The notes beneath the pieces are model-generated. The model made no database searches. It was given only the letters and a program-made list of their open reading frames with translations, and was not told the origin of the DNA. The translations under genes and the position numbers were made by a program. A stretch of 63,218 nt of DNA, counting the filler, from Basidiobolus ranarum (Eukaryota): assembly GCA_040143965.1 (NCBI GenBank). It is 25 parts of 25 records of this genome, joined end to end, with 100 filler letters (N's around TTAATTAATTAA, not from the genome) between each part and the next. Parts side by side here need not be neighbours in the genome. Positions count along the whole stretch, not along the records: positions 38,060 to 40,489 come from JASJQH010003347.1; 24 more parts are not named here. One strand, 5' to 3'. Positions 1-63,218 of the stretch are shown here, piece after piece (position 1 is the stretch's first letter; every line of letters begins with the position of its first letter).

Positions 1-333
1 GAGCCTGTTGGAAGTGGTTTGGAGAATTAGAGGAATTGGTGGTTTTCACTTGTTGGTTTATTGAGTAGAAAGTTGACATTTATAGTTTTGTCAAGATGTA
101 AACAAACTAACATGTAGAATATGTCAAGGAAGGTCCCAGGAACATGTGTGCAAAGTTTGAGGCTTCTAGCACAAGTTTGAAAACTCTATATATCTGAGAA
201 CTTCTAAGTTGGTAAAAATATTCTAAGTAAATTCCAATTGAGAATAATTGATAATATCTTAGTGAATTATAAGGTAACTAAGTACTAAGCTATATATGGC
301 TATATAGATGTTTAGGCAATGCTAATTTCAACA
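1..333 (-). repeat. Copia family A LTR (LTR-A), nearly complete, inverted relative to 524-869
   Basis: Reverse complement of 524-869; ends ...GCTAATTTCAACA. Confidence 0.9.
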
Positions 334-523
334 GAAGTAAACATATAGATATTAAGCATCCCTTCATTAGAGACACTTTAGAGAATAAGTCTATTGACTT
401 AACTTGTTGTTCTACAGAAGACATGATTGCTGATGTATTAGCAAAAGCATTAGCTAGACAGATATTTGAGAAGTTCAGACCTTTATTGGGATTAGTTTAT
501 ATGACTATTTAGTAGAGGGAGAG
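334..523 (+). mobile_element. Copia-A pol C-terminus (RNase H) and polypurine tract
   Basis: Translates SKHIDIKHPFIRDTLENKSIDLTCCSTEDMIADVLAKAL; AGTAGAGGGAGAG lies directly before the LTR. Confidence 0.9.
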
Positions 524-869
524 TGTTGAAATTAGCTTTGCCTAAACACCGATATAGTCGTATATAGCTTAGTACTTAGCTATCTTATAATTCACTAAGA
601 TATTATCAATTCTTCTCAATTCAAATTTACCTATAGCATATTTACCAACTTAGAAGTTCTCAGATATACATATTTTTCAAACTTGTGCTAGAAGCCCCTA
701 ACTCTGCACACATGTTTCTGGGACCTTCCTTAACACATTCTACATGTTAGTGTGTTTACATCTTGACAAACCACCAATGTTAACTTTCTACTCAAAAATC
801 AATAAGGGAAAACCACAAATTTCTCTATTTCTCCAAGCCACTTCCAACAGCCTCCCAAATACTTTAACA
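524..869 (+). repeat. Copia-A 3' LTR (346 bp, TGTTGAA...TTTAACA)
   Basis: TG...CA ends with short terminal inverted repeat, follows a PPT, and has many other copies in the window. Confidence 0.92.
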
Positions 870-1419
870 AGAACTTTGGTTGTACTAAAATACTGAGGAT
901 TCCTATGATAACAACAGACTGCAATTGTGTGATTTGCACCATCGAAGTATTGTCACCAATGTTCAAATGCAGCAATAGTTGCTAACAGTTTCTTGTCATA
1001 CATGTCTTGTTGATTTCTGCTGCAGAGAACTTTCTTGAGTAAAAGGCAATAGGGTGCAGTAGGTTATCATCAACTTACTGCAATAATACTGCTCCTAGAG
1101 CAAAGTCAGATGCAACAGTTTCAACAATAAATGGCTTGTCTAGCTTGGGGTGTGCCAGGATTGGTGCTGAGGTAAAAGCATTCTTTGAAGTTACAAATAC
1201 TTGTTGGCAAGATGGGTTCCAGTCAGATGCAAGTTCTTTCTTGGTAAGGTTGGTTAATGGTGCAGATATCTTGGAGTAGTGCATGACAAACCATTGGTAA
1301 AAGTTTGCAAATCCAAGGAAACATTGGACATCCTTCATGTTCTTGGAAGTATCCCAAGACAGAACAGATTCAACCTTCTCAGGGTTTATTCAGATGCCTG
1401 ATGGACTGATGTTAAATCC
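870..1419 (-). mobile_element. Degenerate Ty3/Gypsy pol fragment (RT connection / RNase H)
   Basis: DVQCFLGFANFY, FTSAPILAHP, ETVASDFALGAVLLQ and LHPIAFYSRK motifs, with stops and frameshifts. Confidence 0.88.
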
Positions 1420-1590
1420 TAGCTCATTTTACTCCCACAGATGTTCTGAACACAACCCCAGTGTAGTTCTCTGTATTTCCACCAAAATTTATAAATGCTT
1501 CATTTCTAGAACATAAATAATTATCTCACAAAAGCTATTCACAACCACACTTTTCTAAAGTTCCTCCAAACAGCCCATATTTTCCCAATA
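1420..1590 (+). repeat. Copia family B LTR (LTR-B), 3' half
   Basis: Matches the full copies at 43280-43658 and 62408-62788; ends TTTTCCCAATA. Confidence 0.88.
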
Positions 1591-1602
1591 GGTTATGAGC
1601 CC
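1591..1602 (+). promoter_or_regulatory. Primer-binding site GGTTATGAGCCC (complementary to the tRNA-iMet anticodon arm)
   Basis: Abuts the LTR-B end; same type as the Ty5/copia half-tRNA PBS; recurs at 15464, 19290 (-) and 49987. Confidence 0.88.
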
Positions 1603-1621
1603 CATGTTCAACCTTTACAGC

Positions 1622-2444
1622 ATGAAAGAAACCACTACTACCACTTTTATTGACTCAAGTGTTGAAAAGCTTGATGGAGAAAATTACAACTTCTATAAGT
1701 TCAAGATGCAAGTCATGCTGGAATACAGGGTGCTTTGGGATGTAGTCTCTGGAGATTGAAAGGAACCTTCTGACTCTTCTTTATTGGAAGCTGACAAGAA
1801 AAGAGACAAGAAGGCATTTAATGTCATTTATCAAAGTTTGAAGGATTCACCACTTGTGAATATTCAATATGCTGAGACTTCCCAACAAGCTTGGACTATA
1901 TTGGAAGAGTGTTATGAAGAAAAGAGTCTTGCTAAAAGACTCTGTCCCAGCCAAAAATTCTTCAATATACAGATGGAACAGTCTGAAAGCATGGTTACTC
2001 ATATTGCAAATGAGAGATCTTTGGCAAAACAACTGGAGAATATCGGTGCAACTTTACAGGAAGAAGATATCATTATGACTCTTCTAAGTAGTCCACCAGA
2101 ACAGTATTCAAACTTGGTCACAGTTTTGGAAGCAAGAGCTGACAAGATATCTTTGGAGTTTTTATTGTCAAGACTAATGGATCAGCATCTTGGATGTAAA
2201 AATTTGGAAAAGAATCTGAGGAAGTGGCTCTTTTGGAGCTGGAAAATGTAGCTTTGGCAAGTATGAAGGTAACAGAAGAAAGAAACCAGGCTTATGCTAT
2301 GGTTTTAACAAACCAGGACACTAGTTTAAAGATTGCAAATCAAGAAGTTAAAACTAAAAAGAGAAGTCAGAATATGCAAATCAGGTTTCAACCAAAGAGG
2401 AAGTTTTATTCATTTCTGCCCAATCAGTGACCTCTGAACAAGAC
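1622..2444 (+). mobile_element. Copia-B gag (UBN2-like), pseudogenised
   Basis: EKLDGENYNFYKFKMQVML, AWTILEECYE, IIMTLLSSPPEQYSNLVTVLE; in-frame stop near 1758 and frameshifts. Confidence 0.88.
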
Positions 2445-2544
2445 NNNNNNNNNNNNNNNNNNNNNNNNNNNNNNNNNNNNNNNNNNNNTTAATTAATTAA
2501 NNNNNNNNNNNNNNNNNNNNNNNNNNNNNNNNNNNNNNNNNNNN
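2445..2544. other. Artificial contig spacer (44 N + TTAATTAATTAA six-frame stop linker + 44 N); first of 24 such spacers
   Basis: The same 100-nt block recurs about every 2.53 kb (4988, 7530, 10070, 12610, 15149, 17687, 20225, 22761, 25296, 27831, 30366, 32898, 35430, 37960, 40490, 43018, 45546, 48073, 50600, 53126, 55651, 58175, 60698). Contig lengths never increase, falling from 2444 to 2421 nt. Confidence 0.99.
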
Positions 2545-3956
2545 ATATAATACAACAGTCAGACAAAGTAAAATGGCATTCAGTAAATGCTTTAATTAGA
2601 AAATCATAGCATTTCTCTCACTTATCATACAAATTTTATATAAAAACATATGCAACATATTACATCAAGCAGACAAAGCAACGGGGCATTCAATAAATAC
2701 TTCAATAAATAATAAAACACAAGCATTTCTCTTACCTATGATCCCTAGTGTATATAACAATGCAGCCTAATGTACAGCCAGATTACTCACATAGGTATAG
2801 CTGAATTCTCCATGTATATGATAATTTTAAGCAACTAACCATCCATTTATATTAAGGTATGCATTTCTACAGACACAAAAATAGTCTCTGCTTGAAGTAC
2901 TATACTTGGAAAAGCATAAGATTAGTTATTTGTCAGTCTTACCATGAGTTCTACATCATCTCACAATGTTATTAAAAAATCAAAGAACTTAGTAAGTGAG
3001 TGAATGATATATCTCAATTCCAATAAATTAATAGATGACAAAGCATTGATCAATAGCTCGGTGTTATCAGTGTGAAATACTCCATTTTGTTCTACATTAG
3101 CATTGCTATCAAAGTAACAAACAGGGTTTCTTCAATCTTTCATGTACAATTGATAACTACAATTTTACTGAATGCACACAATTATTGCACAATATTGATC
3201 ACTTGTCACTGATGAAATACTACGATTCAATGCTAATATAATGGTAACATCCTGATTACCTGTATCCATGTAACCAGTCATTAATATCTGGATGGAATCT
3301 TGGCTATAACTGATAATATCAATTGATTTGTAACACATTGCTGGAAATCCAAGGAATTCTTGTTCAGAATCTTCTTCTCCAACAAGGGAGCTTTTTGCTG
3401 AAATTGGGCTTGAAATCAAATCCTATTCTTCATCTAACCTGCAAAATCAAGTGTGTATTTGTGTCATTACAAATCATAAGCAGTATTGCTTGGTGACTTC
3501 TTGGTATATTTTTGGGCATTGTGTTTCCTGTATGTGTTCAATAAACAGGTCATCATGTAAAGCTTGGAGAGGTTTATGTTTTGATTGTAATAGAGAAGGT
3601 TACATTAATTTTGGCTCTATACACCTTATTATTTGCTAGTAGTGTTTGGGGCTTTATATATTCCATTTCAAGAATTTACAATACTCATTGTCATTTGTCA
3701 GTAATATTGAACACTTTGTAGAATTTGTTTTGAGTGTTTCCCAAACTAATTACTTCTTAGCACCATTCCTGTTAACACTGGTTTTTGAGCTCATTACTTT
3801 GTAAATAGTAAGTAATGCTACAGCTTATAAGATCCCCCATTTAAGCTTTGGCTCTGAAGCCTTAGTCTTAGTAACCATGTAGCTTATACATATCATCACT
3901 TAGTTCAACACCCTTTATTATTTATAGTAGGCTTACCTGTTGTTAAGTGTGGTTAT

Positions 3957-4314
3957 TGTAAAAGTACTTGAGAGCCTGTCAGATGTTAAAGTACTTGGGT
4001 TAGGAGAATTAGAGAACCTGATAGTTTTCACATATTGATCTATTGAGTGGAAAGCTGACATTTATAGTTTTGTCAAGATGTAAGTAAACTAATGTGTAGA
4101 ATGTGTTCAGGAATGTCTCAGGAATGTGTGTGCAAAGTTTGGGGCTTCTAGCAGAAGTTTGAAAAATCTCTATATCTGAGAACTTCCATGTTGGTGTCAA
4201 CATTCTAAGTAAGTTCCAATTGAGAATAATGCATAATATCTGAGTAAAATATAAGATAACCAAGTAATAAACTATATATGACTATAAAGTTGTTTAAGCA
4301 AAGCTAATATTAAT
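3957..4314 (-). repeat. Diverged LTR-A copy
   Basis: Colinear similarity with 1-333. Confidence 0.8.
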
Positions 4315-5089
4315 AGTTATGGTATGCAAGTTCAAAAGGAAATCCAGAGAATGCACTATGCTAGATATGTGGGCTTCATACAAACAACTTAGTCAAACAG
4401 ATATCATGGTTGATGAAGAAGAATTTATGAACATTTATATTTTATGAATCTCTACAATGAAATAAAACTTGGAAAGTTGATGCAAAAGATCAAGGTGACC
4501 AATTACACAAGTTAATATTAAAGCAATGTATTCTAGTTTTAGATGTGATCCCAATTCTGAGACATCAGTCCCTGCAGAGAAACTGTTGCTCACTATTGAC
4601 ATCAACAAACTCATTTAACCGGACTAGGGAAAACAACTCAGCATTGTGAGGAAAAAATCAATCAATATTTATACAGGCAAACATGCATACATCCTTCTAG
4701 CCAAAAGAATCATTATTCAAGATTTCTTCAAGGGCACCATTGATTGCATTTAGCAATATATTATGACATGCAACTTTAATAACAGTAAGGAATTATGTGG
4801 TACCAATCCTTTTGCCAACACCATGCAGCTCCCTTCTGAGAGACCTGTCTTCAGGAATATATTAATAGACCCACTGGATGAATATCAACCAGAACTAGAT
4901 AAAAAACTTTCAGAAATTTACCCTTCTCCATCAGAATCGTCTTTTTCATCCACTTACATCTTTGTCTCCTCTTTGATTTATGACATTNNNNNNNNNNNNN
5001 NNNNNNNNNNNNNNNNNNNNNNNNNNNNNNNTTAATTAATTAANNNNNNNNNNNNNNNNNNNNNNNNNNNNNNNNNNNNNNNNNNNNCT

Positions 5090-7529
5090 TTATATGATCT
5101 GCAATCTTGGCTTGGCTCTCCTTGCATGTATGTCTATGATTGTTCATCTGCTGGAAATATTTTGTTATCTTTCAATCGTTTTGCCAAACAACGCGATTCT
5201 GAAGCCGCTAAGCTTGGCCATGTGCCTTACACTCCTATGTCTGATTGCATACAATTAGCTGCTTGTGGCCCAAATGATATACTTCCCATGAACCCTGACT
5301 TGCCAGCTGATCTGTTTACCTGCTGTTTAACAACTCCTATTCAAATTGCTTTACAATGGTTTGTTTTACAAAATCCGTTGTTGAATAGCGTAGACGCAGA
5401 AATGATTTTGAAAACCCCCGGGAAACTAAGTGATCGTAGAACACCTTTGGGTGAGCTTAATTGGATTTTTACTGCGATTACGGATACTATTGCTTGGAGC
5501 GTACTTCCACACGATCTTTTTAAGAAATACTTTAGACAGGATATGATGGTAGCAGCAATGTTGAGAAACTTTTTACTAGCAGATCGAATTATGCGTTCTT
5601 ACAACTGTACTCCAATGTCAATGCCTCCACTGCCATCCACATGCCATCATCCACTTTGGAAATCTTGGGATTTCGCTGTTGATATGTGCCTATCTCAATT
5701 GCCAGCCTTATTGGCCATGGAGGAAGGTGGGCCTCCTGTTGAGTACAGTCCCAGCACATTATTCAACGAGCAGCTTACCGCATTCGAGATCTGGCTAACG
5801 CATGGATCTATCGCTAGAAATCCCCCAGAGCAATTACCTATTCTTCTTCAAGTTTTACTAAGTCAAGGCCATCGTCTTCGAGCATTAATTCTTTTATGTA
5901 AGTTTTTGGATCTTGGCCCCTGGGCAGTTGATCTAGCGCTTGCTGTTGGCATCTTCCCATACGTCCTGAAGCTTCTTCAAAGTCCCGCGGCTGATTTGAA
6001 GCCACTCCTTGTATTCATTTGGGCAAGAATTCTGGCAGTCGATTCATCATGCCAAAGCGACCTTCTTAAAGATGATGGATATAATTACTTTGTGCATGTT
6101 TTAGCTATTGAAAATGACCCATCACCCATTCCAAATATTTCAGAGCACCGTGCTATGTGTACATTTATTCTGAGTGTTCTTTGCAACGATTTTCTTCCTG
6201 GGAAGGAGGCATGCCTTCGAAGCAACGTTCTCACCCTTTGCTTGGTCCATCTGTCCGATGAAGATCCATTGTTGAGACAGTGGTCATGTTTATGTATTGG
6301 TCAGCAATGGGCGGGTTTTGCTGATGCCAAATGGCTCGGTGTACGTGAAAATGCTCATGAAAAACTCTGCGCTCTGCTATCAGACCCAGTTCCTGAAGTT
6401 AGGTCAGCCGCTATATACGCTCTCGGTCTCTTTATTGGGGACTTGGATAAGACCGAACAGGTTGTGAATATTGAGCATAATATCGCCATAGCAATGTTGG
6501 TTGCAACCAACGATGGTTCACCAATGGTTCGTCGTGAATTGGTTGTAGCACTTTCCAGTGTTGTTCACGGATATATAAGCATAATCCTTCAGATTGCCTA
6601 TGAACTGGTTGAAGAAGACAGGAAGCAGTCATCTCAAACTATTGATGAGCGAGTATTGCAACGCGGTCGTTCGGATCGAAGAAGCATCTCTGAACAAATG
6701 TTCCGTTCCGTTAGCCATAACTCTGCTTATACTTGTGTTTGGAAAGCTCTACTCAACCTATCTGTCGATCCTCATAATGACGTCTCTTCATATGCGGTCA
6801 AGGTTGTGGATTATGTACATTACCAACTCATCAACTCCTCAATGTCCGAAGCCGCAGCCTCTTCTCTCTTGCATCTACCTCCGCCCACTGGCCCAGGGAT
6901 TTCTGGCCTTGGGAATGGTCATACTTCTTCTATAACTGGGCTAGAAAACTCTTCTAACGGATTGCAATCTAACGGAAACCAACGGTTAACATCGAAAATT
7001 ACCTCCACCTTAAAACGCTCTGCCTCATTTTCGTTAAAAGCATTGGGGTACATGGCCGGTACGACTAATGAGACATCCTCAAACTCGAATCCAATCGATG
7101 CCAACTGCAATAGTCAAGTGAGACGTTCATTTACTAATAGGAATGAATCCTTCACACAATTAAATGAAATTGGTCAAGAGGGTGAAGATGGAGTTATTTC
7201 TAAAGCCAGCGATCCTTACGAAAGAATTACCCTTCCTCTTCATTCCGATTTTTACAATTGGTGTCGAGAATACTTTGCTGAACCTCAGATGCGTCCAGCT
7301 GAAGCAGATGAACCGGGAAGTACGAACTATAATGAACGTTTATGGCGCAGAACGCGAAATGAAAAAGTAATCTTTGAAAGCCATCCACTAAGTGAGCATG
7401 CAGGAACCAGTAAATGGGAAACTCCCTTGGGAACGATGTATACCGACTCTCAACCAACCTCTCTACTATTTCATCAATTCGAGAATCATCTTGTTGTTTC
7501 GGATAGTATAGGTGCGAGTGGTGTATGGG
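5090..7529 (+). CDS. KOG1: Raptor / TORC1 subunit Kog1 (Mip1), internal fragment, no introns in this span
   Basis: RNC-domain motifs YVYDCS, LPADLFTCCLTTPI, DRRTPLGELNWIFTAITDTIAW, PPEQLPILLQVLLSQGHRLRAL, then HEAT repeats and the start of WD40. The frame is open from the contig edge. Confidence 0.97.
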
Positions 7530-7629
7530 NNNNNNNNNNNNNNNNNNNNNNNNNNNNNNNNNNNNNNNNNNNNTTAATTAATTAANNNNNNNNNNNNNNN
7601 NNNNNNNNNNNNNNNNNNNNNNNNNNNNN

Positions 7630-8939
7630 AAAAATTGCCATCTATTACTGGAAATATTTTTGTAAATCCCCTGATGAGGCATCCATGATGCGGTCTTAGA
7701 ATCAGCTGATGATATTGATGGGCAATACCTAAAATGCCACTCTTATATTGGAGGTGTTCTTTTCTTCTCAATATCCATCTCATACCACAACACAAACATA
7801 TAAAGAAACCCTGCTATTATTTGCTGCCAATTCTTCTGCTGAGGATGCCATAGTCTAGACGAAAAATAATTGCAAGTACAGTCACTGTACAAAGCCACCA
7901 GCTGCACAAAGCCTGGTGAATATCAGCAGTAAAAAGTGCACAAAATCAACTTCAGTTTTGCCCATGGTGTCCACTGATTATACTTTGTCTCACAGTTTTG
8001 ATAACACTGCTACTTGTCAAGATATCATGGAGTTACCACAGTTATATGACCAGATTTATGTAGATAGAAATGTAAATTTGGTCAAACCATTAAGTCCGGA
8101 CAACTTTGAAGACATGCTGCTAAATGTTGACCTTGGTTATTCCAGTATTGATGGTGGTATATCCAAAGCTGAAGAAGAAGGTGATGGTTTTGTTAGGGAC
8201 TCTTTGTTATTGGCAAGCATTAGTCCACTCATAACACTCACTGTAAAGGAAGCAGCTTTGATTATTAAGGAGTGGAGAGTTCAATCCAATCTTAGCAACC
8301 AGGTGTTTATTGGTTTTCTGGCACTTTTATCTTGTTTGATTGGCAACTGTTGCTTGCCACAGACCTGGTACAAGTGGAAAACACTTGTCAAACATATGAC
8401 TTATAATCCTTTAGTAATTGAACTACATTCATGTCTAAATGGTTGTTTGGCTTTCACCAGTATTCTCAAAACCTGAAGTAACAACCTGAAGTCAGGTACT
8501 ATTTGCACACAATTGGCAATCACTGAATCAGGTATATATTGTTCATATTGGGCTTACACATAGTTGATTCCCCATCTTAAAGTTTTGATGAAATAACCCA
8601 AATATAGATCATTGATCCAATACCAAAGTACTCACCATAAAGCTAATGGTATTATTGATGTACTTAATGGATATCACTACCAGAATCTGAAAAGTCAAGG
8701 GTTTTTTGAGAACACATATGATAATGCATTTGCATTGGCTCTGGATGGTTTCTCACTAAACAAATATACTGTTGGAAAGGCTTGCTGGTCAAAAATTTAA
8801 TTAACATAAATCTTCCTGCCTCTGAACAATACAAGAGTCATACTATTTGATATTATCCATCACTTCTGGAACTAAATCACCAGTGCTTATAGATAGCTTC
8901 TTGGAGCCTTTGATTGCAGAATTTGAGTGGTTATCTAAT
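7630..8939 (+). mobile_element. CMC/EnSpm transposon: intergenic spacer and 5' half of Tnp2-family transposase (ORF1), degenerate
   Basis: IELHSCLNGCLAF, DVLNGYHYQNLKSQGFFEN, ALALDGF, NLPASEQYK and IDSFLEPLIAE motifs; interrupted at 8940 by a second copy. Confidence 0.85.
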
Positions 8940-10069
8940 CCTTAACAGAAATGTGAGGATTGTTATTGCAGAGAAAGCCATCACAATTTTTATCTATTTA
9001 GGATTGTCTGTTTACTTGCCATTATAAAGTTGTCAAGTCAGATTTAATTTTAACAAATTTTTTCAGTTTCAGGAGTGATATTTCAAGATCAAGCAAAGTA
9101 GTTGCACATAATTGGCTACAATCTTGGCAAACTATGAATCAAGGCATGTGCAAACAATTTAACTCAAATTTTACCCATATACCACTTGATTGCTGAATTT
9201 TCACCTTGAAAATTCCTAGTCTCTTTAATGTATTCTCCTGAATAATTATATAGAATTCTTCATACCCAAGGTTGAGCTCATAGCCAACACAATTTTGTAT
9301 CAATATCTCAATCTAAGCCCACCATTGTATCAACATAGCTCAATCAAAATTCTTCCAGCTATTGAGCAGATATCCTGACATATTGTGTCACTCTGTATTA
9401 AGTTCTTCCCAGATATCTGCACAGTCAAAACCAGACTGAATTTCAAGTTGAATGTTCTTCTTCTGAAGCCACTTTCTGCATACTTGTACTGTGCTTTTCC
9501 TTTCATACTTTTGAGAATATTCTTCAAGCACTTTGACTATTTTTGTACATCCTTGTAGTGTGACACCACTGAGGGTGCTTTACAGTGTTTGTGCAGCTTT
9601 TTGCTTGCCTTTAACTTTGGGGCTAATTTCCACATTTTGAAAAGTACTGGTTGATGTTAAAAAGCCATGAGTTTTATATGCTGCTGTTTTGGCTTGTTTA
9701 GAGGTGCCAGGTGTTGGATAAACTTCCAAATTTAGCACTCTTCCAACTGGTGTACCTGGTTCCATGGTGAAATAAAGCTTTATTGCAAGTATATCTGACT
9801 CTGGAAATGCAGATCTTGTAATGGTGTGAAAGATTTGGTAAGTAGGACAGTAGAGCCTAAACTGACCAGCTCCTTTGCTCTTCCATTGGGTTTACTAACT
9901 TCCTGCTCCTTCAGTACTTCTTTCTTTGCTTTACTTTGTGTTCCAAGTCAATAATTGTGTACATTTTTGAGATGTCTCATTAATAGGCCTATACTAGCCC
10001 AATTGCCATTTGCTTGCAAAAACCCAGGATAAGCCACATGAAATAAGTCAAGAACCTTCAGAGTAACGC
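8940..10069 (-). mobile_element. CMC transposon left end (TIR CCTTAACAGAAAT) with 3' part of accessory ORF2
   Basis: Homologous to 43659-44365 (opposite strand). 9910-10069 matches 12830-12985, which links it to ORF2. Confidence 0.8.
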
Positions 10070-10169
10070 NNNNNNNNNNNNNNNNNNNNNNNNNNNNNNN
10101 NNNNNNNNNNNNNTTAATTAATTAANNNNNNNNNNNNNNNNNNNNNNNNNNNNNNNNNNNNNNNNNNNN

Positions 10170-11951
10170 ATGGGGTTCAGATGTGTGAATATTTTTTTAA
10201 AGCTAATATCATTGTATGTATTGGTGATACTTCTGCCATCAGTAAACTTAGAGGTTTTTGCAGGCACAATGCACTATCTTGCTGTAGATTTTGTCAAATC
10301 AATGGAGTCTATCCTCTCAGGCATATGCATTACTACTATCCAAATACAAAACTAAACTCCATGATTTTACCATCAAGTGCCCGGTCAGATTTCAATGTGA
10401 TCACTGGTATCAATTAACCAAATAATCAGTCTAAAATCAAACTTGGTATTTGCTATAAACCTAAGATTATATTGCCAAAGAGGATCAGCTGGAGCCAGAA
10501 CTTCCCATTAACCGCTATCCACTTGCTATTCAACAACAATGCAATACTGCTTACTCAGCTATATGATGGAAAATTCAATATCAATGATCCATTTAAGATA
10601 GGATCAAATTTGAATCAATTGGGAAGATGCTTGAAAACAGCAAGATACCATCATATTTTACCAGGACTTCCATCAAATTCCACTCATCCAGGCATTTATT
10701 CAAATGCAATGACTGGAAGTAATAGATTTGTATATATTCAAGTGATCTCTTGAAAAGACTTCTTCCCAATGAGTATTGGCAACGTTGGGAGTTGTTTGTA
10801 GATATTGTAAATACATTCTTACAGCATCAACTCACATTGGCAGATCTCAGGCAGATACAGTAACTGTGTGAAGATTATGGATATGAAAAACTTTATTACG
10901 GGCTTAAAAAAAAAAGACTAAATCTATGCAGGTATTCAATATATTCCCTGCTGCCTCTTTCACAATGCTTGGAGATTATAGGCCTTTGATATACATTTTG
11001 GGAGTTCCTAATGGAGTGCACCTGTGGTGAAATGATGCTCCATGTGAACTTGTCAGTATTACCATATGCTAATCTGATTAACAATGTATCAGAAAAATCA
11101 GTGATGGACATAATGCAATGGGTTAAGGTGACTCCAGGATATAGCACAATGACAGCCACAAAACCCAATCCATGGACACTGAGTAATTACCTCTATAATT
11201 TGGACTAATTTGTTTATGGGACTATCTGATGGTATTTCTAGGAAAGCTGCAAGACAGACTTCTTGGTGACATAGATTGAGATATGTAGTATTATTGTTTT
11301 AGCCATGGGGTAATCTATTCAAGTAATGACACATCAACTTGTGGCAGGTCATTTGTTGACTGCAACTTGGGGTTATATTATCTGAATTCTTTCATGAAAA
11401 GTTGACAAAATCCAACAGCTTATTCTCATTGTGAATGGTAACAAGAGTCAGTAACAAGAGTCACCTATTTGCCAAGTGTCAGTGCTATTTGAAATTCCAG
11501 ATGTTTAGCAACTTTCTGCTGTAGGTTTACTGGTAAAGAATACTGATGTTGTTGAGTTATATCTGATCAGTCAAGTAGATGCCTATGTAGAGACAAACAG
11601 AACAAGATTCTTGTTTTTTTGATTCTCATTTTGGCTAGAATACAAAGCCAAAAATTTCTAAATAAAGGCATGCATATTAATTTGACTTCCTAGAGCAGTT
11701 AATCTAGTAATTTGCCATTTGAAAATTATATTTTTTCAAAAATTGCTTCAAATTATATAATGCATGCCAAATATGAGGATATGTACTTTAACATGTGTTA
11801 ATACCATCAAGATACCATCTACAAACTGCTGTCACACCATCAAAATCCATGGCAGAATGCAAGTCACCAATATTGTGATGGTTCTCTGACAGTATTGCAA
11901 TTCCTAAGGGTGGATCCAATTTGGATCAAATCAAATTTATTTTTGTTAGGG
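10170..11951 (+). mobile_element. CMC transposon: 3' half of transposase and right end (...ATTTTTGTTAGGG)
   Basis: GDTSAISKLRGFCRHNALSCCRFC, FPLTAIHLLFNN and YTFWEFLMECTCGEM motifs; the terminus is shared with 15888, 17082, 20047 and 37849. Confidence 0.87.
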
Positions 11952-12609
11952 GAAGAAAAAGACAATGTTTCTGTTGTGGACTCTTTGTTATAAGCAAGCA
12001 TTAGTATGCCTGTAAGACCTATAGTGAAGGAAGCAGCTTTTATTATTGTGGAGTGGAGAGTTCAATAAAAGATTAGTAACAAGGTGTTAATTGCTTTTCT
12101 TCACTTGTACCACAGTTGATTGGCAACTGTTGCTTGCCACAAGCCTGGTACAAGTGGAAAAGACTTGTCAGTTGTATGACTATAATCCTTAAGTAATTAA
12201 ACTACCATCATGTCCAAATGGTGGTTTGGCTTTCACTGGTGATCTCAAAAGCCTGAAGTCATGTACTGTTTGCACACAATTGGCAATCACTGAATTGGAT
12301 AAATATCATTCAGATTTAAAATGAGTTGATGCCATAAGAATATATTAACAATATCCACACACAACTCCCAATGTTGCCAATACTTATCAGGCAGATATCT
12401 TTTCAAAATCCACCTGAATACATACAAATCCAATACTTCCAGTCTTTGCATTTGAATCAATGCCTAGATGGGTGGATTTTGATGGGAGTCCTGGTAAAAT
12501 ATGATCATATCTTGACGTTTTCAAGCATTTTCCCAATTGATTCAAACTTTGATTGTATCTCAAATGGCTGATTCATATTGAATTTTCCACTATATAGCTG
12601 AGTAAGTGG
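11952..12609. mobile_element. Further CMC transposase fragments (11952-~12320 plus, ~12320-12609 minus)
   Basis: Match 8180-8550 and the reverse complement of 10545-10840. Confidence 0.78.
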
Positions 12610-12709
12610 NNNNNNNNNNNNNNNNNNNNNNNNNNNNNNNNNNNNNNNNNNNNTTAATTAATTAANNNNNNNNNNNNNNNNNNNNNNNNNNNNNNNNNNN
12701 NNNNNNNNN

Positions 12710-12803
12710 ACTGAGTAATGTTCACTAACTTATATGTGCTATATAAAATGGTTAGGTGTATAAAGATAGAGATAACAAATATGATAAAGACAATAAACTT
12801 CAA
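12710..12803 (-). repeat. LTR-B fragment
   Basis: Matches 34995-35085. Confidence 0.75.
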
Positions 12804-12814
12804 AATTTCCTAAC

Positions 12815-13860
12815 ATCCTGCTCCTTGAGCAGTTCTGTCTTTACTTTTTTTTCTTTCCAAGTCAATAATGGCATACATTTTTGAGATGTCTCATGAATAC
12901 ACCTATACCAGCCCAATTGTCATTTGCTAGCAAAAACCCAGCATAAGCCACATGAAATAAGTCAAGAACCTTTAGAGTAACACCTGGTTTTTGGTTTTTC
13001 CACAATTGCCTCAAATCCAGGTGAATTTGGGCAAGATTCTTCACAGTTTCCAAAATGTTGAACTACTCATCAACAGAGCAAGTGACAGCAGCTCTGACAT
13101 TTAGAAATGCTTGGATTGCCAGCTTTCCTATGATATGTCTAATTTCATGTGCCCAAGGAATTATGGGTTGTTGTGTAAACTTAATGCTCCAACACATATT
13201 CTGCTCTGCCAGATTGTCATGGTGACTCTCATATATGGTGCAGCATTGATTAGATTCCCATACAACCATAGACAGAGGGTGCCGCATGTTGCAGTAGCTC
13301 AAGTACAGCATTCTGAAAATCTGATATCATTGTTGAGTGATTCTCTAACTGTTGACTAATTGCTTCCAAACGCAGCATTAATTTCAATATTGTGTAATTA
13401 TTGCTTGTCATGGCCTATATGGCAACTTGGTAGTTTTTGCTAATGATGGCATACAAATCATTATGATGTTGTGGCTGCAATTACCTTGTTGTCATAATGC
13501 TATCCGAATCTCCTACAGAAAGTTGCTCAATAGTTGGCAAAGTAACCATTTTGGAAGTTAATGGTCTTGATGGTGTTTCTGTTGAACTTTGCTCAACTGT
13601 TCATTTACTACATAATTGGGTGATTAAAATCCCTTCACTTGCATTATCATTACAAAGGAACACATATGGTAAATTGATCAATGCTTCATCATTACTTGAG
13701 TTAGTTTCTGGCCAGCGAATGCCTTCCAAAATGGAAGTGGATTGCTAGACTGCTCATCAATTAAGTCCTCTGTTCTTGCTGGTTTCTTTCCTTTCATGCC
13801 AGCAGGCTTTCACTAGGAAGCCAACTTTCATTTTGATTTTAAATGCTTTTTGAATGACAT
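12815..13860 (-). mobile_element. CMC transposon accessory ORF2, 5' part, degenerate
   Basis: Starts ATGTCATTCAAAAAGCAT; homologous to 50806-51630 and 56928-57207; contains LKVLDLFHVAYAGFLLANDNWAGIGVFMRHLKN. Confidence 0.75.
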
Positions 13861-14069
13861 TGAAATTTTCAGATGCTAAACTTAGTGTAGTGAAATTGCT
13901 TAGAAACAGCTTATAATAAACCAAAATTGCCATTCATTACTGAAAATAACTTGAAAATCCCCTGATAACTCATCTGTGACACTGTCTCAGAATTAGCTGA
14001 TAATATTAATGTGCTATACCTAATACACCACCCTTACATTGCATGTATTCTTTTTCCTATAATATCCTA

Positions 14070-15052
14070 CTCACGCTATAATCCAAATACTTAAAGAAGC
14101 CCTGCTATTATTGTCACAAATTCATGTGCTATGAAGCCAGAGAATTTACAAAAAACAATCACCAGCTTGGTCACTGTACAAAGCCACCAGCTGCACAAAA
14201 CCAGGTGAATATCAATGGTAATAAGTGCACAAAATTGACTTTAGATTTGCCCACTGAGTCCACTGCCCATGCTTTGCCTCAAAGTTTTGGTATTGCAGCC
14301 AAAAGCCAAGATACTGCAGAGTTAACACATTTGTATGACCAGAATGATATAGGTAGAAATGCAACCTTGGTCAAACTAGTAAGTCCAGACAACTTTAAGG
14401 ACATGATGTCAGATGTTGACCTTGGCTATTCCAGAACTGATGGTAGTATATCAAAAGTTGAAGACAAGGACAATGGTTTTGTTATAGACCCTTTGTTAGT
14501 GGCAAGCATTAGTCCACTCATAACACTTACAGTAAAAGAAGTAGCTTTGATTATCAAGGAGTGGAGAGTTCAATCCAATCTTAGCAACATGGTGTTTATT
14601 GGTTTTCTTTCATTTTTATTACAGTTTATTGGTAAACTGTTGCCTGCCACAGACCTCACTCAAGTGGAAAACACTTGCAAATAGTAAGACTTATAATCTT
14701 TGAGTAGTTAAACTACCTTCAAGTCCAAATGGTTGTTGGCTTTCACCAGTGATCTCAAAAACATGAAGTCAAGCATTGTTTGCACACAATTGGCAATCAC
14801 TGCATGAGGTAAATATCATTTGTATTTGGCTTCCATATGATTGATTCCCATCTTAAAGTTTTGATGAAAACACCCAAATATACATTATTGATCCAACACC
14901 CAAGTACTCACTGTAAAGCTGTTGGGATTACCAATATGTTTTATGAATATCACTACCAGAATCTTAAAAGTCAAGGTTTCTTTGAGAACACACATAATCA
15001 TGAATCTGCATTGGTGCTGGATGGTTTCTCACTTAACAAACACACTGTTTGA
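14070..15052 (+). mobile_element. CMC transposase ORF1, 5' part, degenerate
   Basis: KKPCYYCHKFMC, SISPLITLTVKE, YQNLKSQGFFEN and LVLDGF motifs. Confidence 0.85.
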
Positions 15053-15054
15053 AA

Positions 15055-15148
15055 TGTCACTATTAGAAACTGGACAAGGACTGGGAACAATGACAAGAGG
15101 CTAGAAGGCAGGAAAGTACTTGGGTGTAGACCACAAGACAAGACAGGA
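15055..15148 (-). repeat. Gypsy LTR (LTR-D) 3' end fragment
   Basis: Reverse complement of 19065-19158. Confidence 0.75.
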
Positions 15149-15248
15149 NNNNNNNNNNNNNNNNNNNNNNNNNNNNNNNNNNNNNNNNNNNNTTAATTAA
15201 TTAANNNNNNNNNNNNNNNNNNNNNNNNNNNNNNNNNNNNNNNNNNNN

Positions 15249-15887
15249 TTTTCATAAATGTCAATTCTTCTAACTAGTGCTAGAAGCTCCAAACTTTGCA
15301 TACATGCTTCTGGGACCTTCCTTAACCTATTCTACATGTTAACTTGTCTATATCTTGATGAAACTAGAAATGTCAGCTTTCAACTAAATACATCAATAAA
15401 TTGTAACCACTGATCTCTGTAATTCTCCAGGCCACTTCAAATAAGTTCCCAAGTACTTTAACAGGTTATGAGCTTCAAGCTTGCACTCTCTGTAATGTCT
15501 ACTTTTGAAATCTCTGGAACTTTTTCCTCTTCTGAAAAATTGGATGGAATCAATTATTGTGTTCAAAATTTAAATAAAGGTGCTGCTGCAAGAAAAAGAC
15601 TTTGAGATACTATTGTAGGATAAAAAGCAAAGCAGAATTATCTGAAACTAAAGTTCCACTCTGGGTTAACAATCAGCAATGTGCTTTTAACACATTTGTC
15701 ACAATTTCAAAGAAAAATTGCTAATTTAATGTTCAAGAGCTAAAACTACCAAGATGGTATAGAAAGCCTTGAAAGTCACCTGCCATACATATTCTGCTGC
15801 CAACTTGATGCTTCTAAGAAGACAATTCCTTGACTAAAAGATGAAGCCAGGAGCAAACATTAAATCACTAATCAATAGAGTCACTAT
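15249..15887 (+). mobile_element. Copia-A 5' end: partial LTR-A (to 15463), PBS GGTTATGAGC (15464) and decayed gag
   Basis: LTR ends ...ACTTTAACA directly before the PBS; gag reads SSEKLDGINY. Confidence 0.82.
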
Positions 15888-15998
15888 ACCTAACAAAAAT
15901 ACAATTGATTTGATCCAGATAGCATTCATCCTGGTGGAGAACAATACCATCTGAGGACTGTCACAATATTGATGGCTTGTATTCTGCCAGAGACTTTA
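15888..15998 (-). mobile_element. CMC right-end fragment
   Basis: ACCTAACAAAAATACAATTGATTTGATCC matches the terminal consensus. Confidence 0.75.
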
Positions 15999-16905
15999 TG
16001 TTAAGCATTTGGGAGCATGTTGTAAGTTATTGTAGAATTAGCAAAATTGGCGGTTCTTACTTATAGATTTATTGAGTAGAAAGTTGACAGTTATATTTCT
16101 GTCAAGATGCAAACTAACTAATATGTTGAATATGCTAAGGAAGGTTCCAGGAATATATCTGCAAAGCTTGGGGTTTCTAGCACAAATTTGACAAAATCTA
16201 TATATCTGCAAACTTCAAAGTTGGTAAAAATATTCCATGTAAAATCCAATTGATGTTGATGGGTAATATCTTAGTAAGTTAAAAGATAGCTAAATACTAA
16301 GCTATATACAACTATATTGGTGTTTAAAGTGTAAGATAACTAGATACTTAGCAATATGCAACTATATAGGTGCTTAGGCAATGCTAATTTCATCACTCTC
16401 CATCACTTAATAGTCAGGTAAACTAATCCCAAGGAAGGTCAAAATTTCTCAAATTTCTGTCTAGCTAGTGGTATGGTCAATATGTCAGCAATATTATCTT
16501 CTGTTAAACAATAAGTCAAGCCAATAAACTTATTCTTTATAGTATTTCTAATAAAAAGATGTCTGATATCTATATGTTTACTTTTATTATGAAATGTGGG
16601 ATTTCCAGCTAATTTGACACAACTTTGATTATCTTGAAATATTGTAGTTGGTGAATTTTGACAATATCCCAAATCTGGTATGAGTTTTCTTAACCATGTT
16701 GCTTCTTTTGTTGCTTCACAAGCAGCCATGTATTCTGCTTCTGTAATTGAAAGTGCCTTGATAGGTTGTATATGTGAATTCCAAGAAATAGCTCCATTAC
16801 AGCAAAGAACTAGGTATCTGGTTATAGATCTCCTGTCTTTAATATATCTCTGCTACTTTACATCTGAATATCCCATCAGATCAAAGTTTGATGCAGAATA
16901 TGTTC
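15999..16905 (-). mobile_element. Copia-A 3' end: RNase H, PPT and LTR-A (15999-16395)
   Basis: EATKEATWLRKL, DNQSCVKLAGNPTFHNKSKHIDIRHLFIR and ADILT motifs. Confidence 0.88.
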
Positions 16906-16922
16906 ATTTTATGTACATATCT

Positions 16923-17081
16923 TGTCATAATAAGGAACTGGACAAGGACTGGAAACAACAACAAGAGGCCAGAAGGCAAGACAGTACTAGGGTATAGACC
17001 ACAAGGCAACACAAAACAAGACTGGACAGGGAAGATACTTTGGCAAGATTCTCTATTGATGGCTGGCATTAATCAGACTGA
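16923..17081 (-). repeat. Gypsy LTR-D fragment, interrupted by a CMC insertion
   Basis: Reverse complement of 18995-19158. Confidence 0.8.
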
Positions 17082-17686
17082 CCCTAACAAAAATAAAATT
17101 GATTTGATCCGGATTGGATCCACCCTCCAAAAAAGCAAAACTGTCAGAGAACCATCACAATATTGCTAGCTTGCATTCTGCCAGGGATCTTGATGGTGTG
17201 ACAGCGGTTTCTTGATTGTATCTTAACTGTATTCATACATGTTAAAGTATTGATCCTTAAGTTTGGCATGCATTATTCAATAGCCAGCAATTTTTGCAAA
17301 AATATAATTTTCAAATGGCAAATTACTGGGTTTACTGCTGTAGGAATTCAAATTAATATGCCTGCCTTTATTTAGATATTTTGGGCTTTGTATTCCAGCC
17401 ATAATGAGAATCAAAAAATACAAGAATCTCGTTGTGTTTAGTCTCTACATATGCACATACCTGACTGATTAGACATAACTCAACAACATCAATATGCTTT
17501 ACCAGCAAACTGATGGTAGAAAAAGTGCTACACATCTGAAATTTTGAATAGCACTGACACTTGGCAAATAGCTGTCTCTTGTTACCATTCACAATGAGAA
17601 TAAGCTCTTGGATTTTGGCAAATTTCTGTAAAGAATTCAGCCAATATATCCCCAACTTGCAGTCAACAAATGTCCTGCCACAAGTA
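17082..17686 (-). mobile_element. CMC right end and transposase C-terminus
   Basis: Begins CCCTAACAAAAAT; reverse complement of 11335-11951. Confidence 0.87.
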
Positions 17687-17786
17687 NNNNNNNNNNNNNN
17701 NNNNNNNNNNNNNNNNNNNNNNNNNNNNNNTTAATTAATTAANNNNNNNNNNNNNNNNNNNNNNNNNNNNNNNNNNNNNNNNNNNN

Positions 17787-18617
17787 TGGGTATATCTGCC
17801 AATCTCTCCACTGCCTTTCATCCCCAATATGATGGCCTAACACAAAGAGTCAATTAAGTTTTTGAGCAATACTGGCAATACATTATTAACTATAATCAAG
17901 ATATTTGGACCCAACTGTTGCCTCTTGCTGAGCTTGCTTACAACAACTCTTATCCTACTTCAATAAAACAAACTCCTTTTGTGGCAAATTATGGATTACA
18001 TCCTCAATTCACAATTCACCCTCCATCTAATATACCTTGCACTGCTGCCTCAGGTTGTGCCACTTTCCTTAAAGACATCCATAAACAGTTAATGTCCAGG
18101 TTGGAGCATGCTCAATCTGTATATAAGAGCTTTGCTGATAAGAAAAGAAAGCTAAACCCAGATCTCAAGCCAGGAGATTATGTAGTGCTAATTTGTAAAA
18201 ATATCAAGACCACCAGACCTTGTGACAAACTTGATCATAAAAAACTATGGCATTTTAAGATTTTTAAGCAAATCAATTCAGTAGCTTTCTGCCTTGAGCT
18301 CCCAGACAATTTCAAAGTCAACAATGTGTTCCATGTAGCTGTCCTAGAGTCACATTCCAGAAATACCTGCCAAGCCTGATCCAATAGCCCACCCCCAGTG
18401 ATTCAAGTTGAAGAACAGCCTGAATATGAAGTTAGCAAGATTCTGGATCCAGAATTTTTCAGCGTAAAATGCAAAATTTAGTGGACTGGAAGGGATGTAG
18501 AACACATGATCAATCATAGAAGCCAGCAACAAATCTTTCCAACTTTGAGGAACTTTGCAAAGAGTTTCATGAAGCCTACCCTGAAAAACCTGGCCCTATG
18601 ATCACTAAAGGGGATAC
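17787..18617 (+). mobile_element. Chromovirus-type Gypsy integrase, chromodomain and PPT, degenerate
   Basis: STAFHPQYDG, LPLAELAYNNS, KTTRPCDKLDHK, VFHVAVL and EYEVSKILD motifs; AAAGGGGATAC precedes the LTR. Confidence 0.9.
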
Positions 18618-19158
18618 TGTCATGATTCTGGTCATGGCATACTCAGCAATTGCAAATAGAACTCCTCAAAATACTAGAATCTGACATCATATCTGCTGCA
18701 CCATCCTTTCTTGGCAAGCTTGCACTAGTTCATCCAATTTACCATATATGGAAGTCATGTTTTTTAGATCATTCCATGAAACCTAGCCAATCATGTCAGC
18801 CCACACATAGTGTATTTCCACTAAGACCTTCCATGGAAAGTCGCCTGATCATTGTTACATCATCCCTTCTTGTATTGCTCCTTGAAGTCTAAAACACCCC
18901 AACATTTGAACTTTCCACAATATATTCCCTATTAAGTACACTATGTTTCACCTTGCAATATCTATATAAGCTCCATGTTATCCTTGATCAGATCTCAGTC
19001 TGATTAACACCAGTTATCAATAAAGATTCTTGCCAGAGTATCCTCCCTATCTTGTCTTGTCTTGTCTTGTCTTGCCTTGTGATCTACACTTAAGTACCTG
19101 CCAGCTTTCTGGCCTCTTATTGTAGTTTCCAGTCCTTATCCAGTTCCTTATTGCGACA
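18618..19158 (+). repeat. Gypsy 3' LTR (LTR-D, 541 bp, TGTCA...CGACA) containing a (CTTGT)n tract
   Basis: TG...CA ends after a PPT; homologous to 57208-58009. Confidence 0.88.
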
Positions 19159-19265
19159 TCATCAGCCCAAATACTAAGAATATCAATGAAGCCAATATCC
19201 ATTGACAGTGTTGGTGAAGAGCTGAAACCAACAAAACCTATAGCTCATAAGTTCCCACCCAAATT

Positions 19266-20046
19266 CATAGCTGTAAAGGTTGTAACATGGGGCTCATAAC
19301 CTATTGAGAAAATATGGGCTGTTTGAAGGAACTTTAGAAAAGTTGAGTTGTGAATAGCTTTTGTAAGATAACCATTTATTGTCCAGAAATGAAGCATTTT
19401 TACATTTCGGTGGAAATACAGAAAACTAACAGTGGGGTTGTGTTCAGAACATATGTGGGAGTAAGATGAGCTATCTTTGTGGCAATTTGGATGGGTTTGA
19501 AACTTTCAATATGGAATTGCCAATTCTCACATTATTCACATATATATATATATTTCAATTTGCAGCTAAGTAATATTTGACTAAGTAATCTTAACTAACT
19601 TATATGTTATATATAAAATAGTTATTTGTATAAAGATAGAGATAACAAATATGATAAAGCCAATATTGTTCAACACTCCCACTCATCTAAATATTCATAT
19701 ATCTTAATCATAACTTAAATCTTAATTCTTCAAATTTTGGCTTGGGTAATGGTTTAGTAAGGATGTCAGCAATCATGTCCCCAGCTGGACAGGACTCTAG
19801 TTGGATGTGCATATTGACAATAGCTTCCCTAACAAAGTGATGTTGAATGTCAATGTGCTTACTTCTAACTTGAAATTTGGAATTTTTAGCTAAAGAAATA
19901 CAACTTGGATTAACCTTGATATTATGGTGAGTGAACTTTGAAAAATACCAAAGTCATTGAACAGTTTCCTGAACCACATAGCCTCCTTTGTTGCATGTGA
20001 TGCTGCCATGTACTCTGCTTCAGTGGTTGAAATTTCTATGGTGGAT
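19266..20046 (-). mobile_element. Copia-B junction: RNase H - PPT - LTR-B (19302-19675) - PBS (19290-19301) - gag leader
   Basis: SKHIDIQHHFVRE and DMIADILTKPL on the minus strand; PPT on one side and PBS on the other side of a single LTR. Confidence 0.87.
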
Positions 20047-20224
20047 CCCTAACAAAAATAGAATTGATTTGATCTGGATCAGATCCACACTCCAAAATAG
20101 CAAAACCATAAGAGAACTGTACAATATTGTTGGCTTGCATTCTGCCAGGGATTTTGATGATGTGACGTTGGTTTCTTGACGGTATCTTAGCAGTATTCAA
20201 ACATGTTAAAATATTGATCCTCAA
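20047..20224 (-). mobile_element. CMC right end inserted in Copia-B pol
   Basis: Begins CCCTAACAAAAAT, preceded by AT. Confidence 0.85.
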
Positions 20225-20324
20225 NNNNNNNNNNNNNNNNNNNNNNNNNNNNNNNNNNNNNNNNNNNNTTAATTAATTAANNNNNNNNNNNNNNNNNNNN
20301 NNNNNNNNNNNNNNNNNNNNNNNN

Positions 20325-20840
20325 CTGTTCTTCCCCTTCTTCAACCTGGGCTGGGCAAACACGTAGCAGCTGGCTTATTCCTATGGGGAAATATCTTTGT
20401 TCTCAGCTCTATGTATGCACTTGGAGTTACTGGAACTTACCTAGGTTTGTGGAGATCAGGTATAAAAGCATCTCTTACATCCTACTAATATTTGATTGGA
20501 TAGGGGATTATTTTGGAATTCTAATGAGTCACAGAGTTACGGGATTCCCTTTCAATGTGTCCAACAATCCCATGTATCAAGGGTCTACCATGGTGTTCAT
20601 GGCCTCTGCTTTATGGTATGTGGTTAGTGAAGACTCTTAGTGTTTAGCATCTAATGACGGTATTCTAGGTATGGAGCTCCAGCCGGCATCCTTCTTACTG
20701 CCATCGTATATTTGACCTATAACGTTGCGTTGAGATTTGAAGAGTAAGTAGATTAGAAGCTATCTTCAACAAGCATTTATTAACAATTTGGATGGAATAG
20801 GCCTTTTACTGCCATGATTTACTCCAAGCGTAAGCAATAG
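20325..20840 (+). CDS. OPI3: Phosphatidyl-N-methylethanolamine N-methyltransferase, 3' exons (3 introns)
   Basis: Spliced translation VLSSMYALGVTGTYLGDYFGILM...TGFPFNVSNNPMYQGST...ALRFEEPFTAMIYSKRKQ*; GT-AG introns. Confidence 0.93.
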
Positions 20841-20915
20841 AGTCGCTTTGTACATTTAACAACAATTCTCCAAAAATAAACACTATACATTATGGATCAC
20901 ATGATATGTTATTCT

Positions 20916-22098
20916 CTACCTATTGACTTTACACTGAATTTTTGTTTGAAAGGCTTCCCAATAAACCTTCTCTACGTCATCGGGCGAAGCAACTCGTGCA
21001 TTAAGATCACAAATTCTACCGTTTTCAATATTGTAACTCCAGCCATGAACGGTAATTAGTTGACCTCTACTCCACGCACTTTGAATAACTGGAGTCTGAC
21101 AAAGGATATGAAGGCTATTAATTACGTTGAATTCTATCATAAGAGCCTCTCGCTCCGTTTGCTCCAGTCCTAAATGAAGGTTGATTAACAAGAGTCTATC
21201 CTACTTTTCTACTATCTGTAGCCTACCATCCAACCATTGTTTCTTGCCTTCAAGGTAAGGATGTAAATATTACATGTCAGAATTATATACCAATATTATT
21301 TGCGCTTACTTTGATAGACGGATTTGACATTGGTCAGCCAATTATCAATTAAGCCGTAACTATGGTTCTCCATGGCTGCCTTAACTCCACCGCATCCATA
21401 GTGTCCTATGTAACAAATCAAGCTCAATATGACATCATGTGTAGAGACACCATAGAGATACCATACCGCATACCACAATTTCTTCTACCTTCAATACTTC
21501 CACCGCATACTGAATAACTGATAAGGAGTTCAGATCCGAGAACAGGCACACATTAGCGATGTTCCGATGAACAAATATGTCACCTGGGGCTGCGAACACG
21601 CGTGTTTATTATTAGTTTTACTTCTAGTGATCATTCCCAAGCCAACTTACCGCATGAGACAATCTGTTCAGGTGGCACCCGTGAATCAGCACATCCTAAT
21701 TTAACAAGGTAAATTTGTACCAATCTTCAAGCAAGCTATTCGCCAATGAACCTACCAATCCAGAGGATCTTTGGATGCTGACCCTTGGCACATTCGTTAA
21801 AGAAATGTGGTTCGTGGATCATCACTTGGTCAGCCCAATTATGATTTCTACGTAGTAGCTCACTAGCTAATTTGGTCTGTGTACCATGTTGTTCGTGTTT
21901 ACAGTCAGCCAATGCAGTGGCTAAGAATAAGTGATAAGAAAATCATTGTAGATGGAGATAACTTTCGGTAAAACAAACTATGAAACACCTACGCAAGAAG
22001 CTTCTTTCCTGATTGATAGGAGAGGGCGATGAGATTATCGGCGACGGGGCCTTCAATGATGATTGATGGTGTTTTTTACGGAAGATTGAGTAAACCAT
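20916..22098 (-). CDS. Beta-class carbonic anhydrase (Nce103-like), multi-exon
   Basis: [48 protein letters not shown] and VHGWSY motifs across short introns; the start at 22098 is inferred. Confidence 0.93.
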
Positions 22099-22674
22099 AT
22101 CAAGTAAGATATTAGTAAAGTTAGCAGAATTTAACTAGGTAGAGAAGTGAAAACGTTAGTGAAGAGGTTATATAGGGTTTCTAGAAGTATGTACACATGT
22201 TGATCACCAATCATCCAGTTATTTTACATGTGCTTGTACCTATGAATCAAACCTAAATCTAACCTTGAATACCTGCAATAAACAAAGGAATACTTCTCAA
22301 AATGCCTCTTGATATTAAAGGGGCTATTTTGAATCGAAATCGAGCCATCATTAAATAGTTGTATAGAATCATAACTTGATTAAACTAGATGTATGAATCT
22401 ATATCTAACCCTCATTAATTACTTGTATTGCTTGTTTACGGTTCAATAAGCACTGGCAGGTAAGATTGAAACATCACAAACTTTCAGATCAATTTATTTC
22501 TTACACTATGGTCAGATTGATACTATTTAAATTGTAATAATCACTTGTAAAAACCATATCAGCCTATTGGTATTCTGCTGACTAATTTAATGCTATTTAT
22601 ATTCATTGTATGGAGATGTTGACTAGGTTCTCATGTAATAACCACAGGAATAAGTACTTGGTATTTGTAATTAC

Positions 22675-22758
22675 TTAGACTCGGATGGCCCAAGGCTTCT
22701 CCCCCTCCTTACGTTCAATCTTCGATAGAGTGGCGATCTCGTCCACGCACGACATTCG
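22675..22758 (-). CDS. 3' end of an unidentified gene
   Basis: CpG-containing open frame from the contig edge: RMSCVDEIATLSKIERKEGEKPWAIRV*. Confidence 0.45.
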   Translation of the reverse strand, partial: RMSCVDEIATLSKIERKEGEKPWAIRV

Positions 22759-22862
22759 AANNNNNNNNNNNNNNNNNNNNNNNNNNNNNNNNNNNNNNNN
22801 NNNNTTAATTAATTAANNNNNNNNNNNNNNNNNNNNNNNNNNNNNNNNNNNNNNNNNNNNCT

Positions 22863-23171
22863 CAAATCCAAACTCTTGATATCCCAGGAGAAGTCAAGCC
22901 CGGATACTCCCCCATCGGTTTCGTCCGTTGTGGTCGTGCCGCTTGTAAGATTGTTGAGCTCAAGTGGAAGATTGGTAAGGAAACTGGTCGTAAGAAGCTC
23001 GAATCTCCTCACTCCCTCAAGGCTGCTGAAGCCGCTGAGGTTGTTTTCGAACCTATCCAACCCCTCATCGTTGATAGCTTCAAGAACTGCGAAGGTCTCT
23101 CCCGTATCGCTTTCCTTGATGGTAACACCGCTGTCATGCTTGGTAAGGTCGTTGCTGTCACCCAAAAATAA
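22863..23171 (+). CDS. EFL: Elongation factor-like (EFL) GTPase, C-terminal domain III; not in the ORF track
   Basis: QIQTLDIPGEVKPGYSPIGFVRCGRAACKIVELKWKIGKETGRKKLESPHSLKAAEAAEVVFEPIQPLIVDSFKNCEGLSRIAFLDGNTAVMLGKV; strongly biased codon use. Confidence 0.92.
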   Translation, partial: QIQTLDIPGEVKPGYSPIGFVRCGRAACKIVELKWKIGKETGRKKLESPHSLKAAEAAEVVFEPIQPLIVDSFKNCEGLSRIAFLDGNTAVMLGKVVAVTQK

Positions 23172-23592
23172 ATTAGTTGACTAGCCGTATATTATCTGTT
23201 TGCATTTTTCCTCATGTAACTATTTCGCTTACGTGAAAATAAATAGTAAATATATCTAATTGATAAATTTAAATATACATCAACTTGTCAATTGTGTGTC
23301 TTTTCATTTAATTACGTATGATTTTGTTGTAGCGTGAGCTTCGGTTGGTTTTTTGAAGGTTCAATGAGAAGATGTAGATATATAATCTTTAAGAATAAGC
23401 AATTTATCCATCTGAGTTGAAATGAATGTATCACGGTTCATTTCTCCAATTTGCTTTGTACATACAAAATTTAGACATTGCATGTCTTTTTTTCTAATTT
23501 AGAACTTGCTTGTTGGACAAAGTAATATGGTCTGTTCAAGAGATAAAATGTATCATATCGCCTGTCGAGTTATAATTATTATTTATTTCTAA

Positions 23593-24671
23593 ATGAGGCT
23601 TCTTTTACTGGGTTTTCTCTCTTTGACTTTCGTTGATTCCTCTTTAGGTGTTGAACACCTGAGTAATATTGTAGGTGGAAAGCCCGTTGTTCAAGATGGT
23701 CTACCTTTTATGGCCCACTTGATAATAGAAAATAAGCCCGAATGTGGTGGCGCATTGATAGGTGATAAGTGGATTATCACTGCTGCACATTGTTTGGTTA
23801 AAAGCGTTAACTCTGTCGTACGAGGACAGCTTCTAAATATCATACCTTCCAAGATTCAAGTTATTCTGGGAACAGTCAAGTCTAATTCCACTACACCATA
23901 CACTATCAATCAGTATACTCTAGCTCCAGACTTTGACATTGTCGAGTACAAGGTATTTCAATATTCAGTTTAGAAATCTAGTTCAATATTTAATATTGTT
24001 TATTTTAGAATGACATTGCCATCATTGAGTTAAGCACTTCAGTACAATTCACTAATAGCATTCAGCCCATTGGTGTTAGTCAACAACCCGTTAAAGAGAA
24101 ACAGATTGTGACAGCTGCTGGTTGGGGCTCCACCGAGACCCAAAATTTTGCTGATACTTTATATGAAGTGAATTTGGAAATTGGAGCGGAGGCGAAGTGT
24201 GCAACGGTCGTCAACAAATACGCTGGACTTGGGGACTCAAGGATATGTGTTATCAATAGCCTCGGACATGATACTTGCTATGGAGATTCTGGTGGCCCAC
24301 TTTTTTATAAAGAGGCAGGTCAATATTCAATGTTAGGTGTTACTAGTTACGGGTTACAGAAAAACCATAATGAAAAGTTTAAATGTGGGGATAATAACAC
24401 TTACGGCGTATACACACGTTTGGCAAGTTTTACTGATTTCATCAGAAATGTTACTGGCCTCACTGAAGCACAACTACATCCTGGATATTATACAACTAAT
24501 ACCTCAATTTCTGGTGGTATTGCAGCCGGAGCAGAGTCGACTACCAATAAATCGGAGAAAGTCAACGGTAACAATATCTCTGGTACTGGGATACTCGCTG
24601 TAAGCAACCTCCTCGAAATAATCGCCCTGAGTTATACAACCTATTTGATTCAGTTAATTATTGTTAACTAA
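23593..24671 (+). CDS. Secreted trypsin-like S1A serine protease, one intron (23953-24008), hydrophobic C-terminal tail
   Basis: Signal peptide, IVGG mature start, CGGAL, TAAHC, NDIA, DTCYGDSGGP and YGVYTR motifs. Confidence 0.95.
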
Positions 24672-25538
24672 GAATCAGCATTGAAAGAAGTAGATGAAAT
24701 AATGACCTTTCCTGACAACCAAGCTAATATTATCCGTCATTGGATTTCCATAATTAAGTTCTTCTACCTACCCCTCACGTTAGATATTGACAGTTTTTTT
24801 TGAATGGATGGCCGATTCCTCGTATATCCATGCATAAAATAAATATTCCCATTTTCTAATTTCGATGAGTTCTGTTTTCGGGTACAGTTTATCCGTTGAA
24901 GATTTATAACTTCCGTGGGATAACAAAAACTAGGTAATCAGGTTTGCTCTCACGCTACAGAGCTTACATGTCTGAAATCACATCATTCGAGTATCACTAG
25001 AATCTGATGATAGACATGTTTAAAAGTCCAGCGACATCTACAATATGCAGTTCGAAATGAGAATGGTATATATTCATGATTTTAGAATACATTGAGGCAA
25101 GAGTGGGGAGGAAGAGATACACCCTCGTTGGCTCTTTTTTGGTGTAAACATGGATTAGAGATGAGTCATACACTGGTATTAACAAATGAATAAACTGTTG
25201 TTGTTTTTAGAGAGAGTTCAGTTTCATCACTATCAGTTCATATGTCAAAATGGTTAATGCACTAGCAGGAACCGTTCGAATTAGGTTGGTAGGCANNNNN
25301 NNNNNNNNNNNNNNNNNNNNNNNNNNNNNNNNNNNNNNNTTAATTAATTAANNNNNNNNNNNNNNNNNNNNNNNNNNNNNNNNNNNNNNNNNNNNGCTGA
25401 TGCAGTTTATTATATAATTTCCCTGCAATTACACATAATTGAAATAGTTAGGATATTAAATGCAAACAGAAATTTTATTATACAGAATGTAGGGATTTTT
25501 ACCATGCTAATTGAAATTCTTAGATAAATAACTCATGC

Positions 25539-26427
25539 ATGCCATATCAGTCACTATCATGTCAACTCAATACAAGATTAATATCATGCTCTCCATCTAC
25601 TCTAAATGGCTTTCCTATCACCACCCTAGAAGCTATATTTGAGAAATATTGTGGCTCATATACTCCATTACCTACCAGAAAGCAGCTAGTCAATTTGTTT
25701 TGTTACTACAGAAACTATTGTCCAATCAGATTTTGGTGCACTATTAATGGTAGCAAAAGTGGGAGAAGATTCCATACCAGGCTTAAGAATTATCTAGCTT
25801 CAGTGATGAATCATGTTGAAGGTGCCTGGCACAAAAGATTTAGAGACTCTAATTTCCTTCCGTTTCCTGGAGTATTTCCCAATAGAGTTCATATCAGAAG
25901 TATTCTTAACACATTTCCTGTAAGAATTAACAGGCCTAAAAGCAACCAAAAGCCATTCTATTCTAGCAAGTACAAAGCCCACTGTGTAAAGTTCCAGGCT
26001 TTGAAAGATTTGGAAGGAAACATCATTTGGTTTAGGGGGCAACATCCAGGGAGACACCCTCACAAAAGGCTTTGGGTTGAGAGGCATGCACCATTTGTAA
26101 GATATGAGAAGACTATGGCTGCTTTGGCATATGTTGGGGAAGAATGCAGAAGGCTAGGATGTGTCACAGCTAACAAGAGGCCCACAGGAGGGATACTCAC
26201 AGAGAGGCAAGTGCTTTATAATGACATTTTTTTGCATTTTAGAGCAAGAGTATAACATAGCTTTGGTTTTCTAAAGAGATATAACATTGTAGCAAGAAAG
26301 TATAAAGGAAAATCATTTTGTGAGACTCAATCAAAGTTAGGCAAAGTCATCAAAATCTTGATTAATTCTCAATACATTCATACTCAAAGATGTCCATTGA
26401 GAGCTCTAGACTTACAACACTATGAAT
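25539..26427 (+). mobile_element. PIF/Harbinger or ISL2EU-like DDE transposase pseudogene
   Basis: ILNTFPVRINRP, FYSSKYKAHCVKFQ, MAALAYVG and YNDIFLHFRARV* follow the DDE_Tnp_4 layout, with the catalytic positions apparently lost. Confidence 0.72.
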
Positions 26428-27248
26428 AATGCTTTCATCATCTTTTGAATGTGCAATAATGTCTAAAAGTACTTTTCCTAAATATACCACATATGTAAAA
26501 TAAACTGTTTCCAAAATGGTAAATAACATTGTGCTGGATAGTGCCCAAGCATGGTAATTTGTGCTGGCTCACTTTTTGGCTGGCATGATTGGGCTCAATA
26601 AAATGAAACAAGTCTTTTAATTTCACAATCAATTATTTGATGTTATAGCACCATCCTCTATTGTGAGAACTAACCTGAGCAAATCCAATATAGTAGGCCC
26701 TGAGTAAGAATGGAAATTGCTGAGATCTACAGTGTTACATAGTCTAACCCTAAATAATGTGACCTACCCAATGATGCATATAGCAACTAATTATTGCTTA
26801 TCATATGCCAAATAACATAGATAAATCATATGTAATGTTAAATACTTTGTGATTGGCCTTGTTACATGTGTAAGTAGCCATCTATCAACATGCAATTAGG
26901 TGTGTATATATTTCCCTGAACATGGGATCAGCAAGTGTATGGTACTGCACCACTAAGGAACTTTGACATTTATAGGCTGGGGCATGATGTCAATCAATCT
27001 GAGAAAGTATGTAAATGTCTGTGAGCTGGTACAATTAGTATATATATGAGAGCAGTTGATCAGTAAGTGATCATTACCATTCTGAGTTCACTTAGGTATT
27101 GGAAAGACACTCAGTAATAGAGAGCCTCTTCTGTTAAAAAATTAATCTCAAGATAGTATCATTTATATTCATTTTTACCTAGCAAGCCTGACTAAATTGG
27201 CTTTAACTTCTGCACCAACATGTAAGTTTGCATAACCTAGGAAATTGC

Positions 27249-27626
27249 TATTGGGAAAATATGGGCTGTTTGGAGGAGCTTTAGAAAAGTGGAGTTGTGA
27301 ATAGCTTTGTGAGATAATTATTTATTGACCAGAAATTAAGCATTTATACATTTTGGTGGAAATACAGAAAACTAACACTGGGGTTGTGTTCAGAACATCT
27401 GTGGGAGTAAAATGAGCTATCTTTGGGGCAATTTGGACGAGTTTGAAATTTCCAATATGTAATTGCTAATTCTCACATAATTCACATATATATAAAATAT
27501 ATGTTCCAATTTGCAGCTAAGTGATATTTGACTAAATAATGTTGACTAACTAATATGTGATATATGAAATAGTTAGGTGTATAAAGATAGGGATAACATA
27601 TATGATAAAGACAATAAACTTCAACA
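27249..27626 (-). repeat. Solo LTR-B (378 bp) with 5-bp TSD ATTGC
   Basis: ATTGC at 27244-27248 and 27627-27631 flanks TATTGGG...TTCAACA. Confidence 0.93.
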
Positions 27627-27930
27627 ATTGCTGCCCAAATAGTATACATTTCAAATGTCATAGCTTTTAGTTTACTATATGAGATGCTTAAATCTTTTGG
27701 GGGGATAAAATCACCAGTCATATGAAAATATTTGGTTTATATTCTCATCCAAATAGAGTAAGAATTAGGACAGCAATCTCCTAAGATGCTGTGAAAGTAT
27801 AGGATCATATCTTTCATGACTCAGCTATTGNNNNNNNNNNNNNNNNNNNNNNNNNNNNNNNNNNNNNNNNNNNNTTAATTAATTAANNNNNNNNNNNNNN
27901 NNNNNNNNNNNNNNNNNNNNNNNNNNNNNN

Positions 27931-28485
27931 CAAATTCTGCAATCAAAGGCTCCAAGAAGCTATCTATAAGCACTGGTGACTTAGGTCCAGATCAGAGGAA
28001 AATCCGTGGCTAAATATTTTGAGGAAAATGCTGATCTTTCACCTATTCGTAATTCACTAACAAAGATGCAACATGTCCATTACGAACAACAATCAGATAA
28101 TCTTCAGAAGTTTCATGAGCAATTAGCTTCCTATAGTCTTAAATTTCCACAAAGGAAGCAAAGATCAGAGGAGTCCATGATCAAATCCCTTGAAAAATCA
28201 TCGGATGGCTTACGACAGGCTTTACAAAAGTTTGAGACTCAGTTGATGGTATACCAAGAAATTGGGAAGTCTAGGGGAAGAACTATGAATGAAGTGAGAT
28301 ATGCATTTTATGATTTAACTAGATCTTTAGGTACTGCAGGTCACTTTTCCGTCTACAAATTACAGGCTGAACATCGTGCTGGGTTACCAGCGCAAATTCG
28401 TTCAGAAATTAGAAGTATCAAAGGACTTCTGCTAAGTAGAAGGATGCCACTCAATAATCCTTTTCAACAGTCAACGGTGACTTGA
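27931..28485 (+). CDS. Hypothetical protein, probable 3' part
   Basis: 159-codon ORF with coiled-coil-like composition in CpG-normal DNA; no recognised motif. Confidence 0.4.
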
Positions 28486-30087
28486 GTTTAGCTGAATAAA
28501 TATTTACTCTTGGCATTTTCTGCTGAACATCTTATGATTGGTGGTCAAAGTCTAATATTCTACGCAAGGCTATTCATGGATAAGTTTAACCATCTCTGTG
28601 GAGGGGGGCTCCTTCGCTGTTGAGATATTCTTCAACCAGAACATTCATAAAGAATCCTAGAAACAATAAGATATTCTAGTTTAAGCTGCTTTACTGTTGA
28701 GTAACTGTATTATGGAATTCGCGGATTAACTAAACAAAGTTACCTATGATAAACATTATTGTCTTGGTTTCTCTGCTATCCCATATTCTCTGAGTGTGCT
28801 GGATTCATCTCAGAGACCAATGATGTTAATGACAAACGGTCTTACGTAAATCCACCATCATCTAAAGCGCAATATCAGCTCCTATCCTAGGTAAATCGTT
28901 TAATCAAGCCCATGAGAAACATAGGGGACCGTTGAAGAGCACAGAGCGGCACTTCGAGTGAAAATACCTTTCCTGACAATATTTCGATTTCCAAGGAACT
29001 TTTGTCCTACCACACAAAGTATATATGCTGGTACCTTGGTTCCAAAGAACGTCACTTCTCATGATGAAAGTCTAGATCCATCAGAGAATACTTGGCGTAT
29101 TTAGAAGTAACTTGAATGGAAAGTGCTTCCTAGAGGTGCCTATCAGTTGGAAATGCCATCATTGAATTTCCTAGTCAGCAAAATACTAAGCCTCTCAAAT
29201 CTGGCAATGGATACAGATAATTCTAAACTCGGTTCACGCACCCACAATAATATCCTAATCGTCGATATCCTGCTTTAGTATAATATCTCGCCACCCATTG
29301 ATATCTGGATCCATATACAGCAGCAAAGGAGTAGATGGAAAGTAATAAATTGCAACTACGTCAGAATTACTTGGCAGATTAATCCCTGTTTATTCAAGAA
29401 AGCAACCTGATATCACTTTCCCGTTCCGCCTACAATCAGATACCCTGGTGGCGATTAACTAGGAGGGCGGCCTACCATCGTGGTAACAAGAGAGGATCTA
29501 TTCGATCCATACTACCACGAGCGCGTGTTCTCTCAAGGCCGTCCAATAGATATCAATTGATCCCATAAAACAGCAATGAGCGCCTCCATCTCAAAGCTCG
29601 TATGATGTATTGAGGTCGGTAAGAATGCAAATACCCGATCTACTCTTTCGAGCCTGTTACCACAATTCATATGTACAGATACATTGCCAATTGAGGCCAC
29701 TCTGATGTATTTCCATCCCAAGTAACAGTGATTTGCCTTCCTGTTGATCCTTATCAAGCCGAATCAATTTCGGCTCGTGTAATGTCACAGGATCACAGCC
29801 TCCGTCGAGATCATTGTTACGATAGCGGCTACGTAAAGCAATGACGATATGTAGCAGCAGCACCATGATGAAAGGAAGTGTGCTGAGTAGAAGCCCTAAG
29901 AAGCATGACATCAACATAAGTATAACGAACTCACGCTTTCTAGATTGTTTATTGATTGGATACGAATACATAATTAGGTATGCCAATTCCAAACATGGAA
30001 GTAGAATTATCTTGTTTAATAAAGTTAATTATTTACGGCTATCATTTACACGCACTGCTAGTCATTCAAGGCAAAAGAGCATAGAAA

Positions 30088-30365
30088 TCATTCAAAGTCA
30101 TTCAAAATCTTTTCTTCCATATCCATGACCGGTTCACCACTCTCGGATTCGTCATTCTCAATCTCATAGGCAATCAACTCCTTCAGCTGAGATTCTAAGG
30201 TTGGAGATCCGTTGAAGAACTGTTCTATCGAGCTGAGCCAATCGTAGTCACTAAGTTCCTCCCTTTTAGAGAAAAGAGTGGTTTTAAACGTGTTGTATTG
30301 ATTCTCAGCGTCCTTGGGATTGCGTTGCTGTAGATGTTCGTGTACATTGATCAAGAATTGCGGAT
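30088..30365 (-). CDS. Hypothetical protein, C-terminal fragment
   Basis: Frame open from near the contig edge, with an acidic C-terminus; no recognised motif. Confidence 0.5.
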
Positions 30366-31032
30366 NNNNNNNNNNNNNNNNNNNNNNNNNNNNNNNNNNN
30401 NNNNNNNNNTTAATTAATTAANNNNNNNNNNNNNNNNNNNNNNNNNNNNNNNNNNNNNNNNNNNNTTCTAATTTCTTTTTCTGCTGGATAAACTTCGAGA
30501 TTCACAATTCTATATCGAGAACTTCGGAACACCAATGCCAGGAAAGTCCTGCTTCAGATTAGACTTCCATCCTTCTGTTGTTCCCTAATCCTATGGGACG
30601 GTGGCGTGCAAAGGAGGCTCAATGAGAATTCAAGAGCTGATGCATTTATTCTATGCACTCTCCCCATCTGCTGTATTATGAGTCAGATTCAACAAAACAT
30701 GTGTACACTGATGACAGAAAAGACGAAGTTATATCCCAACACGCTAGCTAGTGTAGGACATTTACTAGAATAACTGGAATTATTTTTAATGGGGATAAGA
30801 ATTGACTTTATTGAATGCCCAATTTTGTGTTCAAAACCATTCCCAAATTCGTGATTGCTGATGGAGATCTTGTCCGGATTCCACACGTTTTTGGATGGGT
30901 CATCAAGATATATAATACCAGATCATCAATATCGCTCCTCTTTACTTTTACCTTGTTGTATTTTGGTAGGGCAAAATCTTTGATTGATTACCATTATAAG
31001 AGTGATATTAACTTGCTTAGATTTTTAACATA

Positions 31033-31977
31033 ATGGTGAACCTTGTTGAGGAGGCCAAGCGTCAAGCCGCATATCAGGCTGTTGATAACCACATTCTAGA
31101 TACCGACCGTGTTATCGGTATCGGAAGTGGTTCTACTGTGGTCTATGCTGTTGAAAGAATCCTTCAACGTGCTCCTGAAAAAAATAAGAACTTGGTTTTC
31201 ATTCCTACCTCTTTCCAAAGTCAACTTTTGATCGTCGAAGGTGGTTTGACTCTAGGTGATCTTGATCGGTGAGTAGTGTAAATAATAGTTTGTTTAATGG
31301 TTCTTACTCACCCTTTTCCTTTTTAAGTTATCCTGAAATCGATGTTTGCATTGATGGTGCTGACGAAGTAATACTATTACGATTCTCTTATTTTTTGCAA
31401 TTAGAATGCTGATAGTTTTTTCCAATTAGGTTGATAGTCAATTGAATGCTATCAAGGGTGGAGGAGCTGCTCAACTCCGTGAAAAGGTAGTTGCCGCCGC
31501 AGCCAAGAGATTTGTTATAGTTGCTGGTACGTATACACGATGTTTCTTGAGAGTATTAACAAACTAACTCAACGATATTCAGATTTCAGAAAGAATTCCG
31601 ATGTTCTTGGCAAACAGGTATATCATCATTGGAGTGGATCTCCTTCAACTTTAACTAACGCTATTGTGAATGTATAGTGGAAGAAGGGAGTTCCTATTGA
31701 AGTTGTTCCTTTCGCATACAAGCCTGTACAACAAAAAATCAAAGCCATGGGTGGTGAAGCTAAACTTCGGATGGGTGGCAACAAAGCAGGGCCTGTAGTC
31801 ACTGATAATGGCAATTTTGTCTTAGATGCTGATTTTGGTTTAATTGAAAATCCGGCACAACTAGAAAAAGACTTAATCATAATCCCTGGTATCTTGGAAG
31901 TCGGACTTTTCATCAATATGGCACAAATCGCATATTTTGGTAATGAAGATGGTACTGTTGCTAGTCGCAAGCTATAA
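31033..31977 (+). CDS. RKI1: Ribose-5-phosphate isomerase A, 5 exons
   Basis: IGIGSGSTV, IPTSFQS, IDGADEVD, IKGGGA, KAGPVVTDNGNF and IPGILEVGLF motifs; introns 31269-31327, 31368-31429, 31527-31582, 31618-31677. Confidence 0.97.
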
Positions 31978-32997
31978 AGCTCTAAAGTCATTAGCAATTG
32001 CAATACACCAGGCTCGATACTTCCATCTCGTATATGTATTCAAATATAAGCGGCATTTTATCGAATAAAATCAGTTTTAAATAGAAAAAGTGTTTGAGCC
32101 ACATCTTGTCTATGGTCATAGCTTATCGCATGCTCCATCTTTTCGAGCTGGGAACGTTCGAATCCATAGGAATTGAAATATATTCATGCGGCCAAGAATC
32201 CACCCGGATTTGAATGTAAGCTTACGTGAACATTTGTAAATTGAAGAGATTAATGGGTGATTATTATATAGGCCGAGTCAAAATGATTCTTAGCTTTCGG
32301 ACAGAACAGTCAGGGCAGCATAAATGAGCGTGAATAGAATCCAGCGCTGAGCAGACGCACACCGCGTCTAGACTGTAGTTCAGCCAAATAAGGAAATGAT
32401 AATAGAAATGTGAATATTTCTAGTGATAAGAGTTGATTATAAAATATGTCTAACTGGTATTTCTCGAATTACAATAAAGTAAACTGCTCATCAAAACCAG
32501 AAAACAGAGTCTTGATTTACTGATAAAGTAGTCTCTGCCGTTCTCAAATACAGTATTTTACTCTAAAAAGAGACGATCTGAGAATTAAAGTTAGGACAAG
32601 TAGAAGATGGTGTTGAGACGTTTTACCTTTAAAGATAGTATAAGAAGACAGATTACAAGAATAGAAATAACACACCTTTCCACTTATAAAATGGATATGA
32701 GCAGAAAAAAGATGACAGATGTTCATTATTATGTTAGTGTATATACATTCAAAGAAAGTTGATATATATATCACTGTGGTATAGTCGCGTGAAGTACTGC
32801 CCTTGGGTAGATACTTCAATGCATATGATAGTAAGAATGTGTGTATGGGTTTGAATGAGTGAACAAAAATATAGACCTGTTGAACTTTTGGAGTGATNNN
32901 NNNNNNNNNNNNNNNNNNNNNNNNNNNNNNNNNNNNNNNNNTTAATTAATTAANNNNNNNNNNNNNNNNNNNNNNNNNNNNNNNNNNNNNNNNNNNN

Positions 32998-34711
32998 CTG
33001 TAGTTTGCATACTTGATGTTCTTTTTCTTTTGCAATATATCCCTCTGGTTGACCCATGTATATATCTTCATCATTATCTCCATTAAGAAATGCTGTCTTG
33101 ACATGCATTTGTTCAATCAGCATTCCTTGGGGGTTAGCAATGGCTAGGATTACTCTGATTGAGGTAAACTTAGCAACAAGAGAAAATGTTTCATCATAGT
33201 CAATGCCATGTTTCTTAGCATAGCCCTTTACTACTAATCTTGCTTTGTACTGGTTGATAGATCCATATGAGTTAAGTTTGAGTTTCAGCACCCATCTGTT
33301 ACCAAAAGTTTTTATTCCAGTAGGTAAGTCCACAAGGATCCATGTGTTATTCTTGATTAGGGAGTGAATTTCATCTTCAGTGGCTTTTCTCCATTCTGTT
33401 GCTTCATCAGATTTCATAGCTTGTATCAAATTTTCTAGTTCAGAAAATGCTATATGTGCAGATATATTCCAGCTTTTTCTGAACTGAAACCATTGATTTA
33501 ATGCTCTCATTTGAGACATCCAAAGTCTTTGGTAGAATGGTCAGATTTTTTTACTTACAGGATGTTTCTGAGTTCCACTTGGTAGGATTTCTGAGACCTG
33601 AATACCTGAATTTTGTGATTGATTCCATACTTCCAATAATTGATTGCATCCAATATCTGCCAAATTGAGACAAAGGATATTTCATAGGTATGTGATTAGT
33701 CTAAAATTATTGCCTTGTTTCTGAGACCTGATTGCCTGAATTTTATGATTGATTGAATACTTGTTATGATTGATTGCATCCAATATTAACCAAATTGAGA
33801 GTAGGATATTTCTTAGGTATGTGATTGGTCTAAAAAATTTTGCTTTTTTTCTGAGCTCAATTTCCTGATTCCTGATTGGCTGAAAAAATATCATTTTTAT
33901 GATATCATATTTTCCATTGCCAGAGATAATGTGCTGAATTCCCGAAGCTGGTTCTAAATTATCAGTATCCTCAGAGTAATTATCAGGTTTTCTGGTATAA
34001 ATTGGTGCATTTCCAGTGCTGCCTAATGTTTCACTACTTGTACAGCTGCTTGATTCTAGAAAATCATATGGTAGGTTGTTCTCCTTGGTTTAAGTACTTG
34101 TAGTGAAATTTGAGACAGGATTATAAGTTGCTGGTTTTCTGCAAGAAATATTCACCATAGGGATTGGTAATGATTTGAGCTTTGTCATATATTTATTGGT
34201 GGCTGAGGTTTTAGACTTTGTTGTAGATGTGAAATTTTTTAAATTTGGAAATTGTTGATAGATAATTTCAGATTCCAAATTTGGCCAAGTTCCAGTATCT
34301 GTTTCCAATGTATCATTTTCCAACTTGGTTTCAGTACTAGTTAGCTCAGAATTTGAGTTATTGAGAAATTGATTTTCAGCCAAAATCAAATTCCCCTGAT
34401 TAGAAGATTTGAGATTTTCTTCAATGAATATAATATCTCTGGAGTTGATGATTTGATTTGTGCCAGCAATTAGGATATGGTAGCCTTTGTTCAGATATCC
34501 TAATAAGATACATTTAATTGCCTTTTTTCCAATTTGCTATGCAGAGGTTTAGGAATAGGAGTATATACTATCAATCTAAAAATTTGGAGATGATTCAGAT
34601 TAGGCTTGTTTCCAGTCCATATTTCAATAGGAGTTTAGAGTCATGGTTGCTACATGCTGGAATTCTATTTTAGATATATGTAGCTGTTAAAATAGCTACA
34701 TCTCAATAGGT
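32998..34711 (-). mobile_element. Copia pol fragment (integrase C-terminus, linker, RT), degenerate
   Basis: NNTWILVDLP, YKARLVVKGY, GIDYDETFS and QMHVKTAFLNG motifs. Confidence 0.9.
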
Positions 34712-35429
34712 TATTGGGAAAATATGGGCTGTTTGGAGGAACTTTAGAAAAGTGGAGTTGTGAATAGCTTTGTGAGATAATTATATATTGTCCAGAAATA
34801 AAGCATTTTCATATTTTGATGGCAATATATATAAATAACACTGGGGTTGTGTTCAGAGCATCTGTGGGAGTAAAATGAGCTATGTTTGGGGCAATTTGGA
34901 CAAGTTTGAAATTTCCAATATAGAATTGCTAGTTCTCACATTATTCACTTATATATAATATATGTTCCAATTTTCAGTTAAGTGATATTTGACTAAGTAA
35001 TGTTAACTAAGTTTTATGTGATATATGAAATAGTTAGGTGTATAAAGATCAAGATAACAAATATGATAAAGACAATAAACTTCCACACTCCCACTCAACT
35101 AAATATTCATATATCTTAATCCTAACTTAAATCTTAATTCTTCAAATTCTGGCTTGGGTAATGGTTTGGTAAGGATGTCAGCAATCATATCCTCAGTTGG
35201 ACAGCACTGCAGTTGGACATGCTTATTCTCAATAGCTTCCCTAACAAAGTGATGTTAAATGTCAATGTGCTTACTATTGGGAAAATATGGGTTGTTTGGA
35301 GGAACTTGAGAAAAGTGCAGTTGTGAATAGCTTTGTGAGATAATTGTTTATTGTCCAGAAATAAAGCATTTATACTTTTTGGTGGAAATACAGAAAACTA
35401 ACACTGGGGTTGTGTTCAGAACATCTGTG
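34712..35429 (-). mobile_element. Copia-B: partial LTR-B (35275-35429), RNase H end, PPT, full LTR-B (34712-35087)
   Basis: Two same-orientation LTR-B copies separated by 187 bp that encode SKHIDI...ADILTKPL. Confidence 0.87.
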
Positions 35430-35529
35430 NNNNNNNNNNNNNNNNNNNNNNNNNNNNNNNNNNNNNNNNNNNNTTAATTAATTAANNNNNNNNNNNNNNN
35501 NNNNNNNNNNNNNNNNNNNNNNNNNNNNN

Positions 35530-37195
35530 ATTGTGGAATTTGAATGGTTATCTAATGGGGTTCAGATGGGTGATTATTTTATTAAAGCTAATATCATTGA
35601 ATGTATCGGTGACACTCCTGCCATTGGTTAACTTGGAGGTTTTTGTGGACACAATGCACTATCTTGCTGAAGATTTTGTAAAATCCATTGAGTTTACTCT
35701 AACAGGAATACACATTACTACTATCCAAATACAACACTAAACTTCATGATTTTACCATCAAGAGCCCAGTGAGATTTCAATATGATCACCGATATCAATT
35801 CACCAAATAGTCAGTCTAACATCAAACTTGGTATCAGCCGTAAGCCTAAGATTAGATTACTAAAGGGGATTAGCTGGAGCCAGAGCTTCCCATTAGGCAC
35901 TATGCACTTACTATTTAACAACATTCCAATACTGCTTACTCAGCTATATGGTGGAAAATTCAATATAAATGAGCCATTCAAGATAGCATCAGAGTATGAA
36001 TTGAATAGGAAAATGCTTGAAAATTCCAAGATACCCTCATATTTTACCAGGACTTCCATCAATATCCACTCATCTAGGCATTTATTTACATACAAAGACT
36101 GGAAGTATTAGATTTGTATATATCCAAGAGGTATTTTGAAAAGATTTCTGCCTGATAAGTATTGGCAACATTCTGAGTTGTTTGTCAATATTGTTAATAT
36201 ATTCTTATGGCATCAACTCACATTGGCTGATCTCTGACAGATATAGCAATTGTGCAAAGATTTTGTAATTAGATATGAGAAACTTTATTACAGGTTTAAA
36301 GAAGATAGACTGAATCTATGCTTGTATTCAATAGATACCTTGCTGCATCCTTCACAATGCTTAGAGAATATGGGCACTTGCTATACATTCTGGGAGTTCC
36401 CAAAGGAGCCCACCTGGGGTGAAATGATGCTCCATGTGAAATTGTCAGTATTACCATATGCTAATCTGATTAACAATTTATCAGTAAAATCAGTGATGGA
36501 TGTAATTGAATGGGTTAAGGAGACTCCAGAGTATATTTAACCTGTCAACAAAGGGCTCTTTTCAATGTGCTGATGCATTTTTGCAATGTATTGAGCACAA
36601 TAACAGCAACAAGGCTCAATCCATGGACACAGATTAAGCATCTCTGTAATTTGGACTAATTTGTTTGTATGATTATCTGATGGTTTTTCTAGGAAAGCTG
36701 CAAGACAGACTTCTTGATGAGATAGATCAAGATATGCAGTATTACCACTTTAGCCATGGGGTAATCTATTCAGGCAATGACACAGCTACCACTGGTTTAA
36801 CATTTATTGACTGCAAGTTGGGGTTAAATTGGCTGAATTCTTTTCAAGAGTTTGCCAAAATCCAAGAGCTTATTCTCATTGTGAATGGTAACAAGAGCCA
36901 ATCATTTTCCAAGTGTCAGTGCTGTTCAAAATTTCAGATGTTTAGCAATTTTTCCACCATTAGTTGGTTGGTGTAGATTATTGATGTTGTTGCATAATGT
37001 CTGATGAGTCAAGTATGTGCATATGTAGAGACTAAACACAACAAGATTCATGTATTTTTTGATTCTCATTATGCTGGGAATTAAAAGCCAAAAATATCTA
37101 AATAAAGGCATGCATATTATTTGAATTACTACAGCAGAAAACCTAGTAATTTCCATTCAAAAATCAGATTTTTGCCAAAATTGCAAGAAATTTAA
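35530..37195 (+). mobile_element. CMC transposase 3' half, degenerate
   Basis: FPLGTMHLLFNN, YEKLYY and YTFWEFPKEPTWGEM motifs; colinear with 10170-11760. Confidence 0.87.
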
Positions 37196-37848
37196 TAACA
37201 CTGTAGTGTTGGAAGTATTGCAACAATATCTTGCACATAATAAGTAGAAAGAATATTTGCTATTGCTATTTTATCATATTTTGACCGAGTAAGAACAAAA
37301 ACAAGACTATTTGATTGCTCATAGTTGCATCATTACTTCACTGATTACAATCATTTTAACCACAATCAAAAGCCCCTGAATTGGAGCTTTGCAAGCAAGT
37401 AAGAATCATAAGATTTGCTCAATCATTTGTGGAGCTACAACCATTTCAAAATTGCCAAAACAAAAATGAACACTAGTGTATATTCAGAACACAGGAATTC
37501 AGGACCTCAAGATGCTCACAAAAGTAGTGCTAACTTCTGAACCAGTCAATGGATTCTCTTCAAATTTTGCACAGAGCTGCGGCAGTACTTGAGGCTGATG
37601 TGTTTGTAGTGTCAAAGACACAGCTGCTATATCAGTGATCTTATTTGTACTTCAATGCTAAGCCACCCATTCATAGCATTTATACTCAGCCACCAATTTG
37701 TAGCATTTATTCTAAGCTATTTCTTTACATAGGCAACCCTTCCCCATAGTGAAAAAGCTTCTAGCCTTAGCACCATCAAAACCTGCACCATATTCTTTAT
37801 CCTTTCCTTAACTAGATACTCTACCTTGTATCAAAGTAAGATAATAAT

Positions 37849-37959
37849 CCCTAACAAAAATAAAATCGATTTGATCCGGATTGGATCCACCCTCCAAAAT
37901 AGCAAAACCGTCAGAGAACCGTCACAATATTGCTGGCTTGCATTCTGCCAGGGATTTTG
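37849..37959 (-). mobile_element. CMC right end, CpG-intact (young) copy
   Basis: CCCTAACAAAAATAAAATCGATTTGATCCGGATTGGATCC..., preceded by AT. Confidence 0.88.
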
Positions 37960-39952
37960 NNNNNNNNNNNNNNNNNNNNNNNNNNNNNNNNNNNNNNNNN
38001 NNNTTAATTAATTAANNNNNNNNNNNNNNNNNNNNNNNNNNNNNNNNNNNNNNNNNNNNATTGGGATACATTGGTGTTGATACCGGCTTGCTATTCTCCA
38101 TGTTGAAGCAGTTTAGGATATGTAGGATGTATTTAGACTGATTCAGCATAATTTCCTGATTGGGTTCATCTCTCTTGATTTGGATTCCAAGAAAATAACT
38201 TTATTCACCCATATCAGTCATCTGAAATTGGTTTGATCAGCTGCTTTTTGTCTTATTAAGAGCTTCTAGATCATTAGGGGCTGTGATTAAGTCATCCACA
38301 TATAGTGCCAAGATAAGCATCCTATTTCCGGTTTTTTTGATGTAAATACTGTGATCTGCTGTGCATTTTTGGAATTCCAGAGATTCCAAATAGGTGTCTG
38401 TCTTGTTGTACCATGCTCTGGGCACTTGCTTGAGTCCATAGAGTGATTTTTACAGTTTACAGACCATATCAGGATGTAATGGGTCAACAGATCCATCTGG
38501 TTGCTTTGTATAGATCTCTTCTTCTAGATTTCCAGTCAGAAAGGCTGCTTTAAGACCCATTTGATGCAGATCAAGGTTATGGATGGCTGAGAGTGCCAGG
38601 GTTGATCTAATGGAGCTAAACTTAGCTACTGGAGAAATGGTTTCATTGAAATCAACTCCTGGAGTCTGGGAATAGCCCTTTGCAACTAATCTTGCTTTGT
38701 ACCTTTGCGGGGTTCCATCAGCTTGGTTTTTGACTTTGTAGACTCATTTGCAACCTATTGGCTTTCTTCCGAATGAAAGAGGACTTAAAACCCATGTTTT
38801 ATTGTCCTGAAGTGAAGAATACTCCTCTGATCATGCTTTTTCCCATAAATTTGAATCTGGACACTCCAGAGCTTGATCTAGAGTCTGTGGCTTGTCACAG
38901 AAGGCTGCATAAGCATATACATCATTGTTGGAGGTGTTGCACCAGTTTCCTGGCTTATTTCTCCTTCTGGATGATCATCTGGGACATGAATCATCCTTTG
39001 ATGTAATTCAGACTGAAATTTTGGTTGAATAGGGCTCAGATATAGCTGGAACTTTATCAGACACTTCCTGAATAGTGCTGATTGTGTTTTCTGGATCAAG
39101 AACAGTAATTTGAGGTGAAAAATTTGCTTTTTGATCAAAAATCACATCTCTGCACTTGATTAACTTCTGATTTTTGGTATCAAACAGTCTGTAGGCCTTG
39201 AATCCATCACAGTAGCCAGCAAATATGCATTTTCTGCCTTTCGGTTCCAATTTTGAGTGTTTTTGAGCAGGAATTAGGCAATATGCTGGGCAACCAAAGA
39301 TCCTGAGATGATCCACGCTTGGTTTTGATCTATACAGGGCTTCAAATTGAGTAGAAATTTGTAGCAATCTTGTTGGGCATCTGTTTTTGATATAGACTGC
39401 AGTGAAGACAAATTCCGGCCAATATTGGTAATCTAACTTTTGATCATGTAATATTGATCTTGCCATCTCCACTATGATCCAATTAGCACATTCTGCAACT
39501 CTATTTTGCTGTGGAGTATAAAGTACAGTAGCTTGTTGCTTAATTCCATGTTTAGAGTCAGAACTAGCAAAGTCTTTAGAGCAGCATTCTCCACCATTAT
39601 CACTCCTTAGTACCCTTATTTTTTGTGCTGCTTCTTTCTCTACCATTGCTTTGAGTGCTTGAACATAACTAAAGCTTCAGATTTAGATTAAGAAAGAACA
39701 CCCATGTATATGTTGTTTCGTCATCAATAAAGTCCATAAAGTTCCTTTTCCCACACAGTGAGACATATTCATGTGCCCACATAGGTCAGAATGAAGCAGG
39801 GAAATATTCTGAGTAGATTTAATCTCTCTAGAGCTTGAAAACAGCTTTCTGTGCTGTTTTCCATATATGCAACCTTCACACAGATCCAATTTAGTGCTAT
39901 TTCCAATTTCCAAGCCTGAAACAAGCTGATTTTGGATCATTTGGGTCAGTTT

Positions 39953-40234
39953 TGTTGAAATTATTTAGGGAGAAATATTGGTCTGGCCAGGAATTGAACC
40001 TGGGACCTCCTTCACTCTAGCAAGATGCTCTAACCACTGAGCTACCAGTCCTTGTATGCTATGGCTCTATTGCTAGGGAACCTTAACCTAGTCTGTCAAT
40101 GTATGGTACTTTGGCATTTCAGCTTTACAAGCAACTGATTGGCCATAGACTTTGTGTTCAGATGCAGTCACCATACTCAATATTTTCCTCTTTGAGAATT
40201 ACTGCTTGTACCACAAGTCACCAGACTTTGAACA
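39953..40234 (-). mobile_element. Solo LTR-C (282 bp) containing a tRNA-like cassette; TSD AGTTT
   Basis: TGTTGAAA...TTTGAACA flanked by AGTTT (39948-39952, 40235-40239); second copy at 51892-52173. Confidence 0.88.
39979..40051 (-). ncRNA. tRNA-like sequence within LTR-C (probably not a translational tRNA)
   Basis: GGACTGG TA GCTC AGTGGTTA GAGC A TCTTG CTAGAGT GAAGG AGGTC CCAGG TTCAATT CCTGG CCAGACC A: cloverleaf with A and B boxes and an imperfect anticodon arm. Confidence 0.8.
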
Positions 40235-40638
40235 AGTTTTTGCTTCCCAATATGTCCTAGTCTTCTATGACATGTTTGACAATGTATTTCACCAGCTTTA
40301 GCCAAGTTCGCATGCTCAGAATGCAATTTGGTGATTTCTAGCTTGTATAAGTTTTTAATTTTGAGCCAAGTAGCGAATTTGGTATTATTCTGATCGGTGA
40401 TAGTTATCCAGCCTTAGTGAACAAGAAATTTAGTCCTTGAGCAGTTGCTTGGCTTACTGAGAGTAGATTCTTGGCTACATTTGGTACATNNNNNNNNNNN
40501 NNNNNNNNNNNNNNNNNNNNNNNNNNNNNNNNNTTAATTAATTAANNNNNNNNNNNNNNNNNNNNNNNNNNNNNNNNNNNNNNNNNNNNTTTAACTTTTA
40601 ATCTTGCCTTTTGTCTAATCTATTACTCTCATACAAAG

Positions 40639-43017
40639 ACTAAGTTCCTCCCTTTAAATGACTCTTCCGATGAATCAGAAGAAATTGAAAAAGATACATA
40701 CGAAACACAAGTACGTTTCTCCCTCCAACTTAATCTCACGAGAAATTTTGTCATTTGATATTGCTACAGAAAACCATATTTATGTATTATTTACTTTAAA
40801 GATCGAGCAATGTTTAGAACTTTATCAAAAAGCATTAAGGTTTCAACAAAAGAAGCGAACTGAAGAAGCAGAAGCATTGTATCACAAATTAACTGAATAT
40901 GATGTGATAAAGACTCCCAATCAAACTTCTATTAATGTAAGTTACATTAGCCTCTTTGGAGACGAATATTTTTCGTTCACTTTCTTATTTTATAAATTCC
41001 ACTCTTCATTTAGCCTGAAAAACATCCCAATGAAGTTAAAACAAACACCCGAAGACAAGCCTATACTCAATCTATTTTACAATTTGCTATATACAAAAAT
41101 TATGCTTCTTTACTGATGAAAAATCAAGAACCGATTGGGCAACTAGATCGCGACCAAAAGATACTCGAATACTATTTTAAAGTAATGCTTGTCTTAGTTT
41201 TACACCAACTCAGTTGAATCTTATTAAGTTCATTTATCCATTATTAGGCGCTTGAAATCGATCCTTCTGACAGCGAGATATGGTTACATGTAGGCCAAAT
41301 CGCTCTGAAAAAACAAAACTCTCGACTGGCTCGTCATGCATTTGAGAAAGGAGTTAGTGGAGGTTCGAATATGTCCAGTGAAGATACATTCGAGTCTTTA
41401 AGGCCGACGCAATGGAGGTGCTTAGATGGATTGTGTGAGGTAAATACGAGTGTTGCAGTATTTGTTCTCTAGACACACATTAATTCTTTATAGATCCTTT
41501 ATAATATTGGGGACTTCATAACATGTCTTAAATACTTGGAAAAGATTCTAAAAGTATATCCTGATCATGAGCGCGCACTCGGTCTTCGTAAAGTAATTCT
41601 TGAACAGAATTTTGGCCATCGAAGTTTATTACACAGGTTAGAATACCAGTGGATTCCTCAAACCTAAGATTGTCACTAATAATTTGATGAAGACCTTATA
41701 TGTTTGAAGACACCTCCATTGCTGGCTTAGAGTTTGATAATCCTCAAGATATGCAATGGGCCGCTGTGGAGCCTACTAAGCGAAGCCCATTCATTTCAGG
41801 TAAATATTCCACGATTGTTGATTCCACCACTTCTGATATTAATATTTGGTAGATCTCTACAACGAGGCATCTCCCGAGCCAGCCAAATTTATTTTGAAGC
41901 AGAAGAGCTGGGAAGCACTTGGAAGCCTACTACTTGAAATACACGAGCACGTTCAAAAAGGGTTTGTTGCACTTACTAGATTGATAATTGTCTTAACATT
42001 GCTTCTAAACTTCTTCAAAGATACGATCCCATTTCCCTTCCAAATTCTGGGAATTCCATAGATGTCGAATACAAAATCATTCATCGAAGAATTAAGATTA
42101 TTCTAGAGGATGAAAACCTCGATCAGGAGACAGCTACTACTGCTGCTTCTGATATTGTTAAAAAAGAAGAGCCCGAGACTGAGACGATGCCCCCAAACAA
42201 TGCAAAAGATTCAGTGAATTCGGAGGAAACAGTAGCACCCACAACGCTAGAATCGACCCCGGTCCCTAGCGATAAGAAAGAGAAATCCACTGAGAAAACG
42301 AAGGAATCCAACTCAAAGCGGAAAAGAGAAAAAGAGGACTGGGATGACTTTGCTGAAAGAAAATCCACCCGACTACGTCAAAAATCCGTCACTGTACAGC
42401 CAGAAACAAAGAGAAAACAGCAAGAGGGGATCATTATGGAACAAATTGAAAAACTACTTTCTTTAATCGATTGGCGTTTTTCAGAATACACTAAAGACGC
42501 CAAAAAAGTATCTGCTTACCTCGGCTTACCCGACGAAAAGGTATCCAATTTTGTAAAAGAGTTCCCTAAAGAAATCTTCAACATGAAGGACGATCAAGCA
42601 TCAGTTTCAGTGACTAATGAGCCATCAAAGTAATCTGTCATCAATATATCTTCGCTGTATCCAGTGATTAACCAGTTCTTTAGGCCTGAACCTATTGTGA
42701 TCGATCTCGAGGAGGAAGTGACCGAGATTGAGGCAGATCCTTTCTTCTGTGATATGGATCTACTTACTAGCTTCATCGAGGAAGAGAATGAAGCCAACTC
42801 TGGAATCCTCGATTTTTGCTGTCACTTTGTTTGTAAATTAATATTAGGCGCTGACCGAGACCACCTAGACAGGTACGCGTGGAAGCATCGATGGTCTTCG
42901 GGAATGTCGGAAGTTCTGTTTCTGATGATTCAACAGCTTGATTCCAATTTTCTAGAGATCGGTCGATTCATTTACTTTGTTATGTCCGCTTCGAATTGTA
43001 GAGAAAAGTGCCCAAAT
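40639..43017 (+). CDS. HIR3: Histone transcription regulator 3 / Cabin1 homologue, N-terminal exons
   Basis: Spliced TKFLPLND..., IEQCLELYQKALRFQQ, YKNYASL, ALEIDPSDSEIW, SRLARHAFEKG and WRCLDGLCEILYNIGD (TPR-like); several short introns. Confidence 0.8.
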
Positions 43018-43117
43018 NNNNNNNNNNNNNNNNNNNNNNNNNNNNNNNNNNNNNNNNNNNNTTAATTAATTAANNNNNNNNNNNNNNNNNNNNNNNNNNN
43101 NNNNNNNNNNNNNNNNN

Positions 43118-43658
43118 CTTTGTTAGGGAAGCTATTGAGAATAAGCACATCCAACTGCAGTACTGTTCAACTGAGGACATGCTTGCTGACACCCTTACCA
43201 AACCATTACCCAAGCCAAAATTTGAAGAATTAAGATTTAATTTATGATTAAGGTATATGAATATTTAGTTGAGTGGGAGTGTTGAAGTTTATTGTCTTTA
43301 TCATATTTGTTATCTCTATCTCTATACACCTAACTATTTCATATATCACATGTAGGTTAGTCAACATTACTTAGTCAAATAGAACTAAGCTGAAAATTGG
43401 AACATATATTATATTTATATGTGAATAATGTGAGAATTAGCAATTCCATGTTGGAAATTTCAAACTCATCCAAGTTGCCCCAAAGATAGCTCATTTTACT
43501 CCCACAGATATTCTGAACACAACCCCTGTGTTAGTTTTCTGTATTTCCACCAAAATGTATAAGAGCTTTGTTTCTGGACAATAAATAATTATGTCACAAA
43601 CATATTTCACAACTCCACTTTTCTAAAGTTCCTCCAAACAGCCCATATCTTCCCAATA
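43118..43658 (+). mobile_element. Copia-B 3' end: RNase H, PPT and LTR-B (43280-43658)
   Basis: EDMLADTLTKPL; GAGTGGGAG followed by TGTTGAAG...CCCAATA. Confidence 0.9.
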
Positions 43659-44365
43659 GTATTTTTCAAAGTGTGGAAACTGGCCCCAAGCTTAAAGTCA
43701 CACAAAAAGCCTCACAAACATCACTAAGCACCCTCATTAGTGTCACACTACAAGGATGTACTAAAATAGTCAAAGTGCTTGAGGAGTATTTTCAAAAGTA
43801 TGAAGGAAAAAACGCAATGCAAGTATGCACAGAGTGGCTTCAGAAGGAGGACATTCAACTTGAAATTCCATCTGGTGTTCACCATGTAGATATCTGGGAA
43901 GAACTTAATAGAGAGTGGTATATTATTGCACGATATCCACCAGATAGCTGGAAGAATGTAAATTCCGCAATGTTATTACAATGGTGTGCTTTGAAGGGGA
44001 TATTGATACAAACTTGTGCTGGATGTGAGCTAAACCTTGGGTATGAATAACTCTATAAAAATATGCAGGAGAATATATCAAAGAAGCTAGGGATTGCAAA
44101 GGTGACAAATTAGCACTCAAGTGGTAGATATGTAAAGTTTGTGTTATGTTTTTTACACATGTGTTGATCCATAGTTTTTCAAGATTATAGCCAATTGTGT
44201 GCAACTATTTTGGGAGATCTTGAAATTTCACTCCTGCAACTGAAAAAATTGATTAAAATCAAATCTAACTTGATGATTTTATCATGGTAAGTAAATGGTC
44301 AATCAAAAATGGATTAAATTTGTGATGGTTTTCTAATGATAACAATCCTCATATTTCTGTTAGAG
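43659..44365 (+). mobile_element. CMC ORF2 3' part and left end (...ATTTCTGTTAGAG)
   Basis: VTLQGCTKIVKVLEEYFQKYEGK...DIWEELNREW; homologous to 8940-9640. Confidence 0.8.
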
Positions 44366-44369
44366 TATA

Positions 44370-44794
44370 CTTATCAGAGCTGTTTCTGATCTGTTATGAT
44401 CTCCTGGTTTGGGACAAAGAAACTACAACTACTGGCATTGTATCAGGCACTTTTGTAGTCATAGTTTTGGTTGAAGGGTCCACAAGAATGCTATTTTCTT
44501 CATTACTTTGGTTCAAATCAATTGGAATGATAGGATCAGGAGAAAATTGTTGTTTGTCATCATCAGAGATCATTTTGGGTGAAAATTTTCCATTTTCATT
44601 TAATAAAACATCCCTGAACTTGATTAACTTTGAAATTTTGGTATCACAGAGTTTGTAGATCTTAGTTTGAGTACAAAATCCTAAAATATGCATTTCTTAC
44701 TTTTTGGATCAAATTTAGACCAATTTTTGGTCACAATTTTAACATAAGCAATGCATCCAAAGAACCTCAAATGTTTTACCTCAGGTTTAACTCC
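44370..44794 (-). mobile_element. Copia integrase C-terminal (SH3-like) fragment
   Basis: LRFFGCIAY, KFDPK and KLIKFRDVLLNE motifs. Confidence 0.75.
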
Positions 44795-45089
44795 TGTTGG
44801 ATAATTAATCTTTACTCAACAATGTGGTTAACTTTAGTTTTGATACATATATCAGAAACAGAAAGCAATGTATCTGTAGCCCCTATATTCAAAATAGGAA
44901 TATCTCTATATCTATATAACAAGTATGTCTTATTACCCCCACTTATCTATTATATCTTGTTACACAAACTCCTGAATATCTCAAACAATTGATTTACTTT
45001 TCTACTATATAAGTCACCATATACTCTTAAAAATAAAGTAACTCAAACACACTATCATAAGTGGCTTCTAATACTCAAAGTCTACCCCC

Positions 45090-45545
45090 ATGATGTCAAG
45101 ATTCTCCAACATGGTAGCAGCAAGCAAATTAGAGTCTTCTTCCCAAAAGGAGAATACTAATATTACAACATTCAATGGGAAAAATTTCCAGGAATGGAAA
45201 TTCAAGATGCAACTTGTGCTTGAAGGGAAACATGTCTGGGAAGTAGTTCAACCAGAAGAAGAAGAAACTTCTGAAGAAGAAAGTACAGATTCTGACACTG
45301 AAACAAATAAGCCAACACATAAAGAAGCCAGGGCAGCCTTCAGAGAAAAAGACAGATTGGCATTTAGGGAAATATGTCTAAGACTGGGATCACAACAACT
45401 TATGCTAGTCAGAGATGCTGACTCTGCCAAGAACCCATGGGACATCCTAGTCAAACATCATGAGCAAAAAGTGCTTACTCACTTGATGATTTTATGAAGA
45501 AGATTCTTAAACTGTGGCATGGCTGAGGATTTAGATATTATGACA
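45090..45545 (+). mobile_element. gag of a further Copia family
   Basis: FNGKNFQEWKFKMQLVLEGKHVWEVV...KDRLAFREICL; distinct from gag A and gag B. Confidence 0.8.
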
Positions 45546-45646
45546 NNNNNNNNNNNNNNNNNNNNNNNNNNNNNNNNNNNNNNNNNNNNTTAATTAATTA
45601 ANNNNNNNNNNNNNNNNNNNNNNNNNNNNNNNNNNNNNNNNNNNNT

Positions 45647-45868
<222 letters not shown>

Positions 45869-47079
45869 ATACTTGTCATCTTATTCCTTCTTATTACAAT
45901 AAACCCCTTGCACATACTTTAAACCAACTAACCGAAATACCGAATCTAATTGTGAACCGAGTTGATTTCCATCGGTTTGTCACGGAGCGGGATTTAAATT
46001 TATCCAGATTTCTTCCTCATCTGTTAATCAAATCCAATTTAGTTTTTACTTTGTAATATGTTCAATCACTTCCAGAACATTGTCTTAACAGTACGGGAAT
46101 AAAATATTGCGATCGGTAAATCCCATTAAAGGTCATTGCTTAGGCTAGGCCGTAATAGCTTATAGTGGTAAGAGAGATGTGAGGTAGCATGTTGGATAAG
46201 TTGTAGCAATAGTGAAAGCTGAATAATGAAATTCTGGTAAGCAATGATTACCATATCATGCACACAGGGTATCACTCTCATCTGTATCAAGCACTATCGG
46301 TCGGTTGCTTAGGGTTTGTACAGGGGAATATTAATATGTTCATGATCAAGTTCATCTTTATTATAACCAAGTGGGACTCCCATACAGCACATTCTCTGTG
46401 GTTGCAATACATACTTGTAGCATGCAAATATATTCCATGGATTATTACTGGCATGTTTTTGTGAGCAACTGTGCTTGATCCTTACTATTACAAACAGTTA
46501 ACTTTTTTTCCGTCCTGATTCAAACAAGGATTGCATGGGATGTTGTCATTATTTTCTATCTATATTCTTGTTCCATTACAATAGGGTTGATGAATCTCAA
46601 ATCCTAATAATAGAGTGAAATTGGTAGAAACAGATATGTCCTGTCAGTGTAAGTCAGTGTTTTTTGTTAACACCAATCAAATTTCTCAGGATCAATCAAT
46701 TATGGCCAAAAGTCAACCACATTTCCAGAAGTTCCATAAATTAAATGTTTTCATATAGACAACCACTATATACTTCATGTATGTAGCCAAGATGCTATTT
46801 CTCAGCAATTACAACTTAGAAAGAGATCCCCAAGGTAATTTCTTCCTGTAGAAGTTGATCAGAAGGATATGTTGTAGTAGTCTTGTTTTGTGTTCCTGTA
46901 TATTGGCAAGCAAAGACATTGAAATGAGCTCTCTTCATGGAGACATCTCTAACAACTTCATGGATTGTGCTCAAGATGATAAATGAATGAGACTGTATCT
47001 TGATTTGTTCCATCAGTTTTTATTTAGTAACTATTGTGCATCAACATATAAAATAGAATAAATTAAACTATCTCTTTTC

Positions 47080-47332
47080 TGGTTAAGTATTTGGGAGCCT
47101 GTTGGAAGTGGTTTGGAGAATTAGAGAAACTGGAGGTTTTGACTTATGGATTTATTGAGTTGAGAGTTGACATTTATAGTTTCTTAAAGGTGTAAGCAAG
47201 CAAACACTTAGAATGTGTTAAGAAAGGTCCCAGGAACATGTGTGCAAAGTTTGGGGCTCAGCACAAGTTTGAAAATCTATATATCTGAGAACTTCAAAGT
47301 AGGTAAAAATATTCTAAGTAAGTTCTGATTGG
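47080..47332 (-). repeat. Partial LTR-A
   Basis: Matches 1-240. Confidence 0.82.
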
Positions 47333-47869
47333 GTACACAGTCTATCAAGCTATCAGATATATTCTGTTGAATAGAGCCCACTTCAATGTATCTTTATTTA
47401 TGATCATAACATAAACAAAACTTGCCTCTTTCAATTTTCATTTCTGATTTGGACATTTTGTTTCACAAACATATAGTAGCCCATAGGAATGTTAAGGGAA
47501 GATGTTACTTTCAGTCACTTCCAATACATTATATGCTGAGAAACAGTACTTCCTCTATATAAGCAAAGCTATAATAGTGGTCAATATGAAAAAGATTTAT
47601 AGGATAGTATTCTTCTAATATGGTGAGCTCCTATCCATGTTTGATAGTACACATAGTTCATATAAAACATGCAATAATAATGACCAAAACTACAATGTAA
47701 GCAGTTTGAGTCTTATGAGATATAGCGTTTGGAAATATAATCATAAATATAAAATTTTAGTGCAAAAAAATGCTGAGCTCAAAACCAATTCACTTACTGT
47801 AATGAATATAAATGTGTGTAATATCACCAAGGTTGTAAAATTGCTTTCATAATATCATAGACTGCTCCT

Positions 47870-48072
47870 TGTTGATATTGGCATTGCTAAGCACCTATAT
47901 AGTCATATATGTTGAAATTAGCATTGCCTAAACACCTATATAGTCATATATAACTTAGTAATTAGTTATCTTATAACTCACTAAGATATTATCAATTATT
48001 CTCAATCGGAATTTACTTAGAATATTTTTACCAACTTAGAAGTTCTCAGATATATAGATTTTTCAAACTTGT
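47870..48072 (+). repeat. LTR-A start with a second LTR-A start about 40 bp later
   Basis: TGTTGATATTGGCATTGC... followed by TGTTGAAATTAGCATTGCC. Confidence 0.8.
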
Positions 48073-48201
48073 NNNNNNNNNNNNNNNNNNNNNNNNNNNN
48101 NNNNNNNNNNNNNNNNTTAATTAATTAANNNNNNNNNNNNNNNNNNNNNNNNNNNNNNNNNNNNNNNNNNNNAATTGTGGCTAATTAGGTAGGCTACCAG
48201 A

Positions 48202-48273
48202 GCCTGCTTAGCACAGTGGCAGTGCATCTGTCTTGTAAACTGAAGGTTGCCAGCTCAATCCCAGTAGTAGGTG
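48202..48273 (+). pseudogene. tRNA-Thr(UGU) pseudogene
   Basis: GCCTGCT TA GCAC AGTGGCA GTGC A TCTGT CTTGTAA ACTGA AGGTT GCCAG CTCAATC CCAGT AGTAGGT G, then TTTTT; damaged T-loop and stems. Confidence 0.75.
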
Positions 48274-48580
48274 AGTTTTTAAACAACCATTAGAATTGGT
48301 AAATCATTTGATATTCTGGAGTTTAATGAGTATAAACAAATTAAATCTATTCCTATTTTTACTACTATCAAACTATTGAATCTTTAAATTAATTTCCTGG
48401 AATTAGCATATCTCATGTTTACATTTACCAGATTTGATCATTGTGTTACATTTATTGTTTAGTTTACATTTGTACTTCTGATCACACCTAATAATTGAAA
48501 GTTAGTTTGATACATATTGTTGAGTAAACATTGAATCTGTTTTGTAACTTCCATTTCATGGCTATAAAATACAGATGTTA

Positions 48581-49217
48581 CTTTTAAAGTATTTGGGAGC
48601 CTGTTGGAAGTGGCTTGGAGAATTAGAGGAATTGGTGGCTTTCACTTGTTGACTTATTGAGTAGAAAGTTGACATTTATAGTTTTGTCAAGATGTAAGCA
48701 AATTAACCTGTAGAATGCGTTAAGGGAGGTCCCAGGAGCTGTTGAAATTAGCATTGCCTAAACCCCTATACAGTCATATAGAGCTTAGTACTTAGTTATC
48801 TTATAATTCACTAAGATATTATCCAATATTCTCAATTGCAACTTGGAATATTTTTACCAACATAGAAGTTCTCAGATATGTAGATTTTCAAGCTTGTGCT
48901 AAAAGCCCCAAGCTTTGCACACATGTTCCTAGGACCTTTTTTAACACATTCTACATGTTAGCTTGTTTACATCTTGACAAAGCTACAAATGTCAACTTTC
49001 TACTCAATAAATCAACAAGTGAAAACCACCAATTTCTCTAATTTTCCAAACCACTTCCAACAGGCTCCCAAATGTTAAAAGTAGCATTGCCTAAACACCT
49101 ATATAGACATATACAGCTTAGTACTTAGTTATCTTATAATTCACTAAGATATTATCCATTATTCTTGATTGGAATTTACTTCAAATATTTTTACCAACTT
49201 AGAAGTTCTCAGATATA
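48581..49217. repeat. Three nested LTR-A copies (48581-48739 minus, 48740-49072 plus, 49073-49217 plus)
   Basis: Each matches 524-869 or its reverse complement. Confidence 0.85.
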
Positions 49218-49608
49218 TTAGGGTTTAGGGGCAATGATAAGTACCAGAAGGTGTAATATTTATTGATCAATTTAGACAAAGTCAATACATAAATAAGCCA
49301 AGTGAGAATATAATATTCAAAGAAAAAGTCAAGATGTTGACAGAGCTAAGTTTCCTAGTAAGCTAAGCCTAAGAGTGTCCCAGATGGGATGGAGCCAAGA
49401 GTAAAGTATTCCAGAAAGGATGGGGCCTGAGTAGAGTTTTCCAGCAGGGATAGAGCCAAAAGTAAAGAGTTCCTAGTGAGCTAGGCCTGAGAGTTGCTGA
49501 TAGTCATAAGTTGCTGTAAGCTCAGAGGTAAGAGCTGGGAAGGTGCCTTTAGTTCCTTCCCAAGTAAGCATAAACAGAGTGAGAGTAGTATAGAAATAGA
49601 GAGAGAAG

Positions 49609-50134
49609 TGTTGAAGTTTACTGTCTTGATCATATTTGTTATCTCTATGCTTATACACCTAACTATCTCATATATCACATATAAGTTAGCTAACATTACT
49701 TAGTCAAATATCACTTAGCTGAAAATTGGAACATATATTATATATATATGTGAATAATGTGAGAATTAGCAATTCCATATTGGAAATTTCAAACTTGTCC
49801 AAATTGCCCCAAGAATAGCTCATTTTACTCCTACAGATGTTCTGAACACAACCCCAGTGTTAGTTTTCTGTATTTCTACCAAAATGAATAAATGCTTTAT
49901 TTCTGGACAATAAATAATTATCTCACAAAGCTATTCACAACTCCACTTTTCTACAGTTCCTCCAAACAGCCCATACTTTCCCAATGGGTTATGAGCCCCA
50001 TGTTCTAACCTTTACAGCATGACAGAAACCACCACTACCACTTCTATTAACTCAAGTGTTGAAAAGCTTGATGGAGAAAATTACAATTTCTGGAGGTTCA
50101 AGATGCAAATCATGCTGGAGGACAGGGAGCTTTG
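49609..50134 (+). mobile_element. Copia-B 5' end: LTR-B (49609-49986), PBS (49987-49998) and gag start (50019)
   Basis: MTETTTTTSINSSVEKLDGENYNFWRFKMQIMLEDREL. Confidence 0.9.
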
Positions 50135-50599
50135 TGTTAAGGTATTTGAGAGCCTGTTGGAAGTGGTTTTGAGAAATAGAGAAATTGGTGGTTTTCACTT
50201 ATAGATTTGGTGAGTAGAAAGTTGACATTTTTAATTTTCTCAAGATGTAAACAAACTAATATGTAAAATATGTTAAGGAAGGTCCCAGGAACATGTGTGC
50301 AAAGTTTGGGGCTTCTAGCACAAGTTTGAAAAATCTGTATATCTGAGAACATCTAAGTTGGTAAAAATATTTCAAGTAAATTCCAATTGAGAATAGTAGA
50401 TAATATCTTAGTGAGCTATAAGATAACTAAGTACCAAGTTACATATGACTATATAGGTGTTTAGGCAATGCTAATTTCAACACTCTCCCTCAACTAAATA
50501 ATCATATACGCTAATCCTAATAAACGTCTAAATTTCTCAAATTTCTGGCTAGCTAATGGTTTGATTAATATATCAGCAATCATGTCATCTGTAGAACAA
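50135..50599 (-). mobile_element. Copia-A 3' end (RNase H, PPT, LTR-A 50135-50482) inserted in Copia-B gag
   Basis: DDMIADILIKPLA on the minus strand; PPT reads CTCTCCCTCAACT on the plus strand. Confidence 0.88.
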
Positions 50600-51891
50600 N
50601 NNNNNNNNNNNNNNNNNNNNNNNNNNNNNNNNNNNNNNNNNNNTTAATTAATTAANNNNNNNNNNNNNNNNNNNNNNNNNNNNNNNNNNNNNNNNNNNNC
50701 ATCTTAACTCTGAGTTACGACCTGGCTTAGTCGCCTTTGCCTCTCAAATTAACCCAAAACGTAATACAAGTCGGTAGGGAATAAAGGGTATGGTTCGGTG
50801 TAAGCCGTGATGCCTGGTTTTTGATTTTTCCATGATTGGCTCAAATCCAGGTGTTTTTGGTATGATTTTGCATAGTTTGCAAAATGTTAAACCATTGATC
50901 ATCAGAGCAAGTGAAGATAGCTCTGACATTCACAGTCTTATAGTTTGCCAGTTTTCCTATGACATTTCTACCTTCATGTGCCCAAGCAATTTGATGTTGT
51001 TGTGTATACTGAATCATCAACACATATTCTGCTCTGCTAGATTGCCACAGTGATGTTCATATATATGGTGTGGATTGATTGAAATACCATATGAGAATGG
51101 ACAGAGGGAGCAGCATGTAGCTGTAGCTCAAGTAGAGCATTCTGAAGGTCTTGTATTATTGTTGAGTGACTCTCTAACTATTGACTAGTTGCTTCCAAAT
51201 GCTGCATTAATTGCTATATTGTGGCATTTTTACTTGTCATGGCCTGCATAGCAACTTCACAGTTTTTATTGATGATTGCATACAAATCATTGCAGTGTAT
51301 TGCCTGCAATTCCCTTGCAGTAACAAATCTATCCAAATTTTCTGCCAAGGGCTGTTCAATAGTGGGCAAAGTAGCCATTTTGGAAGTTGATGGGCTTCAC
51401 AGTGTTTTAGTAGAACTTTACAAGGAATACATCTGGTAGATTGATTAATGCTTCATCATTAATTGAGTTAGTTATTGGCATATTAAGACCCTCCAAAGTG
51501 GATAGCAGATTGCTAGACTGCTCATCAAATAAGTCCTCTGTACTTGCGGGTTTTTTTCCTTTTGTGCCAGTGGGTTTTGGCTCGGCAGCTGATTTTGACT
51601 TAGTTTTTGAATGCTTTTTGAATGGCATTGAAATCAACAGATGGAAAACTTGGTGTCAAGAAATTGGTTTGAAACAGCTTATAATAAACCAAAATTACCA
51701 TCTATTACTGGAATCATCTTGTAAATCCCCTGAAGACTCATCTGTGACACTTTCTTAGAATTAGCTGATGCTGTTGATGGGCTATACCTAAACTACCTCA
51801 CTTTAATAGGGGGTGTTCTTTTTTCACACTATCATTCTCATGCTACATCACAAATGTTCAAAGAAGCTCTGCTTTATTGTCACAAATTCTT

Positions 51892-52173
51892 TATTGAAAT
51901 TATTTAGGGAGATATATTGGTCTGGCCAGGATTTGAACCTGGGACCTCCTTCACTCTAGCAAGGTGCTCTAACCACTGAGCTCCTAGTCCTTGTATGCTA
52001 TGTCTATGCTGCTGGGGAACCTTAACCTATTCTCTCAATGTATGGTACTTTGGCATTTAAGTAATACAAGCAAATGATTGGCCTTTAACTTTGTGCTCAG
52101 ATGCACTCACCATACTCCATATTTTCCTCTCTGGGAATTACTGCTTGTACCACAAGTCTCCAGACTTTCAACA
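51892..52173 (-). mobile_element. Solo LTR-C (282 bp) containing a tRNA-like cassette; TSD TTCTT
   Basis: TATTGAAA...TTTCAACA flanked by TTCTT (51887-51891, 52174-52178); absent from the other CMC copies at this site. Confidence 0.88.
51918..51990 (-). ncRNA. tRNA-like sequence within LTR-C
   Basis: GGACTAG GA GCTC AGTGGTTA GAGC A CCTTG CTAGAGT GAAGG AGGTC CCAGG TTCAAAT CCTGG CCAGACC A. Confidence 0.8.
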
Positions 52174-53232
52174 TTCTTGTGCTCTGAAAGCCAAGGGCTT
52201 CATAGAAAAAATAATCACAAGCACAGTCACTGTGCTAAGCCACCGGCTGCACAAAGCTTGGTGAATATCAATGGTAATAAGTTCACAAAATTGACTTTAG
52301 TTTTGCCCACTGAGTTCACTGACTGTAGTTTGCTCTTAAATTTTGTTAACACTGCCAAAAGTCAAGATGCCATGGATTTACCACAGTTTTGTGACCAGAA
52401 TGATGTAGATAGAAATGCAACTTTGATTAAACCAGTAAGTCTAGATAATTCTGATGACATGCTGCCAGTCCGTGACCTTGGCCACTCCAGTACTGATGGT
52501 AGTATATCAGAAGTTGAAGAAGAAGAAAACCCTTGTGCTATAGACTCTTTGTGATTGGCAAGCATTAGTCCCCTCACAACACTTACTGTAAAGGAAGCAG
52601 CTTTGATTATTGAGGAGTGGAGAGTTCAATCCAAATATTGCAACCAGGTGTTCATTGGTTTTCTTACACTTTTACCACAGTTGATTGGCTATAGTTGCTT
52701 GCCACAGACCTGGTACTAGTGGAAAATACTTGTCAATTGTATGACTTATATTCCTTCAGTAATCAAACTACCTTCATGTCCAAATTGTGGTTTGGCTTTC
52801 ACCGGAAATCTGAAAAACCTGAGGTCATGTACTGTTTGCACACAATTGGCAATCACTTAGTCAGGTAAATAATGTTCATAATTGGCTTATAAACCATTGA
52901 TTTCCTGTCTCAAAGTATTGATGAAATCACCCAAATATAGATCTTTCATCCAATTCAAAGGTACTCATCATAAAGCTGATGGGAATACCTATATACTTGA
53001 TGTACATCACTACCTGAATCTGAAAAGTCAAGGTTTCTTTGAGAACACCTATGATCATACACATGCATTGGCTCTGGATGGTTTCTTGCTAAACAAATAT
53101 ACTGTTTGAAAGGCTTACTGGCCAANNNNNNNNNNNNNNNNNNNNNNNNNNNNNNNNNNNNNNNNNNNNTTAATTAATTAANNNNNNNNNNNNNNNNNNN
53201 NNNNNNNNNNNNNNNNNNNNNNNNNGGATTAG

Positions 53233-53991
53233 GTGGTTTCAACTTTTAGTGTTGGTTACGATCATATCGATGTTCCTATCTGTAACGAATATAAGGTTAA
53301 AGTCGGCAACACCCCTGGTGTGCTGACTGATTCCACGGCTGATATAACAGCTTCTCTGGTATTACTCGCTGCACGTCGAATCTCTGAAGGCATTGATGCT
53401 GCGAGAAATGGGATTTGGAAAAATGGGGATCCTTCTTGGTTACTTGGTGTCCAATTGACTAATAAAACGTTAGGAGTGGTAGGTCTTGGGCGTATTGGGG
53501 AAGCATCAGCGAGTCGTTTGAAAGCACTCGGAATCTCTCGTGTTTTGTATACCGGTCGCCATGAGCGTAAAGAACAAGCCTCAAGGTTAAACGCTGAATT
53601 TACCGATTTTGATACTTTATTAAAAGAATCGGATGTGATTATAGTATGTTGTGCATTGACCGAAGGCACCCGCGAAATATTTAACTACGATGCGTTTAAA
53701 AAGATGAAACGTAACGTTATTTTTGTTAATACTGCCAGAGGAGGTATAGTCCAACAGGATGATTTGGTACGCGCTCTAGAGGAAGATCTAGTTGGCGGGG
53801 TTGGTTTAGATGTAACTACACCGGAACCTCTACCTGTTGATCACCCACTTTTCAAATGCAAGAAGTGCGTGATTTTACCACACATCGGTAGTGGTACTGT
53901 AGAAACTAGAAGCGCCATGGGTTGCATTGCTATTGATAATTTGATGGCTGGCTTGGAAGGAAAAGAGCTTCCTTTCTCAGTCAAAAATTGA
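53233..53991 (+). CDS. Glyoxylate/hydroxypyruvate reductase (D-2-hydroxyacid dehydrogenase), last exon
   Basis: SVGYDHID, VGNTPGVLTD, GLGRIG, FVNTARG, GLDVTTPEPL and LPHIGS motifs; preceded by a TTAG acceptor. Confidence 0.95.
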   Translation: MVSTFSVGYDHIDVPICNEYKVKVGNTPGVLTDSTADITASLVLLAARRISEGIDAARNGIWKNGDPSWLLGVQLTNKTLGVVGLGRIGEASASRLKALGISRVLYTGRHERKEQASRLNAEFTDFDTLLKESDVIIVCCALTEGTREIFNYDAFKKMKRNVIFVNTARGGIVQQDDLVRALEEDLVGGVGLDVTTPEPLPVDHPLFKCKKCVILPHIGSGTVETRSAMGCIAIDNLMAGLEGKELPFSVKN

Positions 53992-54083
53992 GCAATACGG
54001 TTTATTTAGGAAATATCGGCACACTAGCTGCTATAGAATAAATATTGACCGTTGCTTAATTGTTTATTTTGAAATGAAGTGGT

Positions 54084-55373
54084 TTAAGTGGCTTTGGGGT
54101 AATCAGAGTAACCTATACTCTTATCACCATCCTTAGTCAAGTATAAAGTTGACATATCAGTAAGTTGAGATAATTCTTTTCCTTGAAACAATCGTTCAGC
54201 AAAATCAGGGTTTGCTAAATAAGGTCTTGCATAGGCTATCGCGTCAGCTTTGCCTTCCTTAACCCATTGATCACCTTCTTCGGGGCTGAAGTCACCGTTC
54301 GCAATAAATAGTGAGTTTTTCACCAAAGGTCGGAAAACCTTTTCTATCTCGATAGGAGTGCCACGACCAATCGGATCAAAGAATTCGAAATGTCTCGCTA
54401 TCTGGATATAGCCAATCTTTCTAGAATCTATTTCCTTTATGAGATGGGAATACAACGATACCGCATCATCATATTTTTCACCCATGTCGTTGTATCCACC
54501 GGATGGACTCAATTTGATTCCAACTCTCGAGGCTCCCCAAACATTAATAAACTCATCGATGATTTCTAGAGCGAAACGGGTACGATTTTCAATGGGTCCT
54601 CCATAGTCGTCAGTACGTTTATTTGAGTGCTGTTCTAGAAACTGAGATACCAAATAGCCATTAGCTGCGTGAAGCTCAACCCCATCGAAGCCCGCCTTTT
54701 TCGCGTTTACAGCGGCTTGTGCATACATCTTAACATAGTCTTTAGGATTCTCGATAGCTTCAGGAACGGGATACCCGGGTGTGCTTAGTAATGTTAGATT
54801 TTAAATATACCACACTGTACCAAGATTATCAATAAACCTACCCATTTAACAAGCGGAATTTTCCTCCTTTTGCGGCTATGGCGGAAGGTGCTGGTGGTGG
54901 TACACCGCAGTTATGTAGTGTGTGTGCAGCTCTGCCAAGATGCCATAACTGAGCCCAAATCAAACCACCTTCTTTATGTACCGCATCAGTGATCTTTTTC
55001 CTAATTTGAATAACGTGAGTCAATACACACGCAACATCAAGAATAAAAATCTACTTACCACCCAGCAATTTGTTTGCTATTCCATAAACCTGGTGCTTCA
55101 GGCCATTCGGTTCCCTGGGGCTCGATTAGTGTGCCTTCAGATAAAATTAGGCCAGCTCCTGCTCTTTGAGCATAGTAGTCTACATTAATGTCGTCTGGAT
55201 AGATGTTACGGTTACGCGTCATAGATGCCATGATTACTCTTTCAAATAAAGAATTGTAAACATACAAATACGCCCAATATATGCATATACACTAATATAG
55301 GTTACCGATTTTTAAGCTGAAGCTCGCCTAATTGAACCGACTGAGAAAGTGCTTGATACAATGATTTTGCCAT
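54084..55373 (-). CDS. Old yellow enzyme (NADH:flavin oxidoreductase), 4 exons
   Basis: LKNRVIMASMTR, YYAQRA, QLWHLGR, AGFDGVELHAANGYL, NKRTDDYGG and RPYLANPD motifs; three GT-AG introns. Confidence 0.95.
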
Positions 55374-55750
55374 GATGGATGATGATTATGGAGAAGTGGA
55401 GCACACAGAATGAACTTAAATACTTCAGTAGCTGACTAAAGACACGTTGGCTTCAGTGCCGTCGGAAAATACGCCTGTATACACTCTAAGATACATATCC
55501 GATTGGTTTATAACTGCTTGAAACATGGCCTATTCGCATTTATTAGTAATACGTAGCACCTCTATTTTATGCTAAGAACTTACGTAAGCTTGCTGGTATT
55601 TGAGTTAACATCAATGCGTGGTTTTTGTTTAAGTATTAGCGTGATTTTTGNNNNNNNNNNNNNNNNNNNNNNNNNNNNNNNNNNNNNNNNNNNNTTAATT
55701 AATTAANNNNNNNNNNNNNNNNNNNNNNNNNNNNNNNNNNNNNNNNNNNN

Positions 55751-57207
55751 TTAGTGAGAGACCATCCAGAGCCAATGCAAATGCATGATCATATGTGTTC
55801 TCAAAGAAACCTTAACTTTTCAGATTCTGGTAGTGATGTCCATCAAGTATATTGGTAATACAATAAGCTTTACAGTGAGTACTTTGGTAATAGTTTGCTA
55901 ATCTATATTTGTGTGATTGGTCACATTTTTAAGATGGGGAATCAATGGCACACAATCTAAAAATGAGTATTATTTATCTGATTCACTGATTGCCAATTGT
56001 GTGCAAACAGTACATGACTTCAGGTTTTTCAGATCACTGGTGAAAGCCAAATCATCATTTAGACATGCAGGTAGTTTAATGACTGAATGGTTATGAGTCA
56101 TACAATTGAGAAATGTTTTCCACTTGTATCAGGTCTGTAGCAAGCATCAGTTGCCACTCAAATAGGGTAAAAGTGTCATAAAACCTATAAGCACCTATTT
56201 GCTAAGATTGGATAGAACTCTCCACTCCTCAATAATCAAAGATGTTTCCTTTACTGTAATTGTTATCCGTGGACTAATTTTTGCCATTAACAAAGAGTCT
56301 ATAACAAAACTGTCATCCTTTTCTTTAACTTCTGATATACTACCATCAGTACTGGAATAAACAAGGTCAACATCTAGCAGGATGTCCTCAAAGTTGTCTG
56401 GACTTTCTGGTTTGACCAAAGTTGCATTTCTATCTATATCATTATGGTAATAAAACTGTGTTAACTCCACAGTATCTTAACTTTTGGCAGTGTTACCCAA
56501 ACTTTGAGGTAAAGCACAGCCAGTGATCTCAGTGGGCAAAACTAAAGTCAATTTTGTGCACTTAGTACTGTTCAGATTCATCTGGTTTTGTGCAGCTGGT
56601 GGTATTGTACAGTTACTGTGCTTGTAATTATTTTTTCTATGAAGCCTCTGGCTTTCCCGGCACAAGAATTTATGACAATAATAGCAGGGCTTCTTTAAAT
56701 CTTTGTGTTGCAGCATGAGAAGAATATTGTAGAAAAAATAACCCCTCCTATATAAGGGTGGTATTTTAAGTGTAGCCTTGCACTATCATCAGCTGATTCT
56801 GAGATGGTGTCACAGATGAGTCATTAGGGGATTTACAAAATATTTCCGGTAATGGATTGTAATTTAGGTATAATATAAGCTGTTTCTAAGTAATATCACT
56901 ACATCAAGTTAACCATCTTAAAATTTCAATGCCATTCAAAAAGCATTCAAAATCAAAATCAAAATTGGCTTCCAGGTAAAGCCTGCAGGCACATAAGGAA
57001 AAAAAACAAGCAAGAGTGGAGGACTTCATTGATGAGCAGTCTGGCAATCAACTATTCACTTTGGAAGGTATTGACATGCCAGAAACTAACTCAAGTAATG
57101 AGAAAGCATTGATCACTTTGCCAGTAGTGTTCCATTCTAGCAATAGGGCAAGTGAAGAGATTGTAATCCCCCAATTACACAGTAAGTCAATAGTTGAGCA
57201 AAGTTCA
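55751..57207. mobile_element. CMC internal region in reverse: ORF1 5' part (minus, to ~56716) and ORF2 start (plus, ~56928)
   Basis: MLQHKDLKKPCYYCHKFLCRESQRLH on the minus strand; ATGCCATTCAAAAAGCAT on the plus strand. Confidence 0.85.
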
Positions 57208-58009
57208 TGTCACAATAAGGAACTGGACAGGGACTGGAAAAAGCAACAAGAGACTAGAAAGCAGGAGAGTACTTGGGTGTAGACCACAAGGCAAGACAAA
57301 ACAAGACTAGACAGGGAAGATACATTGGCACAAACCTTTACTGATAACTGGTGTTGATCAGAGTGATGTCTGATAAAGGCATATATGGGGCCTATATAGT
57401 TATTGCAGGGTAAAGCATAGTATACTGAATAGGGAATATACTTTGGCAAGTTCAAGTGTAGGGATTTTGGGGACTAAAAGGACCAATACAAAGAGAGATG
57501 ATGTAAGGATGATGAAAGATGATCTGGTGACCTTACATGGAAGGTCTTGGTGGAAATACACTATGTGTGGGTTGACGTGCTTGGTTAGGTTTCATTCAAT
57601 ATTCCAAAGAATGTGACTTCCATATAGGGTAACCTGGATGAACTAACACAAGATTGCCAAGTAGGGAGGGCACAGCAGATATGATGTTGTAATCTAATAA
57701 TAGAAGAGTGCAATTTGCAGTGGATCAGTATGCCAAGATCAGAATCAAGAAAGTATGATGTAAGGATGATGTAAGAATGATCAGGTGACCTTACATGAAG
57801 GTCTTGGTGGAAATACAATATGTGTGGGATGACATGATTGGTTAGCTTTCACGGAATGTTCCAAAGAACATGACTTCCATATGAGGTAATCTGGACAAAC
57901 TCATAAAAGATTGCCAAGAAGGGATAGCAAAGCCAATATGAGGTCATAATCTAATAATAGAAGAGTTCTATTTGCACTAGATCAGTGTGCCAAGATCAGA
58001 ATTGTGACA
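57208..58009 (-). repeat. Gypsy LTR-D, 802 bp, with an internal ~255-bp tandem duplication
   Basis: TG...CA ends next to a PPT; ~57495-57746 is repeated at ~57753-58001. Confidence 0.87.
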
Positions 58010-58174
58010 GTATCCCCTTCTTTATGAATGCTTCCAGACATCATAGGGCCAGGTTTTTCTGGGCAGGCTTCATGAAACTCCTGGCAAAGTTCCTTAGAAT
58101 CGCAAAGATTTGTTGCTGGCTCCCATGATTGATCATTTGTTGAGTATCTCTTCCAGTCCACTAAATATTGCAAT
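58010..58174 (-). mobile_element. Gypsy chromodomain and PPT
   Basis: QYLVDWKRYSTNDQSWEPATNL. Confidence 0.88.
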
Positions 58175-58274
58175 NNNNNNNNNNNNNNNNNNNNNNNNNN
58201 NNNNNNNNNNNNNNNNNNTTAATTAATTAANNNNNNNNNNNNNNNNNNNNNNNNNNNNNNNNNNNNNNNNNNNN

Positions 58275-58882
58275 CGCCTCCAAAATTAGGAAAGGCTTCC
58301 TGAAGCTATGGGTATCTTTGCCAATCTCTCCACTGCCTTCCATCCCCAAACTGATGGCCAAACAGAAAGAGTCAACCAAGTTTTGGAACAATATTTGTGG
58401 TGCACTATTAACTATAATCAAGATAATGTTGCCCTAAATAATTTCAATAGATATTTGGACACAACTCTGGCCTCTTGCTGAATTTGCTTACAACAACTCT
58501 TATCATACCTCAACAAAACAGACCCTATCTTTGCAAATTATGGACTCCATCCTTGTTGCACAATTCACCCACCATCCAATCTACCTTGTCCTGCTGCCTC
58601 AGATCATGCCACTTTCCTTAAGGACATCTGTAAACAATTGATATCCAGGTTGGAGCATGCTTAATCCCAATACAAGAATGTTGTTGATAAGAAAAGAAAG
58701 CCAAACCCAGATCTCAAGCCAGGATATTATAAATGGCTAATCTGTAAAAATACCAAGACCACTAGATCTTGTGACAAACTTTATCATAAAAGACTAGGGC
58801 TTTTTACAATTGTTAAGCAAATCAATTCAGTTGCCTTCCACCTTGCAATCCCAGACCATTTCATAGTTCACAATGTATTCCA
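58275..58882 (+). mobile_element. Gypsy integrase fragment, degenerate
   Basis: [24 protein letters not shown]; colinear with 17787-18333. Confidence 0.9.
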
Positions 58883-58955
58883 GAAAACCTTGATTTCACT
58901 GAAGAAGAAGAAATTGATGAGTTTCTTGAACAAAAATCATTGAGGTTCTCTTATC

Positions 58956-59210
58956 TGTTGAAATCAGCATTGCCTAAACACCTATAGTCATATTGAGATT
59001 AGTGTTTAGTTATCCTATATTTCATAAAGATAGAACCCATTATTCTCAATTCAAATATATATAAAAATTTTTACCAACTGTGATGTTCTCTAATCTTTAG
59101 ATTTTCAAGCAGATGCTAGAAGCCCCAAGCTTTCCCCACATGTTGCTGGGCCCTTCTCAACACATTCTATATCCTGGTCTATTCCAACAGGCTCCCAAAA
59201 TACTTTTACA
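58956..59210 (+). repeat. Decayed, internally deleted LTR-A
   Basis: TGTTGAAATCAGCATTGCC...CCAAAATACTTTTACA. Confidence 0.75.
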
Positions 59211-59709
59211 AACCACTCCTGAACACTAACCATGGCAAAGTTACTTAGATTCTTTAAAGCCTGAAATATGTACATGCTGTAAACAGAACTACTTAGCATT
59301 TGCACTCATCAGAATTAACTCATCAGTTTGGGTAAATGCTCATCAAGTTTCAGCCAGGCCATCCCATTGCTAACTCAAGTCAATGTCCAGTGTCAATACC
59401 TTGTACTGATACTCAGTTATTAAAAGTTTCCAGTGTTTCAAAGTACTTATTTTGAAAGTTGTTATAAAGTTGGACCTTTTTTGACCTGTGGATATCATAA
59501 GAGAACATTGATGGTACAGGGATAACGAAAAAAAGGTACGATTCATTCGAGAATTTGGAGTTGCCTATCTTCACAATAAAGAAACGATTGCTTTTTAATG
59601 AAAAGAATCTAATCTAGAATATATTCTACAGAGTTTTTTATTACACCGTACAAAATATAGATATCGATGAGTTCAAATGGTGATAAAATACACTCTATTG
59701 AAAAGTTTA

Positions 59710-60697
59710 CTAAGGAATTTGGATCATAGCATCGCGACTGGCACCCACACCGATCCATTCTACTTTCGTACCAAGGAAGTTTTCGATGAACTTCACATAT
59801 TTTTGGGCATCAACTGGAAGTTCTTCGAACTTACGACACTTAGATATGTCAGATTCCCACCCAGGTAAGCTTTCATATTGTACTTCTACTTCTCCAAGTA
59901 CCTTCAAGTCAGCTGGGAACGATTCAAGAACCTTCCCATTAAGTTTATAGGCCGTAGCGACTTGGATTTTAGGGAATGTATCCAAGACATCCAGTTTAGT
60001 GATGTTGATACTAGAATACCCGTTAATAAGGTGGGAGTATTTTAGAACTACGAGATCCAACCATCCGCAGCGTCTCTTTCGACCGGTGGTAACGCCAACT
60101 TCAGCCCCAATAGTTTGTAATCGCTCACCATCAGCATCATGGAGCTCCGTGGGGAAAGGACCACCACCAACACGTGTGGTGTATGCCTTTACAACTCCAA
60201 TAACCTTTCCAATTCTGGTGGGTGGGATACCTAGACCTGTGCAGACGCCAGCAACACCGGTATTAGAGGAGGTAACGTAAGGGTAGGTACCAAAGTCAAT
60301 ATCAAGCATAATAGCGTTAGCTCCTTCTACCAATATTCTCTTATTGTCGTTAAGAGCTTTATGAATGAAGGAGACACCGTCAACTACAAACGGTTTGATT
60401 TTTTGCGCTAATTGCCTGTATCTTATGAGTTCAGCATCGACGTCGTAATCAAAGACACCGTAACGTTTGTGCTTCTTTTCTACCAGACTTCGGAATTTCG
60501 AGCTAAACTCTTCTTCGTCAAAAAGATGATGAACTCGGATACCATCACGGTTGGCTTTGGAAGAGTAAGCTGGTCCAATACCCTTCTTAGTAGAACCAAT
60601 ACTGCCTCGTCCTAACTCTTGCTCCTTAAGACAATCGCCGATTTGATGAAGGTCCAAGACGATATGAGCACTGTCAGAGACAAAAACTCGGCGATCA
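59710..60697 (-). CDS. ADE12: Adenylosuccinate synthetase, 3' part
   Basis: [64 protein letters not shown] and TKLDVLD motifs. Confidence 0.98.
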
Positions 60698-60797
60698 NNN
60701 NNNNNNNNNNNNNNNNNNNNNNNNNNNNNNNNNNNNNNNNNTTAATTAATTAANNNNNNNNNNNNNNNNNNNNNNNNNNNNNNNNNNNNNNNNNNNN

Positions 60798-62788
60798 GCC
60801 AAAAGGAGCCTAGTGCTAATTTAGCCTTTTCTGATGAATCCAAATCAGTACAGGAGGCTATGGAGAGTCCCAACACAAAGTTTTGGAGTGCTGCATTGGC
60901 AGAGGAGTATCAGTCACTCATAAATAATCAAACTTGAACTTTGGTTAAGTTACCTGATGACCAAAAATCAGTTGGATACAAATAGGTGCTTAAAGTTAAA
61001 CAGCAAGCTGATGGATCTGTAGAGAGATATAAAGCCAGAGTTGTGGCTAAAGGATACTCTTCAATGGAAGGAGTGGACTACAATGAAACATTTGCTCCCT
61101 TAGCAAAGCTGAATTCCATCAGAACCATACTAGCAGTAGCAGCAAAACATGGCTTAACAATCAATCAAATGAATATTAAAACTGCTTTTTTGAATGGGGA
61201 CTGGGTAGAGGAAGTCTTCATGGAGCAACCAGATGGTTTTGTTGATCCTGAGCATCCTGAGGATGTGTGTAAGCTACAATCACCCAGGGCCTTGTATACT
61301 AAGATAGATACATACTTGAAATCACTTGTTTTCCAAAAGAGTATGGCAGATTTTGGGATCTGCTTGATGACAGATATGGACAGTAAGGTGATACTTGCTG
61401 TATATGTAGATGATTTGATTATAGCTACCAATAATGATGAAGCTTTCAGGCACACCAAAGGAGATCTATTTGTCTAAATCAAGGGGACTGACTTAGGGGA
61501 ACTTATGTATTTTTTAGGCCTGCAGATCCATACAGATATTTTGAGGAAATCCATCACTCTGAATCAATCTAAATACATCTTTGACTTGATCAGATGTTAC
61601 AGGATGAAGAATTGTAAACCAGTATCAACTTCCATGAATCCAGGTGTGAATCTGGTCAAAAATCCCATCAAAAATGATGAAAATTGGCCAAATATGGCTC
61701 AAAATGTGTCATTTGAAAGCCCTGAGTTCCCTTGTCTATCTATGGTAGGTAGTTTGATCTAAGCTTTAACTGGAACCCAGCCATATATCTCTTTTGTAGT
61801 GGGAGCAGTCAGCCAGCATGTGCTAAACCCAGGATCTGAGAATTATGCAGCAGTTAAGTGGATTTTCAGATATTCCAAGGGAACAGTTGATCAGGGATTA
61901 AGATACTCATATTCTTATGAAAATAAGGACTAATTGGGTTTAGTGATGCAGATTGGGGACATGACATTGAGGACAGAAGATCTATCATTGGATACACCTT
62001 TCTCTATAGAGAAGCAGCCATATCTTGGAATAGCAAGAAACAACCACCTAGAGCACTTTAAATAACTGAAGCAGAGTACCTGGCAGCATGACATACTACA
62101 AAGGAGGCTATGTGGAAACTGTTCAAAGACTTGGGCATCTTTCAAAGCTCACACACCATAGCTTTCAAGGATAATTAAAGTTGTATTTCTTTTGCTAAAA
62201 ATCCCAAATTCAGGCTAGAAGTAAGCACATTGACATTCAATAGCACTTTGTTTGGGAAGCTATTGAGAATATGCATGTCCAACTAGAGTACTGTCCAACT
62301 GAGGGCATGATTGCTGATATCCTTACCAAACCATTATCCAAGCCAAAATTTGAAGAATTAAGATTTAAGTTGGGAATAATATATATGAATATTTAGTTGA
62401 GTAGGAGTGTTGAAGTTAATTGTCTCTATCATACTTGTTATCTCTAACCTTGTATATCTTACCAATTCACATATTGCATATAAGTTAGTTGACACTACTT
62501 GGTATAATATCACTTAATTGAAAGTTGGAACATATATATTATATATATATGTTAATTATGTGAGAATTAGCAATTCCATATTGGAAATTTCAAGCTGGTC
62601 CAAATAGCCCCAAAGATAGCTTATTTTACTCCCACAGATGTTTTGAACACAACCCCAGTGTTAGTTTTCTGTATTTCTACCAAAATTTATAAATGCTTTA
62701 TTTCTGAACCATAAATAGTCATCTCACAATTCTATTTCACAACTCCACTTTTCTAAGGTTTCTCCAAACAGCCCATATTTTCCCAATA
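60798..62788 (+). mobile_element. Copia-B RT and RNase H, PPT and 3' LTR-B (62408-62788), degenerate
   Basis: YKARVVAKGY, KTAFLNG, LAVYVDDL, SKHIDI and ADILTKPL motifs; LTR ends CCCAATA. Confidence 0.93.
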
Positions 62789-63218
62789 AAATCTTCCTCC
62801 TTCTGAATGGTATATGAATCACAATATTTTGATACCATCTGTCATAGCTGAATCAAAATCACCAGTGTTCATAGATAACTTCCTGGAGCCTCTGAATGTG
62901 GAATTTGAATTGCTATTTATTGGGGTTCAGATGGTGAATATTTTAATAAAACTAGTCTCATTGTATGTATTGGTGACACTCCTGCCTTCAGTTAACTTGG
63001 AGGTTTTTGTGGGCACAATGCACTATCTTGCTGTAGATTTTGTCAAATCAATGGAGTCTACTCAATCAAGCATACACATTACTACTATCCAAATACAAAA
63101 CTAAACTCCACAATTTTACCATCAAGAGCCCAGTCAGATATCAATATTATACTTGATATTGGTACACTAAATAGTCAGTTTAACATCAAACTTGTTATTA
63201 GCCATAAGCCTAAGATTA
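62789..63218 (+). mobile_element. CMC transposase fragment (host of the Copia-B insertion)
   Basis: IDNFLEPLNVE, GDTPAFS and GHNALSCCRFC motifs. Confidence 0.85.

Follow-up and report, generated by a model that had tools for sequence, protein, structure and literature searches.

What do positions 7630-15052 of the window, the whole stretch of 63,218 nucleotides analysed here, contain, and can the transposon that a first-pass annotation placed there be reconstructed? The window consists of 25 contigs of 2421-2444 bp each, separated by N44-TTAATTAATTAA-N44 spacers, and three of them fall within this interval: c4 (7630-10069), c5 (10170-12609) and c6 (12710-15148). Because the window joins 25 unrelated contigs, 7630-15052 represents three separate contigs and not a single locus. 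Our analysis indicates that the copies in these contigs, which are dead, truncated and nested in one another, probably belong to one abundant family of cut-and-paste transposons of the CMC (CACTA/EnSpm-Mirage-Chapaev) group in a Basidiobolus-like fungus, with a two-gene element of ~5.1 kb. Fragments of the element were found in 11 of the 25 contigs, one contig beyond the ten counted at first, and amount to ~14.5 kb of the 60.8 kb of non-N sequence. They are listed below, with "tile" referring to positions in the 5142-bp reconstruction.

7631-8939, plus strand: host copy in c4, tile 2070-3362, transposase aa 1-325; cut at 8939/8940 by the left end of a nested copy
8940-10067, plus strand: left arm of the nested copy in c4, tile 1-1128, with the C-terminal two thirds of minus-strand ORF2 and the shared stop TGA at 9141-9139
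8940-8952, plus strand: left terminal inverted repeat (TIR) CCTTAACAGAAAT of the nested copy, exact motif; similarity to the c18 copy begins here
10170-11951, plus strand: right arm in c5, tile 3361-5142, with transposase aa 326-694 at 10172-11214, then ~725 bp of non-coding DNA and the right TIR
11939-11951, plus strand: right TIR ATTTTTGTTAGGG of the c5 copy; base 11952 is already interior to another copy
11952-12310, plus strand: interior of a further copy, target of the c5-copy insertion, tile 2607-2967, transposase aa 73-201
12322-12606, minus strand: inverted fragment of another copy, tile 4025-3741, transposase aa 452-548
12806-15054, plus strand: longest contiguous piece, in c6, tile 952-3201
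15888-15997, minus strand: right-end fragment; its TIR is degenerate and reads ACCTAACAAAAAT inward, from motif match and alignment
17082-17685, minus strand: right-end fragment, tile 5142-4528, TIR at 17082-17094
20047-20223, minus strand: right-end fragment, tile 5142-4965, TIR at 20047-20059
27931-27991, minus strand: 61-bp fragment at a contig start, tile 3348-3288
35530-37198, plus strand: best-preserved transposase fragment, tile 3336-4951, aa 317-652 80.7% identical to the database protein P0002, 8 stops in 339 codons
37849-37959, minus strand: right-end fragment, tile 5142-5032, TIR at 37849-37861
43658-44365, minus strand: left-arm fragment in c18, tile 709-1, with the ORF2 C-terminal domain on the window's plus strand (130 stop-free codons)
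44353-44365, minus strand: left TIR CTCTAACAGAAAT of the c18 copy, one mismatch, aligned with c4
50813-53125, plus strand: copy fragment in c21, tile 1130-3215, with the minus-strand ORF2 N-terminus and plus-strand transposase aa 1-275
55753-57207, minus strand: copy fragment in c23, tile 3180-1730, with transposase aa 1-264 and the upstream spacer, no ORF2
62789-63218, plus strand: fragment in c25 bridging the c4-type and c5-type pieces, tile 3231-3660, transposase aa 282-424

The ends of the element are imperfect 13-bp inverted repeats, represented by two left ends (CCTTAACAGAAAT and CTCTAACAGAAAT) and five right ends (four CCCTAACAAAAAT and one ACCTAACAAAAAT). With at most one mismatch, the left-end motif CCYTAACAGAAAT occurred six times versus 0.32 expected, a count reached in none of 100 shuffles, and was placed exactly at 8940 and with one mismatch at 44353-44365 on the minus strand. 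The right-end motif ATTTTTGTTAGGG gave five matches versus 0.20 expected, at 11939-11951 on the plus strand and, on the minus strand, at 17082, 20047, 37849 and, with one mismatch, 15888. Moreover, similarity between copies breaks off exactly at the terminal bases, and the seven aligned termini are similar over 13 bp while the flanks outside are unrelated. The motif excess and the stop in homology support the left TIRs of the first-pass annotation (8940 and, in reverse, 44365), and its right TIRs at 11951, 15888, 17082, 20047 and 37849 were all recovered.

The left end in c4 is identical to the right ends at 11 of 13 bases, and the tiled orientation places the two ends in inverted order, as required. 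Left and right ends nevertheless differ consistently at one or two positions, which speaks against a single element, and beyond base 13 they have in common only one shifted block, a second inverted block (CAGAGAA..CCATCACAAT) at +30..51 in the left arm and +62..83 in the right arm. AT adjoins four of the seven termini (P=0.0026, post hoc, with no copy retaining both ends), and at one and the same host codon the left flank in c4 ends in AT and contig c5 begins with it. CMC elements duplicate 2-5 bp of their target site, and these flanks hint at a 2-bp AT duplication. Each 3' end (…GTTAGGG) also equals a single canonical telomere repeat unit.

The transposase was identified through an intact relative. 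A protein database search with the read-through from c15 (P0001) retrieved P0002, an intact protein of 698 aa, with 81% identity and 99% coverage. P0002 matched Transposase_21 (PF02992) with E=1.9e-16 and 60.3 bits (cut-off 28.6), and over the same residues DUF1258 (PF06869) with a lower score of 40.4 bits (cut-off 33.1). No other Pfam family matched P0002 at E<=1. Of the two profiles that the first-pass annotation had proposed as checks, Transposase_21 was thus found and DUF4218 was absent, and its plus-strand Tnp2-family transposase stands via this relative. A motif search located D260, D344, C363xxC366, H585xxxH589 and E609, whose roles are suggested by context. The second D and the CxxC are kept in the copies in c5 and c25, and c5 and c15 carry mutations in H(3)H. 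Copies in the window are 53-81% identical to P0002 over the main aligned stretches, and tblastn placed its aa 1-325 on c4, aa 326-694 on c5 and aa 282-424 on c25. Since a single P0002 ORF covers both the c4/c6-type and the c5/c15-type fragments, it independently confirms the transposase join.

The window pieces themselves gave no Pfam evidence: none of 93 ORFs of at least 80 aa had a relevant match at E<=0.01, none of 13 chosen pieces matched at E<=10, and the 339-aa transposase read-through had no match. With P0002, a PDB sequence search yielded 0 matches at E<=10, a JGI metagenome scan returned 588 pattern matches, none confirmed, and the AlphaFold model (pLDDT 27.6) was too poor for use.

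Judged from the comparison of copies, the second ORF (ORF2) is real, with roughly 500 ancestral codons on the strand opposite to the transposase. The ORF2 frame contains 0-1 shared stops, versus 3-8 in the other frames overall. Between c18 and c4 (170 codons) the one shared stop is the terminal TGA, versus 5-8 in the five other frames; between c6 and c21 (94 codons from a conserved Met) there is none, versus 3-5. A profile search with ORF2 gave six matches at E<=1e-3, including Basidiobolus ranarum gene models (1.6e-54 and 4e-46) and two diverged ENA proteins (9e-16 and 7e-8), in which the C-terminal domain is conserved and the motif D[IV]WEE[LV]N..WH...GYPPD.W is kept. The shared-stop counts and conserved relatives support the minus-strand ORF2 of the first-pass annotation.

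Several of these features argue against ORF2 being a captured piece of a host gene or a decayed passenger in an element where the transposase acts alone. The distance of ORF2 to the left end is equal in two copies and that to the transposase in two others, and in the ancestral frame, where copies share a stop and a conserved Met, stretches of 94 and 169 codons are open. Moreover, a clear motif is kept in relatives of 26-38% identity, which requires selection on the protein, and CACTA elements as a rule have two ORFs, according to the available text of PMC4158355. We therefore consider a passenger ORF2 unlikely, although it would agree with a series of null results. ORF2 read-throughs and relatives matched no Pfam family (E<=0.09), and protein searches found no intact full-length relative: a set of 5.8 billion proteins contained none of 174-555 aa, and four matches among shorter proteins were all from NCBI Basidiobolus ranarum, none of them from the 5233-bp contig that encodes P0002. 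The AlphaFold model of the ORF2 domain was unusable (pLDDT 48.6), and substitutions between c4 and c18 by codon position (0.165/0.229/0.182) show no third-position excess, which, without a transposase control, we took as uninformative about coding. The best ESM Atlas score for the domain was 0.76, below the useful range.

A single element with both genes can be pieced together from the fragments. The tile runs from c4 (8940-10067) through c6 (12982-15054) and a second part of c4 (8779-8939) to c5 (10172-11951), and its 5142 bp agree with the ~5.1-5.2 kb estimated at first. In c4 the C-terminal part of ORF2 is linked to the left end, c5 has the C-terminus of the transposase together with the right end, and c6 alone carries the N-terminal part of ORF2 (13549 to 12806, minus strand) together with that of the transposase (plus strand, from 14073, or 14247 by P0002 alignment, to 15049). 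The ~5.1-kb layout with two opposite-strand genes would thus be a composite, not seen whole. A contiguous copy, on which the first-pass annotation had made its reading depend, was lacking in that none of the window's 25 contigs contains both ends or a full-length element, but P0002 does bridge the transposase halves.

Two contigs, c6 and c21, show the divergent, head-to-head layout. A third instance claimed earlier (c23, 55751-57207) falls away: this copy begins at tile 1730, misses the ORF2 start codon (tile 1696) by 34 bp and therefore contains no ORF2. The spacer, given before as ~210 bp, measures about 520 bp between start codons (~523 bp in c6, 13549 to 14073), and the gap to the first residue aligned with P0002 is 697 bp. 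The candidate transposase start is ACG in c6 (14073) and ATG in c23 (56716-56714). A plus-strand ORF of 114 codons in the c21 spacer (51414-51755) was rejected as a transposase 5' exon, having no Pfam match and being closed in the other copies and in the consensus.

The left arm is joined by one 177-bp overlap, c4 9891-10067 with c6 12806-12981 (87.6% identical), and the end of contig c4 and the truncation of the c21 copy fall at the same point, c6 12982, which could in principle be an element boundary and so speak against one element. It is nonetheless unlikely that the tile merges two related elements, an ORF2-bearing one with CCYTAACAGAAAT ends and a transposase-bearing one with CCCTAACAAAAAT ends, joined in c6 by nesting or in a chimeric short-read contig: the consistent difference between two left-type and five right-type ends, the coincidence at c6 12982, the missing ORF2-like protein from the 5233-bp contig with the intact transposase and the frequent self-nesting of the family in the window would all fit such a merger, but the ORF2 frame is continuous over c6 12982; the gene model P0012, which comes from another contig of 4189 bp, spans the same join, mapping to tile 1150-782, 22 bp past the c4/c6 junction (tile 1128/1129); no end motif lies at c6 12982 or c21 50813; the CpG-bearing unique DNA on the left flank of the c21 copy fits a truncation; c6 and c21 independently give the order ORF2 N-terminus, spacer, transposase; and the subterminal block is present in both arms.

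All copies are dead. The CpG observed/expected ratio is 0.066 in element DNA, versus 0.77-1.04 in four host ORFs. The c21 copy, whose left side is truncated against the unique DNA, is also interrupted at 51890-52173 by a 284-bp tRNA-like repeat.

Taken together, we favor one two-gene family. The autonomous element would measure ~5.1 kb and start with the left 13-bp end CC(C/T)TAACAGAAAT, followed by a minus-strand ORF2 of ~500 codons that stops ~200 bp short of the left tip, ~520 bp of non-coding spacer, a plus-strand Tnp2-type DDE transposase of ~700-756 aa, ~725 bp of non-coding DNA and the right end ATTTTTGTTAGGG. Both genes would be transcribed outward from the central spacer. The transposase may bind the 13-bp ends, and perhaps also the block CAGAGAA..CCATCACAAT, and would excise and reinsert the element with a short duplication, probably of 2 bp and often AT. 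ORF2 may be a lineage-specific helper, analogous to TnpA of En/Spm in role, not in sequence. Inserted copies would have been silenced and would have lost nearly all CpG; LTR fragments, a solo LTR carrying a tRNA and more copies of the same family probably broke them up later. More tentatively, and with considerable doubt, the family may represent a CMC lineage of early-diverging fungi that lies between the EnSpm and Mirage profiles, with an orphan helper of ~500 aa that has a Trp-rich helical C-terminal domain and binds the subterminal block, and with divergent transcription from a shared central promoter of ~0.5 kb. No description of a divergent two-gene arrangement in CMC elements was found in the literature searched.

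This reconstruction gives the CMC/EnSpm expansion in Basidiobolus a concrete structure, with ends, two genes and a size, where the available sections of a 2017 survey report counts only (PMC5751038). About a quarter of the sequence in these repeat-rich contigs belongs to this one family. The one feature that deserves a specialist's attention is the opposite-strand orphan ORF2, a candidate for a new helper protein in Tnp2-type transposition. In other respects this is an ordinary, long-dead transposon, chiefly helpful for annotating repeats in a badly fragmented genome and as material that shows CpG loss confined to repeats.

Both CCC-ended CACTA relatives and the CMC expansion in Basidiobolus are already published, in the sections of the sources available to us. 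The survey maps the Pfam Transposase_21 family to CMC and reports "huge expansions of CMC-EnSpm" in Basidiobolus (PMC5751038). Features of the CMC superfamily present here are the Tnp2-type domain (via P0002, not the window pieces), catalytic motifs and TIRs; the DDE, C(2)C and H(3)H motifs of P0002 match the CMC/CMCT signature described in the accessible part of PMC12730594. The CCCTAAC...GTTAGGG termini fit the CMC terminal code CMCWR, as quoted in an excerpt of PMC3227409 and as the first-pass annotation had held for CCCTA. Strict EnSpm/CACTA termini (CACTA...TAGTG or CAC..GTG) are absent, the typical EnSpm termini being CA..TG or CACTA (PMC12730594, PMC4158355, available text). The strict EnSpm/CACTA domains DUF4218 and Transposase_24 had no match in P0002 (E<=1) or ORF2 (E<=0.09).

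Mirage elements have a 2-bp target-site duplication, the length hinted at here. DUF1258, equated with Mirage as DUF1280 (PF06918) is with Chapaev in the available part of PMC3985635, is matched by P0002 above its cut-off, yet Transposase_21 scores higher, these being profile scores and not a tree. DUF1280 was not among the P0002 matches at E<=1. Pfam includes a Plavaka model, and P0002 had no further Pfam match. Fungal EnSpm and Plavaka elements of the CMCT clade likewise have fungal hosts, their short duplications would agree with the one hinted at here, and their termini (CAC..GTG for EnSpm, TGT..ACA or CATCA..TGATG for Plavaka) are unlike those found here (Kojima 2025, PMC12730594, available text). 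The element here also contains no TET/JBP gene.

Plant CACTA genes usually lie on the same strand, whereas ORF2 here is on the opposite strand. Plant CACTA/En/Spm elements (Tnp2/TnpD and TnpA/ORF2) likewise combine Transposase_21 and two ORFs between short TIRs with a subterminal motif common to both arms, according to the available text of PMC4158355. They differ in their CACTA...TAGTG termini, as against CCCTAAC, in a 3-bp duplication that is unsupported here, and in DUF4218 or Transposase_24, which the present element does not match.

CCC-ended CACTA relatives with 2-bp duplications include the TRC ("transposon related to CACTA") elements known from animals and fungi, SmTRC1 of Schistosoma mansoni and a ~5.2-kb element of Tribolium castaneum with CCCTAG ends (DeMarco et al. 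2006, PMC1636069), whose likeness to the present element is drawn from published descriptions, in their available parts, and not from protein sequence comparison. Both groups have a Transposase_21-type transposase and ends that start with CCC (CCCTAG in Tribolium, CCCTAA here); the Tribolium element, at about 5.2 kb, is similar in size to the present one; TRC elements also have a fast-evolving second protein lacking detectable relatives elsewhere; and their reported 2-bp duplication corresponds to the one hinted at by the AT flanks (PMC1636069). In contrast, their TIRs measure 27-54 bp, compared with 13 imperfect bp here, and the SmTRC1 proteins arise by alternative splicing of one transcription unit, whereas ORF2 here lies on the opposite strand (PMC1636069).

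All-against-all blastn of the contigs, followed by blastn of all contigs against the resulting tile, yielded a composite of 5142 bp, in line with the element of ~5.1-5.2 kb proposed by the first-pass annotation. The span 7630-15052, in which that annotation had placed the element, is not a single locus: it holds three unlinked contigs, c4 (7630-10069), c5 (10170-12609) and c6 (12710-15148). The 63,218 bases of the window comprise 25 contigs (c1-c25) of 2421-2444 bp each, ordered by length and separated by N44-TTAATTAATTAA-N44 spacers. Fragments of the element occur in 11 of them (c4, c5, c6, c7, c8, c12, c15, c18, c21, c23 and c25) and total ~14.5 kb of 60.8 kb non-N sequence. A Pfam scan of 93 stop-to-stop ORFs of at least 80 aa matched copia and gypsy pieces, Raptor, eEF1A, trypsin and adenylosuccinate synthetase, which indicates a eukaryotic source. 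The tile was pieced together as follows; the final 177 bp of its first piece overlap c6 12806-12981 at 87.6% identity.

Pieces of the tile, from left end to right end
8940-10067 (c4): piece 1, left end plus 1.1 kb
c6 onward to 15054: piece 2, cut there by another repeat
7631-8939 (c4): piece 3, overlapping c6 13923-15054 and extending 161 bp beyond
62789-63218 (c25): bridge linking piece 3 to c5 10171-10469
c5 to 11951: piece 4, reaching the right end

Seven ends were located. In the window, CCYTAACAGAAAT has six matches with at most one mismatch (0.32 expected; six reached in 0 of 100 shuffles) and ATTTTTGTTAGGG has five (0.20 expected).

Element ends, read inward
8940: left end, CCTTAACAGAAAT
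44365: left end, CTCTAACAGAAAT
11951, 17082, 20047, 37849: right ends, CCCTAACAAAAAT
15888: right end, ACCTAACAAAAAT

At all seven, copy-to-copy similarity breaks off at the exact first base and the outside flanks are unrelated. The ends of the tiled element are inverted to each other, a consistency check that might have failed. Past base 13 the two arms differ apart from one block, CAGAGAA(AG)CCATCACAAT, found at +30..51 of the left arm and, inverted, at +62..83 of the right arm. No copy in the window has both ends. Two observations hint at a target-site duplication. AT adjoins four of the seven termini (AT frequency in the window, 0.099; P=0.0026, post hoc test). In c4 the insertion point of the nested copy follows ...TCTAAT, at transposase codon 325/326; c5 opens with ATGGGG... 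at the same codon, and the uninterrupted copy in c15 reads TCTAATGGGG there. If c5 is the opposite flank of the c4 insertion, the duplication would be AT, which would agree with the 2-bp duplications that PMC1636069 gives for CCC-ended TRC elements. The terminal CCCTAAC/GTTAGGG (e.g. 11945-11951, 17082-17088) also equals one canonical TTAGGG telomere unit plus one base, which may be coincidence.

Pfam transposase models were matched by no window fragment, whether ORFs of at least 80 aa, chosen pieces or the c15 read-through. We used the latter (P0001; 35530-36546, with eight stops read as X) as a protein-database query and obtained one long relative, P0002, a protein of 698 aa from a 5233-bp contig of an ENA assembly (81% identity, 99% coverage). 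P0002 matches Transposase_21 (E=1.9e-16; 60.3 bits, cut-off 28.6) and DUF1258 (40.4 bits, cut-off 33.1), and nothing further in Pfam at E<=1. Thus, of the two domains for which a HMMER check had been suggested, Transposase_21 was recovered through P0002 and DUF4218 was absent, as was DUF1280. The motif residues of P0002 are D260, D344, C363xxC366, H585xxxH589 and E609. Its counterparts on the contigs were located by tblastn.

Regions of P0002 represented in the window
7958-8939 (c4): residues 1-325
10172-11214 (c5): residues 326-694
c25: residues 282-424
c15: residues 317-698
c6, c21, c23: N-terminal parts

Since intact P0002 spans both the c4/c6-type and the c5/c15-type fragments, it independently confirms that these are halves of one gene. 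The codon aligned with its residue 1 is TTG in all four window copies, so the gene caller probably set the initial 'M' at a start codon other than ATG. In the majority consensus of the copies, the transposase frame is open from ~c6 14010, with its first Met at the position of c6 14073 (ATG in c23, 56716-56714; ACG in c6; ATA in c4). Starting from this consensus Met, the predicted transposase would be about 756 aa long.

The N-terminal parts of the transposase and of the second gene, ORF2, lie on opposite strands in c6 (12806-15054) and c21 (50813-53125). Three divergent instances had been counted previously; these two stand, and the third, in c23 (55751-57207), misses the ORF2 start codon by 34 bp and contains no ORF2. 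Measured between their initial Met codons, the two genes start ~523 bp apart; with the P0002-aligned residue taken as the transposase start, the distance is 697 bp. Neither value supports the ~210-bp spacer reported earlier. The spacer of c21 carries an inserted repeat that recurs in c16 (90% identity between the sites).

Repeat in the c21 spacer and in c16
51890-52173 (c21), 39951-40234 (c16): 284-bp repeat
51918-51990, 39979-40051, minus strand: 73-nt tRNA-Ser(aga)-like module within it

The left arm is linked to the remainder through c6 only. The end of contig c4 and the truncation of the c21 copy, which is flanked there by CpG-bearing DNA without a repeat match in the window, coincide at one base, c6 12982, as they would if this were a real element boundary. 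However, the end motif is absent at this point, the ORF2 frame is continuous across it in c6, and P0012, an ORF2-like B. ranarum gene model (140 aa, 4189-bp contig), maps across it, to tile 1150-782, extending 22 bp past the join at tile 1128/1129. Because P0012 spans the c4/c6 join, we place ORF2 from ~tile 1696 (c6 13549) to ~tile 200 (c4 9139), roughly 500 codons.

The copies have a common low-stop frame on the strand opposite the transposase. Over 170 C-terminal codons (c18 43658-44167 vs c4 9648-9139), the ORF2 frame has three and five stops, with only the final TGA in common, vs 5-8 common stops in each of the other five frames. Over 94 N-terminal codons from a Met conserved in both copies (c6 13549-13268 vs c21 51378-51097), it has none in common vs 3-5 in other frames. 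A profile of two C-terminal read-throughs, searched against 1.84 billion representatives, gave six matches at E<=1e-3: two partial B. ranarum gene models (1.6e-54, 4e-46), a fragment of 99 aa, two diverged proteins from ENA (122 and 112 aa; 9e-16 and 7e-8), and a 2771-aa protein aligned in 12 short stretches and regarded as spurious. The ENA pair, at 26-38% identity to the Basidiobolus sequences, retains D[IV]WEE[LV]N..WH...GYPPD.W followed by a (Q/E)WW.L segment; keeping this motif at such identity needs selection on the protein. Two results count against ORF2: a protein-database search found no relatives of 174-555 aa, and none of four shorter matches comes from the 5233-bp contig of P0002. 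No Pfam family and no Atlas neighbour above 0.76 was found for ORF2, and its structure model (pLDDT 48.6, all-helical) was unusable. There is no third-position excess in ORF2 between c4 and c18, which fits neutral decay after insertion and is neutral as to coding.

Every copy of the element is dead. All are broken by stops and frameshifts in their reading frames (c15, the best preserved, has eight stops in 339 codons), and identity between copies is 77-88% by blastn. CpG observed/expected is 0.066 in element DNA (30 CpG in 14,025 bp) vs 0.77-1.04 in four host ORFs. Copies are interrupted by LTR-like repeats and by each other: c4 holds a copy nested inside a copy, and in c5 the right end of one copy is embedded in a second copy's coding region, after which comes an inverted piece of a third. 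By comparison of the element fragments with the four host genes, CpG loss is confined to repeats. Other repeats were observed beside the copies.

Host ORFs and neighbouring repeats
5090-7528, 53233-53988, 54087-54800, 59713-60696: host ORFs of the CpG comparison
19301-20044, 34712-35429, 43118-43659, 27248-27626, 49607-49985, 62044-62788: LTR-like repeat of ~560 bp in at least six contigs, truncating element copies in c6, c18 and c25
15054-15145, 16920-17081, 18470-19159, 57207-58172: another repeat family, with a sharp terminus adjoining the element in c6, c7 and c23
44366-44696: copia-like pol fragment adjoining the c18 left end (weak SH3_retrovirus match, 44397-44696)

PMC3985635 assigns Transposase_21 to CACTA/EnSpm, DUF1258 to Mirage and DUF1280 to Chapaev, and Transposase_21 serves as a CMC marker in PMC5751038. 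Terminal consensus sequences CCC and CMCWR are quoted in PMC3227409. Unlike strict EnSpm, the element has no CACTA termini, no DUF4218 and no TnpA-like ORF2. Our literature search found no described case of an opposite-strand ORF2, and we make no claim that it is unreported. As described in PMC1636069, CACTA relatives of animals and fungi have CCC termini, duplications of 2 bp and a second protein that evolves fast, and one of them, from Tribolium, is 5.2 kb long with ends starting CCCTAG; 'huge expansions of CMC-EnSpm' in Basidiobolus are already on record in PMC5751038. Because such expansions and CCC-ended CACTA relatives have been published, the element described here structurally belongs to a known kind of transposon, and its most distinctive trait is ORF2 on the opposite strand.

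Follow-up and report, generated by a model that had tools for sequence, protein, structure and literature searches.

A 282-bp LTR-like unit carrying a tRNA-like segment in a Basidiobolus-like fungus: two insertions and their likeness to Helenus-type elements

Results

The locus and its surroundings

A Copia pol open reading frame on the minus strand is interrupted by a 282-bp LTR-like unit (copy 1), inside which lies a 73-nt tRNA-like segment. A second copy of the unit (copy 2) is inserted in a repeat of another kind. The window, by which we mean the whole stretch of DNA analyzed (63,218 bases), is composed of 25 pieces sorted by length from 2,444 down to 2,421 nt and separated about every 2.5 kb by 100-base linkers consisting of 44 N, TTAATTAATTAA and another 44 N (2445-2544, 4988-5087, etc.). 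It is a chain of separate, small and unplaced contigs, and thus distance and order across a linker have no meaning. Copy 1 is located in the piece 38060-40489 and copy 2 in the piece 50700-53125, so that the 11.9-kb spacing between them says nothing on LTR pairing. The reading of the two copies as one LTR pair 11.9 kb apart was rejected because they belong to different contigs and each has its own target-site duplication.

Two other pieces of the window contain recognizable host genes. A fragment of the adenylosuccinate synthetase gene at 59710-60696 (-) encodes a product with 88% identity to a protein of Basidiobolus meristosporus and 87% identity to a B. ranarum protein, the next-best matches being at about 70%. 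The piece 5088-7529 is wholly open in one frame at 5090-7528 (+) and encodes 813 residues of Raptor/Kog1 (TORC1 subunit), for which the top matches, at 54-57% identity, come from early-diverging fungi. Both genes thus point to a Basidiobolus-like host and not to a rust.

Two copies of the 282-bp unit

The copies and the duplications that flank them are listed below; none of these features is assigned to a strand.

39948-39952, target-site duplication AGTTT, copy 1, left (sequence read)
39953-40234, copy 1, LTR-like 282-bp unit (TG..CA ends; flanked by the halves of a split Pfam gag_pre-integrs domain)
40235-40239, target-site duplication AGTTT, copy 1, right (sequence read)
51887-51891, target-site duplication TTCTT, copy 2, left (sequence and empty-site alignment)
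51892-52173, copy 2 of the 282-bp unit (TA..CA ends; without a match in three paralogous empty sites)
52174-52178, target-site duplication TTCTT, copy 2, right (sequence and empty-site alignment)

In copy 1, the terminal TG is at 39953-4 and the terminal CA at 40233-4, and the terminal inverted repeat, TGTTGAAA versus TGTTCAAA, matches at 7/8 positions. The preliminary description of this locus had reported a 282-bp unit with TG...CA ends, inverted repeats and an AGTTT duplication, and its coordinates proved to be exact on re-reading. Copy 2 is identical to copy 1 at 254 of the 282 positions, with 28 differences and no indels, and the flanks of the two copies are unrelated. BLAST detected no third match to the unit within the 63-kb window, and neither of the two copies (0/2) is a full-length element with paired LTRs, a PBS, a PPT and an internal region. 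No internal direct repeats were found inside the unit, which is hence no miniature element with two LTRs of its own. Inspection by eye, with no statistics attached, revealed no TATA-like or AATAAA motif common to both copies on either strand.

Searches for copies outside the window yielded 0 matches both in two scans of viral contigs, whose queries were 31 nt from the tRNA part and 24 nt from the LTR body, and in two scans of metagenome contigs with stretches of 21 and 20 nt. An 18-nt exact match to the unit start at 58432-58449 (-), considered as a lead to an autonomous partner, was treated as a chance match; it falls inside a Gypsy-type integrase frame. The region that holds it, 58290-58641 (+), is a frameshifted fragment of a Gypsy-type integrase adjoining the adenylosuccinate synthetase gene.

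Both copies are discrete insertions

Copies 1 and 2 are proven to be discrete insertions with exact ends and a 5-bp duplication. For copy 1, the proof comes from the coding frame that it disrupts.

40235-40413, minus strand, upstream half of the Copia pol ORF that copy 1 splits (...HRRLGHIGKQKL); ORF 40177-40413 (-), Pfam gag_pre-integrs positions 1-39
39008-39952, minus strand, Copia pol ORF as it resumes downstream of copy 1 (TQMIQNQLVSGL...); ORFs 39683-39964 (-) and 39008-39676 (-)

The downstream part resumes the gag_pre-integrs domain at Pfam positions 38-67 and continues with rve (integrase core) and SH3_retrovirus; RVT_2 is found further downstream, at 38450-38743 (-) (Pfam). Removal of copy 1 together with one AGTTT restores the ORF.

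For copy 2, the same is evident from the repeat that hosts it. Three paralogs of this repeat are present in the window, with flanks that are contiguous without the unit and with the 5-bp target occurring once.

14084-14160, plus strand, empty-site paralog of the copy 2 host repeat, with the target present once, as TTCAT (BLAST joins both copy 2 flanks; alignment)
56630-56706, minus strand, empty-site paralog with TTCTT present once (the matches to the two flanks share exactly 5 nt, 56664-56668; alignment)
7790-7862, plus strand, third and more diverged empty-site paralog (BLAST; alignment)

The empty sites read ...AATTCTT directly followed by GTGC..., with AATTCAT in one of the three. Three empty sites for copy 2 and a split Pfam domain for copy 1 thus provide two independent checks of the ends and of the duplication. 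As for the host repeat itself, its four copies (51492-52573; 13725-14515; 56271-57065 (-); 7631-8226) are about 80% alike, and its open frames of 158-205 aa have no match to any Pfam family above threshold.

The tRNA-like segment

Both copies contain a tRNA-like segment at the same place in the unit.

39979-40051, minus strand, tRNA-like segment of copy 1, 73 nt, anticodon AGA (ARAGORN; Rfam RF00005, 55.3 bits, E 3.4e-09, full model 1-71)
40034-40044, minus strand, A box TAGCTCAGTGG of copy 1, tRNA positions 8-18 (sequence read)
39990-40000, minus strand, B box GGTTCAATTCC of copy 1, tRNA positions 52-62 (sequence read)
51918-51990, minus strand, tRNA-like segment of copy 2 (ARAGORN; Rfam, 48.3 bits, E 2.9e-07)

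ARAGORN and Rfam agree with the earlier assignment of a 73-nt cloverleaf with an A box and a B-box-like T arm to the minus strand of copy 1. The A and B boxes are canonical; the consensus of the Pol III A box is TRGCNNAGTGG. The boxes of copy 2 are GAGCTCAGTGG (A, with the first base changed) and GGTTCAAATCC (B). The segment had been proposed to be a family-wide feature, and it does lie inside the repeated unit in 2/2 copies. In its own orientation, it occupies unit positions 184-256 of 282 and is preceded by 183 nt. In copy 1, 26 nt separate its end from the unit end with no T4 run between them, which bears out the description of a 26-nt spacer without a run of four T.

LTRs with a tRNA-like sequence are known from the TRIM class Helenus (Kojima, 2024, Biology 13:119, PMC10886601), in which TRGCY and YGG of box A and GGTTC of box B are conserved (PMC10886601, section 3.5). 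The combination of box A (TRGCY..YGG) and box B (GGTTC) that characterizes Helenus was found here, with tRNA homology in 2/2 copies.

Two further features were considered as signs of Pol III use and rejected, as neither is significant. The first is extra conservation of the tRNA part, which differs between the copies at 4/73 positions compared with 24/209 in the rest of the unit; this divergence is lower, but not significantly so (Fisher p = 0.175). The second is terminator avoidance: T4 runs are absent from the tRNA-sense strand of the whole unit in both copies, which is not significant, as 37-45% of shuffles also lack T4; 16% of the 282-nt segments of the window are T4-free.

The tRNA-like segment does not encode a working tRNA. 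The anticodon AGA would specify serine, and serine tRNAs carry a long variable arm; the variable region of the segment is 5 nt. In copy 1, two pairs of the cloverleaf are non-standard (3:70 and 31:39); in copy 2, three are. The minimum-energy fold differs from the cloverleaf, whose stability does not exceed that of shuffles (z -0.30 and -0.15). Thus, neither the long variable arm nor the stable intact cloverleaf of a functional tRNA-Ser gene is present, and it is the missing arm, the stem mismatches and the lack of any fold advantage over shuffles that set the segment apart from a working tRNA.

The tRNA homology with its A and B boxes would be accounted for if the unit were a tRNA-derived SINE, or else a true tRNA gene that is dispersed along with conserved flanks. 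However, 183 nt of the unit precede the tRNA part in its own orientation, which is thus not at the head, an A-rich or simple-repeat tail is absent, and both copies have exact ends and a fixed 5-bp duplication. For a true tRNA gene, the AGA anticodon is combined with the wrong variable region (5 nt), two or three stem mismatches and a fold no better than shuffles. We therefore regard this explanation as scarcely credible. A SINE in particular is excluded by the lack of a tail, the fixed length, the fixed duplication and the position of the tRNA part away from the head; of the features of SINE2 elements, we found neither the 5' tRNA head, nor a LINE-like or A-rich tail, nor variable duplications. 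The view of the unit as made by an integrase and not as a SINE, already expressed in the preliminary description, is upheld by its fixed 282 bp, the missing tail and the exact 5-bp duplications seen against the empty sites.

The module is also distinct from 5S rRNA: with E values up to 1 allowed, the window gave no 5S match, and Rfam gives only tRNA for the module. A plus-strand Rfam match to 'Plastid-ycf2' (27.6 bits versus a gathering threshold of 65.7, E 0.16) is the complement of the tRNA-like segment and was treated as spurious.

A third, unrelated tRNA-like segment is present at 48202-48273 (+), at the very start of its contig (Rfam 42.5 bits). It has a degenerate T arm and an anticodon loop CUUGUAA and is followed by TTTTT; it could be a pseudo-tRNA or the head of a SINE. 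As a source SINE for the module of the 282-bp unit it was rejected, since it is single-copy in the window and has only loose similarity.

The resident Copia family and the shared termini

The window contains a resident Copia-type family, for which the following features were identified.

336-523, plus strand, resident Copia-type element, 3' end of the pol ORF (336-512) and polypurine tract (511-523, AGTAGAGGGAGAG) (translation; candidate autonomous partner)
524-869, plus strand, resident Copia 3' LTR, 346 bp, TGTTGAAATTAGC...ACTTTAACA (termini resemble those of the tRNA-bearing unit)
50135-50482, minus strand, second resident 3' LTR, with a matching pol end and PPT (whole arrangement 50135-50599)

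The C-terminus of the resident pol has 57% identity to a 379-aa protein with RVT_2 (Copia-type reverse transcriptase domain); its best score in the ESM Atlas was 0.75, which is uninformative. Rfam found no tRNA match in the resident LTR 524-869. At least eight full or partial copies of this LTR family are present in the window (1-869; 47910-49217; 50135-50599). Two of the LTRs are arranged head-to-head (1-333 and 524-869); elsewhere, an inverted partial copy at 48584-48735 lies beside 48740-49073, which is abutted by a partial LTR at 49073-49217.

The resident Copia LTR, which directly follows a pol end and PPT, has the same 11 nucleotides, TGTTGAAATTA, at its U3 start as the 282-bp unit has at its plus-strand start. 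BLAST located this 11-mer at five other sites in the window, all of them at the 5' end of resident Copia LTR copies. The other end of the unit, ACTTTGAACA, resembles ACTTTAACA of the resident LTR. Away from the termini, similarity between the unit and the resident LTR is not above that of shuffles in either orientation. The stretch TTATTTAGGGAGAA at 39961-39974 (+), inside the unit start, resembles TATTTAGTAGAGGGAGAG (504-523 (+)), which comprises the Copia stop codon and PPT, and also resembles the reverse complement of the Copia LTR 3' end; it is short and purine-rich, and the resemblance may reflect homology or chance.

Taken together, the shared termini, the TG..CA ends and the 5-bp duplication fit insertion by the resident or a related Copia integrase, and the simplest view of the units is as solo LTRs. 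An alternative is that the unit is a complete non-autonomous DNA transposon (MITE-like) and not an LTR, with a tRNA-derived piece acquired by chance. The short terminal inverted repeat (7/8), the fixed length, the exact 5-bp duplications and the occurrence of both copies alone are all compatible with such an element. Nevertheless, the inverted repeat is just 8 nt long, and the TG..CA ends along with the 11-nt identity to the post-PPT start of the Copia LTR point to an integrase of retroviral type. To our knowledge, few cut-and-paste superfamilies produce 5-bp duplications (Transib does), and these have different ends. We consider a MITE-like origin very improbable.

The termini also bear on the polarity of the unit. 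If the plus strand of the window is sense, and the tRNA part is accordingly antisense, the termini agree with those of the Copia LTR at 11/11 and 9/10 positions. If the minus strand is sense, and the tRNA part with it, the agreement is 8/11 and 17/20 columns. Because both LTR families have inverted ends, the unit termini match the Copia LTR in both polarities. As judged from these alignments, the two polarities appear to fit about equally well, the plus-strand reading being slightly favoured if anything.

A rival explanation is that the unit is a solo LTR of a Copia-type element driven by Pol II, either autonomous or a larger non-autonomous one, and that the tRNA or SINE fragment is a passenger. 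The fragment would then lie near the U3 edge, possibly in antisense, and play no role in the retrotransposition template; at most, it would give rise to antisense or outward Pol III transcripts, or bind TFIIIC. The plus-strand match of the unit start to the Copia U3 start (11/11) and of the unit end to the U5 end (9/10) would imply this polarity, with the tRNA antisense, but the inverted termini fit the other polarity nearly as well (17/20 columns at the U5 end). The tRNA part has no significant extra conservation, and the avoidance of terminators is not significant either; on the other hand, the segment of copy 1, which is homologous to tRNA over the full length and has perfect A and B boxes, has the look of a used promoter, and the TATA-like or AATAAA motifs common to both copies that might be sought in a Pol II-driven LTR were not seen by eye. 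Published data can be read in both directions: tRNA-like pieces occur in 'not a few' of the LTRs in Repbase, and TRIMs are only some of these LTRs (PMC10886601, section 3.1), yet for Helenus itself the tRNA part is taken to be the promoter (PMC10886601). On balance, we hold the passenger explanation, the main rival to the one proposed below, to be possible but fairly unlikely.

Discussion

Relation to known elements

The preliminary description had named two analogues, Cassandra, which has 5S in the LTR, and the tRNA-bearing Helenus, and both are indeed described in the same study (PMC10886601). According to it, a whole Helenus element is about 0.3-1.3 kb long and consists of two LTRs and a short non-coding internal part with a PBS and a PPT. 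Fungal Helenus elements make 5-bp duplications, are tied to Copia and use PBS types also found in Copia elements; in some cases, all that survives of them are solo LTRs flanked by 5-bp duplications (PMC10886601). Elements of this kind were thus already described in 2024, and fungal families that make 5-bp duplications and leave solo LTRs were among them.

The 282-bp unit resembles Helenus in several respects. A tRNA-like segment with A and B boxes lies inside the LTR, which has TG..CA ends (TA..CA in copy 2). The duplications, AGTTT and TTCTT, are of 5 bp, as in fungal Helenus, and fall within the 4-6 bp expected of the class. The LTR length of 282 bp is within the published range (120-323 bp are mentioned). 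Apparent survival as solo LTRs is shared as well, and so may be the link to a Copia-type partner. The pseudo-isotype provides another parallel. In several rust genomes, the predicted tRNA-Ser-AGA genes are mostly Helenus copies (PMC10886601), and here AGA likewise appears on a non-serine body.

Two differences can be noted. First, the host is a Basidiobolus-like early-diverging fungus, in which the unit is known from solo copies alone, whereas fungal Helenus has been described from Pucciniales and a few Agaricomycetes, with Basidiobolus and its relatives missing from the list of hosts (PMC10886601, Table 1). Among titles and openings of abstracts, a literature search found no report of Helenus-type elements in the Basidiobolus lineage; a 2026 paper on sugar beet, in the parts of it that were available, just cites Helenus. 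[quoted passage not shown]

Other known systems are more distant. Cassandra is a plant element with 5S rRNA in its LTR, for which Pol III transcripts were validated according to the discussion in PMC10886601. What the unit shares with Cassandra and Ajax is that each LTR includes a fragment of a small-RNA gene, from which a non-coding LTR element could be transcribed by Pol III; with Ajax it also shares the 5-bp duplications. In contrast to both, the module is derived from tRNA and not from 5S (Rfam), and a 5S-derived promoter (box A, IE, box C) was not found; unlike Cassandra with its validated transcripts, the unit is known from sequence. Solo LTRs of Ty1/Copia elements have similar TGTTG...CAACA-type ends and 5-bp duplications and likewise nest in other Copia elements, but an ordinary Copia LTR carries a Pol II promoter and lacks a complete tRNA-like cloverleaf. 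With SINE2 elements, the unit has in common a putative tRNA-derived internal Pol III promoter, but it bears the signature of an integrase (fixed 5-bp duplication, TG..CA ends, no tail) and not that of target-primed reverse transcription. Under the published model of the origin of Helenus (PMC10886601, section 4.2), the module would nonetheless be likely to stem from a SINE.

Most likely, the family is a Helenus-type TRIM (the 'TRIMp3' class), to which it is likened by anatomy and not by consensus sequence. The Basidiobolus-like fungus is probably a new host lineage for elements of this kind.

Proposed mechanism

We infer that the 282-bp units are solo LTRs, and that the element to which they belonged was of TRIM size and had the orientation and the use of Pol III outlined here. 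The following scenario would then link the observations. An element with a tRNA-derived segment in its LTR would be short and non-coding, and would be mobilised in trans by the resident Copia family whose LTR termini it imitates. Insertion by an integrase of the Ty1/Copia type would create the 5-bp target duplications, and subsequent LTR-LTR recombination would leave the solo 282-bp units. An internal Pol III promoter would be provided by the A and B boxes of the tRNA-derived segment. With the minus strand as sense, unit positions 1-183 would be U3, and positions 184-282 (73 nt of tRNA-like sequence plus 26 nt) would be R and U5 together. Pol III transcription, initiated at the tRNA +1 of the 5' LTR, would pass through the 26 nt without T4 into the PBS and the body of the element; the tRNA part, read again in the 3' LTR, would provide the terminal repeat for strand transfer. 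This chain as a whole, from solo LTRs of a Helenus-type element through mobilisation by Copia to tRNA boxes acting as an internal Pol III promoter, seems to us somewhat more probable than improbable.

A bolder variant is that a Pol III LTR element arose independently in this early-diverging fungus (Basidiobolus-like, Zoopagomycota), a lineage remote from the rusts and mushrooms that host the known fungal Helenus, with R and U5 approximating a tRNA or, more unusually, with the tRNA in antisense. Under an independent origin, the design would be an extreme one: the tRNA module would stand at the very end of the LTR, with R and U5 (99 nt) being essentially the tRNA itself. In the antisense version, the tRNA would be at the U3 edge by the PPT, and the 3' LTR would fire Pol III transcription antisense through the body; if this is true, the element would possess a built-in antisense RNA instead of a template promoter. 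We find this variant, in either version, rather unlikely and mention it as a tentative suggestion.

Implications

For genome annotation, copies of this kind inflate the predictions of tRNA genes; ARAGORN calls both copies tRNA-Ser, and they should be masked when Basidiobolus-like genomes are annotated. The likeness of the unit termini to those of the resident Copia LTR, in turn, offers a concrete parasite-host pair for studying trans-mobilisation. If full-length copies confirm the assignment of the 282-bp unit to Helenus-type TRIMs, the distribution of these elements would extend to early-diverging fungi. If true, this would also support the published idea that LTR elements with Pol III promoters recur wherever a tRNA-derived SINE enters the LTR of a TRIM (PMC10886601).

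Follow-up and report, generated by a model that had tools for sequence, protein, structure and literature searches.

A 282-bp unit carrying a tRNA-like module in the genome of Basidiobolus ranarum is, most probably, the solo LTR of a Helenus-type element, a class of miniature LTR retrotransposon with a tRNA-derived sequence in its LTR. We analyzed a stretch of 63,218 nucleotides (filler included) from assembly GCA_040143965.1, which joins 25 parts of 25 records (hereafter, the window). The unit under study (copy 2) spans positions 51892-52173, and the window holds three independent insertions of this kind, into three different older repeats.

The repeat interrupted by copy 2 was aligned with three paralogous stretches (14010-14240, 56545-56775 on the reverse strand, and 7720-7950). 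The four-way alignment contained a single large gap, comprising the whole 282 bp plus one TTCTT, so copy 2 is an exact insertion and its boundaries are set to the base, with ends TGTTG...CAAYA (on the tRNA-sense strand; the orientation of the LTR itself was assigned by analogy). The original prediction had given a length of 282 bp common to both full copies, a TTCTT duplication of the target site (TSD) that differs from that of copy 1, and empty sites in other copies of the host repeat at ~14115 and, on the reverse strand, ~56660. All of these were recovered, and a third empty site was added (Table 1). A chance resemblance is ruled out by the exact TSDs and empty sites together with the E-values of the two modules under the Rfam tRNA model (2.9e-07 and 3.4e-09, whole window).

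Table 1 Features of the tRNA-bearing unit, its insertion sites and the resident Copia LTR family in the window.
Feature	Position	Strand	Basis or remark
Solo LTR copy 2, 282 bp	51892..52173	-	Minus strand reads TGTTGAAAG...TTTCAATA
Left TSD of copy 2, TTCTT	51887..51891	.	Found once in three paralogous empty sites
Right TSD of copy 2, TTCTT	52174..52178	.	Identical to left 5-bp repeat
tRNA-like module, copy 2, 73 nt, nominal Ser-AGA	51918..51990	-	ARAGORN tRNA-Ser(aga); Rfam 48.3 bits
A-box-like GAGCTCAGTGG, copy 2	51973..51983	-	Linear positions 8-18; first base G, T in copy 1
B-box-like GGTTCAAATCC, copy 2	51929..51939	-	Linear positions 52-62
Empty site, host-repeat paralogue, CACAAATTCATGTGC	14115..14129	+	Paralogue alignment
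Empty site, host-repeat paralogue, CATAAATTCTTGTGC	56660..56674	-	Paralogue alignment
Empty site, third host-repeat paralogue	7827..7839	+	Paralogue alignment
Solo LTR copy 1, 282 bp	39953..40234	-	Minus strand TGTTCAAAG...TTTCAACA; inside Copia integrase part (Copia on minus strand)
Left TSD of copy 1, AGTTT	39948..39952	.	Flank sequence
Right TSD of copy 1, AGTTT	40235..40239	.	Flank sequence
tRNA-like module, copy 1, 73 nt, nominal Ser-AGA	39979..40051	-	ARAGORN tRNA-Ser(aga); Rfam 55.3 bits
A box TAGCTCAGTGG, copy 1	40034..40044	-	Module sequence
B box GGTTCAATTCC, copy 1	39990..40000	-	Module sequence
Remnant of third insertion, 23 nt	58427..58449	+	LTR start (5 nt, TGTTG) fused directly to LTR end (18 nt, CCCTAAATAATTTCAATA), tRNA-sense orientation
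Resident Copia LTR, 346 bp	524..869	+	Starts TGTTGAAATTAGC, ends AATACTTTAACA; polypurine tract GAGGGAGAG and Copia pol ORF end precede
Further resident Copia LTR copies	1-333, 3952-4308, 15999-16326, 47910-48072, 48740-49073, 50135-50482, 58956-59211		Relatives of 524-869

A blastn search with the unit across the window returned two full copies and one remnant only, with no two-LTR copy and no internal part with PBS or PPT. Copy 1 (39953-40234, 282 bp) is 90.4% identical to copy 2 over 280 nt, with 28 differences across 282 ungapped positions. The Copia integrase ORF that it entered is broken exactly at its ends: one ORF (40177-40413, minus strand), with a ...CHRRLGHIGKQK motif, reads into copy 1, and another (39683-39964, minus strand) resumes past it with ...KLTQMIQNQLVSGLEIG...CEGCIYGKQHR. 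Pfam domains rve (integrase core) and SH3_retrovirus were detected just downstream of the break (39008-39676, minus strand). The remnant was found via an 18-nt exact match to the LTR (E 0.001 within the window). Its locus has 28 nt more than a paralogue at 17787-18010, i.e., the 23 nt of the remnant and a 5-bp duplication that reads GATAA/GATAT or AGATA/AGATA. It lies inside a Gypsy-type integrase-like stretch and ends in CAATA, as copy 2 does. Beyond the window, metagenome contigs were scanned for exact occurrences of a 31-nt tRNA-like word and a 24-nt upstream word, each the same in both copies, with 0 matches for either.

With its own TSD, three empty sites and a different host sequence, copy 2 is an independent second insertion of a mobile LTR-type unit, as had been claimed. 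The further claim that the tRNA-like cassette moves as part of that unit is borne out by the empty sites of copy 2, by the Copia ORF that copy 1 splits and by the remnant of the third insertion.

The host of copy 2 does differ from that of copy 1, as predicted, but its label of CMC transposase (CMC/CACTA) was not confirmed by Pfam or the ESM Atlas and is at most tentative. The 14 ORFs of at least 70 aa in the four paralogous stretches gave no Pfam transposase hit at E ≤ 1, and their best Pfam matches were at chance level (GP4, 0.0011; Ty3_capsid, 0.063). In the ESM Atlas these ORFs fell into unnamed eukaryotic clusters; one further cluster, at rank 30 (score 0.83), has Transpos_assoc on 17% of its members, a weak lead to the class of the repeat and nothing firmer. 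The host repeat occurs at least four times within the window. The host repeats are ~79-81% identical among themselves versus ~90% for the two LTR copies, which indicates that the LTR family was active after the host families had spread.

The termini of the unit link it to a Copia family resident in the window. On the tRNA-sense strand the unit reads TGTTSAAAG...TTTCAAYA (TG...CA type), and its ends form 8-nt inverted repeats (TGTTGAAA/TTTCAACA). The resident family has LTRs of the form TGTTGAAATTAGC...ACTTTAACA with the PPT GAGGGAGAG in front, and nesting or truncation is seen in several of its copies. The plus-strand start of copy 1, TGTTGAAATTA, is the same as the first 11 nt of the 346-bp Copia LTR (11/11), and the other unit end, ACTTT(G/C)AACA (ACTTTGAACA or ACTTTCAACA), resembles the Copia LTR end ACTTTAACA. 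Given the TG...CA ends, the 5-bp TSD and these Copia-like termini, the unit was presumably handled by a Copia-type integrase, and, judged by sequence likeness, the 346-bp LTR likely marks the type of the autonomous partner. The 11/11 match falls on the strand where the tRNA-like part is antisense. It weakly favors an antisense orientation of the module, which would count against a promoter role; this evidence on orientation is weak because the LTR ends are near-palindromic.

The known elements closest in layout are Helenus (TRIMp3), a TRIM type whose LTR contains a tRNA-derived sequence (Kojima 2024, Biology 13:119; PMC10886601). In that account, fungal Helenus elements have 5-bp TSDs and share their PBS region with Copia, and some families are known solely as solo LTRs with 5-bp TSDs. 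The fungal LTRs in one passage of Table S1 are 116-269 bp long, all with a TSD of 5. All 26 complete fungal LTR consensuses in the first part of DataS1 have TGT as their first bases; in each, the tRNA-like part lies in sense orientation near the 3' end, with a short tail ending in ACA or ATA behind it. The unit described here has the same layout on its tRNA-sense strand (183 nt, then 73 nt of tRNA-like sequence, then a 26-nt tail). It also shares with Helenus elements a tRNA-derived module with boxes A and B inside the LTR, the 5-bp TSD, Copia-like termini, a prevalence of solo LTRs, TGTT...ACA/ATA-type ends and a nominal anticodon at odds with the tRNA body. In the same source, the box motifs kept in Helenus are TRGCY...YGG (A) and GGTTC (B) (section 3.5). 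Copy 1 has TAGCT..TGG and GGTTC; in copy 2, where the first base of the A box is altered, the motifs are GAGCT..TGG and GGTTC.

Likeness extends to short sequence details in the supplementary consensuses. The anticodon-loop heptamer CTAGAGT occurs 13 times in the supplement (e.g., in Helenus-9_PSt and Helenus-6_PTrit), Helenus-2_PTrit ends in ...TAATTTCAACA as the unit does, and the CAATA end of copy 2 and the remnant recurs in two rust LTRs. The differences lie in the length of 282 bp, slightly above the 116-269 bp of the Table S1 passage, in the 26-nt tail without the TTTT run that is present in most LTRs of the first part of DataS1, and in the window copies, which are solo LTRs and a remnant alone, without an internal PBS/PPT part. 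The host differs too: Basidiobolus is an early-diverging fungus outside the host table of the paper, where the fungal hosts are Pucciniales and Agaricales (Table 1 of PMC10886601), to which the text adds Amylostereum.

The comparison with the published Helenus consensuses was made by eye and by word look-up. The module words ctagagtga, gactggtagc, ttcaattcctgg, cctggccag and gagcatcttg had 0 occurrences in DataS1 of PMC10886601, and ggaggtccc had 3. As five of six words are missing, the family is not among the published Helenus families. The names "Basidiobolus" and "Zoopagomycota" had 0 occurrences in the same supplement. Among papers listed from 2024 onward, the name Helenus occurred in Kojima's own and in two that cite it. 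Among the matches listed in a search for Basidiobolus transposable elements or LTRs, none concerned such an element by title or abstract. The host lineage is new for Helenus-type elements within the literature searched.

The parent of the unit might instead have been full-sized, so that the unit would be the solo LTR of an autonomous Copia family with a captured tRNA or SINE sequence in its LTR, and no miniature non-autonomous element. The full copies in the window are all solo LTRs, which fit a parent of any size, and the ends and 5-bp TSD of the unit are Copia-like, as this reading would have it. The Copia internal sequences in the window are, however, flanked by LTRs of the unrelated 346-bp family instead of by the unit, whose layout and length fit the fungal Helenus LTRs compared. 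We consider a full-sized Copia parent unlikely.

A second possibility is that the unit resembles an LTR only outwardly, being a SINE of tRNA origin or the MITE of some DNA transposon whose insertion duplicates 5 bp. SINE2 elements resemble it in being short and non-coding with a tRNA-like module that has A and B boxes, which would supply pol III signals, and the 8-nt inverted ends would suit a MITE. The likeness to SINE2 stops at the LTR ends, the fixed 5-bp TSD and the 183 nt before the module. In tRNA-derived SINEs, the tRNA head sits at the 5' end, the 3' tail is LINE-type or A-rich, and the TSDs vary in length. Here, on the tRNA-sense strand, 183 nt separate the module from the 5' end, the 26-nt tail ends in CAAYA and is neither A-rich nor repetitive, and each of the three insertions has a TSD of 5 bp. 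Together with the 11-nt terminal match to the resident Copia LTR, these features make a SINE or MITE origin very improbable, and the unit is better read as the solo LTR of a Helenus-type element.

The module itself is clearly tRNA-derived in both full copies, measured against an Rfam tRNA gathering score of 29, and the original prediction had described its irregularities correctly. In the Rfam alignment, two non-standard pairs are common to both copies, 3:70 (AxA) and 31:39 (GxG), corresponding to the predicted A-A mismatch in the acceptor stem and the G-G pair closing the anticodon loop. An extra one, 6:67 (AxC), is found in the copy 2 module alone. No pair of the D or T arm was marked in either module, i.e., both arms are fully paired, as had been said. 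The nominal AGA (Ser) anticodon was likewise returned by ARAGORN, and a variable region of 5 nt leaves the module without the Ser-type long arm, as claimed. tRNA-Ser normally has a long variable arm, and an AGA anticodon without that arm is not expected to be charged with serine. A functional tRNA-Ser gene also has fully paired stems and a terminator T-run downstream.

In this module, by comparison, there are two to three non-standard pairs, and no T-run of 4 or more was found in the 26-nt tail after it in either copy. No cloverleaf was obtained as the minimum-energy structure of the free RNA for either copy, and the anticodon arm never forms; the module folds no better than dinucleotide shuffles (z -0.30 and -0.15). 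A decoding role of the cassette is unlikely, given the two shared stem mismatches, the AGA anticodon on a class I body and the missing cloverleaf fold. That the cassette is a working tRNA gene, hitch-hiking on the LTR and adding decoding capacity to the host, is scarcely credible against the AxA and GxG pairs in both copies and AxC in copy 2, an AGA anticodon without the long arm expected for serine charging, folds that are neither cloverleaves nor better than shuffles and the lack of a T-run terminator, even with Rfam scores well over the threshold and intact D and T arms in its favor. Some room for such genes is left by Kojima 2024, who allows that a few fungal Helenus families possibly encode tRNA-His or tRNA-Thr (PMC10886601, section 3.5).

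The odd anticodon arm with a nominal Ser-AGA anticodon is not new, as it is a documented by-product of Helenus. According to PMC10886601, most Helenus elements encode no usable tRNA, boxes A and B are conserved, and isotype model and anticodon disagree in many families. Predicted tRNA-Ser-AGA genes were found to lie inside Helenus in three rust genomes in proportions of 28/44, 90/95 and 154/160 (Table 2 of PMC10886601). The Basidiobolus module and the rust "Ser-AGA" modules have in common the CTAGAGT loop, a class I body that lacks the variable arm and a location close to one end of the LTR. We nevertheless regard it as quite unlikely that the module of the unit shares descent with the rust modules. 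If it did, tRNA-bearing TRIMs would either be older than the divergence of Basidiomycota from the zoopagomycete lineage or have been transferred among distant fungi. This would contrast with the view of Kojima 2024 (PMC10886601), which proposes that Helenus originated by SINE2 insertion into a TRIM LTR, with repeated independent births.

Two other groups of non-autonomous LTR elements offer parallels. The LTR of the 5S-bearing elements (Cassandra) also contains a fragment of a small-RNA gene that includes an internal pol III promoter (PMC10886601, PMC10853983, PMC12486564). Their module is 5S-derived and the one here tRNA-derived, the unit having no Rfam 5S match. Retrozymes have a structured small-RNA motif in the LTR (PMC10886601 Discussion); it is a hammerhead in their case, whereas the unit matched no ribozyme family at E ≤ 1. 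No hammerhead, other ribozyme or 5S match was found among the other Rfam families in the unit at E ≤ 1, and the sole other Rfam row there was a chance match on the opposite strand (23.3 bits versus a gathering score of 65.7).

We infer for this family a two-LTR parent, a Copia partner, an LTR orientation on the tRNA-sense strand and pol III transcription of the unit. The two-LTR parent would have been transcribed, probably from the internal pol III A and B boxes of the tRNA-like module, and a Copia-type element may then have supplied, in trans, the packaging and reverse transcription of its RNA. Insertion of the cDNA by the Copia integrase would produce the 5-bp duplication, and later LTR-LTR recombination would leave the solo LTR. 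The tRNA-like part, if kept at all, would be kept as an internal pol III promoter, and the odd anticodon arm would represent decay of a tRNA part not needed for the promoter, not a special device. For Helenus in general, pol III transcription is described as unproven, with pol III transcripts demonstrated for Cassandra alone (PMC10886601 Discussion).

The original prediction had taken the pattern of mismatches to suggest retention for promoter or structure instead of decoding. Its non-decoding side agrees with the stem mismatches and the AGA anticodon on a class I body, and its structural side gains no support from the folds. Between copies 1 and 2, the tRNA-like part differs at 4 of 73 positions versus 24 of 209 outside it. 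This difference is not significant (Fisher p = 0.175, two copies), and the proposal that the tRNA-like part is better conserved than the rest of the LTR was not kept. The four module differences are at position 8, in the A box, at 59, which is an N position of the B box, at 27, in the anticodon arm, and at 6, in the acceptor stem, and a comparison of the A and B boxes with the anticodon arm has no power, as it rests on two copies. TTTT is missing from the whole tRNA-sense strand, and equally so in 36% of mononucleotide shuffles of copy 1; the idea that this strand avoids pol III terminators was dropped for that reason. A bacterial-type promoter and terminator scan was set aside as irrelevant to a eukaryotic pol III unit.

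Both LTR copies have 0 CpG. Across the window, CpG observed/expected is 0.33 and that of TG and CA is 1.26, versus CpG values of 0.70-1.04 in five gene ORFs, a depletion suggestive of cytosine methylation and decay directed at repeats; restoring CpGs, as the original prediction proposed, is reasonable in principle. Where the usual B-box consensus has CG, both copies have CA, which fits such decay. The copies agree at almost all former CpG candidates, so the decay would have occurred mostly in the source lineage before insertion, or the family never had those CpGs. The AxA and GxG mismatches are not explained by CpG decay.

The window as a whole is eukaryotic, AT-rich (GC ~0.32-0.40) and full of nested repeats, with long intact host-gene ORFs between them. 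These encode adenylosuccinate synthetase (59713-60696, minus strand), a 2-hydroxyacid dehydrogenase (53233-53991, plus), an old-yellow-enzyme-type oxidoreductase (54084-54800, minus), a Raptor-like HEAT protein (5036-7585, plus) and a trypsin-like protease (24009-24671, plus). The adenylosuccinate synthetase ORF shares 88% identity with a Basidiobolus meristosporus protein and 87% with one of B. ranarum, and its next matches (68-71%) are from other early-diverging fungi. Paired runs of 44 N bases, 12 bases apart, recur every ~2540 bases and touch neither LTR copy; they look like masking and not like assembly gaps.

A further Rfam tRNA match at 48202-48273 (plus strand, 42.5 bits, anticodon TGT, Thr), on which ARAGORN was silent, is unique in the window. 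Two of its T-arm pairs and one anticodon-stem pair are broken, and TTTTT follows directly. It sits in a 3.4-kb cluster with at least six resident Copia LTR pieces (47077-50482), and one of the N-run pairs hides the sequence just upstream of it. This match may represent a degenerate tRNA gene to which Copia insertions were drawn, or a further repeat with a tRNA in it.

The element type is already known, and the understanding of tRNA-bearing LTR elements is unchanged by these copies. What they add is range, as Helenus-type elements are extended to an early-diverging fungal lineage that is missing from the host table of the describing paper (PMC10886601). The new host lineage bears on the question of single versus multiple origins of tRNA-bearing LTR elements. 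Three nested insertions and a total loss of CpG form a small record of transposon order and of repeat-directed CpG decay in this genome. For its annotation, "tRNA-Ser(AGA)" genes called in it are likely to be repeat-borne pseudo-tRNAs, as documented in rust fungi.
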